From: Chiloscyllium plagiosum
Lineage: Eukaryota
Assembly: GCF_004010195.1 (NCBI RefSeq)
Contig: NC_057734.1
Coordinates: 41,007,904 to 41,071,903, forward strand
Direction: 5' to 3'
Length of the DNA: 64,000 nucleotides
Shown here: in pieces, positions 1 to 64,000 of the stretch
Numbering within the stretch: the first letter of the stretch is position 1
Layout of the letters: every line of letters starts with the position of its first letter
Translations under genes and position numbers: made by a program
Notes under the pieces: generated by a model
Told to the model about the DNA's origin: nothing
What the model saw: only the letters and a program-made list of their open reading frames with translations
The model's database searches: none

Positions 1-400
1 TACAGCGCAGTACAGGCCCTTTGGCCCTCGATGTTGCGCCGATCCAAGCCCACCTAACCTATACTAACCAAGGTGAAAGTCACAGAATTGTGGTCACCAT
101 CACCAAAATGTTCACCCACTAACAAGCCCATCACTTGTCCCGGTTCGTTACCAAGTACCAAATCCAATGTGGCCTCCCCTCTGGTCGGGCAATCTACATA
201 CTGAGTTAGAAAAGCTTCCTGTACACACTGCACAAACACCGCCCCATCCAATCTACTTGATCTAAAGAGCTTCCAATCTATGTTTGGGAAGTTGAAATCA
301 CCCATGACTACTACCCTGTGGCTTCTGTACCTTTCCAAAATCTGTTTCCCAATCTGTTTCTCCACATCTCTGCTGCTATTGGGGGGCCTATAGTAAAAAG
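1..400 (-). mobile_element. CR1-type LINE fragment (APE endonuclease part joined to a CR1-like 3' tail)
   Basis: ORF 54..443 contains YYRPP, VVMGDFNFPNIDW, PTRGEATLDLVL and DHNSV APE motifs; 1-65 resembles the CR1/HE1 tail. Confidence 0.8.
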
Positions 401-1394
401 TAGTGAGGTGGTATTGCAGCTGCCTGTTCACTAGTCTAGTCATTAGTAAAGCTAGAGTAGAATGTGGTCAATAATGTCAAAAATTACTTAAACTTGTAAT
501 TTTTAAACTGCAAAAAGATACATCATAGGGCGACAGGCAAAACAGTAAGAATGAGACTTGAAAGTACACGAATTACAGGAAAAGTGTAGAATCTCAATTT
601 TATAATTTTTTAGGAGTCACCATTTTCAATTGTGATTTCCAGCAGATATTGCAGCGACCAGCTCAATCATATCACATGACAACTAAAAATAGTATGAAAG
701 ATATCCACAATTCCCACTGGTCTTCCAGTGTCACTGAAACTGTGAAGGTAAATGAAATCCTTAAGCTCCCTGACAAACCTACGTTACAATGTCAATTTAA
801 AAGCTCCTTTTCTAGTACGGCAATAGACTAATTCTAACCAAAAGTATTCCAAGCACTTTGAAGTAAAAACACATCTTTTGTTTTTAGGGATTTAGTACTC
901 CTTATTGACCTTGAACGTGACAGTCACAGATTACAAAAATATGTCAAACTTAAAATAGCTCAAATTTAGTTTAAACCAGTATCCTTCTAATTCCACTTCG
1001 GAACTAGAGGTCGCTATCACCTGACAATAAAAACATTTGTTTTGCATCACTATTCAAACACCTCATGAATTACATTGGAATGCAATAATCTTTAGGTAGG
1101 TGTTGAAGTACTTTACAAAAAAAATTATTTCATTTACTCAAATGTAGATGCCTATATGGCATCAGCAACACATCGGTGGTTGACAATTTATGAAACCATT
1201 GGCCTTCAGCTTCCTCAGTCCCCAACGTCTTATCTTCACCATGGACATCCAGTAAGGATGCCTTCAGCTCTTTCCCATACATCCACAATTCTGTATGCAA
1301 TCTGGATGATCCACCCTAATGCCTAATACATACACACTTCTCTAAAGTGGTGCTGAGTGAAATATGAACCAAATTAATTAGTGCTTCCACTCAC

Positions 1395-1528
1395 CTCCGA
1401 AGTAAATTGGTTCAACTTTCATCCACATGGATTTGGGTAAAGCCATCAGGGCACCCTTCTCTCTACGCATCAACTGCATGGTTATTGTATCCTCCACACT
1501 GTACTGATGCGTCTCCATGGCAACAACA
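1395..1528 (-). CDS. RNF10: RNF10 coding exon 6 (gene continues beyond window start)
   Basis: (S)[44 protein letters not shown] matches RNF10; ttttag acceptor, GTGAGT donor; phase consistent. Confidence 0.93.
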
Positions 1529-3391
1529 CTAAAACAAAGCAAAGCTTTAATTAAATTCGCATTACTCATGAAGAGCTCCAATCTTTAATCATGTCTACAT
1601 TGATGTGAAAGTGAAGGACCTAAACAGAGAACTTATCGTAATACCAAATAAAACTTCTTTAAAGTGAGCGGCAGAAGACAGGCTCACATTCCAATATTTT
1701 AGCATTATAACTTTTCAATGCCTGGCATCTGCATGGTTGACTGGGCCGATTGACACCCGAGTGCTGTCTTAATCAACGGGTAATACACAGCAACGAAAGG
1801 ACAAAGGGTCTACAAGTTAATTGACAGACTTGCCCTCAACAAAAAAATACTGAAGCGGTAAAAATGCTCAAGAAAAGTTTTATTTTAGAATAGACCAGCA
1901 ACTCTTAATAAGCAGGATGAACCTATTGCCAGAAAACATCAATGTTTTGATGAAGCTCGGAAAGAAGCGTTAAAAGATAAAACAAACAATTTGCAAATTA
2001 ATAGTATGGTTTAAGAGCATCAGACGGCACTCAAAATCTTCCAAGTACAAACATTACACAAATATTTCAATCTCACCATTTGAGGGACATCTATACATCC
2101 TGCCAAGTCAACGACAGCAACAAGCAAAGAAAAACAATATTTCAAGCAGACTTTCAAACAATTTTTGAATTGTACAGATGGAAGACTTGTCCTCCATTTG
2201 CACAAAGTGTAACACAACATGGGGATGCAAAGCTGCCAAGATAAATAAAATCATTCAATTCAATTACAAAAATATAGATTAGCTAATCTGAATACAGTCT
2301 TCCATCTCAGACAGAAAAAACTCACCAAGGCACAAAAAAGCAAAAGTATATTCCTGATGAATTAGTACACCTTATAAAACTGTATTGAAACAGTGTCTGT
2401 CAATTTCACAGTAGAATCTCAAATTTTATGACTATCTTCAAATAGATAATTTATCTTTTAAATCTGGTTATTCTATTGTATTGTCTAGTTCTCGATTTAA
2501 GAAAGACCGTGATAAAATATTAACAAATATGATAACTTTAAAATAGCGTACTTGGAAGATGCATAGAAGCAATCTCATGATTGAAAGATTACAATCCAAT
2601 TGCATGACCCTGACACTAAACAGTTCATAGCTTAGGAAAAATGCTTACTAACAGGATAATTCATCAGCTCAGTATTTTTATTCTTAATAATGAGATAAAC
2701 CAATGATCATGACCAATTACACGCAATCTCTTCTGCATAACTTGTTTCATGCACGATCACCATTTGACTTCTCGTCCACCTCTCTCCCTCAAAATTAATT
2801 TCCAGATAGAAGCCCTCTTCCATCAAAATATTTAATCTAAGATTATAATGATTTTTGACCTTGTTGTGTGAAGTCATCGCATGTCCAAGTAAGTTTTAAC
2901 AATATGTTGAGTGCTAAGCTACCAAGCCCAGCAGAATTCAAAGAAAATTGTACATTTACCTTCCATGCAATAATTTTAGTTAAGAATAAACTAAATCTTT
3001 GAACAATTCAGTGGTTCCAGACTACTTACCAGCTTTGCATGTTACTCCAGCCTGCACTCCAAGCAACCCTTAACTCCACCTACCCAGCTTGACCCAAATT
3101 GCCTGCTGTGCCAACTGCCTGACCAAAGATCTGGAAATATCCAAAATCCAGAACCACTTTCGTAGACAGTGCAGGATTTGAGATACTATATCCAAATGTT
3201 CAGCTATTAATTAGACCAGCCACACAGACTTATTACTATGTGAATATTGCATTAAAAGTATGTGTATCCAATTCTTACAACAAATATTACTTTGCCAAAT
3301 TCATACCATTTCACTTGGCATGTTTTCCCAATGAAAGACTATGTTGCCAAATAGAAGTAACTAGTTTCTTGAAAGCAGCTCGCATTCTCAC

Positions 3392-3576
3392 CTTTTGAGG
3401 TCTTTTTTATGTACAGCCTCATAACAGATAGGGCATTTACCCCATGTTTTCTCACTTAAGGAGAGATAGTGAAGAATACAAGCCCAACAGTAGATGTGTC
3501 CACAGCGTGTTATCTTTGCAGCAGAGGGAGGATACAAACAGATTGGACACGAAGGAACTTCATGACTACAGATGCG
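3392..3576 (-). CDS. RNF10: RNF10 coding exon 5, C3HC4 RING finger
   Basis: [61 protein letters not shown]; ctag acceptor, GTGAGA donor. Confidence 0.96.
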
Positions 3577-4827
3577 CTAGAAAGTAAAGACACACTTTAG
3601 CAAGCTGTAGTCACTATATAATTAACACAGAACAGGTGGAGATTGACAATACAGAAGCAATACGTGATGGCAGAAGTACTTCAAAGTAGTCAATTTCTCA
3701 TTCTCCATATACACTGCATTACGCCTTCTACTCCTTTACTCTCATGTACTAATTTACTTCATTATTGAAAGTAGCCAAACCATTTGCCTCAATCACTTCC
3801 TGTGGTAGCAAGTTCCACATTCTCATTACCAAATGAAAAAGTTTCACTTCCCTTTCTAATTTATTAAACAGTTTATATTTAAGACCATTAGCTTGCAAAC
3901 AGAAACACCCAATTAGAATTTTAAAAACCGCCAGTTAAAACTCAGTCTGTTTCATTAAAAGGCATCTAGATCAGCATATGGACAGGAAGGATTTAGAGGG
4001 ATTGGGCTAACAAATGGGACTAGATTAATTTAGGATATCTGGTCAGCATGGACAAGTTGGACTGAAGGGCTGTTTCCGTGCTATACATCAGACTAATTAC
4101 GTTAAAAGTTCCAACCTGGTGAATCTTTCTTAACATTGAATCTGGCATTATGCGCAACACCAAAATCTGAGCAGATTCCTAAAGTGCTTTAATATAATTT
4201 GACTAATTTGAATTCATAGAAATAATTTTAGGTAGGCCACCATTTTTAATTGTTTGCTACCTCGAACTGCTTGCTCACCTTCATCCCTAGAATCTCCAAC
4301 CATTTACTCTATTCAGTTTATTTTTTTTTTTAAGATGTCAGTGGTGTTGTTACTTTTCCTACCGCACGACTGTTCGATTGCAGCTCTGCATATTAGTTTC
4401 TAGACCAGGACATCTCCCTACTGACCGCAATGGGAGGAATCAACCAACTAGATAAGCTTAAATGTGGTCTTCAATGAAATTCAATTAGTTCTCAAAACAT
4501 TTCATTTAAATTGCTAGATGCCTGGGTGATAAGAAAGAAACTGAGATGCAGATATTTCTAAATCCAGAAAGTGTTAGCTCCACAGGCAACTATGATCTGA
4601 ATTCTTTGTCTCAGAGTTCTTTGCAGACAAATTTCTCAGTTTTGGACAATAATGCATTTACAAAAATGAAGAACTTATTAAAAGGCTCTTAACTAGTTTT
4701 AAAGGGTTTTTCAGCAAAATTTACTTTTTGATGTCCATGACACAGTGTTGCTTTCTACTCTCCAAATCATTAATGTTGCTAGCGAAACCGAAAAATCTCT
4801 CACCATCTATTAAATACCAATACTCAC

Positions 4828-4918
4828 CACCTGCTGCACAAAGTCCCATTTCACCAATATATCTGGGTCAGCAAAGTGAACACTGTAATCCTGATCTTCA
4901 GAGACCACAAACTGACAG
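4828..4918 (-). CDS. RNF10: RNF10 coding exon 4
   Basis: (N)[30 protein letters not shown]; AG/GTGAGT boundaries; 91 nt keeps the frame. Confidence 0.95.
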
Positions 4919-4965
4919 CTTGAAGAGAAAATGGAAAATTAATCATTCAAAACCAATAGCTTAAA

Positions 4966-5150
4966 TTAGACCAAAAACAAACTGCTAGAGAAACTCACCA
5001 GGTCTCGCAGCATCTGTGGACAGAAAGAGTTAACGTTGAGTCGAGTGCGTCCTTTGCTTTCTCTCCACAGATGTTGCCAGAACTGTTGAGTTGCTCCAGC
5101 AATTGATTTTTGTTTCAGATTTTCAGCATTTGTAATTTGTTTTATTTTAG
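4966..5150. mobile_element. Degenerate PLE-related fold-back mini-element
   Basis: Imperfect inverted arms (gagaaactcaccagg..gcagcatctgtgga / tccacagatgttgccag..gagttgctccagc), similar to 16829-17006. Confidence 0.55.
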
Positions 5151-5838
5151 CTGAAATCAGACTTTGCAAACAGTCATTTAGCAGAAGATGCTACTAATAT
5201 TCCTTTGTTCCTCATCTCATTTAAAGACCAAGAAAAGCTGTGTCCAAAACTTTGGCTACACACAGTAATGTCATCGTTTTGAGAAGCTGACAGTGAAATG
5301 AAGTTTTACAACAGTTAACTACAGAAAGCAACAGTCTGACTCTCGAGAACAAATTTCATATTATTTTTCCCTGATCAGCAGTCACTTGACAATTTCAAAC
5401 TGTACCCAGTGGAACTCCAGAACAAACTATATTTAGGAAATTTGATCTTCATCCTCCCCCTTCTCTCACCTCATTGCAGTAGGCGTTAAACACTTTTCTG
5501 ATCAACAGTACTCAACAGCACTTCCACTAAAGCAGCAGCTAAGTGGAACAATTAAATCATGCTGGCATTAAAGACCATTAGAGTCTGCTGAGTTTTACTA
5601 CAGGAATCTATCTAACTGAACATGTACTAGAATAATTCAGACATTTAAGCAGCAAAAAAAAAAAAGACATGTTTCAAACTCTTGGCCCTAGCATCAAAAT
5701 AGCAGTAAAATTTCCAAACTATCCTCAACTATCATGGTCAAAAAGTAGATAGTTTGCTGTGTGTAACTATGCTCCTCATCAACTAAGGTGAAGTAAACAT
5801 GTCTAGATCACTGGATTCATAGTGTTTGTTTTACTTAC

Positions 5839-6047
5839 TTGGCCTGCAAGAATTGCTCTTTGTTGAATGGCTTATGTTTAAGACCCCACTTGTTTCTCCT
5901 TCCCCAGCCTCCATGGCAATTACCATCATAATGCGAGCCTGACTGGCCACGAGGTTCAAATGTAAAGTTTAACAAATGGTTTAGGCTTATCTTCTTAGGA
6001 CCAGTAAACTGGGCAGGACTGAACTCTGCCCTCCTCACCTCTGCTAC
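5839..6047 (-). CDS. RNF10: RNF10 coding exon 3
   Basis: [35 protein letters not shown]...[11 protein letters not shown]; tacag acceptor, GTAAGT donor. Confidence 0.95.
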
Positions 6048-6299
6048 CTGTAGGAAGAAGAAAGTTTATTTTGCATAGCAGTTCAACTTACAGTAACATG
6101 TCCAATTATGCTTGAGCAAACCTCTGGTTAGAAAACAGCTGGAGCACTTTAAGATACCACATCTTAAAAGATTTATTAGCCTTGCAGAAAATGCAGCATT
6201 GATTTCCCAAAATAATATCTAGAATCTAATGGTTAAACTAAGGATGACAAAATTCTGCTTTGGTTGTGTCAGTATCACAGACTAAAATCTGTGTCCATC

Positions 6300-6582
6300 A
6301 ATACTTATGTTTGTGGTTAATACTATGATAACAGCCAGATGATCAGGGTTTTTTCTGTCATTGACCAGAGGAGGGATTGACCAGGACATTAGGGATAAGT
6401 TAATGGCACTTTCAAAATAGTGCCCAAAGTGAGAAAGTAGACAAGACCTGGATTCATCTGAAAAAATGCCACCTCTGAAATGCAGTGAATCTTAGCTATT
6501 ACCTAAATTCAGGAGTAGAATTTGAACTTAGTTTTGTGATTCAGAAGTGGGAGTGCTGCCAACTGAGCCATAGCTGACACCA
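6300..6582 (-). mobile_element. Degenerate tRNA-derived SINE, probably DeuSINE/SacSINE1-like
   Basis: Minus head GGTGTCAGCTATGGCTCAGTTGGCAGCACTC, followed by GAGGTGGCATTTTTTCAGATG, GGCACTATTTTGAA and TGTCCTGGTCAAT segments resembling the Deu domain as I recall it. Confidence 0.5.
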
Positions 6583-6906
6583 ACTAGGACTGTCGTACTG
6601 CCTTGAATTTAGAAGGCTGAAGGGGTGCTTTGATGATTTCAAGATTTATTGAAAACAGGGTTGACAGAAACCATTTCCACTAGCTGGGGAATCTAGGACT
6701 AGGTCGCAGTCTAAAAGTGATCCCAGACCTTTCAACTCACCAGCTAAATTCAATTTATATAATTAAGACCTCATCCACACCCTGTACAGACCAGCTTTGG
6801 CAACATAAAACAAAGCTAATAACGTTTCTTCAAATGGCCCTTTCAATGAAAGAAATGCATTGTAACATGCAGCTACTAATGACATCATAAAAACGCCCAA
6901 TCTCAC

Positions 6907-7097
6907 CTCTTCCCGTCTACCACCATTACTAGAAGTGCTAAAGGATTTGTTGCTGCCACGTGCAGGCGGTCTCTTGTCAAAAGCTTTGCTTTTCTGTGGA
7001 TTGGTGCGGCGGGTCTGGTTAGATACATTTTCGTTTTTAGGAAAAGCCGGGTCTCGTTTCCTGTTGTAGCATCTTGATCCAGTTCCACCTTTACCAT
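6907..7097 (-). CDS. RNF10: RNF10 coding exon 2
   Basis: (D)[30 protein letters not shown]...SNGGRREE; tgcag acceptor, GTGAGA donor. Confidence 0.93.
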
Positions 7098-7702
7098 CTG
7101 CAGAAATATTTAAAAGTGACAAAACAGGTCATGAATCAATTGTTCATCTGAACTCATTGATTTGTTTAGAAAAGGCATGTCAATTGGAGAGTTATGATAA
7201 AGGACAAAATGCTGAAGAAACTCAGCACATTGGAGTTGGAACTTTAGCTTGGTTTCTCTTTCCACTGATACTGCCAATGAGTTTCTCTAGCATTTTGTCT
7301 TTTTATTTCAGATCACCAGCTTCCACAACACTGCTTTTATTGGAACACTACAGAGTCAGGTTGTAGATCAGCCACCTTCTCCTACCCTTCTATGAACAGA
7401 TGAACTGCATTTGATATGTTTAGATTCTAAAGGAATTAATGCATGTTAAGATGTAAAAGAACAATTTATCTAAACATAAAATTTTGACCAGTAACTTGAA
7501 GGTTCATGTTTAAGAGCCAGAATTTAAGAACCCCAGTAGAAATAGGTGTCTCAAACTCCACCTGTCATCTACATGTGGTCCAACATTAACATCAACATAG
7601 CATGCACTGTAACAGTTTTACAGACACATGCAGTATACTTGGACAGAGTACTGAATACAGGAGCAACAGGAGGTAGAAATCACAGATTCGATATTGAAGA
7701 CT

Positions 7703-8629
7703 CTGCAAGGTTTGTAGCTCAGGTTGAGGTTTAGGGTGTAGATTTGCTCGCTGAGCTGTAGGTTTGATATCCGGATGTTTCATTACCTGGCTAGGTAACA
7801 TCATTAGTGGCGACCTCCAAGTGAAGCGAAGCTGTTGTCTCCTGCTTTCGATTTATAGGTTTGTCCTGGATGGAGTTCCTTGGGTTTGTGGTAATGTCAT
7901 TTCCTGTTCGTTTTCTGAGGGGTTGATAGATGGTATCTAGATCTATGTGTTTGTTTATGGCGTTGTGGTTGGAATGCCAGGCCTCTAGGAATTCTCTGGC
8001 ATGTCTTTGCTTAGCCTGTCCCAGGATAGGTGTGTTGTCCCAATCGAAATAGTGGTTTTTTTCATCCATGTGTAGGGCTACGAGGGAGAGAGGGTCCTGT
8101 CTTTTTGTGGCTAGCTGGTGTTCGTGTATCCTGGTGGCTAACTTTCTTCCCGGTTGTCCTATGTAGTGTTTGTGGCAGTCCTTGCATGGAATTTTGTAGA
8201 TGACGTTGGTACAAACACTACATAGGACAAACAGGAAGAAAGTTAGCCACCAGGATACATGAACACCAGCTAGCCACAAAAAGACACGACCCTCTCTCCC
8301 TCGTAGCCCTACACACGGATGAGAAAAACCACTATTTCGACTGGGACAACACATCTATCCTGGGACAGACTAAGCAAAGACATGCCAGAGAATTCTTAGA
8401 GGCCTGGCACTCCAACTACAACGCCATAAACAAACACACAGATCTGGATGCAATCTATCAACCCCTCAAAAAACGAACAGGAAATGACATCACCACAATC
8501 CCCGGAACCCCATGCAGGAGAAAGATGTAAATAGAAAGCAGGAGACAACAGCTTCGCTTCACTTGGAGGTCACCACTGATGATGTTACCTAGCCTGGTAA
8601 TGAAACGTCTGGATATCAAACCTACACCC
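7703..8629 (-). mobile_element. Penelope-like element, 5'-truncated with an inverted copy; GIY-YIG endonuclease C-terminus
   Basis: NVIYKIPCKDCHKHYIGQ..RIHEH..REFLEAW; ~7755-8175 is inverted at ~8208-8625; TSD tattgaagact at 7692-7702 and 8630-8640. Confidence 0.9.
8573..8612 (+). ncRNA. Minimal hammerhead ribozyme (PLE type), intact core
   Basis: CCA-CUGAUGA-U-GUUACC-uagccu-GGUAAU-GAAA-CGUC-UGG; predicted cut after 8609. Confidence 0.7.
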
Positions 8630-8692
8630 TATTGAAGACTATTGATTAGAGTTTTCAATATTGAGAGTGTACAGCTTAAAAATTAAAACATT

Positions 8693-9292
8693 GTGATCTA
8701 ACCAACACAAAAAAGTTACAGGACAACAGAGCTCACCAACAATTTTCCAGTGTCACTGGAAAGCACGAAGCAGAACATTAGCCTTCTGCCTATATCTCCA
8801 AGTATCAGGTCAACTGCATTTATTGATAGCGAAATGAATCACCAGTCTGAACCCAGCCCAGGAATATCTGCCAAAGTGTAAATGAGTGGGGAGAAATACT
8901 GACTGAGAAAACACACATGCATAATTTTGTTCAAGCTTATTTAAAAATTGCAAAGTTGAAACAAACAGAACAGCATTGGATTTTCAGAGCTGGGTAGTGA
9001 AAGATAAAAACATCTGAAGTGATCTAACCAACACTCAAAATAAGTTATAGCACAGAGCTCACCAACAATTTTCCAGCGTCACTGGAAAGACGAAGCTGAA
9101 CATTAGCCTTTTGCCTGTATACCAACCATCAGGTCAACTGCATTTATTAATAATGAAGTGAATCACAAGTGGGTGGGGAGAAACACTGACCAAGAAAATA
9201 CATATGCATAATTTTGTTCACGCTTACTTAGAAATTGCAAAGTTTGTAGCAAACAGAACTGAGCATTGGATTTTCAGGGCTGGGTAGTGAAA
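8693..9292. repeat. Local tandem duplication (~8693-9002 and ~9019-9292)
   Basis: Both units run from gtgatctaaccaacac to gctgggtagtgaa with substitutions and indels. Confidence 0.85.
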
Positions 9293-10373
9293 ATTCAAGG
9301 TTACCTGCTTTCTCCATTCCCCTTAACAGTACTGCTCTTTAACAAAACTGCCTCAAGTTGACAAAGTCTAATAGGGATAAAGAAATTCAATCTTCACCAG
9401 CTAAGCAGAATATTCAAGGAGAACTTAGAAACATATTTAACTACTTCATGAATTATTGACACTTCAATGCCTTTATCAATCCATGAAAAACTCAACCAAT
9501 TCTTATCTTCATTCCAACATGTCTCAAAGCATTTCCATGCGTTTGAACACTGCATAAAGTGCATTTATATGGATTAAATAGACTGCGCAGCTCAGAACCA
9601 GGTTGAAACAATTTTAGTTATATAGCAACTTTAACATTTCAAGATGTTTCACAGGGACATAAAGCAAAATATGACATTACATGGTACAGAGATATTAATT
9701 CAGATGCTCAAAAGCTTAGTTAAAGAGTTGGGTTTTAAGGACTGCCTTAGAAGAGGAAAGCAAAATCAAAAGGCAGAGATGTACGCAGGTAATTCTAGAA
9801 CTTAAGACCTACACAAGTGAAGACGTGGTTACCAATGCTGGGATTAAAATTGGTGATGCACAACAGGCCAGAATTGGGGAAGTGCAGATCTCAGTTGTCA
9901 GACTGGAGTGAATTACACAAATAGGGTGGGGCACAACCAGGAAGGATGCAAAAATGGGAACTTAAAATACATTGCTGCACCCTGAATCTTTACTGTCCAG
10001 CAAGCACTTGGGGTGATAGAGGAATGGGATTTAAGAGTTAACCAAAGAACAAAGTTTTGGATGAACTCAGATTCATCCAAAGATGTTGGAGGGAATCCTG
10101 AGGGACAGGATGTACATGTATTAGGAAAGGCAAGGACTGATTAGGGATACTCAACATGGCTTTGTGTGGGGGAAATAATGTCTCACAAACTTGATTGAGT
10201 TTTTTTGAAGTAGTAACAAAGAGGATTGATGAGGACAGAGCAGTAGACATGATCTGTATGGACTTCAGTAAGGCATTTGACAAGATTTCCCATGGGAGAC
10301 AGGTTAGCAAGGTCTCATGGACTACAGGGAGAACTAGCCATTTGGATACAGAACTGGCTCAAAGACAGAGTGG

Positions 10374-10555
10374 ATCAGTGGTGCTGGAAGAGCACAGCAA
10401 TTCAGGGAGCATCCGACGAGCAGCAAAATTCCTGATGAAGGGCTTTTGCCCGAAACGTCGATTTTGCTGCTCGTCGGATGCTGCCTGAATTGCTGTGCTC
10501 TTCCAGTTTGCTGATCCAGAATCTGGTTTCCAGCATCTGCAGTCATTGTTTTTAC
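10374..10555 (+). mobile_element. Non-autonomous PLE-derived fold-back mini-element with hammerhead
   Basis: 16-bp TSD ctcaaagacagagtgg (10358-10373, 10556-10571); inverted arms flank the hammerhead core. Confidence 0.85.
10420..10470 (+). ncRNA. Hammerhead ribozyme, intact core
   Basis: CUGAUGA (10432-10438)-A-GGGC-UUUU-GCCC-GAAA-CGUC; stem I GCAGCAAAAU/AUUUUGCUGC; predicted cut after 10459. Confidence 0.75.
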
Positions 10556-11989
10556 CTCAAAGACAGAGTGGTGGAGGGTGGTTTTCAGACTGGAGGCCTG
10601 TGACCAGTGGAGTGCCACAAGGATCAACGCTGGGTTCACTACTTTTCATCATTTATATAACTGATTTGGATGAGAGCATAAGAGGTATAGTTAAGTTTGC
10701 AGATGAGAGCCAAGGTTACCCCACATTAAAACAGGATCTTGATCAGATGGACCAGTGAGCTGAGAAGTGGCAGATGGAGTTTAATTTAGATAAATGAGGT
10801 ACTGCATTTTGGGAAAGCAAATCTTAGCAGGACTTATACACTTAATGGTAAGATCCCAGGGAGTGTTGCTGAACAAAGAGACCTTGGAATGCAGGTTCAT
10901 AGCTCCTTGAAAGTAGAGTCACAAGTAGGTAGGATAGTGAAGGCAGTGTTTGGTATGCTTTCCTTGATTGGTCAGAGTATTGGGTACAGGAGTTGGAGGT
11001 CATTTTGCTATACAAGACATTGATTATGCCACTTTTGGAGTACTGCATATAATTCTGGTCTCCTTCCTATCGGGAGGATATTGTGAAACTTGAAAGGGTT
11101 CAGGAAAGATTTACAAGGATGTTGCCAGGGTTGGAGGATTTGAACTATAGGGAGGGGTTGAATAGGCTGGGGCTGTTTTCCCTGGAGCGTCAGAGGCTGA
11201 GGGGTGACCTTAAAGAGATTTATAAAATCATGAGGAGCATGGATAGGGTAAGTAGACAGGGTATTTTCCCCTGGGGTGGTTGGGTCCAGAACTAGAGGGC
11301 ATAGGTTTAGGGTGAGAGGGGAAGGATTACAAAAGAGACCTAAGGGGCAACTTTTTCCACACAGAGGGTGGTGTGTGTGGGTGGAATGAGCTGCCAGAGG
11401 AAGTCATGGAAGCGAGTACAACTGCAACATTTAAAAGGCATTTGGATGGGTATATGAATAGGAAGGGTTTGGAGGGATATGGACTGGGTGCTGGCAGGTG
11501 GGACTACATTGGGTTGGGATATCTGCTCAGCATGGACATGTTGGACTGAAGGGTCTGTTTCTGTGCTGTACATCTCTATGACTCTATGGCATGCAGGTCA
11601 ACACCGAAGGAGAGCGAGAACCAGCTATAGGAGTCAGAGTTATACTTATGGTTGCGGACTAAATATTGACCAGAGAATCGAGGAATTTTTACCCGTCCCC
11701 CACCACAGCCATCCAACAGGAACCTTTTACAGGTGTCGGGAGTGGGGGAGATAAATAGACTACTTTTACAGTGCAACATAGGATCAGGACGACAGCTACT
11801 CAGGTTAGTCATGCCCAAAGGGTGCGAGGTGCAGTCAAGGCTTATTGAAAGCTAAAACAATTGCGACATGTGTATATGAGATGGCGGTGAGGGGAAGAGA
11901 GACAGAGACGGAGGGAAGACATTGAGGGTACTTTTAAAGGCAATGTAAACACTGCAGGATTTGAATGGGGGCGGCACCACCGACTCTAC

Positions 11990-12065
11990 CTTGTTTACTT
12001 TTACTGTCCGAGGGTGGCACCTTGCTGGGTCCTGCCGAAGCGGAACGTGCAGACTTCTTTTCCAT
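11990..12065 (-). CDS. RNF10: RNF10 coding exon 1
   Basis: MEKKSARSASAGPSKVPPSDSKSKQ (cf. the RSASAGP motif of human RNF10); GTAGAG donor; phase matches exon 2. Confidence 0.85.
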
Positions 12066-12439
12066 GTCTGGATCTTCCAGCGTCAGCTTCCAGCAGCTCA
12101 ACGGGAACGACGTGGCTGGTTGTGCCAACCGTTTTTCCACAGGGCATCGCGTAACGGGGCCTAACTTTAATCTTCATCATGGCGACCTCTGCATTGTGAC
12201 CAAATCTAAAGATGGCGAAAGTAAAGACGAGCGGAGCGAGGATCAGGGAGAGAGAGTGGAGGGGGTGGGGGACGTAATCGGCTTGCAACAAGCCGCTGGA
12301 GAGGAGTGGAGAGGGCCCAGCGCGTTGACTTGACCCCCACCCCGCGCTCCTGAAGCGGTATGGGTTTGTAAAGGCCGAGCTTCAGCAGTCCAGCACCGCT
12401 CCCAGTCCGTGAAGCAATGGCGACGAGTCGCCAGGAAGG

Positions 12440-12650
12440 AACCGGAGCACCCGGATGCAGGTGCTTTTATAGACCCTGGAGCCGCCGCGCATGCGTCCTC
12501 TGCACGAGAGTACTGCCGGGAATTGTAGTCTTTGCTCCACGTTCCGCCAATCATGGTGAGCCTTCCTCAGCGCATCTGTTCCCGTTGGTCACGTGATTCT
12601 CAGTCACAGCAGTCTCCTGCTTCCGCCACATCACAACCACGTAAAGGGTC
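12440..12650 (-). promoter_or_regulatory. RNF10 CpG-rich promoter
   Basis: Minus TATAAAAG 12471-12464; NRF1-like GCGCATGCGT ~12487; ZNF143/THAP11-type ACTACAATTCCCGGCAG ~12513-12529; CCAAT ~12547; E-box TCACGTGA ~12590. Confidence 0.7.
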
Positions 12651-12744
12651 TGGTGGTGTAGAGGTAGTATTACTAATTCCAGAGGCTGGAGTCCGCGGTT
12701 CAAGTCTCACCTGCTTTAGCAGGTGCAACAATCCAGGGTTTTGT

Positions 12745-15700
12745 GTTATTCATTTGTGGGGTTTAGGCATCACTCTCGGCAAGCATTGATAGCCCATCTC
12801 TATTTGCCCTTGAGAAGGTAATGGTGAACTACCTTCTTGAACTGCTACAATCCACTTGCTGTGGGTTGACCCACAATGCTGGTGGGGAGGGAATTCCAGG
12901 ATTTTGACCCAACAACTATGAAGGAAGGGCAGTATATTTCCAAGTCAAGATGGTGAGTGGCTTGGAGGGGAACTTGCAGGTGGTGGTGTTCCCAAATGGA
13001 AGTGATCGTGAGTTTGAAAGGTGTAGTCTAAGGATCTTTGGTGAATTTCTGCAGTTCATCTTGTAGATAGTACACACTGCTGCTACTGAGTGCCAGTGGT
13101 GGAGGGATTGAATGTTTGTAGATGTGGTGCCAATCAAGTAGGTTGCTTTGTCCTGAATGGTGTTAAGCTTCTTGAATGTTGTTGGAGCTGCACCCATCCA
13201 GGCAAGTGGGAAGTATTCCATCACACTCCTGACTTGTGCCTTGTGGATGGTGAATAGACTTTGGGATGGCAGGAGGTGAGTTACTGGCCACAGTATCCCT
13301 AGTCTCTGACCTGCTCTTGTAGTCCCTGTGACTATTTGGGGAGTCCAGTTGAGTTTCTGGTCGACGGTAACCCCAAGAATGTTGACAGTGGGGGATTCAG
13401 TGATGGTAATACTGTTGAATGTCAAGGGGCGGTGGTTAGAGTGTTTCTTATTGGTGATGGACATTGTCTGGCATTTTTGTGGCACGAAATGTTACTTGCC
13501 ACTTATCGGCCCAAGCCTGGATATTGTCCAGATCTTGTTGCATTTGAGCACGGACTGCTTCAATATCTGAGGAATGGTGCCGAACACTGCAATCACGCGA
13601 ACATCCCCATTTCTGACCTTATGACAAAGGGAAGGTCATTGATGAAGCAGCTGAAGATTGTTGGGCCTAGGACACTACCCTGAGGGAGTCCTGCGGAGAT
13701 GTCCTGGAGCTGAGATGACTGAACGTCCACAACCACAACCATCTTCCTTTGTGCCAAATATTACTCTAATCAGCGAAGTGGTTGCCCCAATACCCATTGA
13801 TTCCGATTTTGCCAGGGTTTCTTGATGCCATACTCGGTCAAATGCGGTCTTGATGTCAAGGGCTGTCACTCTCACCTCACCTCTGGAATTCAGCTCTTTT
13901 GTCCATGTTTGAACCAAGGCTGTAATGAGATCAGGAGCTGAATGACTCTGGTGAAACCCAAACTGGGCTTCACTGAGCAGGTTGTTGCTGATCAGATGCT
14001 GCTTGATAGCACTGGTGATGACCCCTTCCATCATTTTACTAATGATGGAGAGTGGATTGACTGGGTGTTGATTGGCCGGGTTGAATTTGTCTGGCTTTTT
14101 GTGTACAGGACATGCATGGACAATTTTCCACATTGTCAGGTAGATGCCAGTGTTGTAACTGTACTGGAAGAGCTTGGCAAGGGGAGCAGCAAGTTATGGA
14201 GCACTCATCTTCAGTACTATTGCTGGAATGTTATTAGGGCCCATTGCGTTTGCGGCATCCAGTCATTTCTTAATATCATGTTGTTGGAGACTGGTATCTG
14301 TGATGCTGGGGACCACTGGAGGAGCCTGAGATTGACCATCCACTTGGCACTTCTGACCAAAGATTGTTACAAATGCATCAGCCTTATCTTTTGCACTAAT
14401 GGGCTGGGCTCCTCCATCATTGAGGATTGGGATATTTGTGGAGCTGCCTCCTCCAGTGAGTTGTTTAATTGTCCACCACCATTCACATCTGGATGTGGAA
14501 GGACCGCAGAGCTTAGATCTGATCTGTTGGTTGTGGGATCGCTTAGCTCTGTTTATCACTTGCTGTTTATGCAGTTTGGCACACAGGTAGTCCTGTTTGG
14601 TAGATGACACCTCATTTTTAGGTATGCCTGATGCTGCTCCTAGCATGCCCTCCTGCACACTCCATTGAACCAGGGTTGATCCCCTGGCTTGATGGTAATG
14701 ATTGAATGGGGAATATGCCAGGCCATGTGCTGGAGTACAGTTCTGCTGCTATTGATGGCCCACAGCGCCTCATGGATGCCCAGTCCTGAGCTGCAAGATC
14801 AGTTTGAAGTCTGTCCCATTTAGCATGGTAACAGTGCCACACAACACGATGGAGGTTGTTCTCAACGTGAAGGCAGTACTTCACCTCCACAAGGACAGTG
14901 CGGTGGTCACTTTTGCCAATACTGTCATGGTCAGATAGTTCTGCAGCTGGCAGATTAGTAAGGATGTTTTTTCCTCATGTTGGTTCCTTCGCTATTTGCT
15001 GCAGACACAGTATAGCAGTTATATCCTTTAGGACCCGACCAGCCCAATCAGTAATGCTGCTGCCGAGCCACTCTTGCTGGTGGACACTGAAACCCCACAC
15101 CCAGAGTATATTTTGTGCCCTTCCCACCCTCAGTTCTTCCTCCAAGTGTTGCACAACCATGGAGGAGTACCGATTCATCAACTTAAGGAGGACAGTACGA
15201 GGTTTACAATGTAACCAATAAGAGGTTTCCCTGCCCATGTTTAACCTGAAGCCATGAGACTTCATGGGGTCTGAAATTGATGCCAAGGACTCCCAGGGCA
15301 ACTCCTTCTCAACTGTATACCACTATGCTGCCACCTCTGCTAGGTCTGTCCTGCCAGTGGGACAGGACACATGCAGAGATGGTAATGATGGTGTCTGAGG
15401 CGTTTTCTGTAAGGTATGATTCAAGCTGTTGCTTGACTAGTCTGTGAGACAACTCTCCCAATTTCAGCACTATTGGTAAGGAGGACTTTGCATGATCAAC
15501 AGGGCTGTTTGTCTTTTTGCCATTGTCTTTACCGATTCCAAGGTCAATGCCAGGTGATCCATCCGGTTTCATTTCTTTGTTGTGACTTTGTAGTGATTTG
15601 ATACAACTTAGTGGCTTGCTAGGCCATTTCAGAGGGCAGTTGAGAGTCAACCACATTGCTGTGGATCTGGAGTCCCATGTAGGCCAGACTAGGTAACGAC

Positions 15701-15920
15701 TGCAGAATTCCTTCCCTAAAGGGCATAAGTGTACCACATGGGTTTTTCTGACAATTGGAAATGGTTTCAGGGTCATCAGTCGACCCTTAATTTCAGATTT
15801 TTTTTTATTGAACTCAAATTCCACCATCTGCTGGTAGGATTCAAACCCAGGTCCCCAGAAAATTATGCTGGGCTTCTGGATTAAAAGTCAAGCAATAATA
15901 CCACTAGGCCATTGCCTCCC
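12745..15920 (-). mobile_element. Near full-length decayed CR1-group LINE (APE+RT) with a tRNA-derived 5' head
   Basis: A box TGGCCTAGTGG and B-box-like GGTTTGAATCC at the 5' end; KLGELSHRLVKQQ..ESYL (APE), ALDIKTAFDRVWH (RT), KAQVRSVMEY; 3' tail at ~12745-12870. Confidence 0.85.
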
Positions 15921-16599
15921 TGTGATTAAAAATGTCTACAAGCAGTTATTGGTGATGGGCTGTGAAAAGGTCAGAGAGGGTCACACATTTAGTAGAGCAG
16001 ACAATAACTAGGGTACGCAGGTAAGGGACAGGAGATTTGAGGAAAAGTGTTTTCTCCCAGATGATGATGGGTATCTGGAGCTCACTGTCTAAAAGAGTGG
16101 TTGAGGTGAAAATACCTGAAATACCATAGCATTCAAGGCTCCAGGTCATGTTGGCAAATGAGATTAAAATAGATGGCTGTTTGATGGCCTCTTTCTGGAC
16201 TGTAAAAACACTGACTCTAAATTGAAGTGAAAAGTAAGCAAGTTCTAAAGAAGATCAGCCACCTTAAAGCAAATGTGTTTTCTCTTTGCATTTGCTGGAT
16301 GGCCTATCATTTATTGTCAGCATATTTTGTATTTTGGTACATAGTACACATCTGTGTAAACATATAGTGCTAGTCCCACTAGGCGTCATTATCTAAAAGT
16401 CTTCGAGATTTAATACACAGGATAATTTTTAAAGCACAAACTGCAATCCCCTTACACATGTAAAATACTGAATAATACATTATAGTGGCTCCTTTTCCTT
16501 TCCTGAATTTCCACTGATGATAAAAATAATATGAAGAAAGTTTTTGAGTTTCCACAAAAAAGAATTGCATGGCAATATATAGTTTTGGTCCTTTCTCAG

Positions 16600-16760
16600 A
16601 TCTTTGAACTCTGACCATTCTGACAAAGGAGTCACTGAACGTGGAACTTTAACTCTGTCTTTCTCTCTGCAGATGCTGCCAGACCTACTGAGTTTCTCCA
16701 GCATTTTCTATTTTTCTTTCAGATTTCCAGGAACTCTGGTTGTTCGATTTTATTTTAGTA
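16600..16760 (+). mobile_element. Degenerate PLE 3'-end fragment with decayed hammerhead
   Basis: ttctgacaaaggagtcactgaacgtggaactttaac followed by the family tail cagatgctgccagacct..gagtttctccagca. Confidence 0.55.
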
Positions 16761-16828
16761 ATCCAATTGTCCAGCTCACTCATGACCTTTTTTAGTTCAT
16801 TTTGTCTCAGCTAAACTGTAACACACTT

Positions 16829-17006
16829 ATAAAAACCGAAAGAACTGTGAATGCTGGAAATCAGAAACAAAAACAGAAGTTGCAGGAAAATCTCAGCAGG
16901 TCTGACAGCAGTTCTGAGGAAGAGTCACTGGACCTGAAACACTAATTCTGATTTGTCTTCATAGGCGCTGCCAGACCTGCTGAGTTTTTCCAGCAACTTC
17001 TGTTTT
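16829..17006 (+). mobile_element. PLE-derived fold-back mini-element (second family)
   Basis: 12-bp TSD tgtaacacactt (16817-16828, 17007-17018); core CTGAGGA-A-GAGTC-actg-GACCT-GAAA at 16914-16939. Confidence 0.75.
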
Positions 17007-17959
17007 TGTAACACACTTGCCCTTGAGTCAAAATGCCAAACAATCTTACAGATGAGACAAATCAAGCCCCCTTGTGGTCCCTTGGCAGTGATTAATAAGA
17101 ATTAATACAGCTTAATTGGTGCAGAAAAAAGGTAACTGCTGGAAATACTCAACAGGTCAGGCAGCCTCTGTGGAGAGAAAAAAACAGTTAACATTTCAGG
17201 ACAGCAAAATGTATTCAGAACATTCAATCTTATCATTTAGCTCAATCATACAGATTAACCAACAAATGCCTACCGTTTGGCAGAGTATTTTGAATTCTGT
17301 ACCCTGGGTAACAAATGTTCAGATTTGGTTGGTAGCATTCTTGTGTCTACATCAGAAAAATGTGAGACTTGGTCCTTCTTGGTATTTTTCCCATTGGTTG
17401 TAAGCTGTAAGTGATTTAAATACCTTCTGTAAATCAACTCTTGTTTTGGAAGTTTGATGCAGAGTTGGCATAGATGTCTACAGACCTGACAGCTTATGCT
17501 GTTGTTGATACTTGGAGGAACTTAAGCAGCTGTAGGTGGGCACATCACCGATGTTGTGAGTTTGTCATATAGGGTCCTTAAAGCAAACTAAAACAAATTA
17601 CAATGCTAGTCTTCACATGGGCCATTCTGGTTCAGTTGTTTCCCAGGAGAGGTGGTCTATTGCATTATAGAAGCTGCTTTTCTTTTGTTTCATTTGTACT
17701 CACCACCTTGATGTCATTTGCCCTGATACTGTTCTCCATTAAATCCCTGGCTGGAGACTCTGGAGGCATTCATGTGGGAGACATGTCATCTAATTTATGG
17801 AAGCAGATCAAAGGTGGGCAAGAAAACCTTAAAATGAAACAAAGGACAGTGGATGCTGAAGATCTAAAACATAAACAGAAATTGCTGGAGAAACTCAGCA
17901 GGTGTGGCCACATCTGGAGAGAGAAAACAAAGTTAACATATTGAGTGCTGTGGCCCTAC

Positions 17960-18790
17960 TGATAATAACAGGAAAACACATATTTGATCTCACCCTCACC
18001 AAACTGCCTGTCAATGACAGTATCAGTAAGAGTGAACACTACGCTGTCCTCATGGAGACTAAATCCTGCCTTCACATCATGTTGTGTGGCACTATGCGGA
18101 ATGGAACCAATTTCAAATAGAAAAAGCAACTCAAAGGGCTCAACAACTTTATGATCTGGCTTATCCTCCCACTTTACAATTACCATGATGCCAGGGGATC
18201 TACCTGATTCAGTGAAGTGTGCAGAAGCAGCTCCAGGTACATTTAAAAATGAGGTGTTAATCAGGTGAAACTACAATGCAGGACAATTTCCTTGCCAAAC
18301 ATATCTATCTCACTCTGCTTCAGCTGTCCCCAATATCACAGATGTCAGTCTTCAGCCAATTCAACTCTGCATGTGATATGAAGAAATAGTTGGAATTTCT
18401 GGCTACTGCAAAGGCTATAGGCCTATCACCGAGTGTAGCATCAAGGTGTTCCAGCAAAACTGGAGCCAGTGAGAATCCAGGGGAAGCTCTCAACTGGTTG
18501 GAGTCATACCTATATAGGAAGAATATTGTGATGATTGGAGGTCAGTCATCACAGCTCCAGGACATCTCTGAAGGAGTTCCTCAGGGTACTATCCTAGGCG
18601 CAACCATCTTCAGCTTCTTCATCAATGACCTTCACTCCCTCATAACATCAAAAATGGGATGCTCACTGGTTGTACAAAGTTCAGCACCATTCACAACTCC
18701 TCAGACAATGAAACAGTTCATGACCAAATGAGCAAGACCTGGATAATATTGAGGTTTGGGCTGATAAATGTACACCATACAAATGGCAGA
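17960..18790 (+). mobile_element. Fragmented copy of the CR1-group LINE family at 12745-15920
   Basis: GVPQGTILGATIFSFFINDL and shared internal segments. Confidence 0.65.
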
Positions 18791-18799
18791 CAATGACTG

Positions 18800-19169
18800 T
18801 ATTCAACAAGTGGTGTTCTGCAGGGATCTGTTGTAGGACCTCTGCTCTTTGTGATTTTTATAAATGACTTAGATGAGGAAGTAGAAGGGCGGGTTAGTAA
18901 GTTTGCCAAGGACACGAAGGTTGGAGTTTTGGATAATGTTGAGGGCTGTTGTAGGTTGCAATAGGACATTGACAGAATGCAGAGCTGAGCTGAGAAGTGG
19001 CAGATAGCGTTCAACCTGAAAAAGTGTGAAGTGATTCATTTTGGAAGGTTGAATTTGAGTGCAAATTACAGGGTTAAAGGCAGGATTCTTGGCATTGTAG
19101 AGGTACAGAGGGATCTTGGGGTCCATGTCCTTAGATCCATCAAAGTTGGCATCCAAGTTGATAAGGTTG
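18800..19169 (+). mobile_element. CR1 RT fragment, 5' half (split by the ERV)
   Basis: gtggtgttctgcagggatctgttgtaggacc..ataaatgacttagatgag; continues at 23228. Confidence 0.8.
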
Positions 19170-19834
19170 TGTGGGAAAAGATTTGCTAACCCACGATAGG
19201 CCCGCAAAAGCAAAATTGGCCAAACTGTACCAAAACACCCAGAATTCCCAAGCAGCTCACAATCCGAATTAGACAGCATGCAGACAAGGGAATACACTTT
19301 AAGCTCCCACGATCAATGACAGAGCACCACAGATATCTCAAAGTTCCAAGGGCAGTTTCACAACCCAGCAATACCAAAGCCACGCAAAGAGCAGGTCAGA
19401 CAGAGAGGCACCAGCAAGGACACACTCCAGGAACAGGACAATGGAAGTACCTCAACACTTCAGAGGAGACATTAACACCTACCTGTGAAGAGGAATGGAA
19501 CTGTCGATACTATCAGGATGTTGCATTGTGTGAAGGAACAGGACATACATCCGATAACTGTTTTCCAATTAGCATCCTTGAACCTAGATTACTCCCATTT
19601 CCAGATACCGATTAAGAAATGGGAAACTACAATGTGTCATTGTGCAGCATTACTAGAAAACTGGTCTCATCCTCAGCTCTGGGAAGAGAAATCTGATCTA
19701 CCTGCACAGATTGTCAGTTCTGTGTCAGCTGGTCTGTTTCTCTTCCAGCGATATCATTTGCAATAAACTGTTTGTCAATTTCACTTCGAGCTGTGTTTTG
19801 TGATCTCTAGCCTATTGGGCAAATTTCTCTGACA
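19170..19834 (+). repeat. ERV 5' LTR
   Basis: TGTGGGAAAAGATTTGC...GCAAATTTCTCTGACA imperfect terminal inverted repeat; AATAAA at 19762-19767. Confidence 0.9.
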
Positions 19835-19837
19835 GTT

Positions 19838-19854
19838 TGGCGTTAGTCGGTAGG
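19838..19854 (+). promoter_or_regulatory. Primer binding site, tRNA-Ser-like
   Basis: TGGCGTTAGTCGGTAGG versus TGGCGTAGTCGGCAGG, the complement of the vertebrate tRNA-Ser 3' end. Confidence 0.75.
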
Positions 19855-20344
19855 CCCTTTTTTTCCTCTCTCAACAGGGTAAGCGAACCTCACATTTTAA
19901 ATTTAACCCGATTCGTACCTAGCGGCCAGCCCTGCCTGGAGGTCAGACCAGAGAATGGCTGGACGACTGCGGAGGGTGGTCACATTTCTGATTTGCAATG
20001 AATTGGCGTCAGCTACTTCATTTGGGAAATTGAGTAGTGACTCTGGCCTGTGCAAGTGGGCACTTGGCTCAAATTGTTAACTGACATTTAAGCTACCATG
20101 TCTGGGCCTGTAGAAGTCTTCTGGTGGGAAAGTAAGTTAACTGGCAGCCGATAATTCGGTACTAAACAGCGTGGACTGGGCTTGTGGAAGTTCTCACCTG
20201 TGCTAAGTTAATTACCGAAATATTTGCAACAAACCTTAATTTGGCCCACGCATGATCCACCTTGAGCCAGGATTTCTGTCACGAACCTGTTCTAGCCAGG
20301 AGAAAGACGGTCGGGCAGAGAAAGTTAGGCACAATACGTGGAGA

Positions 20345-20553
20345 TTCTGGATCAGTGGTGCTGGAAGAGCACAGCAATTCAGGCAGCATCCGACGAGCAG
20401 CAAAATCGACGTTTCGGGCAAAAGCCCTTCATCACAGGGCTTTTGCCCGAAACATCGATTTTGCTGCTCGTCGGATGCTGCCTGAATTGCTGTGCTCTTC
20501 CAGCACCACTGGTCCAGAATCTGGTTTCCAGCATCTGCAGTCATTGTTTTTAC
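20345..20553. mobile_element. PLE-derived fold-back mini-element nested in the ERV
   Basis: 15-bp TSD cacaatacgtggaga (20330-20344, 20554-20568); ~87-bp inverted arms; same family as 10374-10555. Confidence 0.88.
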
Positions 20554-21219
20554 CACAATACGTGGAGAGACTGCTCATCAAATTCTCGCTTTACTACTGA
20601 CAGATCCACAGCTCAAACAAAATTGACTTGGGCCCAGCTATGTTGTCCTGTCCTGTGGTTTCTAAGTATTTATTTTGGGTGTGTCTGCTTTTTCTGTGCT
20701 TATGAGTGCTTGCTTTGTCAATTTCAGTTCTCCCACCTGACTGTGTTTGTTCAGCGCTTACGTGTTTGTTTGCGGTCAGCGATGACTGGCTTAAGTAACT
20801 TTTATTGCCTAACCTGTCAATCACTCACTACCTGTATTCCGTTAGCTCTCTATCGCTGTGTTTTTTCCTCGAAACCTAAACTTAGAAGTCATCCCAAGAC
20901 ATCCAGGACACCATGGGGGCACAGACATCAACCGTCTGCTGGGAGATGCCAGCTGTGGGAGCTGGGCAACCCCAACCATGTGTTGAGGAAGGTCTGGGGC
21001 TGAAAATGAACAAGAGTGCCCAGAAAAGGCATGGTAAATACGTAAATTGCAAGAACAAGGTGGAAAGGTCCATATCTGATCCTAACAACGACCTGGACTG
21101 CTATGAAACTGGAAGGACAGCCCCAATGGGCACATGCCACCCACTGCAAGAGGGGTCCACAACCTATGAACAGGGACCACACAGAGGAAGACACCACTCC
21201 AACCCCCCTCCCCCCGAGG

Positions 21220-22657
21220 ATGGATCCAGCTGCTTGTGGCAGCCATCGCCATCAGCACTCTCGGCCTGAGCTATCTGACCGTCACACTGTGGCTTGCTGG
21301 TAAACAGGGACAAGGGGCAGGACATTTCATAACCCACCGTGACTTACGGGCCAATACCTTCCTCAAAATGGCCCATGGGTATGCCCAGAGATTTAATCAG
21401 ACCCGCTGCTGGGTCTGCACTTGGTCCCTGACCACTCTCACGGAGGCATTCCTTTAGCCTCAATCCCATTAAATATCTCTGACATGGCGGAACGGTGGCT
21501 AGACCCAGCTAGGTCCCTGAACTAACCACACTTGCCATGGCCAACTACGGGGACAACAGCCCAGCCCGCTGGAGATCGGCAGGGTACCACCTGGTGAAAT
21601 TTACAGGGTGGTTTTACCCGGCCTACAACCTCTCCCATGAGCCCCCAGCCCTGACCATTGCTGACACTAACACACAAGGGCCATCTATGGGATCCATCTG
21701 TTTAAAAAGCATACAGCCATTCAGATGGGAGGCTGGCTGTAGCCAGTGCACTGACTCCCTAGTCCTAACTCCCGCAGCATGCCGATCCGCTGCAGAAGGC
21801 AGCATTTTAAACCTACAGGTCCTCAACAGGACCAGCCAGAACACCGCCTCCCTCACCATCTGACAGGGATCCAGACCCGCCATCTCCGACCCTACAACGG
21901 CACCTATTTTATCTGTGGCCACAAAGCCAACCCTGGTTGCCGTTATCCTGGACTGGGAGCTGCTATGTCGGGTATGCCCATGACCCACAGCAGACGAGCC
22001 CTTGCTGCCATTAAAGCAGGTCTCTAACTGATATCACCCCACTCTGCAACCCTGCGGTTACAGGTAGAAGCCCACAAACTCGCCGCCACACTGGAGGAGG
22101 TGGCAAACTCCACAGCAGAAGCACTCGCCCAGCTGAATGCAGAGGCTGTTACCATCCGTACTGTGGCTCTGCAGAACAGGATGGCCCTGGATTACCTGCT
22201 CGCTGCGAAAGGGGACACACGTGCCCTTATTGGTGCTGACTGCTGCACTTACATTCCTGACCCCAGTGAAAACAACACAGACCTGGCTCAACATATCCAG
22301 CAGGCAGCTTCTGTCCTGCATGATCAGAACTCCCACAGGGACTTATGGGACTGGGCAGCCTCCTGGCTGGGGTCACGGGGCACAGCCCTACTACAGGGAT
22401 TGATAGCCCTCATTGCTGACCTTATAGCGCTAGCCATGGCCATCCGAGTGTGCTGCTCAAGCCTATGTGCAATCTTGTTACCCTCTGCTCCCTCCACCAC
22501 TCAGCTAGCACAGATCCACTGGCGGAACATCCCTGCCCCTGGCATTGGCACTGCTGAGCAAGACTCGGATACTGAGAGCCAACTGTCCGATACGGACCCC
22601 CCACCCAACAATCCCCCTGGCTCCAGCAACATTGCCCCCTTCTTGTCCCTCCCCTAA
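21220..22657 (+). pseudogene. env: Retroviral gamma-type envelope pseudogene
   Basis: Hydrophobic leader, CWVC (21407-21418), YNGTYFICG, ISD LQNRMALDYLL (22169-22201), R-X6-CC (CX6CC with TGT>CGT), TM helix; frameshifts and stops; no clear furin site or fusion peptide. Confidence 0.88.
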
Positions 22658-22660
22658 GCA

Positions 22661-22678
22661 AAACAAAAAATGGGGGAA
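22661..22678 (+). promoter_or_regulatory. Polypurine tract
   Basis: aaacaaaaaatgggggaa immediately before the 3' LTR. Confidence 0.8.
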
Positions 22679-22679
22679 T

Positions 22680-23222
22680 TGTGGGAAAAGATTTGCTAAC
22701 CCATGATAGACCCACAAAAGCAAAATTGGCTAAACTGTACCAAAACACCCAGAATTCCCAAGCAGCTCACAAGCCGAATCAGACAGCACGCAGACAAGGG
22801 AATACACTTTAAGCTCCCAGCAAGGACATGCTCCAGGAACAGGACAATGGAAGCACCTCAACACTTCAGAGGAGACATTAACTCCTACCTGTGAAGAGGA
22901 ATGGAACCGGTCGATATTGTCAGGATGTTGCATTGTGTGAAGGAACAGGACATTCCTCCGATAACTGTTTTCTAATTAGCTTCCTTGCAATTAGATTATT
23001 CCACTTCCAGATACATTGTAGTTTCCCATTTCTTAATCAGTGTCATTGTGCAATATTACTAGAAAACCGGTCTCATCCTCAGCTCTGGGAAGAGAAATCT
23101 GATCTACCTGTACAGACTGTCAGTTCTGTGTCAGCTGGTCTGCTTTCTCTTCCAGCGATATAGTTTGCAATAAACTGTTTGTCAATTTCACTTCGAGCTG
23201 TTTTGGGCAAATTTCTCCGACT
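22680..23222 (+). repeat. ERV 3' LTR
   Basis: Homologous to the 5' LTR but lacks ~100 bp and ~20 bp segments, has a 25-bp inversion, and ends CT instead of CA. Confidence 0.9.
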
Positions 23223-23227
23223 GTTTG

Positions 23228-23830
23228 TTCAGAAGGTGGGTTGGCTTTCATTAGCAGGGGGATTAAGTTTAAGAGCTGGAGGTTATGCTATAGCTCCATA
23301 AAGCCCTAGTCAGACCATACTTGGAATATTGTGTTCAGTTCTGGTCACCTCATGTAGAAGCTTTAGAGAGGGTGTAGTGTAGATGCTGCCTGAACTGCAG
23401 GGCATGTCTTATGAAGAAAGGTTGAGGGAGCTAGGGATATTCTCATTGGAGCAATGAAGAATTAGAGGTGCCTTGATAGAGGTATTCAAGATGAGGAGAG
23501 GGATAGATAGAGTGGATAACCAGAGACATTTTCCCAGGGCAGAAATGGCTATCACAAGGGGGGCATAATTTTAAGGTGATTAGTAGAAGGTTTAGGGGAA
23601 GATTTCAGAGGCAGGTTCTTTACACAGAGAGTGGTGAGTGCGTGGAATGCACTGCCAGCAGTGGTAGTAGAGTCAGATACATTAGGCATATTTAAGTAAC
23701 TCTTGGATATGCACATGATGATAGTAAAATGAAAGGTATGTGGATTAGTTTGATCTTCGAGTAGGATAAAAGGTCAGCACAACATCGAGGGCTGAAGGGC
23801 CTGTCCTATGCTGTACTGTTTTATGTTCTA
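23228..23830 (+). mobile_element. CR1 fragment, 3' half and 3' UTR
   Basis: Resumes the CR1 sequence after the TSD; ends ggctgaagggcctgtcctatgctgtactgttttatgttcta. Confidence 0.8.
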
Positions 23831-23954
23831 AATTCTATTTCAAAAGAGAAATTTAACCATCGCCCCTGACATTCAATGGCATCACTATCACTGAATTCCC
23901 TTCTATCAACACTGGAGGTTATCACTGACCGAGCTGGACTAGTCATATCAGTAT

Positions 23955-24603
23955 GCAAAAGTGAGGACTGCAGACGCTGGAAACCAGAGTTTAGATTAAA
24001 GTGGTGTTGGAAAAGCATAGCAGGTCAGACAGCATCCAAGGAGCAGGAAAATCAATGTTTTGGGCAAAAACCCTTTATCAGGAATGGAGGCAGGGAGCCT
24101 CCAGGGTGGAGAGATGGGGGGGGTGAGACTGGTGAGAAGGTAGCAAAGAGTACAATAGGTGAATGGGGGGTGGGGATGGAGGTGATAGGTCAGAGGGGAT
24201 AGGTGGGAAGGGAGATTGTCAGGTAGGACAGGTCATGAGGACAGTGCTGGGCTGGAAGGTTGGAAATGGGGTAAGATGGGGAGGAGGGGAAACGAGGAAA
24301 GTGGTGAAGTCCACATTGATGCCCTGGGGTTGAAGTGTTCCGAGGCGGAAGATGAGGCATTCTTCCTCCAGGTGTCAGGTGGTGAGGGAGCGGTGGTGGA
24401 GGCTGCCCAGGACCTGCATGTCCTTGGCAGAGTGGGAGGGGAGTTGAAATGTTGGACCACGGGGCGGTGGGGTTGATAGGTGCGGGTGTCCTGGAGATTT
24501 TCCCTAAAGCACTCTGCGAGGAGGCGTCCAGACTCCCCAATGTAGAGGAGACTACATCAGGAGCAACGGATACGATAAATGACATTGGTGGATGTGCAGG
24601 TGA
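23955..24603 (-). mobile_element. Penelope-like element 3' portion (GIY-YIG plus 3' UTR with decayed hammerhead)
   Basis: Minus FTCTSTNVIYRIRCS*CSLLYIGE..VVQHFNS; cctgataaagggtttttgcccaaaacatt; TSD agtcatat(c/a)agtat at 23941-23954 and 24604-24617. Confidence 0.85.
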
Positions 24604-25190
24604 AGTCATATAAGTATTGTGGCTACAAGAACCTGTCAGAGGTTAGGAATCTTGCAATGAGTAACTCACCTCCAGGCTCCCAAAGTCAGTCCATCATCTA
24701 TAAGGGATGTCAAGAATGTGATGGAACACTTCTTCTGTCTGGAAGCGTGCAGCTACAACACTCAAAAAGTTCAACACGATCCAGGATAAAGCAGCAATCA
24801 TTTGATTGGTACCACATCCACAAAGAATTACTCCATCCAACAGCTGTGTACAATCAATAAGGTGCACTGCAGAAATTCATCAAGGCTCCTTAGACAACAT
24901 CTTATAAATCTGTGATGACTTCCATCAAGAAGGACACAGGCAGCAGATACATGGAAACACCGCCACCTACAAGTTCCCTCCAAGCCACTCGCCACCGTGA
25001 CTTGGAAGTATATTGCTCTTCCTTCAGGATTGCTGGTCAAAGTTCTGGAACACACTCCCTAACAGTATTCTCGGTGTATCTACACCAAATGGACTTTAAT
25101 AAGACGGCAGCTCACAACTATCTTCCCAAAGGAAACTATGGATGGGCAATAAATGCTGTCCCAGCCAACAATTCTCGCATTCCATGAGTG
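24604..25190 (+). mobile_element. 3' part of CR1-group LINE (host of the PLE; upstream part at ~23850-23954)
   Basis: Collinear with 12745-13400 in reverse; ends gatgggcaataaatgct..attccatga. Confidence 0.75.
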
Positions 25191-25399
25191 AACTTTGTAT
25201 TTTCTGGGAGGTGGTCTCCATGTCTCTCATTACTACAAAATAAATACAGACTCAATTATTTAAGTAGTCTGGGCACTTGTTTTAAGATCTCAGTGCTCGC
25301 ATTTACTGGATATTAGGGTCTTTTGGTACAACAGAGTATTGTTTGATTCGAAAGCAGTAACTGCCATCAACTCCCAGCTGACTCATGACCCACTTGCTG

Positions 25400-25460
25400 C
25401 CTGGCCCCGGAAGCGGAAACCAGATACACGGGAGGGGGGTCAGAAACAAGATGGCTGTCT
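25400..25460 (+). promoter_or_regulatory. COQ5 proximal promoter
   Basis: Tandem ETS/GABPA-type CCGGAAGCGGAAA ~25407-25419; YY1-type CAAGATGGC overlapping the ATG; CpG-rich. Confidence 0.6.
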
Positions 25461-25613
25461 GTCGGTTACTGGGGTCACTTCCAGTCGGGCTCTTTATTTG
25501 TCGCCGGAATCTTGTGGCTCCCGTTTTTGTGAGAGCTCGTTCCGCTAGAGCCGAGGAAAAGCAAACTCATTTCGGCTTCGAGAACGTGTCCGAGTCGGAA
25601 AAGGCGGAGAAAG
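25451..25613 (+). CDS. COQ5: COQ5 exon 1 (ubiquinone C-methyltransferase, mitochondrial presequence)
   Basis: MAVCRLLG...EEKQTHFGFENVSESEKAEK; GTGCGA donor. Confidence 0.92.
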
Positions 25614-25984
25614 GTGCGAGTGTGGGCAGGCTCAGGCGGACTGGGGTTTGGGAGGTTTGGGTGAACCTGGGAAGACCCTTGACTTTCCTCCTGTTAAGGG
25701 ATCCATAACTGTGAGTAGCCGAGCCATAGAAACCAGGAAATCCCAAAGCTCCAGTGAGCTGCTCTGAAATGACTTCGCTGAGCTAAACACTGCTGACATG
25801 CAGTTGACCTCAGGTTCGTAAAGGGCATATTAATTAGGAGCCCGACACCCGAATTGTCTTTGTCTTCCTGTTCACTCTCAGTTATGTCCCTCCTTATGTC
25901 ATGTGGGAAGTGTTGGATTTTAGTTGAGCATTTGAGCACACGCTATTACTTTTCACATGTACTTGATGACTCTTACCTCTACCT

Positions 25985-26310
25985 CCCCATAGAACCCCAC
26001 AGTGCGGAAAGAAGCGATTTGACCGATAGTCTCTGCACGAACCCTCCACAGAGCCATCCCACTTAGTCCTATAACCACACTCCTAGTTGTTAAACCACCT
26101 CGCCCACACACCCTTGGAGACTACAGACAATTTGGTATGGCCAATCCACTTAACCTGCTCATCTTTGGACTGTGGGAAGAAACTGGAGCATCCAGTGGAA
26201 ACCCATGCAAGTCGGGGAGAGCATGCAAACTCCATATAGACAGTCAAGGCGAGAATCAAACCCAGATCCCTGGTGTTGTCAGGCAGCAGTGCTAACCACT
26301 GTGTTGCCCT
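25985..26310 (-). mobile_element. HE1-type tRNA SINE
   Basis: Minus cacagtggttagcactgctgcc head and V-SINE-like body. Confidence 0.75.
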
Positions 26311-28839
26311 TGAGATCTCTTGATTCTTCCACTGGTGCTAAATTGTCAGCCTGCTTATATGATATCTCGTATTACCAGATCTTTTCTCCTATTAAATATT
26401 AGGAAGACAGAAACTTTTGTCTTTGGTCCCTGCTGCAATTTCTAGACATAGCTCCTGACACCTTCCCTTTCCTTAGCAGCTATCAGAAATTGAAACACAC
26501 AGTTGGCCACCTTGGTGTCATAATTGACTCTGAGATGTGTTTTAGACCACCTACTTCACTAAGCCTATTTCTTCTGTGATACTGCCACCTGATTTTGCTC
26601 CTGCCTCAACTCTTGCTGAAAACTTCTTCAATGCCCTTGCTATTTCTGAGTTTTAGTATTCCAAGCTATTCTTATCTGGCTGTAGTATTCTGTCCTTCAA
26701 AAATCTGAGGTCATCCAAAATTCTACTGATGTCTTAACTCTTACCATGTCCCATTCACTTATCAATCCTTAGCTCATAACTTACATTGCCTCCTGGTCAA
26801 GAAGTGACTTGATCTTTAAAGTTCTCATCCTCATTTTCCAGTCTCTTTGTGATCTTATTCAGTCCTATCTCTGAAATTTTTTTTTGCCTTAACATCATGC
26901 TCTTCACTTCATGTTCTTCATTGAATTTCATCTGCCCATCAGTTTGTGTCCTCTTGATGAATTATCATAATCCTCCTCACATTTGACAATATTTCCAAGT
27001 CGTCTGCAAATTTTGAAATTGTGACCTGGGCAATTGATGAACTAGATTGCTAGAGAAGGAAGTGGCTCTAGTCATGACCTCTGTGCAACTGCTGTAATTC
27101 ATCTTCCTCCAGTCTGAACAAAAACCATTCACTACAGTGTTTCCTGTCACTTAACTATACTGGTACAGTCTCTCTTATTCCATGGGTGTTAACTTTGCTC
27201 ATAAGCCTGTCATTTTATCAAATGCCTATTCAGAAGCCCACATCTCTCTCATCAGCGCTCTCCATTTAAAACAACAAACTCAACTAAGTTAGTGAAACAA
27301 TTGCCATTGCCAAATTCATTGTGACTTTCCTTAAACACTTAAACAAATGTGGATTTAAGAATTTTGTCCTGATTTTTCTTTCCCCCAAGAACTCCTTTAT
27401 CAATGAAGTTAAACTGACCAGTCTATAATTGCTGGACGTGTCCTTTATAACCTTTTTATTGAAGAATGGTGCAACGTTTGCAGTTTGTCAATCATCATAG
27501 CTCATCATAAAATCCCTACAGTGTGGAAACAGGCCATTCTCTGGCACCACTCCACCATCTACAGGCGGTTGGAAGATAAGGCCAGAGCATCTGCAATTTC
27601 CAGCCTTACTTCAATCATTAACCTGCAGAGAATCTGATCAGATGTTGGTGACTTAAAGTCCAGCCAGCATTTCCAACACTTTTTGTGTCTATTTTTAGGT
27701 CGTCAATTATCTCAACTACCTCCTCTTTCATTATGATTTGCTAGCATCATCTTCCTTGGTAAAGATAGATGCAAGGTACTGATTTCGTATTTCAGCCATA
27801 TCACCTGTTTCTGTGCCTAAATCCCCTTTAATTCCTAATTAGTCCTCTTCCTTCTTAGAGGAAAGCTGAAAAGAAAGTGAAGAGAATGCAAAAGTATGAG
27901 AAAAGATTGTAGATAACTTAAAAGGGAATACTATTATTTAGTAGTGTAAAAGGTTAGTCAAAGGAAAATAAGGCAAATTATGCTACAAAAATAAAATTGT
28001 CTTATGGAACCAGAGAGTATGCTGACATTGTATGACTACTTTGCATCTGACTTCACATTTTAGAAATAATACTACCATTGTTACAATAAAGAAGGTAGTG
28101 GTAAAGGAATTGGGAAAGATAAAAGTAGATAAGTTGGATACAAAATTGTTGACAGTGCTCAGAGTAGATAAATTGTCTGGGACAGATGGGTTCTTGGGTT
28201 GCTGAAGGAGGTAAGAGTGGAAATACTGTCTGCTGTACCAACAATATTTCAATTCTTGGATATACACAAGTGGTGTTAGGTGTCTGGATGGCTGCAAATG
28301 TTATACAACCCTGTTCAAAACAGTCAATTAAAGACCAGTTAACCTAGTGTTAATGGCAATGAAACATCCAGAGACGCGAATGCAAGATGTAATTGTCATT
28401 TTGACAAACTTAGATTAATAAACAAAAGCTATCCTGAACTGGAAAAAAGTAAATCACATCTGACTAATTTAAGTGCTTTTGTTCAAATAACGGAGAGAGT
28501 TGATGTGTAATGCAGTTGATGTGAGTGTGGATTTTCACTCTTCATTGCTTTATCTATCTGTAGAAACTTTCCAATCAACCTATTTGGATGCTATTACACA
28601 CTTTTAGAGAAGGTGGAACTCAATCTGAGGTCTCCTGGCTTAGAGTTAAGGATAAAGAGCCTATATGTGAACTTTCAATAAGGTGTTTGACAAAGTAGCA
28701 TGTAATAAACTTGTTTGCAAAATCTGTAGAATACAAGGAATAATTGGCAGTTATGCAAAATTGGCTATGAGACACAAACCAAAATTTCAGTGAATGATTG
28801 TTTGGAATGAAGTAGGATCCTTTTCACAGAATTCTTTTC

Positions 28840-29152
28840 TCATAGAACACCTACAGTGTGGAAGCAGGCCATTGGGCCCATTGAGTCAACACCACTCCTC
28901 TGAAGAGTGCCCACCCCTTCCCTATCCCTGTAACCCTGCATTTCCTATGGCTAATACACCTAGCCTGCACATCACTGGATACAATGGGAAATTTGACATG
29001 GCCAATCCACCTAATCTACACATCTTTGGATTGTGTAAGGAAACCAAAGCACCTGGAATAAAAAAGAAAATATGCGCACTCCACACAGACAGTAACCAGA
29101 GGGTGGAATCAAACCAGAGGGTGAGGCAGCAGTGCTAACCACTGAGCCACCC
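28840..29152 (-). mobile_element. HE1-type tRNA SINE
   Basis: Minus ggtggctcagtggttagcactgctgcctcac. Confidence 0.75.
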
Positions 29153-29289
29153 TTTGACTTTTGTCTTTGACATTTGCCAGCTTTGAATACAGGATTTTCT
29201 TTCAGTCCTGATAGGGACTCGCATACAACTTAGTTGAACTTGTATGTATGGTGGTTTTTGTAGAATAATTTTTTTATTTCTTGTTACAG

Positions 29290-29439
29290 TTTACAAAGTA
29301 TTTAAAAATGTTGCCAAAAATTATGATATAATGAACGACGCCATGAGCCTCGGCATTCACAGGTTATGGAAAGATGCACTGATTCGTATGATGAACCCAC
29401 TGCCTGGAACAAAGCTGCTTGATGTGGCTGGAGGAACAG
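29290..29439 (+). CDS. COQ5: COQ5 exon 2
   Basis: (V)[28 protein letters not shown]...LLDVAGGT(G), SAM-binding motif I. Confidence 0.97.
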
Positions 29440-29639
29440 GTACAATAATTATTCCATATACTCCTATGATGGGTATGTAAACATTTTCTGGTTCCTGCAT
29501 TCCTGATCATTCTCCCTTTTGATTTACCTAACTCTGAAAATGTTTGAGTTTTTGATGTGTTAAATTTGAGGTTGAGGTAACAGGCTCACTGAGATAAATG
29601 CTGTTGGTATGGAGTGAGGCATTGACACAGTGCCACATA

Positions 29640-30870
29640 ACAAATTTGAAGAAAATATAGACCTTGGAATAAAACTGTAGCAATGTGGACACAAAATTGG
29701 CTGGGTGATAAGAAACTAGTTAATGGTCAATAATTATTTATTAGGCTGAAGAAAGATTTCTCGTGAATTTCCCCAAGTGTCTGTATTGGGATGCTTGCTC
29801 TTCCTGATTTTGATTAGTGATCTAAATCTTGACAATTTCAAAGTTTGCAGCTGAAATGAAACTTGGAAGGATTGTAAACTGTGTGGAGGGCAATGTAAAC
29901 TTCAAAGGAAAAAGTCAAGTTGGGAGAGGGCAAATAGGTGGCAGATGAGGTTCAGTGCGGAGAAATGTGAGGTCATGCATTTGATTGGAGAAACAGGGAC
30001 AGATCATCTTAAATAAGGAGAAGAGTTCTAAATGCAGGAGCTATTGAACCTGGGTGTACATGTTCATCGATCATTGAAGGTGGTAGGACAGGTAAAGAGA
30101 GCAGTAAGTAAAACATACCCTTCTTAATAAAGCAGAGAATGCTGTATCGAGTACAAGAGTAAGGAGGTGATCAACTTGTATCAGACATCTGTTAGACCTT
30201 AGCCAGAATATTGTGTGCAGTTCTGGGCACTGCAATATAGAGTGGATGAGAATGTGTTGGAGAAATGCACAAGTGATTTATAAGAATGGTTCTAGTTATA
30301 ATAAACTTTATTATGAGAATAGATTAATGAAGTTGAGAGAACTTTAGATTAGATTCCCTACAATGTGGAAACAGGCCCTTCAGCCCAACAAATCCACAAT
30401 GACCCTCCGAAGTGTAACCCACCCAGACCCCTACGTTTACCCCTGACTAGGATACCGAACACTCTGGGCAATTTAGCGTGACCAATTCACTTGATCTGCA
30501 CATCTTTGGATTTTGGGAGGAAACTGGAGCACCCGGAGGAAACCCATGCAGAAGCAGGGAGAATGTGCGGCGTCCATACAGACAGTTGCCCGAGGTGGGA
30601 ATTGATCCCAGGTCCCTGGCGCTGTGAGGCAGCAGTGCTAACCATTGAGTCACCATGGACATCTGTTTCCAAAATCATGACTGGGCTGGGTAGAGTAGAT
30701 GGGGAAGAAACTGTTCCCGCTTGTAAAAGGAACAAAAATGAGAGGGCATAGATTTAAATTGATTAATATTGATTGATCGAGATTGATATGAGAAAATCTT
30801 TTTCACTCCGTGAGTAGTTGAGGTCTGGAATGCACTACCTGGAAACCTAATAGAGGTGGGTTCAATTTAG
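29640..30870 (+). mobile_element. Old CR1 fragment interrupted by an HE1 SINE
   Basis: Degenerate RT and C-terminal CR1 segments (aagtttgcagctga, aaatgtgaggtcatgcatttg, tctggaatgcactacc). Confidence 0.6.
30345..30660 (-). mobile_element. HE1-type tRNA SINE
   Basis: Head at 30655-30620; (aatct)n tail at ~30345-30355. Confidence 0.85.
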
Positions 30871-31613
30871 GCACTTAAAAAATAAATCATGAGATGTCTG
30901 TAACGTAGGCTGGGCCAGAATTTATTGGCCATTCCTCCCTGTCCTTGAGGAAGTGATGGTGGGCTGCCTTCTTGAAACACTGCAGTCCATGGGCCGAAGT
31001 TGGACTAACTATGCTATTAGAAAGGTAATTTCAAGATTTTAACCCAGCGACCATGAAGGAACAGTGATATATTTGCAAATCGGTGTGGTGAGTGGCTTGG
31101 AGGGAACCTTGCATGTGGCAGTGTTCCCATGTATCTGCTGTTTTTCTTTCTAAGTGGTAGTGGGTTTGGAAGGTGCTGTCGAAGGAGCCTCAGTAAATTT
31201 TTGCAGAGTGTCATATAGGTAGTATATGCTACTACTAAGCCTCCACGCCGGAGAGAGTGGATGTTTGTGGATTTGGTGCCATTCAAGCTTTGTCCTGGAG
31301 GTCAGAATCAAAAAGGGTGGTGTTGGAAAAGCGCAGCAGGTCTGATGGAATCTGAGGAGCAGGAGAGTCAATGCTTCAGCATGAGCCCTTCATCAAGAAG
31401 TGTTGAAGTTCTTGAGTGTTATTGGGTCTGCACTTATCCATGCAAGTGAGGAGTATTTCATCATCTTTCTAACTTGTGCCTTGTAGATGTGGACAGGCTT
31501 TGGGGAGTCAGGAGGTGAATTACTCTATCCTCTGACCTGCTCTTGTAGCCACAGTATTTATGTGGCGAGTCCAGTTGCGTTTCTGGCCAGTGGTAAATCC
31601 AGAATGTTGATAG

Positions 31614-32356
31614 TCTTACGACACGGCAATGAACCCTTCTGTTAAGTAAACTAAACACCTAGAAAAGCTCGTAATCTGTTAAAGTATGAGTGACAGAGTA
31701 CTTCCCAAATTCCACTATTTAAAGAAAATAACATCTTTTTTTTATACTCTAAAAGTGAACATTAAACAACTATTCACAAGTCTAAGCCTCCCTCTCTCTT
31801 AATTGCTTATTATCTGCATCCAACTCTATAACAATATACTGTTCCAATAAAACACTTATTAAAATTACAACTTAATATCAAAACCAAAGAGCAGCTGTCC
31901 TCTTCAGTGTCTGCCTTTTTCCGGCTGAAGATCTCCCTGGGTTGTCGTCTTTCTTTTTATTGTGAATATGTTACCTATGAAAAGGTACCATTGATGAGAA
32001 TGTTTCCTAATTTCTTGGATCTGCGTTGATGAAAGTTGCTCTGTCTAATTTTCAAAATGACTGCATTTTTATATCCCCAACGTCTGATCGTCTCATTGGT
32101 TCAATGTTGGCAAAACAATAAATTCAAACTCAATCAGTTTTAGTATCCTGGGGCATAATTTAAACTGGTTAAACTCAAATTGTTCTCAAAACAGCAATCA
32201 ACTCAGGTATCCATTTCACAACCAAATATTACATACTTTCAATTTTCCAATACACTCTGAGACTGCTATCTAGTCATTAGATGCTTGTCAACCCTCAGTT
32301 CAGAACAACATTCACACTCTCTTAAAGGTACAGTACATGCCTTTAACTTCATAATA
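31614..32356 (-). mobile_element. Solo LTR inserted in a LINE fragment (30905-32415)
   Basis: Ends TCTTACGA...TCATAATA (decayed TGTTA..TAACA); 4-bp TSD atag; minus-strand CCAAT, TATA and AATAAA in order. Confidence 0.7.
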
Positions 32357-34682
32357 ATAGTGTCGATTCAGTAATGGTACTGTCATTGAATGTCATGGGA
32401 TGGTGGTTAGATTCAAGCCAACTTTGAACGATTATTTGGAAAGAAACAATGTGCTGGGATATATGAAAGAACCAGGAGATTGGCACTCAGTAATGATGCT
32501 CATTTGAAGAACTGATGCAAGCATGGTGGGCTGAGTGGATTCTTTCTGCACCATAAGACTTCTGCGATTCCTTGAAATGAAAAAGGGAATGTCAACATTT
32601 TTCGCTATAGTGATCAGTTGAGCTTTGGATCAGTGTTGAGTCTTGGATAACAAATCTATCCCGTCACCAGGGCCACAATTCCACCTTCATAAAGTCACTG
32701 CACTCTATCCGTGAATCCATTCACCTGTTGCTGAAACCCTCAACTATGCCTTTAGCTCTTGCCTTGAGTTTTCCAGTGCATCGTTGACTTGCGTTGCATC
32801 TTCCACAAACTCATTGAGTTCATTCGAGACTCTTGCTCCCATCATAATTGACAACAAATCCCACTTCCCCATCATCCTATTCTTGCTGACCTACAATATT
32901 ATAGGTCAGTAGTGCCTTGATTTTAAAGTTCTTGTCTTCGCCTTCAGTCCCTTCATAGTCTCACCCCACCTTATCACTGTAATCCTTTCTGATCCCACAA
33001 ACCTCCAAGCTATCTACAGCCCTCCAACTGTGGCCTCTTGAGCCCTGATTTTAACTGTTCTACCATCAGCAAATGGATTTTTAACTGTTTCAACCCTAAG
33101 TCTGCCTCAACCTCCTTAAACCTCTCTCTGCATCTCTTTCCTCCTTTCCAAGATGTTCCATAAAACCAACCACTTTGTGGCTCAGTCAGCTTTAGTTTGC
33201 CAGTTCTCTTGTGAAGCACCATGGGACATTTTACCACATTAACAATGCTGTATAAAGTGGATGTAAGCAGCAGTTGGTATTGCCTTCCAAATCCATAATT
33301 GTGCTTTCTCTTTTCTCCACAATCAAAAACCATTGTATTGAACAAATGTTTGAGTCAAATGGAATACATATTTAGATTCATAGTTTAACAAATAATTTTT
33401 GTTGCTTTTTTAACTTTTTGTATTTTTATTTCACTACTGTTTTTCTGTATTGAGGCAGATTAAAATTCTACAAATATCTTTGTTTAAATTAAGCAGCAAA
33501 TATAGCTGCATTCAACCTATCAAAGTGATATCACATCGCTTTCTCCTCAAAATCTTTTGCTTTATTGAGTTTATTTTGAATGGTTCCCCACTTAGTGAAA
33601 TGATATAGGAATTCTTGGCAATTATCGCTTGAGTACTTTGTGCAAGTGAATCATTGTTTATTAACAGATCTGTTTAGAAGTTGCAAAATATTGTGGAATG
33701 GGGTGTACCCATGCATATTGTACTGTTGTAAACTTTTCACTTTCACCCAAATGATGAAATGTTTTATTATGTAGTTCTAGTTGACATGCATATTACATAG
33801 TTGTAAGAAAGCTAGAAATCCCCAGATTTCTTTTCTCTTTCCCCTTCTTGATTTTAGAAGCATAGAGCTCTTTTCGTTATGCTTCCCAGAAAGGATACTG
33901 ATCAGAAACAAGAAGTCTCAATGTTCCCTTCCCAGCCAGGATCACTACAGTCTCAACAGAGGCCCATTACTGCTTGAGCTTTGAGGGGAAAGGGAGTCAA
34001 ACCTTGCTACTCCACAGTTTATTTGCACAGTGTGAGAGGATGAGATTCTTTCTGAGATAAAGGCTTCATTCCAATTTTTTTAAAACATTTTGACTGGTAA
34101 ATTGACTGAGGTTAGCAGTGATTTTGTTTTTTCAGAAACTAAGACCAGTTTCATTCCTCTTGTTAGCCATTCTTTTAATCATTTTATATTCTGGATATGA
34201 AACAAAGTTAACATTTTGTTATCACCAACGTCACACTGATATTGAATTTGCCAGTATAATGAGAATGACTGATCACTGGTCTAAGTAAAACATGTTGAAT
34301 GTTTTAAAACCATATCAAAAGCAACACATTTCACTTTCTAATGTGCTAACTCTTGCTGGAGTGTACATTCTTGGTTTGATACCTAGTTATTTCTCAGGTG
34401 AGTTGGTAGTGTCAGGAAGCAAACCTCCCAAAGCCCAAGTCAATCCATCATTCTGATAGTGAAAAATTATTGGCATTGGCTTTTCTTTCCTCTTTCCATC
34501 ATCATATTATCCCAGTAGACAAGTGCTGGAAAAAAATGGTCATATCCTGATTATCATTTGCACAAGCTGGTGTCTGAGACTGGTACTTTCTAGGTTTACA
34601 TGACTCTGCAAAAATGGATTGTTTCTTATCTGTAATAAAAACTGATTTAAATAAAATGTGAAACTTATTTGTATTTCTGCAG

Positions 34683-34910
34683 GGGATATAGCCTTTAGGT
34701 TCATGGATTATGTAAGAATGCAGCAGGAAAGACAGAGTCGACAAGCAGTAAAATCTAACCAGAGCCCATCATGGCAACAAATCAGTGACTTCTATCAACA
34801 GCAGAATAAATCCGATTCTGATTTGGGATCAAAGGCAGTCATCTGTGATATCAATAAGGAAATGTTAAAAGTTGGGAGGCAAAAAGCAGAACAGTTGAAC
34901 TATTCTGAAG
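34683..34910 (+). CDS. COQ5: COQ5 exon 3
   Basis: (G)DIAFRFMDY...VICDINKEMLKVGRQKA..; AG/GTAGGT boundaries. Confidence 0.95.
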
Positions 34911-35849
34911 GTAGGTATTACTTAAAACATGGAACATTTCCTCAGCTCTTACATGTGATTTGTAAAGCTAATAGGAACCTCCACAAACAGTTCTGATGTT
35001 GATGTATTTGAAAAAAGATATGAAAGCATGCAAGTATATAAGCGATTATAGTAAAGGATTCCATTTTTCTCAGTCTATTCAACTGGTCTTTTAACTGTTC
35101 CAATAAGGTGTTACTTATTAAATCTGGAGTTAGAAGACCCAAATGATAGTGCAGAGCAGGACTGAAGGAATAAATGTGAACAGAGAAATCTGGAACTGAT
35201 AATAAGGTGATGTTACCCAGGTACATGGAGCTTTGGAGTATGGATTGCAGCAGTTCAAAAAGGTTACTCATAATTGAAAAAGGGAATAATGTAAGGGCTT
35301 TTGAGAGTCCAAATTCCCCACGTAGCAAGATGACTACAATATTATTAGATATTGTGACTGCATCATCTAATGAAGGACTTAGAAAGACTGATAAGGAGCT
35401 CCAAGTCAGGAAATCTCACCAGTGTCTAAACCACTTCATCCCACCACCTTTGTCTCCTTGTGGATCATCCTCTGGGGTGAAGCTTTGATTGGTCCCTCCT
35501 AATATCTCCCTTTTGCTCGGCATCGATGTGAAGTTCATTGACATAATTTTCTCCACAAAAGGTGTCACATCAATGTAAGCTGTAAATAGCTGAAAGGCAG
35601 TCTGGATCAGATTGTGTTGGATTGAATACACATTTCATTTTGCAATATTTTTGATTTTGCAAGCTTGTAATAACAAGAGAGCATCCTTGTTTAAAACTGC
35701 CTTTCATTTGCATGCTTAATCATGTAAGCACAACAGTTAACTTCCACTTTTCCCACATCAGAAAAAATTCTGCCCTCTACTCCTAAAATCTCTAATTCAT
35801 GCTGAGCTTATAATTATTCTTCAGTATTTCTCATAAGTTGGGTAGTCCT

Positions 35850-36517
35850 GATTTTGGAGGTGCCGATGTTGGACTGGGTTGAACAAAGTTTAAAAATTAC
35901 ACAATACCAGGTTATAGTCCAACAGGTTTATTTGGAAGCACTAGCTTTCGAAGTGTTGCTTCTTCATTGGGTGGTTGTGGCGCAGAATTGTAAGACACAG
36001 AATTTATAGATACTTCTATTTATGAAGTGGGGTTTACAGAATCTTACATGGGTTTATGCAGTTTTTGAGCAAAATAAAATGTAATTCTGCAAGTAAGTAT
36101 GAATTTGTACTTGCAGAATTACATTTATTTTGTTCAAAAACTACATAAATCCATGTAAGATTCTGTAAATTCCACTTTAGAAATAGAATCAGTCTGGCCT
36201 AACATTGAGACACAGACTTTAACCTCACACCTTCAATGCATTATCTGAGCTGAGCTGTTGTTAAAGCTATCTTGAGAATGTAACTTTTAAATAGTTCTGG
36301 GATTTACATATGAAGGAACCAAAACTAACATGGTCATTCTAAAAGATGAAAGACTGAAGCTAAATTGGTTTAATATTACATTCCATGACTCTGCAATAAA
36401 TTCTGTGTCTTACGATTCTGCTCCACAACCAACTGATGAAGCAGTGCTTCAAAAGCTAGTGCTTCCAAATAAACCTGTTGGACTATATCCTGATGTTGTG
36501 ATTTTTAACGTTGTCCC
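35850..36517. mobile_element. Non-coding PLE-related element with terminal and internal inverted repeats (third hammerhead family, decayed)
   Basis: ~35880-36006 is inverted at ~36397-36517; ctgatgaagcagtgcttcaaaagcta ~36433; internal palindrome ~36032-36170. Confidence 0.7.
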
Positions 36518-36678
36518 AAATTGGTATTCTTCTGGTGAACTTGATGCTTTTGTCACTTCATGCCCAGAGTCATGTCCAACACCAACTAGCACTCAGAATG
36601 GCAATCCTTGTTTATTTCATTTTTGCGGAATTAACTATAGTATATTTGGTTCATAGGAATACTGTTTCTCCCCCACAG

Positions 36679-36785
36679 GTCTGTCCTGGGTGGTGGGAAA
36701 TGCAGAAGAGCTGCCGTTTGACGATGACAAGTTTGATGTTTATACAATTGCTTTTGGAATTAGAAATGTCACTCATATTGATCAC
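36679..36785 (+). CDS. COQ5: COQ5 exon 4
   Basis: (G)[35 protein letters not shown]. Confidence 0.97.
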
Positions 36786-37067
36786 GTAAGTTGATATAGT
36801 GTATTATTGAAACCAATTTATGATCAATTCTGATGGAGAAGCTGCTGCCCATTACTTTCCTTGTCTGCTATCTCTCACTAAATAGAAATGCTGTGCCTAT
36901 TTTAAAGTTGAAATAAAGAAAGGCCAAGAAGTTTATTTCCTTAATTAGAAAGTTCCTTAAAATAGTTTTACTGCATCTTATCTGTTGTGTACAAAATTTC
37001 TGTAAAGTTTCTTTCTCTTCTACCTGATGGAGTAAAAGATTATCTATGCGGAAGCCTCTGGCACTGA

Positions 37068-37181
<114 letters not shown>

Positions 37182-37721
37182 TAGCCATAGTGAATTCTGT
37201 CATTTAGCATGTTTTGGAGAATCTCCAGCATTAAGGATGGCCTGAGCTTTTTCTGCTCAATTTGTGCAATTAGAGCCTACTGCCACTACTTCCTTTTGAG
37301 AATCAGAAACCTATGCTACAAGTTTCTCCAACAGTGTACTTCTGAGTAAATGTGAATATACCATTAGGTGGATGCAAATCACTCATCATGGAGCCTATAA
37401 TTTCTGCCCTGCTTTGAACTTCCTCTGCCTCCAAAAAGTACAGGTTGAAGATAACTCAACAAAGAAACCATTGTGCCACTGCTGTTTCAAAACAATTGCT
37501 CAAAGCTTTCTACTAACTAAATAATAGCAAAAAAAACAAGCAATGTTCAGAAATACTCTTAGTAACTTTCAGATGAGGCACTTGTCAATCTATTTACATG
37601 TATGACTCTACCCATGAAGATCTAGATGCCTATTTTAAACAGACAAAAACACGAGTAAGTAGTTTGTAGGTGAGACCTCTGGGGAAATTGTCTAGCCTAC
37701 TTGTTATAAGGGTCTCAACAC

Positions 37722-38135
37722 CAGGGGAGACAGTAGCAAGAGATAATGTCACTGGACTAGTCATGCAGAGATCCGCACTAATACCCTGCTGTTTCAAGTC
37801 CTTCCATTTAATTTTGTCTAATATAATCTGGAGCTAAATGCTGCTTTTAATAATGGTGACCGTGAAATTATTTGTTTTTAAAAATCATTAATTCCCTATG
37901 GCGAAGGAAGTACCCTGTTCTCATCCGGTCTGGCCTGCATCAGACATTTAGCAACATGATTGAATCTTAACTGCCCTCTGAAATGCTACCTAGCAAACAG
38001 CTCAGTTGTATCAAAACATCACAAATCATGATAGGTATTTGTACACCACACAGACTGCAGCATCGCCACCTTCTTAATGGCCATCCAAAATGGGCAATAA
38101 ATATCGCTCTAGCCAGTGGAGTGCACATTCTGTGA
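37722..38135 (+). mobile_element. Short SINE sharing head, body and 3' tail with the LINE at 12745-15920
   Basis: aatgtcactggactagt head; cttaactgccctctgaaatg..ctcagttgtatcaa body; atgggcaataaat tail. Confidence 0.7.
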
Positions 38136-38793
38136 AATCATGTTTTAAAAATCAACTTGAGCTTGTTTCAAGTGAGCTTCCTGGACCTAATAAACTTGCC
38201 ATCTAGCACCATGTGATGCAGTCAGTTGATAAGAAGTCTCTGTCTCTTTTGCCACTGTTACACCTTTTATTATGGCCATAAATCAGTGCAATTCATGAAG
38301 AATAGTAGCTGCAATTCTGCACATTATCATTCTACAGGTTTGTTGTCTGGTACAATATGTTAATACATCGGTAAACTGTGCTTCACTATTCTGACTATTT
38401 TTGAGTTTTCTGCATCGAGATTTCTTCAATATTTCCCCAGCTGAAGGCATTAACTACCTTCCTGTTGGGATATCGTTCGATAAGTCATCTTCATCCCCTC
38501 ATATTTTTGACCAAGTTGCCATTCTTTATCTCTGAACTTGATAATTCAGCCACACTTGATCCAACCCTCACTTGCCTGATATTCCTACCTGAGAACTCTT
38601 AACCTTTTTTTTCCAAATGCAATTCCAGACTTTGTGAATCTGCATGAGCTGACAGCATTGACTCAGCTTGGATCAAAGCTGAACCACCTGGTCTACAGTT
38701 TTCTCTACTCACTGAAGAAAGTAGTTTCTTTTTCTGTGAACAAGGAAGTTTGAGCCCCTCACATTTGGCTTTTGAAACTTGATTACATTGTAA

Positions 38794-38955
<162 letters not shown>

Positions 38956-39056
38956 TAATTTTAAAAAGCATTCACCAACCTGTTTGAATCAAGAACAGTT
39001 TTGTGAATGTGAATCTTAACAGAATGGGATCGAGGAAATATGCTTACAGCTCCAAA

Positions 39057-39066
39057 NNNNNNNNNN
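39057..39066. other. Assembly gap (10 N)
   Basis: Run of n in the sequence. Confidence 1.
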
Positions 39067-39504
39067 CCCAATCAAAATCCTTTCCCAAGATTGGGGACTG
39101 GCTACAATTGAAGAATGAGTTTGTCTATTTCAGTGGCAGAAACAAAATGGCACTTAGATTGCCCTAGTTTCCCTAAGCCACATACTCTTTTACCTGAATT
39201 AGACACCAGTGCTTTCATCAGTGGGAGAATTTGCATTGATCTACTGCCTTTCACAACCTTGATGTTTAATAAATTATTAATCACAATTGTCAAGCTTTTA
39301 ATGGGAACTAATAGGGAAGATGGAGCAGAAATTATTTCTGTTGTTTGTGACAAGGAGATAAATCCTGCGGAGATAGGAGTCAGACTTTTCGGGAGTGATG
39401 TTGGGAGACGTGAAGGTACAATTTGCAGTTGATGCTTGGTTAATTGTTGCTTTTAAATTAGACTGATTAGGTTTAGAATGATCTATTTTTTGTTAACCGT
39501 ACAC

Positions 39505-39765
39505 ATTCCCGCCTCAGGCGACTGACTGTGTGGAGTTTGCACGTTCTCCCCGTGTCTGCGTGGGTTTCCTCCGGGTGCTCCGGTTTCCTCCCACAGCCCA
39601 AAGATGTGCAGGGTCAGGTGAATTGGCCATGCTAAATTGCCCGTAGTGTTAGGTAAGGGGTAAATGTAGGGGTATGGGTGGGTTTCGCTTCGGCGGGTCG
39701 GTGTGGACTTGTTGGGCCGAAGGGCCTGTTTCCACACTGTAATGTAATCTAATCTAAAAAAAATC
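39505..39765 (+). mobile_element. HE1-type SINE, 5'-truncated
   Basis: Nearly identical to 57050-57295; aatct tail. Confidence 0.85.
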
Positions 39766-40240
39766 TAAAATCTTAATGGATATGAGCAAGGTGGGTGTGT
39801 GGAATCAAATTACAGATCAGCCAATGTCGGACTGAATAGTCGAACCAGCAGTTGTGAGGCCATATAGCCTATCTCTGTTCCTATGTTCTTAACATCTGAA
39901 ATGTTATTGACAGCACAGCATGCCCTCAGTACTACAATGTAACATCAACTTGGAATTTGTGCTCCAGTCCATCGAATGGGAGTTGACACCAAACCTTCTG
40001 ACTCTACTGCCACTGAGTCACAGCTGACCCCTTTTGTTTTATTTTAAATTTTCTTTACAGCTGAGAGCTGCACAAGAGTTTCTTGGTTTGGGAATAGTGC
40101 GGTGTTTTATTTCTTTTCTCCTCTTGTGGAAGAGCCTAGCCTCTGTCTCAGGCCATCTGTCATTTTTATATTACATGTAATGTTTACCTGGAGAATTTCA
40201 GCAGTTGTGTTGCTTTCATTTCCATCTTTTTTGTTTCCAG

Positions 40241-40342
40241 GAGGAGTTCAAAGCAATGATTGAAGACGCAGGGTTTTACCGGGTGGAATACAGCAACATG
40301 ACATCAGGGATTGTGGCTGTTCACTCTGGATTTAAGCTCTAA
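40241..40342 (+). CDS. COQ5: COQ5 exon 7 (last)
   Basis: [33 protein letters not shown]; spliced ORF totals 316 aa. Confidence 0.97.
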
Positions 40343-43300
40343 ATTCGAAGTGATGGAAATAAAATTGCCTGCTGCGAGGCCCTGCTTTCATTGTCTCAGA
40401 TGCAAGATTACAGATAGTTTGTGAGTGATCACATTGCACTGCCAAGATGCTGTAATACTTCCAGCTGTGCAATTATCAGTAAGAGTCAACGGGATTGTGC
40501 TGCGTTATATTCTACTTGTTTTAAAGTGTAAACACGCAGGTGCATGTCTGCTCCAGTTATATACATGTGTTTTCCTCTGTGAGGATGTAGCTCCAGTATC
40601 TTCAAAGTTATACTAATAATCAGTGTATTAAACCCTAAGGCGTGAAGGAAATATGTTTGCCACTGATATTCAAACTTTGCCAGCAGAAGTGGTTATTAAA
40701 CTAGGCTGCCAAATTTATGTACTTCTATTTAAGAAATCAAGGATTTAGCATTTCATATTTTCCCTGAAATATACTGGATAGAATCTGTTGTATTTTTTAT
40801 CTGCTCTTTCAGCAAGGAAAAGACTTTAATCTAGTTTCATGTCAACAAAAATACATTTCTCTCTGTGCATCTTAAAAACCTAGAGTAAACTCTTCAGGAT
40901 TTCATACCAGCAAGCATTTCCATTTACATCATTGTGAAAATAAGTGGTCTGATGCAAATGTTTAAAAGAAAAACACAGAATCAAAGTGAGACAGGGCAAA
41001 TGTCCCACAGTTTCCTTTTTCAACTGACCCTCACTCGTTATTGCCCTGAGAAGTTAGTGTCTCAGTAGCCTTTATAGGAAACCCCTCTTTGCAATGGGAA
41101 TCCATAGTTATAATTGGCAAGACCAACAGTTTGGTTCTAACACTAAAGGACATGGCATGCACTATTCCTCAGCAATGAACAGGTTATGTCATTGTAATTC
41201 TGAAATGGAGACTATGTGCATTTTGTATGTTTAGTTCTGCGGTGTAGAGTTTGATATTTGTGTGTGGTGGGCATTTGTCTATACACGATTTGCAGGATTG
41301 ACCGAACCTATTTAAATGTTCTAATGGTTGAATAAAAGACTTCTTTCTAGTTTGACTTGTGTACATTTTTTAAATTTTATGTACTTTTAAAAAGTAGACT
41401 TGCATGTTCTTGGAGTGGCAAATAGTTTTGTAACAATGAGTTATTGCCCTACCTCCAGAGTAAGCTCTCATGTGCCAGTGTTTGAGGTGAGTAGTGTCCC
41501 AAATGTGGAAATGATTGACCTGCTCAGAAAAGGTGACAACTTTTACGCCAATGCTTGCCAGACGTTTTCCCATTGTGACTCCATTTCAAAGCTTGATAAT
41601 TTTTACAACTCTTTTTGGTGAGAACTGAGAGTAATGGGGTCAGAGTTGGCCATTGCTGCCTCCAAGCTCGCAAAGCAACAATTTGGCTTGCAACCCCATT
41701 TAGAGTCCTAACCCCCATTTTAGCCATCCTGGTGTAGACATTTGAATAAACTCTACACTGTCCAAGAGAACTTTGGTAACATGGATTAGAAAGACTCAAC
41801 AGTAGTTCAGCATTGGGTGGTGTGCTTTTTTGGAATGCTGTTGATGGTCCAAAGACTGTCACAGATGTCATCTTTTGCACTGATAAATTGTGACAGTGAG
41901 GACACGTCCATGATGGGGCTTGTCATCTGTAAAGATCAACTTAATATATCATTAACTGCTTTAACTATCATGGACAGACATGTCCGTGACCAGTGGATTG
42001 AGTGAGATAATGTCAAGCAGCTTATTTTGTCCTTGCCCAGCATTATTTACTTTGACTTCATAGGATAGGGCTTAAACTCCTGGCTTGTTGATTACTAGTC
42101 AAGCCCAACACAGTGCCACATTTAACCAGAACCCCGTCAAGTTTTTTATATTTGAAAAAAGGCAAGCAAATATCTAGAATTGGCAGTCTAATGAAACCAG
42201 CGTCAATTACCAGAAAACCCTATCTGGTTCACTAATGCCTTTTAAGGAAGAAAACTCTTGTTTCTACCTGGTCTGGCCTACATTTGACACAGAGCAGGCC
42301 CTCTGCGCAATTAGAATTGGGTAATAAATGCCGTCCTAGTTAGTGGCACCCTATCTTCCCATGAATGAATAAAAAAATTTCCAAGTTTTAATTTTAACAA
42401 TTTCAAAAGGACATGCACCAAAGAAACAAACAATGGTACCAAATGTGCCAGAATTACTAATAAAGCTCGACACTGTCCTGAGACAAAAGTTTTTAAGTGT
42501 ATAACTGTTGGTAAGTAAACTGTAAATGTTTGCATGCCCACAGTCAAGCACCTATGTAGCTTAGTACCATACTATGTACCCACTAAACTGTCAGGCACTC
42601 ACACCTACAATGTGCAGATGAGGCACAATTTAACAGTCACAAATGCTTTTAATTGAATGCATGACAATAAGATCTTAAAAGATAGATCAAAGACACCCTG
42701 TGGATTATAGAATTTGACAGTGAAACAGATAGAGTGGAGCTGGCAGACATTTTTACTTTATAAGCGAGACTAGTGTTTTAAAATTTGGGAGTGTTATTGA
42801 TAACTGCTTGAATTCAGTAGTAGCAATTGCTCCTGTAAGCTGATCCCTTGCACCTTGCGTTCCAGAGCTGACACACTGTCCAATATGTAGGTTATACAAT
42901 ACTGTAACCAAGGAGATTGGCACAATGCATCTCCTTTTGACATGAACCGGATAATTGTCTTCATTGCCTTTTGCACTTCATATATACATTTCAAGTCTTG
43001 CAATAGATGAACCATTTATTTAGTGAGATAAGGCTCGTATGACATGCTGTTTTATGTTATGAACAGCAAACGATTTTATGAAGTAATTATGTTTGTATGT
43101 ACTTTAAAGTCCAAATTGCCTCCATGTAAGAATACAAAATTATGAAAATGTTGCACTTCTTCACAGTTCAATGTTTTATTACTTGACTCAAATCAACAAA
43201 ATGTGTAAAAAGACCAGCTTCAATCCAAAAGCATTTGTTGCGGAAGCCTTGGTTTTCTAGTGGAAAATCTACCTATTTTTCAGTGCAGAGACCCTATGCC

Positions 43301-43850
43301 AAAAAGAAAATCTCCACTGGGCTTCCTGGAATAGCTGATTTCCCCACACAGTAGATGTGAGCTTTTTAACAGCGACTGAGAACATCCAGCGCCATTTAAA
43401 GCAACTTGCTTTAAAAATGTTAAATTACAATATTATTCTTTGATAATCTTTAAAGAAACAATTGATCAAAAATTCCAACAGTATGATGCATCATTTTGCT
43501 TCATCAGTCACAAAGAACAGCAGGTAACCTTGCCAAACTTGAGGGAATAGCCTCCAATCAACAGTTTTTTTAACAAAACATTCAAGTTTCTTGGGATTTC
43601 TAGTTTTCTTCTCCAAATAAGAGGGTGGTACTAATTGTGTTTCTGTGTAGCATAAAAAAAATGAGATATATTGGGAGTTATTTTGCTGTGTGCTTATATA
43701 GAATTGAGACTGCGAGGCTTGTCCCAGTAAATCATAAATACTCTTTATGCAGGGAAGATTCCTGGAGAGGCAGTTGAATCATGCAGTGAGAATCATTGCT
43801 GTGAGTGAACAAGTTATTTAACAACAACAACAACAGTTAAATTATTTAAG

Positions 43851-44205
43851 GGGGACCATGGTAGCATAGTGATAATGTCACTGGACTAGTAATCCAGAAC
43901 CCCAGCCTAGTGTTCTGGCAACATGGATTCAAGTCTCCACATGACAAATGGTGAAATTTGAATTCAATAAAAATTTGTTTGGAATAAAAAAAATGCCAAC
44001 CTAATAGTGACCATGTAATTTATTGTTGCTTATTGTAAAGACCTGTTGGTTCACTATTGTCCTATTCGGAAGGAACCTCTGCTGTCCTTACCTGGTCTGG
44101 TCAGGTCAGGCCTACATGAGACACTAGATGCACTGCAATAAAGTTGACTGCCCTCTGGACAATTAATGCTGGGCAATAAATGCAACACCCATATCCACAA
44201 ACACA
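43851..44205 (+). mobile_element. Short SINE sharing head, body and tail with the LINE at 12745-15920
   Basis: A/B-box-like head, ggttcactattgtcc..ggaaggaa..ccttacctggtctgg body, gggcaataaatgc tail. Confidence 0.75.
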
Positions 44206-44935
44206 ATAAGAGCCAATGGTGTTAGGAGCAAGGTACCGGCATGAATAGAGGATTGGCTGACTGACAGAAGGCAGAGAGTTGGGATGAAGGGTTTTTACCA
44301 GACAGGCAGTTGGTGACCAGTGGAGTTCTGAAGGCTTAGTATTGGGACGACAGCTATTCGCATTGTACATTAATGATTTGGACGAAGGAACTGAGGGTAT
44401 TGTTGCTAAGTTTGCAGAAGACACAATGATAGGTGGAGGGACAGGTAGTGTTGAGGAAGCAGGGAGACTGAAGAAGATTTGGACAGGCTAGGAGAGTGGA
44501 TAAAGAAGTGAAATACAAATTGGCCAAGTGTGAAGTTATGCACTTTGTTGGAAGAATAAAGGTGTAGACTGTTTTCTATACAAAGAAAAGCTTTGGAAAT
44601 CTGAAGTGCAAAGGGAATTTGAAGTCCTAGTTCAGGATTCTAGTAAGGTTAACATGCAGGTTCAGTTGGAAGTTAGGAAGGTAAATGCAATGTGGGCATT
44701 CATTTCAAGAGGGCTCTAAAACAAGAGCAGGGATGTTTTGCTGAGCCTGTATAAGGATCTGTCAGACCATATTTGGAATATTACAAGAAGTCTAGGGAAA
44801 GATAGGCCGGTATTGGTGAGAGTTCAGAGGAGGTTTACAAGAATGATCCCTGGGATAAAGGGCTTATGATATGAGGGGTGGTTGTGGACCTTAGGATTGG
44901 AATCTATGGAGTTTAGCAGGATAGGGGGATCTGAT
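44205..44935 (+). mobile_element. CR1 RT fragment
   Basis: cattaatgatttggacgaagg..ctaagtttgcagaagacac (INDL..KFA-D motif region). Confidence 0.75.
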
Positions 44936-44939
44936 TGCC

Positions 44940-46735
44940 CTTTCAGTTGGAAGTGGTCAGTCTAATGAGCCTTGGTGAATTTATGCAGTGCATCATGGTA
45001 GATACTTCTACTGAGTGTCAGTGGTGGTGGGAGTGGATGTTTATAGTTAGGTGCCAATCAAGCAAGCTGTTTTGGCCTGAATTATGTCAATCTTTTTGAG
45101 TTTTTCTAGAGCTGGCGATGCACTCATCCAGCTAAGTGGGAAATATTCCATCATGTCCTTGATTTGTACCTTGTAGATGGACAGGTTCTGGGAAGTTAGG
45201 AGGTGAGTTATCGCTGCAGGATTCCTAACCTCTTATATGGCAAGTCCAGTTGAGTTTCTGGTCAATGGTAGCCCCCAGGATGTTGATAGTGGGAGTTTCA
45301 GTGAGGGTAACACCATTGAATGTCAAAGGATAATGGTTAGATTCTCTATTGTTGGAGATAATAGTTGCTTGGCACTTGTGTGATGTTGAACATTGTGCTA
45401 TCAGCAACAAATATTTCAACTTCTGACTTTATGATGGATGGAAAATCACTGATGAAACAGCTGAAAATTGTTGAGCCTAGGACACTATCCTGAAGAACCC
45501 CTGCACAGATGTCCTGAAGGTTCCCCTGATTCCTATTGAAACTAGTTTTGCTAGGACTCTTTGGTGCCACACTTGGTCGAATGTGGCCTTGATGTCCAGG
45601 GCAGTAACTCTCACCTTAACTCTGGAATTCAGCTATTTTGTCCATGTTTGAACCAAGGCTGTAATGAGGTCTGGATCTGAGTGGCCCTGGTGGAACCCAA
45701 ACCTGGGCATCAGTGCACTGATCATTGCTAAGCAGCTAGTGGTTCTCAATAGTACTATTGATGCCACCTTCCATCACTTTAGTGATGATTGAGAGTAGAC
45801 TGATGGGACGGTTTTTGGCTGGGTTGGACTTCTTTTATGTTCAGGATATAGCTGAGCAATTTTCCAGATTTCCAAGTAGTTGCCAGTGTTGTGGCTGTTC
45901 CAGAACAACTTAGCTCCGGGTGCAGCACATGCTGGAGCACAAGTATTTAGTACTATTGCTGGATTGTTGTCAAAGCCCACAGCTGTTGCAAAGCCAGTGC
46001 CTTCAACCATTTCTTGATATCACATGGAGTGAATCAAATTGGCTGTGATGCTGGGGTCTACTGGAGGAGGCTGCGATAGATCATTCACTCAGCACTTCTG
46101 GCAAATCCTGTGAATACCTTCAGCCTTTTCAGGAAGGGAATTTCAAACACACTCAACCCTCTGAAGGTGGGTTTCCTCATCTCTGTTTTAAATGGTTGAA
46201 TTACTTCACCCTTTATCTTTTGTGCTGATTTGCTGGACATCCTTCCATCAGTGAGGATGGAGATATCTGTGAAGTCGCTCCCTGCAATTAATTGTTTACT
46301 TGCCCATTTTCGTGACTGGTTTAGGCAGAACTGCAAAGCTTAGATCTGATGTATTAAGGTTGAAATCACTTAGCTCTATTGCTTGTAGCTCATGCTGTTT
46401 GGCATGCAAGTAGTCCTGTTTCATAGCTAGACTAGATTGACATCTCAGTTTTAAATATGTCTGATGTAGTTCCTGTCAGACTTTCCTGCACTTTTCATCG
46501 AACCAGGTTTGATTACCTGACTTAATGGTAACGGTAAAGTGAGGGATATGTCAAACTATGAAGTTATCCATTGTGTTGTGGAGTACAATTCTGCTGGTAC
46601 TGATGGCCCACAGTGTCTCATGGATGCTGGATCTATTTGCAGGCTATCCCATTTAGCACGGTGATAGTGCAACACAAGATGCAAGGCATTCTCAGTATGA
46701 AGGCAAGTCTTAATCTTCACAAGATCTGTGCATAG
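44940..46735 (-). mobile_element. Older decayed copy of the CR1-group LINE family at 12745-15920
   Basis: Collinear with 13000-14900; GVLQDSVLGSTIFSCFISDF. Confidence 0.8.
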
Positions 46736-46794
46736 CAGTGACAGGAGCGAAACACAGGTGAACCAAAATGCCAGGTCTCTTTCCTTTTTTTATT

Positions 46795-47102
46795 TTATTA
46801 GATTCCCTACAGTGTGGAAACAGGCTCTTCGGCCCAACCAGTCCACACTGACCCACCGAAGAGTAACCAACCCAGACCCATTTCCCTCTGACTAATGCAC
46901 CTAACACTATGGGCAATTTATCATGGCTAATTCACTTGACCTGCACATCTTTGAACTGTGGGAGGAACCCAGAGGAATCCCATGCAGACACGGGGAGAAT
47001 GTGCAAACTCCACACACTGGAGTTCCAGAAGCTGGAATCGGATCGAACCTGGGATCCTGGTGCTGTGAGGTAGCAGTGCTAACCAGAGCCACCGTGTCGC
47101 CC
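46795..47102 (-). mobile_element. HE1-type tRNA SINE
   Basis: Minus gggcgacacggtggctctggttagcactgctacctcacagc. Confidence 0.85.
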
Positions 47103-50100
47103 TTTCTTTCCCCCCGTCCGCTCCCTCCCAGGATTCCCTGAGGTGAAAGCAATTGTGCCAGTCACAAGACAGAAGAGACTTTACTCAACCTCTTGGTCAT
47201 CGGGCATCCAAAAGTAGATCTTAGACCATGCAGCAAGACTTCCTCCAATGGTGGAAGAAAGGCAACAGACGCAGAAGCCAGAAGCTAATTTTCAACTTTA
47301 ATCTATGCTGTGAAATTGATGTAGGATGTATTTGCTGCTTCTGAAGAGCTGCTAGAAGCTATTATCTACTAGACTAGTTTACTAGACTAATATTTATGCG
47401 GACAGGCTGGGCCTGTATCCTGTGGGGTTTAGAAGAGTCAGTGGTGAGTTAATTGAAACATATGATGTAGGGACTCGCCCAGTGGATGTCAAAGAATGTT
47501 TCCTTTTGAATGAGAATCTAGAACAAGGGATGGTTGTTTAAAAAAATAAGAGGTCACCGATTTCGTAAAGAAACGAGGAAAACAATTTTCTCTGATGATT
47601 AAGTGTCTTTGGAACTCCCTTCCTCAAAAAGCAGATGCAGAAACTTTAAATGTTTTTAAGACAGAGGTAGATAGATTTTTGATTGCCGTGGGGATGGAAG
47701 ATTATCAAAGGGCTGGTGGAGTGTAGAATTGAGGTTAAAATCAGATTAGCCCATGATCTTATTGAATGGCGAGCAGGCTCAAGAAGCCAAGTGGTCTACT
47801 CTTGTTCCTTTCTTGTGTCTACCTCTTGACAGAAAGTGCATCTTGAAGGTGGTTTACTTTTTCAAAAAGGGAACAATTGCCACAGAATCAAATTACATGT
47901 GCTCTTTTCCTCGCAAATAAACCTGGACTCAAGTGACCTAAATGCCAAGTCAGACGTTTCTGGCCACAAAGTCACCAACCAAAACCCCTGATCCATATTG
48001 CTTGAAAATTGTTTCTTGTTTTGGGCAAAGTAATTAAACTTGTGGCGATTGGATACAAATGAGTAGTAACTAAGAAGGGACAGAGGGAATGTGGACAGAA
48101 ATATATTACTCTGGCATTCTTCTTGATAATGATCTTAATTGAAAACAATAGTTTGCAACAATGTAAATGTTTGAAAAGTTAATGCTCAAGACACAGTATA
48201 TCTGTTTTTAAAAAGGTCAAAATGATTTAAAAATAACACAAACCAGCCATGGAACAGAGCTGTTTAAAACCCTGGTTAGATTGATGTTAGATTCTAAGTG
48301 AAAATCTTTAATTTCTGGAATTTACTAAAGTCCTTACATTTTGTTTTTTGGACAAGTGACAATTCATTTGTGATCTGCAGTTGTAATATCATCTGCAAAT
48401 GTCATGTTTTATAGAGTTGCATTGTGACATTGTCAAGAAACAATTGCTACTGTCATGGTTTTCCCTCTTACTATGGCTGCCTCACTGCTAAAACCCAATT
48501 GGCTGTGGCTGTAAATGGAAAAGCCATCTATTTCTATCTAGTGGTTGGAATAAGAATGCAGTGTTTTCATGTTCTTTGCACATTCAATCTGCCAATTGTT
48601 TATTAAGTTGCTCATGACATGAGGTTGAAACTACAGGATAAAATAAAAATGACAACAGTGGAAACAATCCTTGTTAAATTCTTAAATTAGTAGACAGGAC
48701 AGAACTGAAAGAATTAAGGAAAGACAGAACTATGTTTCTGTTGCTCCACAGTGAATATCTTCAAAGTTAATGGAAACTCTTGTAGTGGGAAGGGGTGAGA
48801 TGGTAGAGTGGAGTTAGGCAGCTGTAACAATTGAGTGAAAGCAAAGGGAAAATAAGAAGTGGGCAGGCTTTAAAATATGTAACTGCAGGAACAAAGTAGG
48901 GCTGCTTGGGGAGATGGAAGAGATAAGGGCAGCAAGGAAGTTGGGAAAAGACAGAGGATAATGTAATGAAAATAGTAAATGCTAAAATACCCAAAACTCA
49001 AGGGTGTACCAGTGGGAACAGTTAAAATGTTTCAGTTCAAAATTTCCTTCATGGAACTAAAATGTTAATCTCTTTTTCCTCTCTATAGATGCAGTCTGAC
49101 CTGAGTATTTCTAGAATTTTCTGATATTTTTGTATCTCCAGCATCCACAGTATGTAACTTCCATATTTACAAGATGATAATAGATTACCATTTTGAAAAA
49201 CAGTTCATTGTTCAACAACTCCACATATTGTGACTCTCCAAGTATATGATTATCAGGACTGGTAAAATGTCGAGAGCTGGGAATCATCTCACAACCAGAC
49301 ACAAGGTCTGCACCATCAGAGAATTCCCCAAACTGGAGGCAGTGGCACTGATTAGAAAGATTAAATCCAGAACTTTATTCTTTAAATTTCTTGTCCTTAA
49401 GATGACATCTTAAAGTCATTATACAAATCTAAATTGCTTTTTTATGAGAGGATGACTTAATATAGTACCAATTTGTAAAAGACCAATGTCGTCAGGAAGC
49501 GGTAATCTAAATAGGGTTATGGAAACAAAGCTCTCAAATCATTCAGTGCTGGAATGGGGAATTTTGGTAGCAGCTTGATAGGCAAGCTGTCTTTAGGATA
49601 TATTCATCTTGGTTATCAAATTTTGAGGCCCAAATGAACTATTATAACTTACATCATTGTTTGAATCATAATTGAGTTGCTAAGCTGAGTATTTTTAGCA
49701 AAGCAAGCCATTTAAGTTAGATTTTCATAGGTACACTATCATAGTTGGCTTTAAAAGAATATGCATTCAATTTTTTTTTTCAGCAGCACATGCCATGGTC
49801 AACATTTCTCCCCTCCATTTTGGAATAGAACAAAATGTAACAATTTCCTTCTGCCTAGCTTTTATCATAATAAAAAACAACTATCTAAACAGGAAGCAGA
49901 TCCTGTCGCAATACGTAGAGTGTGACAGGCTCTTACATTTAGAAGAATTGGACAGCAAATGTAATAGTGTGAATCAGCTACTTTTGTATGAGCATAGATT
50001 CATTTTATTCAATGTTAGAAGCTAAGGATAAGATGACAACAATGGAGATGCAACAAAGTTAATTTATTTTTCAGAAGCTTATTTTCCCATCCTTGAAACT

Positions 50101-51478
50101 GGACAGTATAAATTGCAATTAACTGACTTTTCTGATGGTTGGGCTTACTTCCACTTCTGTAATCGCATCCTTTTGCATTATTCCTTCATTCCCACAGTAC
50201 CAGTATCTTGTGATTCACTTTTAACATATTAAATCCAACATGTATTCAAACCTCACTGTCCTCATCCTGCATCAATACTATATTGCACTACAGGACTTTT
50301 CACCGGATTCAAAGCCTTAAAGTTCATCTCAACCTCTAACCTCATACAGCCCTACATGGATTCTGTTTGAAGAAAATGAGCACACTTATTCCGTTATTAC
50401 TAGCGTAATCTGTTCCCAGTTTCAGAACCTTTCTAGTTTTGCTTTTGAGCCATTTTGACTTGAGACACTCACTATGCTAAATATACTACAAATGTAATTG
50501 ATGTAAATCATTGAAGTTCTAGATATGTTAAAGATGGGAAATAGAGGCAGCAGGTAATCAACTATAATAGTATCTTGATGTTTCAAAAATACATTCCAGC
50601 AGTAGTTATTGTTTTCCCCTCTAGTGTCAAATAAAGTCATCCTCCGTCTCTCAGAATTGCCTAAAAATGATCATAATGATGTACAATTAATTCTCTTCAT
50701 AGCTTTGGGTAGCTTTGCTTTTAAAGGGGTAAGGACATTCCAGTTGCACAAACAATAGGAAATTTCAGTACTCCACAACCTACCACTATGGCTTAAAACT
50801 AAAACATCAGGCCTAAAATATTCAGTAAGTGAATCAGTTTAACATCTGAAATTCTCTAATTTGAATCAAACCTAACAGTTAATGTCAATAGTGAATTGAA
50901 GCAGAAGACTTAACTTGTTTTATTAAAGTTAAAATAAGTGAAAAGGATGGGTTTGAGAGAGTGGTGAGGATATGGACTTCTCTCCTTTGCCCATGAGTAA
51001 GTAGGCTATGTACTTACACCACCTACTAAACTATGCTAATGTATGTTTTGTACTGATTTTAAGCAGTAAATGGTTTTTCATAAGAATTAACACTAAATTA
51101 GAAGACTGTCAGCTGCTGATAATACATTTAATGGTAAAAGCCTCTTCTTATGTACAAGCCCCAGCAACTTTTCAATCTGTTTATATGGACTGGGGTATTT
51201 TACACAGAGTGAATCTATTTGTATCCAATTGTATACAAGAAATATCCATGAGTTGCTAAATAAATTCTTGTATTAATGCCAAGGCAGGTGACAGCTTTTA
51301 CATTTATGGGCCACTGAACATTATACCTACACAGTTAAAATTCATGACAATCACTAGTAGTAATGTTAGCTATTTGTCTCAAATATAAGAAAATCCATAA
51401 TGAAGTTACGTGAAAGACATACAAATAAACCAAATCAGAGAAGGCAAAGTTAAAACAAAAAAGTGGTATCAAAACTCA

Positions 51479-51484
51479 TTTATT
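51479..51484 (-). terminator. DYNLL1 polyadenylation signal
   Basis: AATAAA ~260 nt after the stop codon, followed by T-rich sequence. Confidence 0.6.
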
Positions 51485-51743
51485 GAATTGGAAACATTGG
51501 GAAGTAGGACAAAGAAAATAAATACAAAGTCACCATAAAACTTCAGTAGTGACCTTTTGTAAGAAGGGTGGGGAGGGAGGAGGAAAAAAACCCATCTTAA
51601 ATTTGGTTTCACCATGTTGGAAATTACACTGGACACATTCTTCAAGTTTCCCTTTGTGGATTAGTGAAAACTGAGCGTACTTTTTAATTAAAGTAGTCTT
51701 TTCCTTGGATCAACTGCATTTGAAGCCCAATAGTTCAGCTTCT

Positions 51744-51992
<249 letters not shown>

Positions 51993-54045
51993 CTAAATTT
52001 AAATTGGGTAAATCTCTCCTCTCCAGTTTAAATCCAATTGGAAATTAGGAATTGATTGCCTCAGCGGTGCTCAGATTGGTGGATATCCAAGACAACAATG
52101 GCAAAAACTGAAGACATACACAATTACTCTTTGCCTTGGGTCTAGTAACTTGCCTAATAGTTAAGAATGGAGAAATTAGCGATATAGCGTGGTTATGTAA
52201 AGACTTTTAGATAAACTTCAATCTGACAGAAGAATAACTGCAAAACAGGTAGCTTGAACAACACTATGCAAGAGATTGAAAGTGCAAAAAAACCTTATTT
52301 TCCAGGAAAGGAGGAAGATTGCATTTTGCAAAAACCCTAGTAAGTGAAATCAAAGACTACTTCACTCACTGTGACAATATTCTTTCTCAAATAAATGGAG
52401 AACAGAATCTGAAAGTGATTATCCTTTCTGAAATGTTCTGAAGATATTCAAACTTTGAGGATCAGCATCCACTCAACTAATTAACACATTTCAAAATTAA
52501 TACAACTTAGATTTCACTTGTACAAAACATGTACTGGTGTGTGAATTGAGGCCAAATGCTCAAGTTTTCTAATTAACACCAACCAAAGGTGTCAGAACCA
52601 AGATACATTCGGGATGACAGACAGCTTAATAGATGAAATTCAATGCAGATCAAGTAGTGCACTTTGTATGCAAGGAAAGAAGTAGAGAAACAAACAGGAC
52701 CTTGCTACGCAGATACAGACTATAAAGGCATATGGAATTTGTAGTGGTGCATCCAGGAGCACAAATTACAAAATAAAGTTTTAAATGGAACTTTTACAAG
52801 ATCTTTTTAAGGCTGTTGGTGGTATTGTGTAGCAAGAACCTCTTAGGATTTTACATGGTATGACCTGATAGTGAGATTAAGGGTTATTATACATAACTAT
52901 AGATTGACCAGAAGGCAACAGCAAAATATTGACAGTGATAGAGTGAGCAGGAGAGGGAGATAAAGCTGCATGGTTTGTGAAAAAATACAGTCACTAACTT
53001 CACTGATTGAATGTCTTATTTTTAAAAGTGTTATTCTATAAACTAAACTCCACAGTGAACAGTTAAGTGTACTTCCAAACCATCATTAACTGAAGGAAAA
53101 TAGGAGAAGGGGTTCAGAAATCAATGGTATTTGAGGTACAGTAATTTATTCAAGTTTCCCAAAACAACTTCCTGTCAGTGTTCATTGGGGCCAGACATAA
53201 ATAAAAGCAGCCAAATATTGGCAGTTCATGTATTCTGTTCAGATCTGGAGAAATATCAATGGAAATAAAAATTATAACAATAGTAATGTTTTAATTACAA
53301 TGTAATCAAATGCTATTTTCATGAACCAAAATATTTCAACAGTTTCCTTTTATACCAAAATGCAAATTATTCCAAATAGCCACATTCATTAGGTATTGAA
53401 TAGCATTAGATTGTTGTGGAAGAGTCTAATCAGATACTAACCAACCTTAAAAAAAAAAGTATGACAAATAAAAGTTTTATAGGTTATAGTTGCTTAATTC
53501 AGCTCCTTAATTCAATTACTGTTTCCATAACCTAATTACCACCCTACTCAGGAGGGGTCAAATGCACAAGCTTAGCCAGTGTTGAAGGAAAGCTACAATG
53601 AGAAAAGCAAAGTGGTTTTAAATTTCCAATTGCATAAAACAAATTTAGTTGCAGGTGGGAATCTATTACAATTGAGCAACGCTTAGTTTAGTTTCAGGCA
53701 GACTTGCTGTAAAAGTCACCAAAGTCCTACCAAAATGATATACCTTCTCTCAGAGGGGCAAATGGTATTGGTTTAACCAGACGGTCACCATACCACAGGC
53801 AAGGGGAGAGGTTGAGAAGGTCAGTCCTTCATGGTAACCACAGCTGTTGTGAGAATATAGCCCATGCTGGTGGCATCACTCTGCCTTGCCAGCTAGGCAA
53901 GTGAACTAACTTACCCCCAGACTTGCTCAGTCTACCAACTGCTGTTTTTTGTTACTAAATCAGATCAAATCCGAAAAGGACAAAGCTTGACTTTGATTCC
54001 TAAGCATGTTCAGTACTTCTCTATGGTAGAAAACCATGCTCTCAC

Positions 54046-54177
54046 CTTCTTGATGTAAGCTGCTATGTCTTTCTCAATGTTGTACTTCTCTAATGCCTGG
54101 GTAGCACATTCCACAGCTTCCTGCTGCATGTCTTCAGACATGTCAGCATTCTTGATGACAGCTTTTCTTTCAGACAT
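54046..54177 (-). CDS. DYNLL1: Dynein light chain LC8, first coding exon (exon acceptor at 54184)
   Basis: [44 protein letters not shown]; GTGAG donor. Confidence 0.95.
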
Positions 54178-55980
54178 TGTTTACCTGACAACAAAAAAAA
54201 AAATCCAAGTAATGAAATCAATCAACTGCACTAATCTAGAATGGAATCAATAAAAATGTAAATCATGTATTTAAAAGTATATTAGAGGCAGTCAAAATCA
54301 ACAGAAGTTAGAAAGTCCCACTAAATGGAGAACACAGATGAATATTTCAGACAAGGATCCTTCGTTTCCAAAATAAATTGTTCGCTATATTGCTGTTTGT
54401 TTTAAACAGAATGTTTTTTGTACTTCGAAACAGGATTTTAGTATATTTACAGTTTAATCCTATCAGATTCCCAACACACCAGGAACATAAGAGCACACAA
54501 GAAATGGTATAGAAAATGTGAAGTGGTTAAGCCTCAATCCAATTTTTTTTTTGGAAACTGAATTACTCTTCCAAACTAACATTTACAACACCATCTACTT
54601 CCAGTCTCACTTCAAGCAACAACACATCCAACTCTGCAAGTTATCCTTAAACTGCTCTTTCCTCCTTTATCACAAGGATTCTTTAAAATAATGTCATATT
54701 AATCTCCTTTTCAAGTTTTTTTTTGAAGTGTTTTCAAATTTTGTTTGATAATGCTATTCTGAAGGACTTTGAATATTTTACTTTAAAAAACTGTTGCTGA
54801 GCCAGTCTGAAAATGCAATTACTAAATTTTCATCTGCCAATTAAGCAAAGCCCTTAATATAGGTTTAACAGAAAACCTGGACAGAAAATTCAATTTAAAA
54901 AGTCTACACACTTGAATAACTCATACAACCAAAATTCTCTTCCAAGTTCTCTGTATGGGCATCTAAATTTCTTAATTCATTTTTAATGTTTCATTCCTTA
55001 TTTCTCTCAATTTGGTACTACGGCAAGTTAAATATTGCTGGTAAAATAAAAACTTTCGACAAAGCTTTTTATCTTGCGTCCATTAGGACGATTCAGAAGA
55101 AACACCAAAACTAAAAAGGGGGAAAATGATTTTTGATATTTTTTGTGAATTGCCCCAATACAAAAAGCTTCAGCAAAAGGAGGTCTGTTATACATTTTTG
55201 TTTTAAAAAAAATAGTTCACAATTTACTACATTTTGTGGACTGTTTCCATTGAAAGACATTAAAAATCTAGCACATTGCCATTGTGTGTTTGGGGAGAGA
55301 AGGCAAAGAGAAAGAGAAAAAAAATAAATGAAAAAAAAAGGAGGAGCAAGAGTGAGCAGAGATTTAAAAACAAGAAAATACTCAGCAAGTTTGGCACCAG
55401 TTACAGAAGACAAAAACAAAAAGGGTTAATGCTTCAGGTTGTGACCTTTCATCAGAAGCGGATCAGAGAAGGGAGGGAAAGAGGGAGCTGGATGTGGAGA
55501 GAAAGGGAGTGGTGGAGAGAAATAAAAGGAGGGGAGGGGAGGGGAGATGGAGGGAGGCGGCCAGCCGAAGATTAATGCCCGTTTGCTCAGTCCCAGTCCA
55601 GCTCGACCAGGGCAGGCTGGCGACGATCTGCAACTCCTTGCGGCCATCAGTCGGTTGCTGGATGAATCCCGATAAAGCGAAGAGATCCGGGACTCAGCAT
55701 CTCCCGCCCAAAAGACAAAACAAATTCGCGCATCGCTCTCTGAGAAAACAAAACGGTCTCGGCGGCAGTCGGCGTCGTCGCTTTTGAAGGGAGGGAGCGG
55801 ACAAAGAGAGGGAACACCGTAACCATCGCCCCATCCCGCCCTCCGGGGCATTCTTTTCGCACCGAGTCTCTTTAACGGTTTTTAAATTTTTTTCTTTGAT
55901 GCCTGAAGCCGCCCTAACAACAAGGCAATCCCCAGTGATCGCGCACGACTGGACAGGGGCGTGCGTGCCTTGAGACTCAC

Positions 55981-56330
55981 TTCTAGTGGTACGGTAGCAA
56001 CGACACTGGGAAACGTCCGGAGCCTCAGCCCTGTCTCCGACTCTGTCCCGGTCCCGCTCCCGAGCAACCGAGTACAGCCAGCTCCCCCCCGCGGGCACCG
56101 TCACATAGCGGCAACCCAGCACCCAGGCCCCACCCCCCCGACCGTCACCACCTCGGCTCCCATTGGTCAGCGCACGCCTCCTCCGCCCACCCATTGGCCC
56201 GGACCATCAATAACCCCGCCGCTCCTTACCCCCGCGTTTTGTTTCGGACCAGCAGGCAGCGCGCCCGCCGACCGCCGCGTGTGGGTGATGGGAGGGGGCG
56301 GGGCGAGTGTCTTAGCAACCGGCGGCTGCT
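55981..56330 (-). promoter_or_regulatory. DYNLL1 non-coding exon 1 and CpG-island promoter
   Basis: Donor AA|GTGAGTC at 55981/55980; two CCAAT boxes (~56162, ~56193); GC boxes; CpG-rich 55550-56400; TSS not defined. Confidence 0.7.
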
Positions 56331-56859
56331 TCCATTTATTTATTTACCCATCCACTCAGCGACCGTCGTCCGCCGCCTGAATCAACCTGAACCTGTGAGG
56401 GAAGCATTGCTTTCGAATATCTCCTGCTGCAGGTGACCATAGATAGGGGTTAAACCCCCTAAAATGGTTTATAATGAATGCCAGTGATGCGAATGGTGGG
56501 GGGAAGTGCTGTCCTGGTGCAACCAAAAAAAAATCATCTTAACAAACCCATTGGGGAACATAAGGTCAAATAAATCAACCAGGCAGGGACTCCCTAAATG
56601 TAGTTTACTAAATCACCAATAGTTTTCACCCCAACTTAAAATCTTTACCCACACTTTAGGTCATTAAAACTGCAAACAAAACTTGTTGGCAATATACAGT
56701 ATTTCTGGAAAATAGTTTATGAATTAACTGTCAGCCTTGTCTAGGCGTACCATCTCAAGCCAAGATGTTTGTGTAAAGACCTGCGTTTAATCTAACAAAG
56801 TCTGGTGTTGCAATCAATGTGCTGCACTGTTAGAGATGTTTTTTGGAATGGATGTCTGT

Positions 56860-59140
56860 CCCTACCTGTTGTCTTGGATGGCAGGCTCTCACTAATGAGT
56901 ATGATTGTCCACCTAGGAAGTTCAGTGTCACTGATCTTAGGTTCCTTGGGTGCTTAGGCCAATGAGTCCAATCCTAGAGCCATATCTCCAACCACGGTGG
57001 CACAGTGGTTAGCACTGCTGCCTCACAGCAACAGAGACCCGGGTTCAAATCCCGCCTCAGCTGACTGACTGTGTGGAGTTTGCACATTCTCCCTGTGTCT
57101 GCGTGGGTTTCCTCCGGGTGCTCCGGTTTCCTCCCACAGATGTGCAGGTAAGGTGAATTGGCCATGCTAAATTGCCCGTAGTGTTAGGTAAGGTGTAAAT
57201 GTAGGGGTATGGGTGGGTTGCGCTTTGGCGGCTCGGTGTGGACTTGTTGGGCCGAAAGGCCTGTTTCCACACTGTAATGTAATCTAATCTAATGTGATTA
57301 GTAATCTAATCACACATCTGGCAGGTTTTTCCAGGAAGTGGAATTGGACCCTGGCCTTGACATCATTGGCATTTATTTCTCCGGCTCCTTCTCTGTGCTT
57401 TGTCTTGCCGCTGCTGGGTGTTCCCAAAGAACTGTGATTGCCACCTTGCCTTTTCATGGATTGTCACCTTGATGTGCTGGAGAGGCTTGAGTGTTCAGTT
57501 GATCCCAAGAACGATGCTATCAGGGTCATCCATGATGGTAAGGTCAGAGGGGAGGAACCAGATAAACCACAATCCCAAACAAGTCTTCAATGGCGATCCA
57601 GGTGGAAGACACATATGTAATATCACCGGCTTCGTAGGCAGATGAAGGCTACAGCAGTAGGGAGATGATTTCCTTGGCAAAGGAACTGGATCTACCTTCT
57701 GTCAAGGACTATGTGTCTGCTGATGTACAACAACATTCCCAAGTTAAAAGATGTCCTGCACAAGAGGAATTCAATACCTTCCCTCTGACAATACACACAG
57801 ACATAACACAAGCCCTCCAATGAGAGGTGATAGGGACAGAATTGTGAGATCTGGGAGTCCCTAGCATCTGACTGGCAGATAGGCAGTAGAATTTGGCTCA
57901 GTTGTTTCGCTCATGGATAAGGCACAGGAGAGCATTTTGTCAGCTTTCTTCACAATGGGCAGTCCTCTTCAGTTGACTGAAAAATAGTCTGTTCCATCAT
58001 CAGCCTGGTTGGTAAATCACATCCAGTAGGCTCATCTACCTCCAATCTGAAAACCAACATGAAATTCAATCGGAACCTGGAATGTAAGAATCCTTATTGC
58101 TATGAGAAAAGTATTTGTCTAGAACAAAGAACTGTCCTTATTGCCCATGAACTCAGACACTTCAACACAGATATAACTGCCCTACAGGAGATTTGAAGAG
58201 ATGGTAAAGGGCAGCTGATTGAAGAAGGTGGTGGTTACATCTTCTGAAGAGGAAAACCTGAGGATCAACCTCGAATGTATGTAATTAAATTCACTGTCAA
58301 GAACAAACTTGTCGACCAACTCTTTGGGCTCTCTATTGGCATCAACAATTGCCTCATGACTTTCTATCTACAACTTTCCATGAACCAATAATCAAGTGGC
58401 TAGACTTAACTCTTGATGCCGTAGATGAATCCAAGGAAGGTTTCTCCTCCACCCTGGATAACAAACTCATCAACATCCCTAAGGAAAATATAATTATTCT
58501 CCTTGTAGACTTCAACACCAGAATTTGAAAGAATGCTCAACTCTGGAAAGGAACCTTCAGAAAGAAAGGATTTGGGAATATGCATCACCAATGGCATTCT
58601 TCTACCAACCAAATGTGTGGAATACCAGCTGGTTTTCACCAAAAAGGTAAGTTCAAGACTTCTTGGGGTATCCATAATCAAAGTACTGGTATATGATTGA
58701 CAATTATCATTCAATCCCAGCTGCAAAAGGTTGTCCTCATTACCAAAGCAATGGCCAGTGTAGACAAGTGCTGGTCAGACCATTAGATCATCCACTTCTC
58801 AATGTCCACCAACTGCCACCAGAAGCAGCTGAAGACAAAAAAAAACAGTTCAGAAAAAAAGCTCACTGTTGAGTGACTTCAAGAGTCAAGCAGACTTGCG
58901 AACTTCCATCAATGTCTTCACCAAAATCTCTGAAGAGTTCATTATAATGGATTGGAGAAAATCTGAAAAGAGCTGACGACGGCCATTATTTCATGCAGTG
59001 AAAACAAATTATTTACTTCAAGACCAGAAAATACCAAGACTGGTTCAGCAAGAATGACCACATCATCTAAGATCTCATTGACAGAAAGAAGAGAGCTTTC
59101 CGTGTGGGCCAAAACAACATGACCAGCAAGGCAAAGAGGA
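56860..59140 (+). mobile_element. Decayed RTE-clade LINE (5' region and APE), interrupted by an HE1 SINE
   Basis: ~58075-58260 reads WNVR..RTVLIAHELRHFN.DI.ALQE..GQL.EEGGGY across frameshifts. Confidence 0.65.
56993..57310 (+). mobile_element. HE1-type tRNA SINE, full length
   Basis: A box TGGCACAGTGG, B box GGTTCAAATCC, (aatct)n tail. Confidence 0.9.
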
Positions 59141-59877
59141 TCTTGTAGCACTTTTTGTAGGTATTATCCAGGCATACAGTTAGTTAGTCCTTAACCAAAT
59201 ATTGTAACTGAAATAATCTGGATATTTTTCTCATTGCAGTTTATCTGGGACCTTGATCTACACAAGTTAGCTGTCACAATTTGCTATATTACAGTACATT
59301 GTGATTCATTGACTGTGAGGCTATTGGGATGGGGTTTCCCAAAGTACGGGTCAGGGTCACAAGTAGGTTGCAAGCTCCAATGCAGCAGTGACCAATGCGG
59401 AGCTCTGCCTGACTTATAACAGCTGCCTTCCCACTCTAACAGCTCGGCCCCCCATTTTCACATTACCTCCCATTCCCCATCTTGTCCTCCTTCCACAGTT
59501 ATTACAGAGAAATAGTGATCAATTTCAAGCCTCAAATTGGGTGGCAGCATGAAAAAGCATTGAGTTAGGAAAGCGTTATAAGAATGCAGATTTCATTTTC
59601 ATTGTTTTGGGTAGAGACCTGAAATTGAACAGATTAAAAGAAATTCTAGTCTGATTCCGAACAAGGACTGAGCTCTAAATTTTGATGTTATCTGTTCTCT
59701 ACCAAGATGCTGCCTAATATATTTTTACCAGTATTATTGGCAGGTTGTTTTTTACTCTTTATTAAAGTGAATGTTCATAGTATTAGAAAGTTTTTAGAAA
59801 GGTTCCCCACCCAAAAGATTAACTGTATTGTTCTTACCACAGATACTACTTGACCTGCACAGTGCTTCTAACATTGT

Positions 59878-60540
59878 TTAGAGTCATAGAGATATACAGC
59901 ATGGAAACAGAGCCTTCGGTCGAACTTGACCATGCCGACCAGATATCCCAACCCAATCTAGTCCCACCTGCCAGCAGCCGGCCCATATCCCTCCAAACCC
60001 TTCCTGTTCATATACCTATCCAGATGCAATTGTACCAACCTCCACTACTTTCTCTGGCAGCCATTCCACACACACATATCATCCTCTGCATGAAAAAGTT
60101 GCCCCTTAGATCTCTTTTATATCTTTCACCCTCACCCTAAACCTATGCCCTCTAGTTCTAGACTCCCCCACCCCAGGGAAAAGACTTTGTCTATTTACCC
60201 AACCATGCCCCTCATGATTTTATAAATCGTTTTAAGGTCACCTCTCTGACGCTCCAGGGAAAACAGCCCCAGTCTATTCAACCTCTCCCTTTAGCTCAAA
60301 TCCTCCAACCCTGGCAACATCCTTGTAAATCTTTTCAAGTTTCACAGCATCCTTCCAGTAGGAAGGAAACCAGAATTGCATGCAATATTCCAAAAGTGGC
60401 CTAACAAATATCCTGTACAGCTGCAACATGACCTCCTAACTCTTGTACTCAATACTCTGACCAATAAAAGAAAGCATACTAAGCTGCACTTCAAGGTCTC
60501 TTTGTTCAGCAACACTCCCTGGGACCTTACCATTAAACGT
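59878..60540 (-). mobile_element. CR1 LINE 3' end
   Basis: Reverse complement of 10850-11590 with deletions. Confidence 0.85.
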
Positions 60541-60557
60541 ATTTCATTTAAAGTTAC

Positions 60558-61512
60558 TGTAGGATCTCATGATTCTTAGAGCGAGTCCAAGTTTGTGGTA
60601 AATTCAGGTAACCTTTATTGCAACGCAACTTTATTACAGCTTTAGATCTCCAGAGCAAAAAGGCACACTTTCAGTTTCGGAATATCTTAATTTATACAGT
60701 TCAAGCTTAGAGCACACACGACCCCCAAGCTCCCTCCCTTTTGCATACTGTTGGTCAGCAGAGTTGAGTTATCCAACTGGATCTTTGGTACAGCATTTTA
60801 TATCAGCAATTAGCCTCAGCAATTCAGACTGCTCTGTTTGTACACAGTTTAACCATTGATAGTAACTTCCAGTCTTTAACCCGACAGAAATTCTGCTGCA
60901 CTCAGCAATTTCAATTTACAATAGCTTGTGTATTCCCTGTCATTTACCATATCTGAAATTTTGGTTGCTTTTTGTTCATGTCAGTTCCTTTTCTTCAATT
61001 TTCTCTCTTTCCCAAAGTCATTGAAAATCATTGGGATTCAAGTTCAGTTCAATGTCCCTTGCACTTCAGTAGGGTCCCTGATTCATTTTGTTCTTAATAT
61101 AATTCAACGACCTAATGTTGCATCTAATTGTAGGGCAGCAACAACTATTACAACTGATTTCAAACAATCTCAGTGCTTACTTGGGATTGAATCTAAGAAC
61201 TGCCTTGTGTGCCAAGCTCACTATAATAGGGTTATAATATGTTTACTTAATTTTATGCTTGCAATTTCTCAACCGATATTTGGCTTTTGGTTTTGGAAAG
61301 GATGTTTAGTCAACATGTTCCATTGGTCATTGATTCTGAAACAGAACTTCTCAATGTCTCAAGGTACCACACCTAGTCAGGTTGATGACAATGCAGGCCA
61401 CACATCATACAATCACCTGGTAGGCCCCACCAATGCTTTAATCAGAAGAAATGGTGGTATGCAAATCTTCAGGGAGTGTCTGAAATAGGCACAAACCACA
61501 ATTTTTTGTGCA
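60558..61512 (-). mobile_element. Possible LTR-like insertion (right boundary uncertain)
   Basis: TG start, minus-strand AATAAA (~60614, ~60630) and TATA (~60690); candidate TSD ttac. Confidence 0.3.
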
Positions 61513-63214
61513 TTACATTTTTGAAAGATAAAACTTATAAACTAAACTTTTTAACCTACATAGATTTACCCACTTGTCAGCAATTTTAAAAGACTTTAAA
61601 TAAACTTTGGATCTGTTATTCTTCTACCTTAACAAAAAAAATTGCTGACTTGTTAACATCAGAGTCAGTCTACCAAATCTGCTGCAGGGCAATTTAAAAA
61701 CTCTTGACAGTCTTTTACTTGTTTGAGACACATACTATAACCTTTTGGTGGGGCCCAGATATAACCTGTTGTTGCCTATTCTAACATGTAAGGAGGGACA
61801 TATCAAAAGCTTAAGCTGACCATATAGCAGCTGCATTGAACAAACTGTACAATTAATTCCCCATTAGAACAATTTTAATGTAAGTGATGCTGAGTTGGCT
61901 AGATAAAAAATTCAAGATTCAAACTTTAATTACACCAAAAACATCGATTTGCATTTACAAAGCACCTTTAACATAGTTAAAATCATCTCCCAAGGCATTT
62001 CACAGTTGCCATTATCAAATAAATTTTGACATCAAAGCTCATGAGAATGTATTAACATATGTCACCAAAAGTTTGGTAAAAGAGAAAGATTTTAAGGAGG
62101 TAAGAGACACAGAGAGGTTGAAGATGATAATAGAACTAAAAGATAAGACAGCTGAAGGGACAACTAGTAGAATGATGGGAATTGGATGTGCAAGAAGCCA
62201 GATGTAAACGAATGCAGAGAACTCAGAGTTGTAGGGTTGGAGTAGGTTGGAGAGAGAGGCAAGGTCATGGGAGGCTTTTAAAACAAGCAAATAATTTTGA
62301 AACTAAGGCATTACAAAATACTTTTAGTATTACTTCAGTAGATTACGCCTAGTACTGAACAAGAATTAGGAAACTCGTGATCAATGGTGCAGAAGAGGAA
62401 AACCATTTTGATTTAATTACTTTAGAAAGGATGTGAATGTGTGGAGTAGACAGCCTGGAAATCAGGGAGGACAAATTATGTCAGTAACCTCAAAAGGGAA
62501 CTTGATGGATGTTTAGCAAAGCAGGCAAATAAGGAAATTTCAGAAGTAGAAAATTGCATGAAATTTTCTGCAAAGAATCATATATAGTAAGGCTTCAGTC
62601 CATATAGGCAAATACAAAGCATACTTGATTATGAGAGTGAAATTATTATTTTGGTTGCAAGTAAAGTATCTGGAGTGAGTTGAAATCACACAAAGTAAAT
62701 TCATAAGCCAGCAGCAATATGGAGAAACGATATCATGTACAGTCCTAATGCCCCATTGTTACAAAATCAATGTTATTCTACCTGATTCAGGAATCCAAGC
62801 AGCATGACAAATACATTCCTGCTTTTATGAGAAAGACCAAAAAATTAAATGGCATCCCTGATAGCAAGTGGGCGAGTTAACTGCTTTTATCACCAGCAGC
62901 AGTTTTGGCAAGAAATGTGACCATTCCTGTTGTGACAATGTTTGCTTTGATTTGACAAAAATGATGTCGAAATGTGTAACAACTAAGAATAAAAACAAAA
63001 TAGTTTTCATTGTCTGGCAGAACAACCCAAGGTTGCAATTCTAGAAGGGTGTACTCCAAAAACTCAAGACAGACACCCAAAGACTAATCCGGAAGGGTAA
63101 TGGACATGCAATTGGAAGAGATGACCTGAGAAATTCAACAATATGACGTGCAAAGCTGTATGAATCCACCAGGAAAATCTAACGATCAAGGTCAATTGAC
63201 AAAATCCCCTTCAT

Positions 63215-64000
63215 TCACAGGATGACTGTATCAGTGCTGCCTTGTGCTCTCATGAGGAGCTTGAACAGTTCGTTCACCACACCAATACGTTCCATCCCTA
63301 CCTCAAATACACTTGGTTCATCTCCAACACCTCCCTCCCCATCCCGGACTCTCCGTCTCCATCTCTGGTGACAAACTACACATTGAAACCTACTACAAAT
63401 CTACCAATTCCCACAGATTGCTTGACTACACCTCCTCCTACCCCCACTCCTGTAAAAACATGAGCCCCTACTCTCAATTCCTCCAACTCTGCCGTATCTG
63501 CTCTCAGGATGAACAATTCTATTCCAGGACATCCTAGATGTCTCTTTCATTTCCCACACTTCTGCCCTTGAACTCACCCCTTCTAACCCTAACAGAATCC
63601 CCCAGGTCCTCACATTCCACCCCACCAGTCTCCAAACTCAAGGCATCATTCTTCGCCACTTTTGTCACCTTCAGTCAGACCTCACCACCAAAGACATATT
63701 TCCCTCCCCACTTCTATCTGCATTCCATAGGGAGCATTCCCTCCGCGACTCCATCGTTAGGTTCACAACCACACCAACTCCCTCTCCACTCCTGTCACCT
63801 TCGCCTGCTGCCATAAGAGGTACAAAACCTGCACCCATACCTCTCCCCTCACCTCCGACCAAGGTCCCCAAGGATCATTTCAAATCCAGTAGAGATTTAA
63901 TTGTATATTCTCCAACCTCAGCTTTGTATCTGGTGCTCTCAATGTGGTCTCCTCTAAATCGGACAGACCAAGCACAAAGTCGCAAGGTTCAGGGAACACC
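63215..64000 (+). mobile_element. Decayed Penelope-like element (RT C-terminus to GIY-YIG), cut by the window end
   Basis: DDCISA..ELEQFVHHTNTFHPYLKYT, YYKSTNSHRLLDYTSSYPHSCK; CSQCGLL*IGQT near the end. Confidence 0.8.

Follow-up and report, generated by a model that had tools for sequence, protein, structure and literature searches.

A 182-nt insert in intron 1 of RNF10, a gene read from the opposite strand, is very probably the hammerhead-bearing 3' end of a Penelope-like element (PLE) joined to an inverted partial copy of itself, with a one-sided tail and a 16-bp target site duplication (TSD). A full-length Neptune-like element likely supplied the enzyme that made the insert, whose hammerhead is predicted to show no catalysis where it now lies. 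All positions given here refer to the window, the 64,000-nucleotide stretch of Chiloscyllium plagiosum DNA that was analysed.

The outline given in the preliminary description, a 182-nt element between perfect 16-bp direct repeats on both flanks, was confirmed at the coordinates in Table 1. A chance repeat was ruled out (of 3000 equally spaced pairs of 60-nt windows drawn at random, 1 contained a 16-bp exact repeat), and an assembly artefact was ruled out by the perfect TSD and because contigs from two other sequencing runs also contain fold-back-like joints of this family. The direct arm is 126 nt long and has no coding sequence. The inversion junction falls at 10429/10430, directly 5' of the hammerhead core and just where it had been placed, next to CUGAUGA. 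The ~55-bp hairpin that had been described was also recovered: the minimum-energy fold of the plus strand contains a long stem of 55 pairs (-118 kcal/mol, z = -14.5), with a stability matched by 0 of 200 shuffles. Within the strict stem (10384-10429 with 10461-10506), 45 of the 46 positions are paired, the exception being a G.G mismatch at 10407/10483, and the last 36-39 nt of the insert lie outside the fold-back. The arms of the insert differ only by this one base and by a replacement, CACCA versus TTTG. TTTG stands at 10507-10510 in the direct arm, and CACCA in the three other young arms of this copy and its sister; since TTTGCTG also occurs at 10463-10469, the change at 10507-10510 may be a short templated replacement. 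A microRNA precursor was considered and rejected, as the Rfam matches to miRNA precursors fall short of the gathering scores and are due to the long hairpin.

Table 1. Coordinates of the insert, its parts, its host locus and its relatives in the window
Feature	Position	Strand	Remarks
Left TSD, 16 bp	10358-10373	+	Ends in TGG, which the element shares (outer-junction microhomology of 3 nt)
Right TSD, 16 bp	10556-10571	+	
Whole insert, 182 nt	10374-10555		
Inverted 5'-truncated copy of the element end	10374-10429	-	Complement of 10461-10516; lacks tail and core
Inner-junction 2-nt microhomology (AT)	10428-10429	.	Compatible with the inverted arm as well as with the older relative's sequence upstream of the core
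Direct arm, pLTR (3' end) of a PLE	10430-10555	+	5'-truncated 2-4 nt upstream of the hammerhead core
One-sided unpaired 3' tail, 36-39 nt	10517/10520-10555	+	End base identical to that of the sister copy
Minimal type I hammerhead motif	10432-10459	+	Identified by sequence; architecture as in PMC4209133
Intron 1 of RNF10	7098-11989	-	Coding part of exon 1 at 12080-11990; exon 2 starts at 7097
Decayed LINE reverse-transcriptase remnant hosting the element	10195-10755, extends both ways	+	RVT_1 E = 4.3e-5, under the curated cut-off
Sister insertion, same young subfamily	20345-20553	.	Perfect 15-bp TSD at 20330-20344 / 20554-20568; tail 30-33 nt
Older, longer relative	23951-24604	-	GIY-YIG endonuclease remnant at 24604-24297, then the same hammerhead-bearing end

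Evidence for the family assignment came from relatives within the window. A BLAST search of the element against the window recovered the sister insertion, an older copy at 24085-23966 (78% identity over 122 nt) and, at 31399-31324, a stub older than that. The sister differs by about 6 nt at its outer end and has a different centre; its inversion junction falls inside the core, and no intact core is present on either strand. The broken reading frame of the older relative was translated with X at the stop and used as a protein query. An exhaustive HMMER search with the peptide of the GIY-YIG remnant returned 925 proteins at E<=0.001, with a GIY-YIG match in 10/10 scanned homologues and RVT_1 also in four of these ten. 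All five long homologues that were checked contain a CX2-5CxxC linker and align to 24604-24437, and in three the alignment goes on into the C-terminal part (24482-24297). With the endonuclease remnant as query, word-indexed protein searches gave no matches, Pfam gave only E = 0.1, and Atlas gave a lead-level GIY-YIG set. Since the 78%-identical older copy follows the GIY-YIG remnant, the element was assigned as the putative pLTR of an endonuclease-bearing PLE, a link that runs through that older copy, as the element itself has no coding part. The window showed no full-length element of precisely this subfamily. The source element would be Neptune-like by the CX2-5CxxC linker of the homologues, a feature treated as a Neptune mark in Craig et al. 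2021 (PMC8557442); the 24-kb relative itself is truncated before the linker. The insert combines pLTR identity, an inverted 5'-truncated copy, a one-sided tail in the 30-40-bp range and a TSD of the variable-length type, as do truncated insertions of endonuclease-bearing PLEs. Of the five arms of the family that contain part of the core, four start between -4 and +8 nt relative to C3, judged against the long copy.

Such a fold-back is how PLEs usually insert, and not a catalytic design. Passages of Craig et al. 2021 (PMC8557442) describe an adjacent inverted 5'-truncated copy at the 5' end together with a one-sided tail of 30-40 bp, and those of Arkhipova et al. 2013 (PMC3846280) describe, in rotifer examples, an inverted pLTR with a 31-bp tail and TSDs of 8-10 bp. 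With these complex insertions of endonuclease-bearing Penelope elements (PMC3846280, PMC8557442) the shark insert shares a head-to-head inverted copy, a one-sided tail, a TSD, junction microhomology and insertion into another retroelement. It differs from them in being an extreme stub, with its 126-nt direct arm, and in the length of the TSD, which is 16 bp here and 15 bp in the sister but 8-10 bp in those rotifer examples (PMC3846280). Its host is a cartilaginous fish, unlike the hosts of the endonuclease-bearing examples in those passages (PMC3846280, PMC8557442). Searches of the literature for hammerheads and hairpins of Penelope elements in cartilaginous fish, sharks included, returned a general review and a fossil survey and no description of such a case, and figures and hammerhead alignments in supplements may hold closer matches. 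The insert is one of very many truncated Penelope-like insertions, with a pattern that has already been published and a shark case that apparently has not.

From the structure, family and orientation to RNF10 that can be read directly, we infer staggered cuts, a stop in copying, second priming and joining by microhomology. A GIY-YIG endonuclease would cut the two target strands 16 bp apart. Reverse transcription would start at the end of the tail, run for about 126 nt and stop 2-4 nt after passing the core. At the other cut, the free end would pair by 3 nt (TGG/CCA) with the RNA, 36-39 nt in from the RNA's end, and prime a second copy of 56 nt, and the two copies would be joined head to head via the 2-nt microhomology. 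The hairpin would then be a by-product of insertion, and the core a passenger. At their outer junctions, both the element and its sister match the target over 3 nt. Twin priming is an idea known for L1. In the work on Poseidon of Anolis carolinensis by Frangieh et al. 2024, both target strands were cut and extended, and two internal reverse transcriptase (RT) start zones bound the tail (PMC11167929). The shark insert resembles that system in having a hammerhead upstream of the tail, in the apparent copying through the cut site, and in a tail that corresponds to the gap between RT start zones. It appears to belong to a different clade, in that its relative resembles Neptune-like proteins with the CX2-5CxxC linker.

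Second priming was weighed against the folding back of a cDNA, and is held to be somewhat the likelier of the two. In the fold-back alternative, which retains a substantial though less than even probability, a single cDNA halted past the core, folded back via the AT microhomology, extended itself to form the inverted arm, and joined the target by the TGG match. The geometry of the junctions fits this equally well, and self-priming has been proposed for inverted Penelope junctions by Arkhipova et al. 2013 (PMC3846280); the final structure would be identical by either route. The differences between the arms, at 10407/10483 and in CACCA versus TTTG, count against a single self-copied cDNA. The G at 10407 was also seen in other copies (in two DNA runs of organism A it makes up about 3-4% of the summed depth there), which fits two templates, although a later mutation would also explain it. 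In addition, both sisters have the 3-nt outer match and a tail as long as the RT start-zone gap of the anole element (PMC11167929). Young shark fold-backs such as these, with both junctions readable, are suited to asking how the inverted copy arises and whether the ribozymes cut in vivo.

A further alternative concerns where the inverted arm stops. This arm copies 10461-10516, and a cleaved RNA would begin at G10460, which places the stop 1-3 nt from the scissile bond. The arm could accordingly be a DNA copy of a self-cleaved transcript, a reading we consider improbable. If such stops were to pile up genome-wide, the stubs would be a fossil record of in vivo cutting, and swapped dimers would represent double hammerheads occurring in nature, each held by two 46-bp stems; such a record of Penelope hammerheads cutting in vivo is what RNA-seq has so far failed to show. 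The stop at the scissile bond is a single case, and the other five aligned arms of the family all run through the site.

An intact hammerhead core had been described at the apex of the hairpin, and all of its conserved nucleotides were found (C3-U4-G5-A6-N7-G8-A9, G12-A13-A14, A15.1/U16.1 and H17, at 10432-10438 and 10452-10459). The parts are CUGAUGA at 10432-10438, an extra A at 10439, stem II (GGGC/UUUU/GCCC) at 10440-10451, GAA at 10452-10454, and a palindromic ACGU at 10455-10458 that replaces stem III; C17 is C10459, and the cut is predicted directly after it. The palindrome in the place of helix III and the unpaired A10439 just 5' of helix II are the marks of a minimal hammerhead. Rfam reported no hammerhead at its gathering score in the whole window (0 matches of any family), and at E<=10 it gave eight sub-threshold matches near the element, none of them to hammerhead families. 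The Rfam hammerhead models probably do not cover forms that lack helix III. A 29-nt core pattern had no matches in metagenome contigs and none in viral contigs.

PLE hammerheads that cleave as dimers have reportedly been described by Lunse et al. In Cervera and De la Pena 2014 (PMC4209133), cleavage was undetectable for a single minimal hammerhead and slight for dimers. The shark insert shares with these metazoan PLE hammerheads (PMC4209133) the intact core, the unpaired base 5' of helix II, the palindrome for helix III, the pLTR position, and the occurrence mostly as solo copies from truncated elements. Its helix II has 4 bp, compared with 7-8 in the schistosome families (PMC4209133), and its native helix I has only two clean pairs before a mismatch, to which the inversion adds an intramolecular stem of 46 positions.

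The preliminary description had noted that stem III consists of the ACGU palindrome only and probably needs a partner, and this was borne out. No helix III loop is present within one molecule, with zero bases between C15.2 and G16.2, and stem III cannot form in a monomer because it would need a zero-base loop. In the model of the monomer, GAUG at 10434-10437 pairs with CGUC at 10456-10459 (P 0.95-0.98), so that the core is mis-paired; the closing pair of stem I has a P of 0.07, and opening the core costs +3.9 kcal/mol. The predicted mis-pairing was unchanged at 20-37 C and with 300-nt flanks. The model thus speaks against the earlier reading of a "complete" fold-back ribozyme, and the insert is predicted to cut no RNA on its own.

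The inverted arm had also been said to supply a long stem I, which is correct as far as 45 of 46 positions are paired. The long stem stacks imperfectly on the core, as U10430 or U10429 must bulge to allow the closing pair C10431-G10460, and the tail takes no part in it. From the topology, an ACGU/ACGU double hammerhead would take its core from one molecule and the cut strand from the other, so that stem I is intermolecular. Because the double hammerhead builds stem I between two molecules, the intramolecular stem of the fold-back is its competitor unless whole arms are swapped. A long intramolecular stem I would be no rescue for a hammerhead that lacks stem III. The insert illustrates that a hammerhead able to act only as a dimer may, through an inversion, appear complete on paper.

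It is very unlikely that the fold-back nevertheless makes a working ribozyme, with two transcripts swapping arms to form two 46-bp stems around a central double hammerhead and cleaving after C10459 in the cell. The nucleotides of the core are intact, such a strand-swapped structure can be drawn without a pseudoknot, and the fold-back could yield a stem I far stronger than the native one of 2 bp. Arm-swapped dimers are also about as stable as two monomers (-204.4 versus -202.6 kcal/mol), but the best-scoring dimer in the model has mis-paired cores, and the strand-swapped double hammerhead, at -193.5 kcal/mol, lies 11 kcal/mol above it and 9 above the two monomer hairpins. These differences, uncalibrated against an active double hammerhead, are indicative only: nearest-neighbour models set a penalty on three-way junctions and leave Mg2+ and tertiary contacts out of account. 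Co-transcriptional folding should, moreover, trap the monomer hairpin, and RNF10 transcribes the strand without the core. A poly(A) single-cell RNA run showed no pile-up of ends and no reads with G10407 among 15, which is weak evidence since such libraries show 5'-OH ends and introns poorly. The claim that the insert is the best candidate in the window for an active ribozyme is disfavoured by the modelled cost of the active dimer and by the absence of CUGANGA from the strand that RNF10 reads. The native job of the core is likely to be dimeric, protein-assisted cleavage of a tandem precursor RNA, which a solo antisense copy would be unable to supply. The Anolis Poseidon ribozyme is inactive without protein, is dispensable for insertion in vitro, and shows no ends in RNA-seq (PMC11167929).

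Least likely of all is that the 182-nt palindrome is a self-propagating non-autonomous unit, MITE-like or retrozyme-like and copied whole: it is short, bounded by a TSD and abundant (33,797-37,295 contig pieces in two organism-A runs, host LINE included), but the only sister in the window differs in its centre and outer end, the inverted repeats are not terminal given the one-sided tail of 36-39 nt, and the palindrome has a single core and is not arrayed in tandem. A MITE was rejected for want of terminal inverted repeats at both ends and for an internal structure that differs from that of the sister, and a non-LTR retrozyme was rejected because a single unit with one core is arranged head to head and not in tandem head to tail. 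The animal non-LTR retrozymes described in a preprint (bioRxiv 10.64898/2026.07.22.740005), which sampled one chondrichthyan, are likewise non-coding, with a type I hammerhead and an origin from Penelope pLTRs. They form head-to-tail arrays with a core per unit, whereas the shark insert is a solo head-to-head stub with one core.

The gene call at the locus is based on an exon at 3576-3457 whose 713 protein matches point to RNF10, several cartilaginous-fish sequences among them being 100% identical. Six exons on the minus strand were located with five shark RNF10 proteins, and intron 1 is bounded by GT/AG. The hammerhead lies on the plus strand and is antisense to RNF10; on the minus strand, the element lacks CUGANGA and folds into a hairpin of -109 kcal/mol. 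Since RNF10 reads the strand opposite to the hammerhead, its pre-mRNA carries the hairpin but no ribozyme core. The plus strand may be transcribed from another promoter, for example that of the host LINE, which counts against silence of the locus. By its motifs, the host LINE remnant is probably CR1-like. Other copies of this LINE lack the insert (joints from 10364 to 10582). As to presence/absence polymorphism, the exact empty site was absent among the 15 of 188 joints listed, and the skips that were seen, such as 10364 to 10582, came from other copies of the host LINE.

Intron 1 of RNF10 contains three fold-backs (7199-7303, 7705-8629 and 10374-10555). The RNF10 pre-mRNA would thus carry long double-stranded stems, which are possible substrates for A-to-I editing or for processing into small RNAs. 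Both intact hammerhead cores within RNF10 (at 8576 and 10432) are antisense to the gene, and the arms on the sense strand are broken (7807-7775, two changes) or truncated (5051-4975); these lie in introns 1 and 3, between 4972 and 10555 of the window. On these few cases, sense-strand cores may be selected against in introns.

Four sequencing runs were aligned to 10150-10800, and the element family is abundant in organisms A and B. In bins diagnostic for the subfamily, the summed depth was 17-56x higher in run X2 (organism A) than in run X9 (organism B, 61% read), and the ratio was 1.9 for the tail bin and 1.2 for the host-LINE bin. These data suggest a recent expansion of the subfamily in organism A, where summed depth is not copy number. 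The RNA run, a poly(A) single-cell library of which about 2% was read and 382 reads were aligned, neither shows nor excludes expression. At no position did many molecules begin or end, the element's G at 10407 was found in 0 of the 15 covering reads, and 77 of 100 minus-mate reads over 10455 have a core-breaking change, by which those 77 stem from other copies. Ninety-three RNA reads from other copies begin matching at 10428. A search of sequencing runs listed no RNA run as containing the element.

The insertion had been described as young, and it looks so, as does the subfamily: the four arms of the element and its sister show 0-1 differences in 46 positions, compared with 9-15 relative to the older copies, and the TSD is perfect. 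The one-base difference between the element's own arms and their 5-to-4-base replacement argue against a brand new insertion.

Four other long fold-backs in the window (4972-5112, 7757-8626 within 7705-8629, 16867-17009 and 35890-36508) are built from hammerhead-related ends of other Penelope-type families. Three have a one-sided extension and a candidate TSD (12/12 at 16817/17007, 12/13 at 7692/8630 and 9/10 at 4957/5148), and no clear target duplication was found at 35890-36508 or 7199-7303. The fold-back at 7705-8629 in RNF10 intron 1 has arms of about 430 bp that are 89% alike, belongs to another Penelope-type family, which we presume to be Poseidon-like, and contains a GIY-YIG fragment (Atlas 0.94) and an ACGU hammerhead of its own at 8576-8609 on the plus strand. 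The nested one at 35890-36508 represents a third family; decayed hammerhead-like ends (AGCU palindrome) lie near its outer ends, and a palindrome at 36014-36188 lies further in. Three or four decayed hammerhead-bearing stubs of another family lie in both orientations at 16617-17202; the central stub has a 12-bp duplication (16817-16828 / 17007-17018), and its junction is again just 5' of the core.

The sister fold-back is inserted into an endogenous-retrovirus-like remnant at about 19170-23160, which has direct repeats at 19.2-19.7 and 22.7-23.1 kb that are 94-96% alike and matches to an integrase C-terminus (21046-21300) and, weakly, to an envelope-like sequence (22028-22654). On the plus strand, the 25.4-35 kb region contains exons of a ubiE/COQ5 methyltransferase (29238-29477 and 34655-34993), and a dynein light chain exon lies on the minus strand at 51747-51992. 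The genes in the window match the order RNF10-COQ5-DYNLL1, presumably that of other vertebrates, with about 13 kb of repeats between the starts of RNF10 and COQ5. At 63349-64000 on the plus strand, a decayed Penelope-like open reading frame comprises the C-terminal part of an RT, a remnant of the cysteine linker and the start of a GIY-YIG domain, cut by the end of the window, and could be a longer relative of these stubs.

Follow-up and report, generated by a model that had tools for sequence, protein, structure and literature searches.

Evidence for a coding APE-type LINE family with a SINE-type leader in Chiloscyllium plagiosum, possibly transcribed by Pol III

The window analysed here, a stretch of 64,000 nucleotides of the Chiloscyllium plagiosum genome (contig NC_057734.1), carries on its minus strand one decayed element of 3176 nt (3.18 kb), extending from 15920 to about 12745, in which A and B boxes, a 428-nt leader, a single APE-RT frame, now broken, and a LINE tail follow one another (Table 1). 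This element is an APE-type non-LTR retrotransposon, with an APE endonuclease followed by a reverse transcriptase (RT) in one frame that is broken in the window copy, and it very probably represents a family-level LINE unit with a SINE-type leader. The divide between Pol II LINEs and Pol III SINEs is a defining rule of retrotransposon classification, and the anatomical half of this rule does not hold for a LINE family that codes for protein but has a SINE leader, whichever polymerase is used. Judging from sequence features, transcription of the family by Pol III is the reading that we favour; it is unproven, and we would put its chances at slightly short of even.

Table 1. Features of the element and of the SINE copies composed of its leader and tail (positions in the window).
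Feature	Position	Strand	Basis
tRNA-like head, family 5′ end at 15920	15830..15920	-	Box positions; contig turn-off and depth fall at 15920
A box TGGCCTAGTGG	15901..15911	-	Pattern match
B box GGTTTGAATCC with one mismatch, separated from the A box by 53 nt	15837..15847	-	Pattern match
Body common to the leader and the local SINE family	15585..15829	-	Comparison with window SINE copies; contig loose ends
LINE-specific linker, encoding a basic peptide in frame with APE	15493..15584	-	Same linker in P0112, P0010, P0102 and, weakly, P0119
APE endonuclease region with disrupting deletions, stops and frameshifts	14860..15492	-	HMM of APE-RT relatives
Reverse transcriptase domain, broken	13380..14250	-	Pfam RVT_1 and HMM
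C-terminal part of the reading frame	12803..13379	-	HMM, profile positions to 938
3′ tail ending ATGAATAAC, common to SINE copies, overlapping the reading-frame end	12745..12880	-	SINE comparison; depth
Free-standing SINE of the short form (leader to 15630, then tail)	43851..44205	+	72.6% identical to leader
Stand-alone long-form SINE, leader to about 15585 plus longer tail	37725..38155	+	67.4% identical to leader
5′-truncated short-form SINE	42150..42385	+	Comparison with leader and tail

The element starts with GGGAGGCAA and has a possible, imperfect target-site duplication at its ends (TAATCACA before it versus TAACACA at its 3′ end). The leader is composed of a head of about 90 nt, a body of about 245 nt shared with SINEs and a LINE-specific linker of about 95 nt, and its length of 428 nt follows from the first APE strand (CKVLLTN), which begins at 15492. 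An earlier reading of the window, made from the sequence only, had placed a body of about 300 nt between the boxes and the APE domain; the order head, body, APE stands, and the single body is now refined into the SINE-shared part and the linker. Deletions, stops and frameshifts break the APE region of this copy, and its RT domain is broken too; that reading had rightly described the copy as decayed.

A HMM built from 12 full-length APE-RT relatives (941 profile positions) matches the element collinearly over profile positions 23-938/941, in eight pieces from 15464 to 12803 on the minus strand, the first of which (15464-15189) is weak when taken alone (iE 0.003). Pfam RVT_1 was detected in the element with an E-value of 4e-12, and the fragments of the window copy gave no Pfam match to an endonuclease family; a closer copy, P0101, matches Exo_endo_phos below the cut-off, and an Atlas feature of P0008 matches it at 0.90, which is a lead only. 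Searches against PDB sequences returned nothing useful. Among named proteins, the nearest matches are fragments from Mobula, Scyliorhinus, Heptranchias, Pristiophorus, Heterodontus and Rhincodon, which points to an elasmobranch host; no intact copy was seen, nor any intact shark protein among the protein matches. Pieces of the LINE also occur inside shark host proteins, annotated or predicted (P0002, P0006, P0007, P0016, P0025 and P0027, as well as P0035, P0059, P0121, P0123 and P0129), probably as gene-model artefacts or by exonisation.

The absence of ORF1, pointed out in the sequence-only reading, is upheld: only the 95-nt linker precedes the APE-RT frame of the window copy, leaving no room for an ORF1, and no ORF1 domain was detected in the 22 proteins scanned, four of which contain host-type domains. 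This absence alone is not unusual, since the L2 element ZfL2-2, a single-ORF APE-RT LINE, lacks ORF1p (PMC3880073); the available part of that article mentions no tRNA-type head for ZfL2-2.

The APE frame extends back through the basic linker to a TAG at 15621, itself preceded by ATG GCC, and apart from this ATG GCC followed by a stop, the window copy has no in-frame ATG before the APE domain. An out-of-frame ATG at 15572 in the linker is found again in P0010 and P0112. In P0112, which is another copy, the APE-frame linker is open, and the stop present at 15531 in the window copy is missing from most contigs. Pol III RNA is uncapped, and an uncapped RNA of this family would be translated without a normal in-frame AUG; the RNA of R2, uncapped and with a single ORF, is a precedent. 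Ribozyme-processed 5′ ends are described in six LINE clades in the available text of PMC5786205.

Depth and contigs were mapped at 80% likeness for four of the 24 listed runs. Mapping depth, which is not taken here as copy number, reached 23,000-34,000 over the APE region (15020-15503) in run X3, 29,800 in the linker bin (15504-15624) and 731,000 in the body core, with about 110-140 in the outermost flank bins; the profiles of X10 and X20 have the same shape. The 3′ bins of X3, at about 450,000 versus about 30,000 for the APE bins, point to an interspersed, high-copy family with 5′-truncated copies, and at the 3′ end the depth falls from 59,000 to 113 across 12720. Four fragments of the LINE are present within the window itself. 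The joints from 15464 to 15598 are spanned in 6, 4 and 1 contigs of X3, X10 and X20, which represent three organisms. Contigs with a letter unlike the window at 15557 number 102, 93 and 14 in these runs, and the best of them align over 87, 81 and 44 letters on each side, respectively; in X3, the best contigs differing at 15557 cover about 15470-15644 and the best ones at 15609 about 15522-15696. Among the contigs listed, none spans head to APE in one piece, so that the A and B boxes are tied to the APE domain in the window copy only. Organism B has the same 3′ junction as the window copy (X10 record 1), and the insertion is therefore older than the organism B split.

A profile of the APE start matched 35 proteins, and 25 upstream segments were compared with the leader (24 from APE-start proteins plus that of P0010, with P0130 left out). 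Four of the 25 match the leader, to a degree reached by none of 300 shuffles: P0102 (15729-15691), P0114 (15716-15591), P0112 (15627-15493) and P0010 (15572-15495). Three of the four reach into the SINE-shared sequence, P0114 with a hint of the B-box region that is not significant (P 0.13). The upstream match of P0119 is marginal (P 0.023), and 21/25 segments have no leader match at P below 0.01. All five of these proteins are gene models of the whale shark, Rhincodon typus, with different gene numbers, and may be spliced predictions. Public-contig scans (P0004 against genome and viral contigs, body patterns, and the clade alignment against viral contigs) yielded no shark copies, and a metagenome scan gave two matches at 35%.

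The leader-to-APE junction thus recurs beyond this locus, in contigs of three organisms and in whale-shark gene models from other loci, and the idea of a SINE-LINE unit that propagates as a family is supported by the body-linker-APE join in other copies and organisms. On account of this recurrence we reject a one-off accident, in which, at this locus only, a 5′-truncated LINE received a SINE by insertion or by reverse transcription. Both are very abundant repeats, and SINE-beside-LINE joints of other kinds exist, but the same join is found elsewhere and, as first noted from the letters of the window, neither a SINE tail nor a duplication lies between head and reading frame; such an accident is extremely improbable.

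The unit could also be a non-autonomous or semi-autonomous subfamily, either a template-switch SINE-LINE chimera or an ORF1-deleted form, for which a conventional master LINE, itself with a different 5′ end, would drive amplification in trans. This would agree with the lack of an intact copy and of a clear start codon, and with the missing 5′ ends of older LINE relatives in the window (68-74% identity). However, the linker is as deep as the APE region, and no loose end near 15585 appears among the best-supported 24 of about 12,700 rows (X3, X10, X20 and X21), those inspected being the best 12 rows per group. Moreover, the 25 upstream segments contain no common alternative 5′ sequence or ORF1 domain that would betray copies of another build, the linker frame is open in P0112 and most contigs lack the stop at 15531. 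We consider such a subfamily unlikely.

In the head of this family, the A and B boxes stand on the minus strand at the position and spacing of a tRNA, as in a SINE2 head. GGTTTGAATCC is one mismatch off the B-box consensus. A strict A+B pattern occurs at two places in the 64 kb and a relaxed pattern at three, versus 0.35 per shuffled window. The distance between the family 5′ end and the A box, 9 nt, is that of tRNA-type promoters: 133 contigs of run X20 diverge into unrelated flank (agreement 0.36) behind 15920, and the depth beyond this position drops to near background. Neither Rfam nor ARAGORN called a tRNA in the window copy, and its folding revealed no structure beyond that of shuffles. 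The head of a SINE paralogue (43857-43926) scores 18.7 bits with the Rfam tRNA model (E 0.088, under the gathering score of 29) and shows a clean anticodon-arm-like stem in this match; a relaxed ARAGORN call on the paralogue is at noise level, the same setting giving 18 calls in 31 control sequences. The derivation of the head from a tRNA, as originally proposed, appears only moderately supported. Directly behind the 3′ end of the element, the sequence 12640-12745 (+) has an A-box-like TGGTGTAGAGG and a B-box-like GGTTCAAGTCT; this sequence, low in copy number at 80% likeness, gave no match to the Rfam tRNA model.

The sense strand of the 2.84-kb LINE part (15585-12745) is devoid of TTTT, with 5.8 expected from base shuffles (0/600 shuffles at zero), 3.8 from dinucleotide shuffles (P 0.008) and 3.1 from synonymous-codon shuffles over 2010 in-frame nt (P 0.027); runs of A, C and G are not depleted. 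The depletion of Pol III terminators that had been suggested as a check is thus observed. Three vertebrate-type CR1 pieces in the same window contain 20 TTTT in 2.69 kb versus 11.1 expected, and the older relatives in the window, taken together, are depleted in C runs as well as T runs. For a wider comparison, 55 related LINE loci were used out of 59 that lie on host contigs within bacterial assemblies (L058-L061 were dropped for their short matches). None of the 41 related stretches of at least 1.7 kb is TTTT-free (median observed/expected ratio 1.1), and the depletion of the element is the strongest of 42 long stretches. Two relatives in which no head was detected come near to this: L003 and L051, the most depleted of the set and T-poor like the element, contain a single TTTT each, over 2.6 and 2.0 kb, respectively (ratio 0.30). 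The 1.1-kb stretch of L046 is free of TTTT. The head of the window copy contains two TTTT (15886 and 15862), neither of which is found at that place in the 43851 paralogue.

These data bear on whether the same family-level unit could be made by Pol II, the SINE leader acting as a cryptic promoter or the element riding on host transcripts; the A and B boxes would then be passengers and the scarcity of TTTT a matter of base composition. LINEs are held to be Pol II transcripts, according to the available parts of PMC5786205 and PMC10886601, a capped RNA would solve the problem of translation, the family tail carries AATAAA, and L003 and L051 come close to being TTTT-free. On the other hand, the depletion in the element is T-specific, withstands the dinucleotide and synonymous-codon controls and exceeds that of all other long stretches, the family begins where a tRNA-type promoter would place it, and a further AATAAA situated 111 nt into the leader would be awkward for Pol II. 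We regard transcription by Pol II as a substantial possibility, if a somewhat doubtful one. An oligo-dT single-cell RNA run gave a sense excess of about 3:1, with several peaks from single loci, but it cannot separate element transcripts because host read-through and internal priming would give the same picture. None of the runs listed as containing the element is recorded as RNA, which argues neither way.

If the family is instead driven by Pol III, TFIIIC would bind the A and B boxes, and the polymerase would start at the first base and, the sense strand being without T-run terminators, could read about 3.2 kb. The encoded protein would bind the 3′ tail and copy the RNA by target-primed reverse transcription, leaving mostly 5′-truncated copies. 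Nature would then provide, in this element, a Pol III messenger of 3 kb on which terminator avoidance and translation without a cap could be tested directly.

The three SINE copies of the window listed in Table 1 consist of LINE leader and LINE tail, with 67-73% leader identity and two different breakpoints, one at 15630, where the short form leaves the leader, and one at about 15585 for the long form; their tails match the LINE tail with scores at P 0.013 or less against shuffles. A loose end at 15630 that continues as LINE tail is present in 953, 877 and 188 contigs and in 56 RNA reads, and the short form is abundant by the measure of contigs and reads turning there into the tail. The local SINEs fit deletion derivatives of the LINE as well as donors of its head; since both breakpoints are collinear with the LINE ends, we favour a deletion origin for at least one SINE form. 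Internal deletions that keep both ends would produce ready-made SINEs mobilised by the same protein. A LINE with a SINE leader would in this way let SINEs arise in a single step, by deletion, in the opposite direction to the head-addition model.

A related arrangement is known from the bipartite LINE-derived SINEs, whose body corresponds to the 5′ part and whose tail corresponds to the 3′ part of a partner LINE (Kojima, 2018; PMC5786205), as is the case with the LINE ends here. As far as the available text of that study goes, the head is added there to a non-autonomous derivative, only RTE and Vingi elements supply bodies and the LINE is taken as a Pol II element, whereas in our case the coding LINE itself carries the head and is CR1-group-like. 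SacSINE1 and other DeuSINEs have an L2-2_CM or CR1-4_DR-like partner LINE (PMC5499810, PMC3747384). SacSINE1 resembles the SINEs described here in that it occurs in chondrichthyans, has a tRNA head, measures about 430-460 nt and ends in a LINE-type tail (same sources), but the Deu domain is absent here and, in the parts of these sources at hand, only tail homology to the LINE is reported. An identity with SacSINE1 was dropped on the ground that the body is not a Deu domain: the published Deu alignment (PMC7245038 supplement, as available) is unlike the body, and two Deu motifs from it have no match in the leader at up to three mismatches. This judgement is based on the two motifs and on the alignment viewed by eye; by eye against the alignment only, no likeness to a Meta domain was seen after the head.

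A second tRNA-headed SINE family, unrelated to the leader, is present in the window (46797-47096, 56992-57295, 39505-39763 and 30341-30658); we take it to be HE1/V-SINE-like. The HE1 V-SINE carries a V domain. HE1 and the HER1 LINE form a tRNA-derived SINE and LINE pair of elasmobranchs with a common 3′ tail (PMC3747384, available part) and are comparable to our elements in this respect. They differ in that the HE1-like window copies (e.g., 46797-47096) have no blastn match to the element and that the co-resident vertebrate-type CR1 belongs to another clade. Pol III-type promoters derived from a small RNA or a SINE are described for the retroelements Cassandra, Helenus and Ajax (PMC10886601, available part); these are non-coding LTR elements of 0.3-1.3 kb, whereas the present one is a 3.2-kb coding non-LTR element. 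No description of a coding LINE family with a tRNA-type head was found in the open-access literature searched. Repeat annotation would record the two parts of such an element separately, as SINE and as LINE, so that the family would be overlooked.

In a RT tree (five host-chimeric proteins and 8/85 proteins with short RT matches were left out), the element groups with the Mobula fragment and an older copy from the window (support 100). This clade is nested in a 15-row clade (support 99) whose sequences are unnamed and from which the vertebrate-type CR1 control stands apart. A second tree does not resolve the placement of the element, whose membership of the CR1 group (CR1, L2, Crack and Daphne) is tentative. 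The leader is absent from the 61 fetched related loci (best E 0.018, over 22 nt), and the A/B pattern is absent upstream of 55 relatives, many of which have little upstream DNA. Many of the fetched relatives have an in-frame N-terminal extension with an ATG and, given the absence of the leader from them, the head looks like a lineage-specific gain.

Older relatives of the LINE, with 67-74% identity and no detectable 5′ part, are found in the window at 44959-46731, 18002-18770, 24623-25157 and 30910-31614. Eukaryote-type APE-RT LINEs are also carried by 59 contigs in GTDB bacterial assemblies (L003-L061), many of animal symbionts, probably as host contamination. Close to the element, the minus strand has a GC-rich promoter-like stretch (12000-12600) that includes CTATAAAAG near 12470, as well as a frame of 126 codons (12381-12001) for which Pfam gave no match; the LINE ends about 270 nt upstream, in the same orientation. 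Finally, the window contains self-inverted (hairpin), MITE-like repeats at 7757-8626, 20342-20522, 36014-36188, 16867-17009, 4972-5112 and 10384-10506, the largest of which measures 870 nt with 90% identity.

Follow-up and report, generated by a model that had tools for sequence, protein, structure and literature searches.

A dead, deleted env-carrying endogenous retrovirus between RNF10 and COQ5 in Chiloscyllium plagiosum, probably descended from a class I, epsilon-like retrovirus of sharks

The window, a 64,000-nucleotide stretch of Chiloscyllium plagiosum DNA (contig NC_057734.1), carries a two-LTR provirus at 19170-23222, 2.2 kb 5′ of the COQ5 start codon (Table 1). Its placement between RNF10 and COQ5 by the first-pass annotation is correct: exons of both genes were found, one gene on each side. 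RNF10 lies on the minus strand (exons at 3.5–7.4 kb; first coding exon at ~11990-12065); on the plus strand, the coding sequence of COQ5 begins in the exon at 25451-25613, and its other exons extend to 40.3 kb. The exons were recognised by short motifs of the two proteins. Since the two genes are divergent, the provirus is intergenic. It splits a LINE, an interruption that had been overlooked in the first reading: in tblastx comparisons the right half of the LINE resumes where the left half ends, and LINE copies without interruption in sequencing contigs show the insert-free site. The target site duplication is short and imperfect (GGTTG/GTTTG), and can be read either as 5 bp with one transversion or as 4 bp (GTTG) with one extra T, both within the 4–6 bp of ERVs; rough odds are 1.2–5.6 to 1 in favour of 5 bp. 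The 5-bp duplication reported earlier is therefore not secure, and because both lengths need one change, a class III call is not supportable from the duplication.

Table 1. Features of the provirus and its insertion site (window positions; + and. denote strand)
Feature	Position	Strand	Detail or basis
Host LINE, left half (end of reverse-transcriptase frame)	18700..19169, outer edge approximate	+	tblastx to window LINE copy 10603-10936
Left target duplication	19165..19169 (GGTTG) if 5 bp; 19166-19169 if 4 bp	+	sequence
5′ LTR	19170..19834	+	sequence; 665 nt, TG...CA, AATAAA at 19762
Primer binding site, tRNA-Ser type	19838..19856	+	match to published 18-mer; 3 nt behind 5′ LTR
Candidate splice donor 1	19878..19884	+	sequence word
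Candidate splice donor 2	20131..20137	+	sequence word
Secondary insertion in leader	20330..20568	.	209-nt palindromic LINE-tail piece (20345-20553) between 15-nt direct repeats
Possible gag 5′ stub	20913..21045	+	ATG in good context, MGxxxS (myristoylation-like start)
Second half of MLV/epsilon-type integrase C-terminal domain	21046..21160	+	Pfam and PDB matches; WKGPY motif
Gamma-type env, near full length, broken	21170..22657	+	sequence, profile and homology searches
Polypurine tract	22660..22679	+	sequence; directly before 3′ LTR
3′ LTR	22680..23222	+	sequence; 543 nt, TG...CT, AATAAA at 23169
Right target duplication, imperfect	23223..23227 (GTTTG)	+	sequence
Host LINE, right half	23228..23800, outer edge approximate	+	tblastx to same LINE copy, 11008-11271

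The LTRs are direct repeats, as had been read. The 3′ copy ends in CT, one base off the canonical final A, and has gaps of 104 nt and 19 nt relative to the 5′ copy, in which a 35-nt segment (19604-19638) is inverted relative to the 3′ LTR. With the inverted segment excluded, the two differ by a K2P distance of 0.069 over 506 sites (bootstrap 95% 0.047–0.095). LTR divergence had been suggested as a measure of age; with the rates for mammals and for sharks that Han 2015 (PMC4422223) cites, it gives 16 to 156 million years, and because the rates span this range, the safe conclusion is that the insertion is old, dating back at least tens of millions of years.

Behind the 5′ LTR lies a primer binding site (PBS) that matches an 18-mer printed in the ERV literature apart from one additional base and three mismatched positions, a match unique on both strands of the 64-kb window. 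The 18-mer, which carries no tRNA label where it is printed, is presumably of Ser type; on that label, the Ser PBS of the first-pass annotation holds, and the element shares the tRNA-Ser PBS of ERV-S. No tRNA genes are present in the window for comparison. Donor-like words occur at 19878 and 20131, as claimed, and are candidate splice donors. The leader is about 830 nt long, and its 19835-20330 portion folds no better than shuffled sequences (z 0.14). The predicted polypurine tract (PPT) is likewise in place, so that a PBS follows the 5′ LTR and a PPT precedes the 3′ LTR, as in other ERVs. The 209-nt insert within the leader, with its own 15-nt duplication, went unseen in the first reading; its arms (87 nt) are 98% complementary, and comparable LINE-tail pieces lie at 10371-10560 and 23966-24074 of the window.

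The env gene is disrupted: its reading frame shifts three times or more and contains one internal stop codon. Its longest open piece (22028-22657, 209 aa) corresponds to TM. As described earlier, it is a gamma-type remnant ending at the PPT: CWVC lies at 21407-21418, the ISD at about 22169-22204 and the stop codon at 22655-22657, and the hydrophobic anchor is kept, while CX6CC lacks its first Cys. Searches with env returned no near relative, the best match having 54% identity across 54% of the TM piece; the closest named matches, from sawfish and stingray, reach 33–41% identity. A Pristis pectinata RefSeq 'PABLB-like' env aligns to the locus as four pieces spread over SU and TM, and the Hypanus sabinus RefSeq 'PABLB-like' env is another gamma-type relative, with an open frame where the present one is broken. 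Filovirus GP2 proteins were the top PDB matches of TM; we rejected a filovirus origin in favour of a shared gamma-type fusion fold. A gamma-type env is found in ERV-S and class III elements, as here, and because class I shares it, it is not diagnostic of class III.

The open full-length frame and intact CX6CC of a co-opted env are both absent. The potential for co-option raised in the first-pass annotation thus finds no sign at this locus, and intact chondrichthyan env ORFs have already been surveyed (bioRxiv 10.64898/2026.05.06.723177). The syncytin-like ORFs described in that survey resemble this env in being gamma-type with CxxC, ISD, CX6CC and anchor; they are open, whereas this env is broken and lies between both LTRs. 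The survey describes 295 candidates and ties its catshark envs to epsilon-like pol.

Directly before env, about 38 codons of pol survive, so the earlier statement that there is no pol does not stand. These codons match Pfam MLVIN_C at 36.2 bits (cut-off 29.2; E 4.9e-9), and their sole PDB match is MLV integrase (2m9u, E 1.8e-8). A library search with the integrase tail gave 236 matches at E<=0.001, the top true match being a basking shark protein with 61% identity; among the 150 matches listed, 44 were scanned and 42 of these carry MLVIN_C, the other two being repeat proteins. Four relatives with a reverse transcriptase (RT) were seen, and in all three tested the MLV-group RT is the best match (in one example 439 bits, versus 184 to foamy RT). 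An atlas search with the tail placed MLVIN_C at 0.87, below other clusters, which is a lead only, and a word-indexed search for the parent pol gave two candidates, neither of them a match. The 3′ edge of the gag-pol deletion lies at ~21040-21055, and since the integrase likeness starts only at ~21,045, the break falls inside the integrase C-terminal domain. Upstream of it, 20913..21045 is a possible gag 5′ stub, judged by its start codon context and MG start; a Pfam search of leader plus stub, in nine read-throughs and any frame, gave no match, and the nucleocapsid is deleted. Nearly all of gag-pol is gone and env is retained, but an integrase tail remains.

Sequencing contigs show that the element belongs to a multi-copy family in two organisms, with near-identical pieces in both (1 difference in 407 nt and in 420 nt). 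Because no contig piece joins the family to the flanks of this locus, this near-identity does not establish orthology. One contig crosses the deletion junction (20893 to 21083) and differs from this locus at 17 positions, plus 8 gap letters, in ~185 nt; it is 9% diverged, runs ~38 nt past the junction and is unlike this locus 5′ of 20893. This contig hints that the deletion is common to another copy, which would make for a non-autonomous lineage. Additional env-deleted forms, in both organisms, skip from ~21,330-21,360 to 22,480-22,500, and another contig follows the leader to 20771 and then continues for 1260 unlike letters. Contig cover is ~10-fold higher over the LTR than over env, which, with depth not being a copy number, hints at many solo LTRs in the family. 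The view of the element as a non-autonomous env-carrying derivative thus stands as regards the retained env, the internal deletion and the multi-copy family, with a shared deletion hinted at by one contig.

The assignment to class III/ERV-S is not upheld: the target duplication is ambiguous, PBS type is described as labile among ERVs (PMC4724089), and the sole pol remnant is of class I type. Some observations weigh against class I, whose duplication is usually 4 bp: 5 bp is mildly favoured here and duplications are 4 bp in 15/15 crocodilian ERV1 families, although the gammaretrovirus Rev-A makes one of 5 bp, and Ser-type PBSs occur in the SnRV-like CmiERV scaffold 2 (PMC4422223), ERV4 CrocERV36 and XtERV-S (PMC8278194). 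The GPY/F-bearing MLV-type integrase tail seen here is that of class I, and its absence, expected of class III, is not observed. According to Chong 2014 (Table 1), GPY/F-type integrase motifs are present in ERV1 and absent in ERV3 and ERV4; the marker is not absolute, since in Vargiu 2016 chromo and/or GPY/F motifs were scored for 39/216 class III chains. Also against class I, clade III RT loci are the more numerous across six chondrichthyan genomes, 2843 versus 2018 for clade I. Because no RT is left, the class call rests on ~38 codons, and these make a class I parent, epsilon-like rather than ERV-S, likely.

In a comparison by eye with published elephant shark elements, the integrase tail points the same way. 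The epsilon-like CmiERV lineages II and III (scaffolds 324 and 2324, clade Mu; PMC4422223) have an integrase tail of the same kind, with the common pattern W.GP[YF].vL.tT.tA.k...W.H.sHCK, and share with this element a long leader, a donor word a short way past the PBS, an MG start (here that of the possible gag stub), a 3-nt gap before the PBS and an env that ends at the PPT; the 3-nt gap is no marker, because both complete Han elements have it. No LTR likeness to them was noticed by eye, and scaffold 324 differs in having another PBS, a clearly more distant env and a retained gag and pol. By contrast, CmiERV scaffold 2 (lineage I, SnRV-like, clade Huo; PMC4422223) has a Ser-type PBS and an env, in both SU and TM, of the same group as here, again by eye, while its integrase ends in WKGPF and then a non-MLV-type stretch, and it has full gag-pol with a gag that lacks the MG start. 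The earlier description of a little-described cartilaginous-fish lineage is thus right as to the fish pool (basking shark, sawfish and stingray matches), less so in that an elephant shark ERV already in print is similar in PBS and env. We found no literature on a Ser-primed epsilon-like fish ERV and no published description of this family, which may already carry a name in Repbase or Dfam.

An ERV-S origin, as first read, is the least probable of the alternatives. As described for XtERV-S (PMC8278194) and HERV-S (PMC4724089), these elements combine a Ser PBS with a gamma-type TM, as here, and XtERV-S, like this element, has a CxxC near the SU start; a 5-bp duplication is possible, and HERV-S env is reported to group with PABL env (PMC4724089), the closest named envs here being 'PABLB-like'. 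The deleted copies Xt-S4 to S22 likewise keep two LTRs, PBS, leader, gag 5′ end and PPT; those copies are not described as retaining env, whereas this element kept it (PMC8278194). Against such an origin, the MLV/epsilon-type integrase tail adjoins env with no dUTPase between, whereas XtERV-S is described with an ERV-L-type pol, a dUTPase after integrase, clean 5-bp duplications, a 158-nt leader (about a fifth of the present one) and no myristoylation signal (PMC8278194). The duplication here is ambiguous, and no GPY-type word occurs in the XtERV-S text or nine text supplements, a weak point as figures may be pictures (PMC8278194). More plausible, and still unlikely, is a cross-class chimera, in which SnRV-like (clade Huo) LTRs, a Ser PBS and 5-bp integration would have been combined by template switching with a class I integrase-tail-env block, the product then spreading without its own gag-pol. 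CmiERV scaffold 2 has the same Ser-type PBS with a different integrase tail, its TM ectodomain is alike at 45/70 residues (hand count), with RWxSAGY and SWLGS common to both, 5 bp is mildly favoured, and class I env is reported to be common in class III ERVs (PMC4724089; PMC8278194). However, in leader length and MG start the element looks epsilon-like, no resemblance of its LTRs to those of scaffold 2 stood out by eye, and an env exchange plus a PBS switch accounts for the same facts.

The strongest of the competing accounts, though one we consider improbable, concerns how the deletion arose: a full-length provirus would have integrated and later lost gag-pol by chromosomal deletion, so that an env-only lineage never moved, a course compatible with a class I parent. 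Other post-insertion damage at the locus (LTR gaps, inversion, LINE insert) and the contig that departs from the leader at 20771 and continues with 1260 nt of dissimilar sequence, as expected of a longer copy, speak for it; the 9%-diverged contig that spans the same junction, and contig cover just 5′ of the junction as high as over env, speak against it. Reverse transcription of an RNA spliced from an alternative donor close to the start of gag to an acceptor within the integrase tail is very doubtful. The MLV SD′ retroelement is reportedly a precedent, class I env acceptors tend to lie in the integrase-tail region, where the junction falls, and an AG/GT-like word occurs at ~21,055. However, both leader donor-like sites are kept unspliced, the breakpoint is mapped only approximately, and no skipped segment with GT...AG ends was found among 15 of the 107 contig joints.

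We therefore regard this dead, old provirus, most of whose gag-pol is deleted, as a probable descendant of a class I, epsilon-like retrovirus of sharks. Its anatomy, its integration within a LINE between copies of a short duplication, the class I-type integrase tail before env and the related copies in two organisms are direct observations. Under this reading, a genomic RNA would have lost one large segment that began near the start of gag and reached midway into the C-terminal domain of integrase, while retaining all cis signals (LTRs, PBS, ~830-nt leader, PPT). The deleted RNA would have been packaged, primed by tRNA-Ser, reverse-transcribed and integrated by the Gag-Pol of a helper, probably an intact relative, and env would have survived because it lies 3′ of the break, not through selection. 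Later decay would have been neutral, leaving LTRs 7% apart, frameshifts and a stop in env, and a LINE tail in the leader. The data show no present function of the provirus, and this element lends no support to env co-option.

Collectively, these results illustrate that PBS and target duplication alone mislead, as the class call changes once 38 codons of integrase tail are recognised and the insertion junctions are recounted. In sharks, the same env group apparently stands behind integrases of two types, one in this element and the other in CmiERV lineage I, a testable case of env exchange between clades. If the chimera were true, the locus would preserve, at the level of a junction, a fossil case of 'env snatching' between the two principal shark retrovirus clades, and a non-autonomous lineage without gag-pol but with env would be the reverse of the usual env loss; the junction in many copies together with SnRV-like cis signals would then be of interest for retrovirus evolution. 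As it stands, the element is an unremarkable relic of a type already known, and it contributes a further ERV family and a deleted form to a group with sparse annotation.

Both LTRs, a primer site and, directly upstream of the 3' LTR, a purine tract define the element at 19170..23222 as a provirus, in agreement with the first-pass annotation, and both candidate splice-donor words that it listed are present in the leader sequence. Using short motifs to find exons, we also confirmed that the provirus is intergenic, between the minus-strand gene RNF10 (first coding exon ~11990-12065) and the plus-strand gene COQ5 (beginning at 25451, 2.2 kb downstream of the 3' LTR and in the same direction as the provirus). 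The two genes lie head to head with their first coding exons ~13 kb apart (12400-25450), LINE pieces and the provirus filling the gap, and each has a CpG-rich patch (11.75-12.75 kb and 25.25-26 kb). Beyond the most distal COQ5 exon located (40.3 kb), a third CpG island at 55000-57000 probably marks where the next gene begins. A 10-N assembly gap (39057-39066) lies within COQ5.

Features of the provirus, in window coordinates
Feature	Position	Strand	Details
5' LTR	19170-19834	+	TG...CA
LINE-tail insertion in leader	20330-20568		209 nt; near-perfect palindrome, 87-nt arms, 98%; 15-nt duplication
env	~21170-22657	+	P0002 match in four pieces
3' LTR	22680-23222	+	TG...CT

The element had been read as lacking pol, which our searches contradict. 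Positions 21046-21160 encode the second half of an integrase C-terminal domain of MLV, class I type (Pfam MLVIN_C, 36.2 bits versus a 29.2 cut-off), whose sole PDB match is MLV integrase. A search of the full library with this tail gave 236 hits, the best true hit being a basking shark protein (61%); MLVIN_C was present in 42 of the 44 hits scanned among the 150 listed, the remaining 2 being repeat proteins. For each of the three RT-bearing hits that were compared, the best match is MLV-group RT, a result that separates class I from foamy viruses only, since the PDB lists contain foamy RT but no ERV-L, ERV-S or SnRV RT. Integrase likeness starts only at ~21,045, so the large deletion ends inside the C-terminal domain. 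Upstream, an ATG at 20913 with an MGxxxS start, following a leader of ~830 nt (insert subtracted), may be the gag start; its reading frame gave no family match. ERV integrase C-terminal pieces also occur as exons in predicted turtle, toad and newt host proteins (P0011, P0013, P0014, P0101, P0129; names include LBH, CEFIP, syntaxin-18 isoforms and a MINDY-domain protein), representing gene-model artefacts or exonised ERV pieces.

The 'PABLB-like' env of the sawfish Pristis pectinata (P0002) aligns across three frames, indicating that env is near full length but disrupted by three or more frame changes and an in-frame stop. The CX6CC motif is without its first Cys. Pfam (below cut-off), PDB and Atlas all identify the TM piece as gamma-type, as had been claimed; its nearest relative is the contig protein P0006 (54% identity over 54% of the piece), followed by the 'PABLB-like' envs of a stingray (Hypanus sabinus, 41%) and the sawfish (38%). 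Near the SU end (21960-21976), one contig from public sequencing runs has 60 letters versus 15 at the provirus locus. Being broken, this env is no candidate for co-option, and no intact copy of the family was found in the contigs of four public runs, which are too short to exclude one.

The provirus interrupts a LINE, its left flank matching a second LINE copy to 10936 and its right flank resuming at ~11008 of that copy; uninterrupted copies in contigs of public sequencing runs reveal the empty site. Against it there are five surplus bases on the right, GTTTG, versus GGTTG on the left, which fits a 5-bp TSD with one transversion or, equally with one change, a 4-bp TSD with an extra T. The 5-bp TSD proposed earlier is therefore imperfect and only slightly favoured (odds of 1.2 to 5.6 to 1 over 4 bp, with rates drawn from the element's own LTR pair), so that the TSD cannot decide class. 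At 23219-23227, the GTTTG that follows the 3' LTR is identical to the pentamer that follows the 5' LTR, and the last base of the 3' LTR is changed, by chance or as a trace of odd end processing or conversion. The leader carries a later LINE-tail insertion; a comparable palindrome occurs at 10371-10560, so the hairpin may either characterise the family or reflect an inversion that happened more than once.

The primer site begins 3 nt behind the 5' LTR and differs by one extra base and three mismatches from an 18-mer of two published ERV tables, which we take to be the tRNA-Ser complement; no other match as good to the 18-mer exists in the 64-kb window. Computed without a 35-nt segment inverted between the LTRs (19604-19638 and 23010-23044; 3 mismatches once turned), LTR divergence is 22 transitions and 11 transversions over 506 sites (K2P 0.069, 95% 0.047-0.095); 104 nt and 19 nt are absent from the 3' LTR. 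The dating that had been suggested gives 16 to 156 million years, on the rates given in Han 2015 (2.2e-9, mammalian; 2.2e-10, an assumed shark rate; PMC4422223).

Contigs of four public runs from two organisms, A and B, were aligned to 20560-23500 at 85% likeness. Three runs covered 30/30 bins and the fourth 29/30, mostly with pieces of 85-95% identity in both organisms, which establishes a multi-copy family. LTR cover was ~10x env cover (depth not being a copy number), in keeping with many solo LTRs. Near-identical pieces across the deletion junction, each with a single difference (over 407 nt in A and over 420 nt in B), probably come from the provirus locus itself. The search for copies with the same deletion yielded a single contig (X1 record 2), ~9% diverged, that spans 20893 to 21083, ~38 nt past the junction, and hints that the deletion predates insertion, an order we lean towards. 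Another contig of that run (X1 record 1) tracks the leader to 20771 before 1260 unlike letters and might be a longer copy. Five contigs in two runs, from both organisms, jump from 21,327-21,361 to 22,481-22,497 without most of env, so more deeply deleted forms exist.

The assignment to ERV-S and class III was not borne out. In a crocodilian survey (PMC4299795), TSDs are 4 bp in 15/15 ERV1 families and mostly 5 bp in ERV3/ERV4; GPY/F is given as an ERV1 feature that ERV3/ERV4 lack, and is also carried by some SnRV- and Ovex1-like ERVs. Because the provirus has a GPY/F-type tail, we do not file it under ERV-S. In human and chicken, Jern 2005 found GPY/F to be confined to gamma-like ERVs, with class III not determined (PMC1224870); Vargiu 2016 gives chromo and/or GPY/F in 39/216 class III chains, so GPY/F absence is not an absolute class marker, and describes PBS usage as unstable (PMC4724089). 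Rev-A, a gammaretrovirus, makes 5-bp TSDs (PMC4422553; TSD and motif context also in PMC11905727 and PMC2717909). XtERV-S (PMC8278194) is unlike the provirus: its leader is 158 nt long, its Gag is not myristoylated and a dUTPase follows the integrase. Overall, the first-pass observation is partly confirmed and its interpretation partly supported.

We compared the elephant shark elements of Han 2015 (PMC4422223) by eye. The provirus resembles SnRV-like scaffold 2 (lineage I) in its Ser-type PBS and env group (45/70 TM ectodomain residues alike by hand count, versus 50/70 with P0006), but the scaffold 2 integrase tail is non-MLV. The MLV-type tail is that of Han's two epsilon-like elements; of these, scaffold 324 combines a long leader, an early donor and an MG start with a different PBS and an env that is more distant. 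Features of both described shark lineages thus come together in the provirus. Read boldly, these features would indicate a cross-class chimera, which we consider improbable; cartilaginous fish genomes are rich in both clades (2018 RT loci of clade I and 2843 of clade III; PMC11089739; see also PMC6001957, PMC4977317). The simpler interpretation is an epsilon-like virus that switched its primer and took its env from a pool that the clades share, and we think it reasonably probable that the whole parent was such a class I virus. A 2026 preprint reports 295 open env frames in 16/36 chondrichthyan species and ties catshark env frames to epsilon-like pol (10.64898/2026.05.06.723177).

Under the epsilon-like reading, a genomic RNA most likely lost, in a single step, a region reaching from close to the gag start into the middle of the integrase tail, and kept all cis signals. 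Helper Gag-Pol, we infer, would have copied and integrated this RNA, env surviving by its position, and the integrated copy would later have decayed. The element is an ERV with an internal deletion and a retained env, likely of class I.
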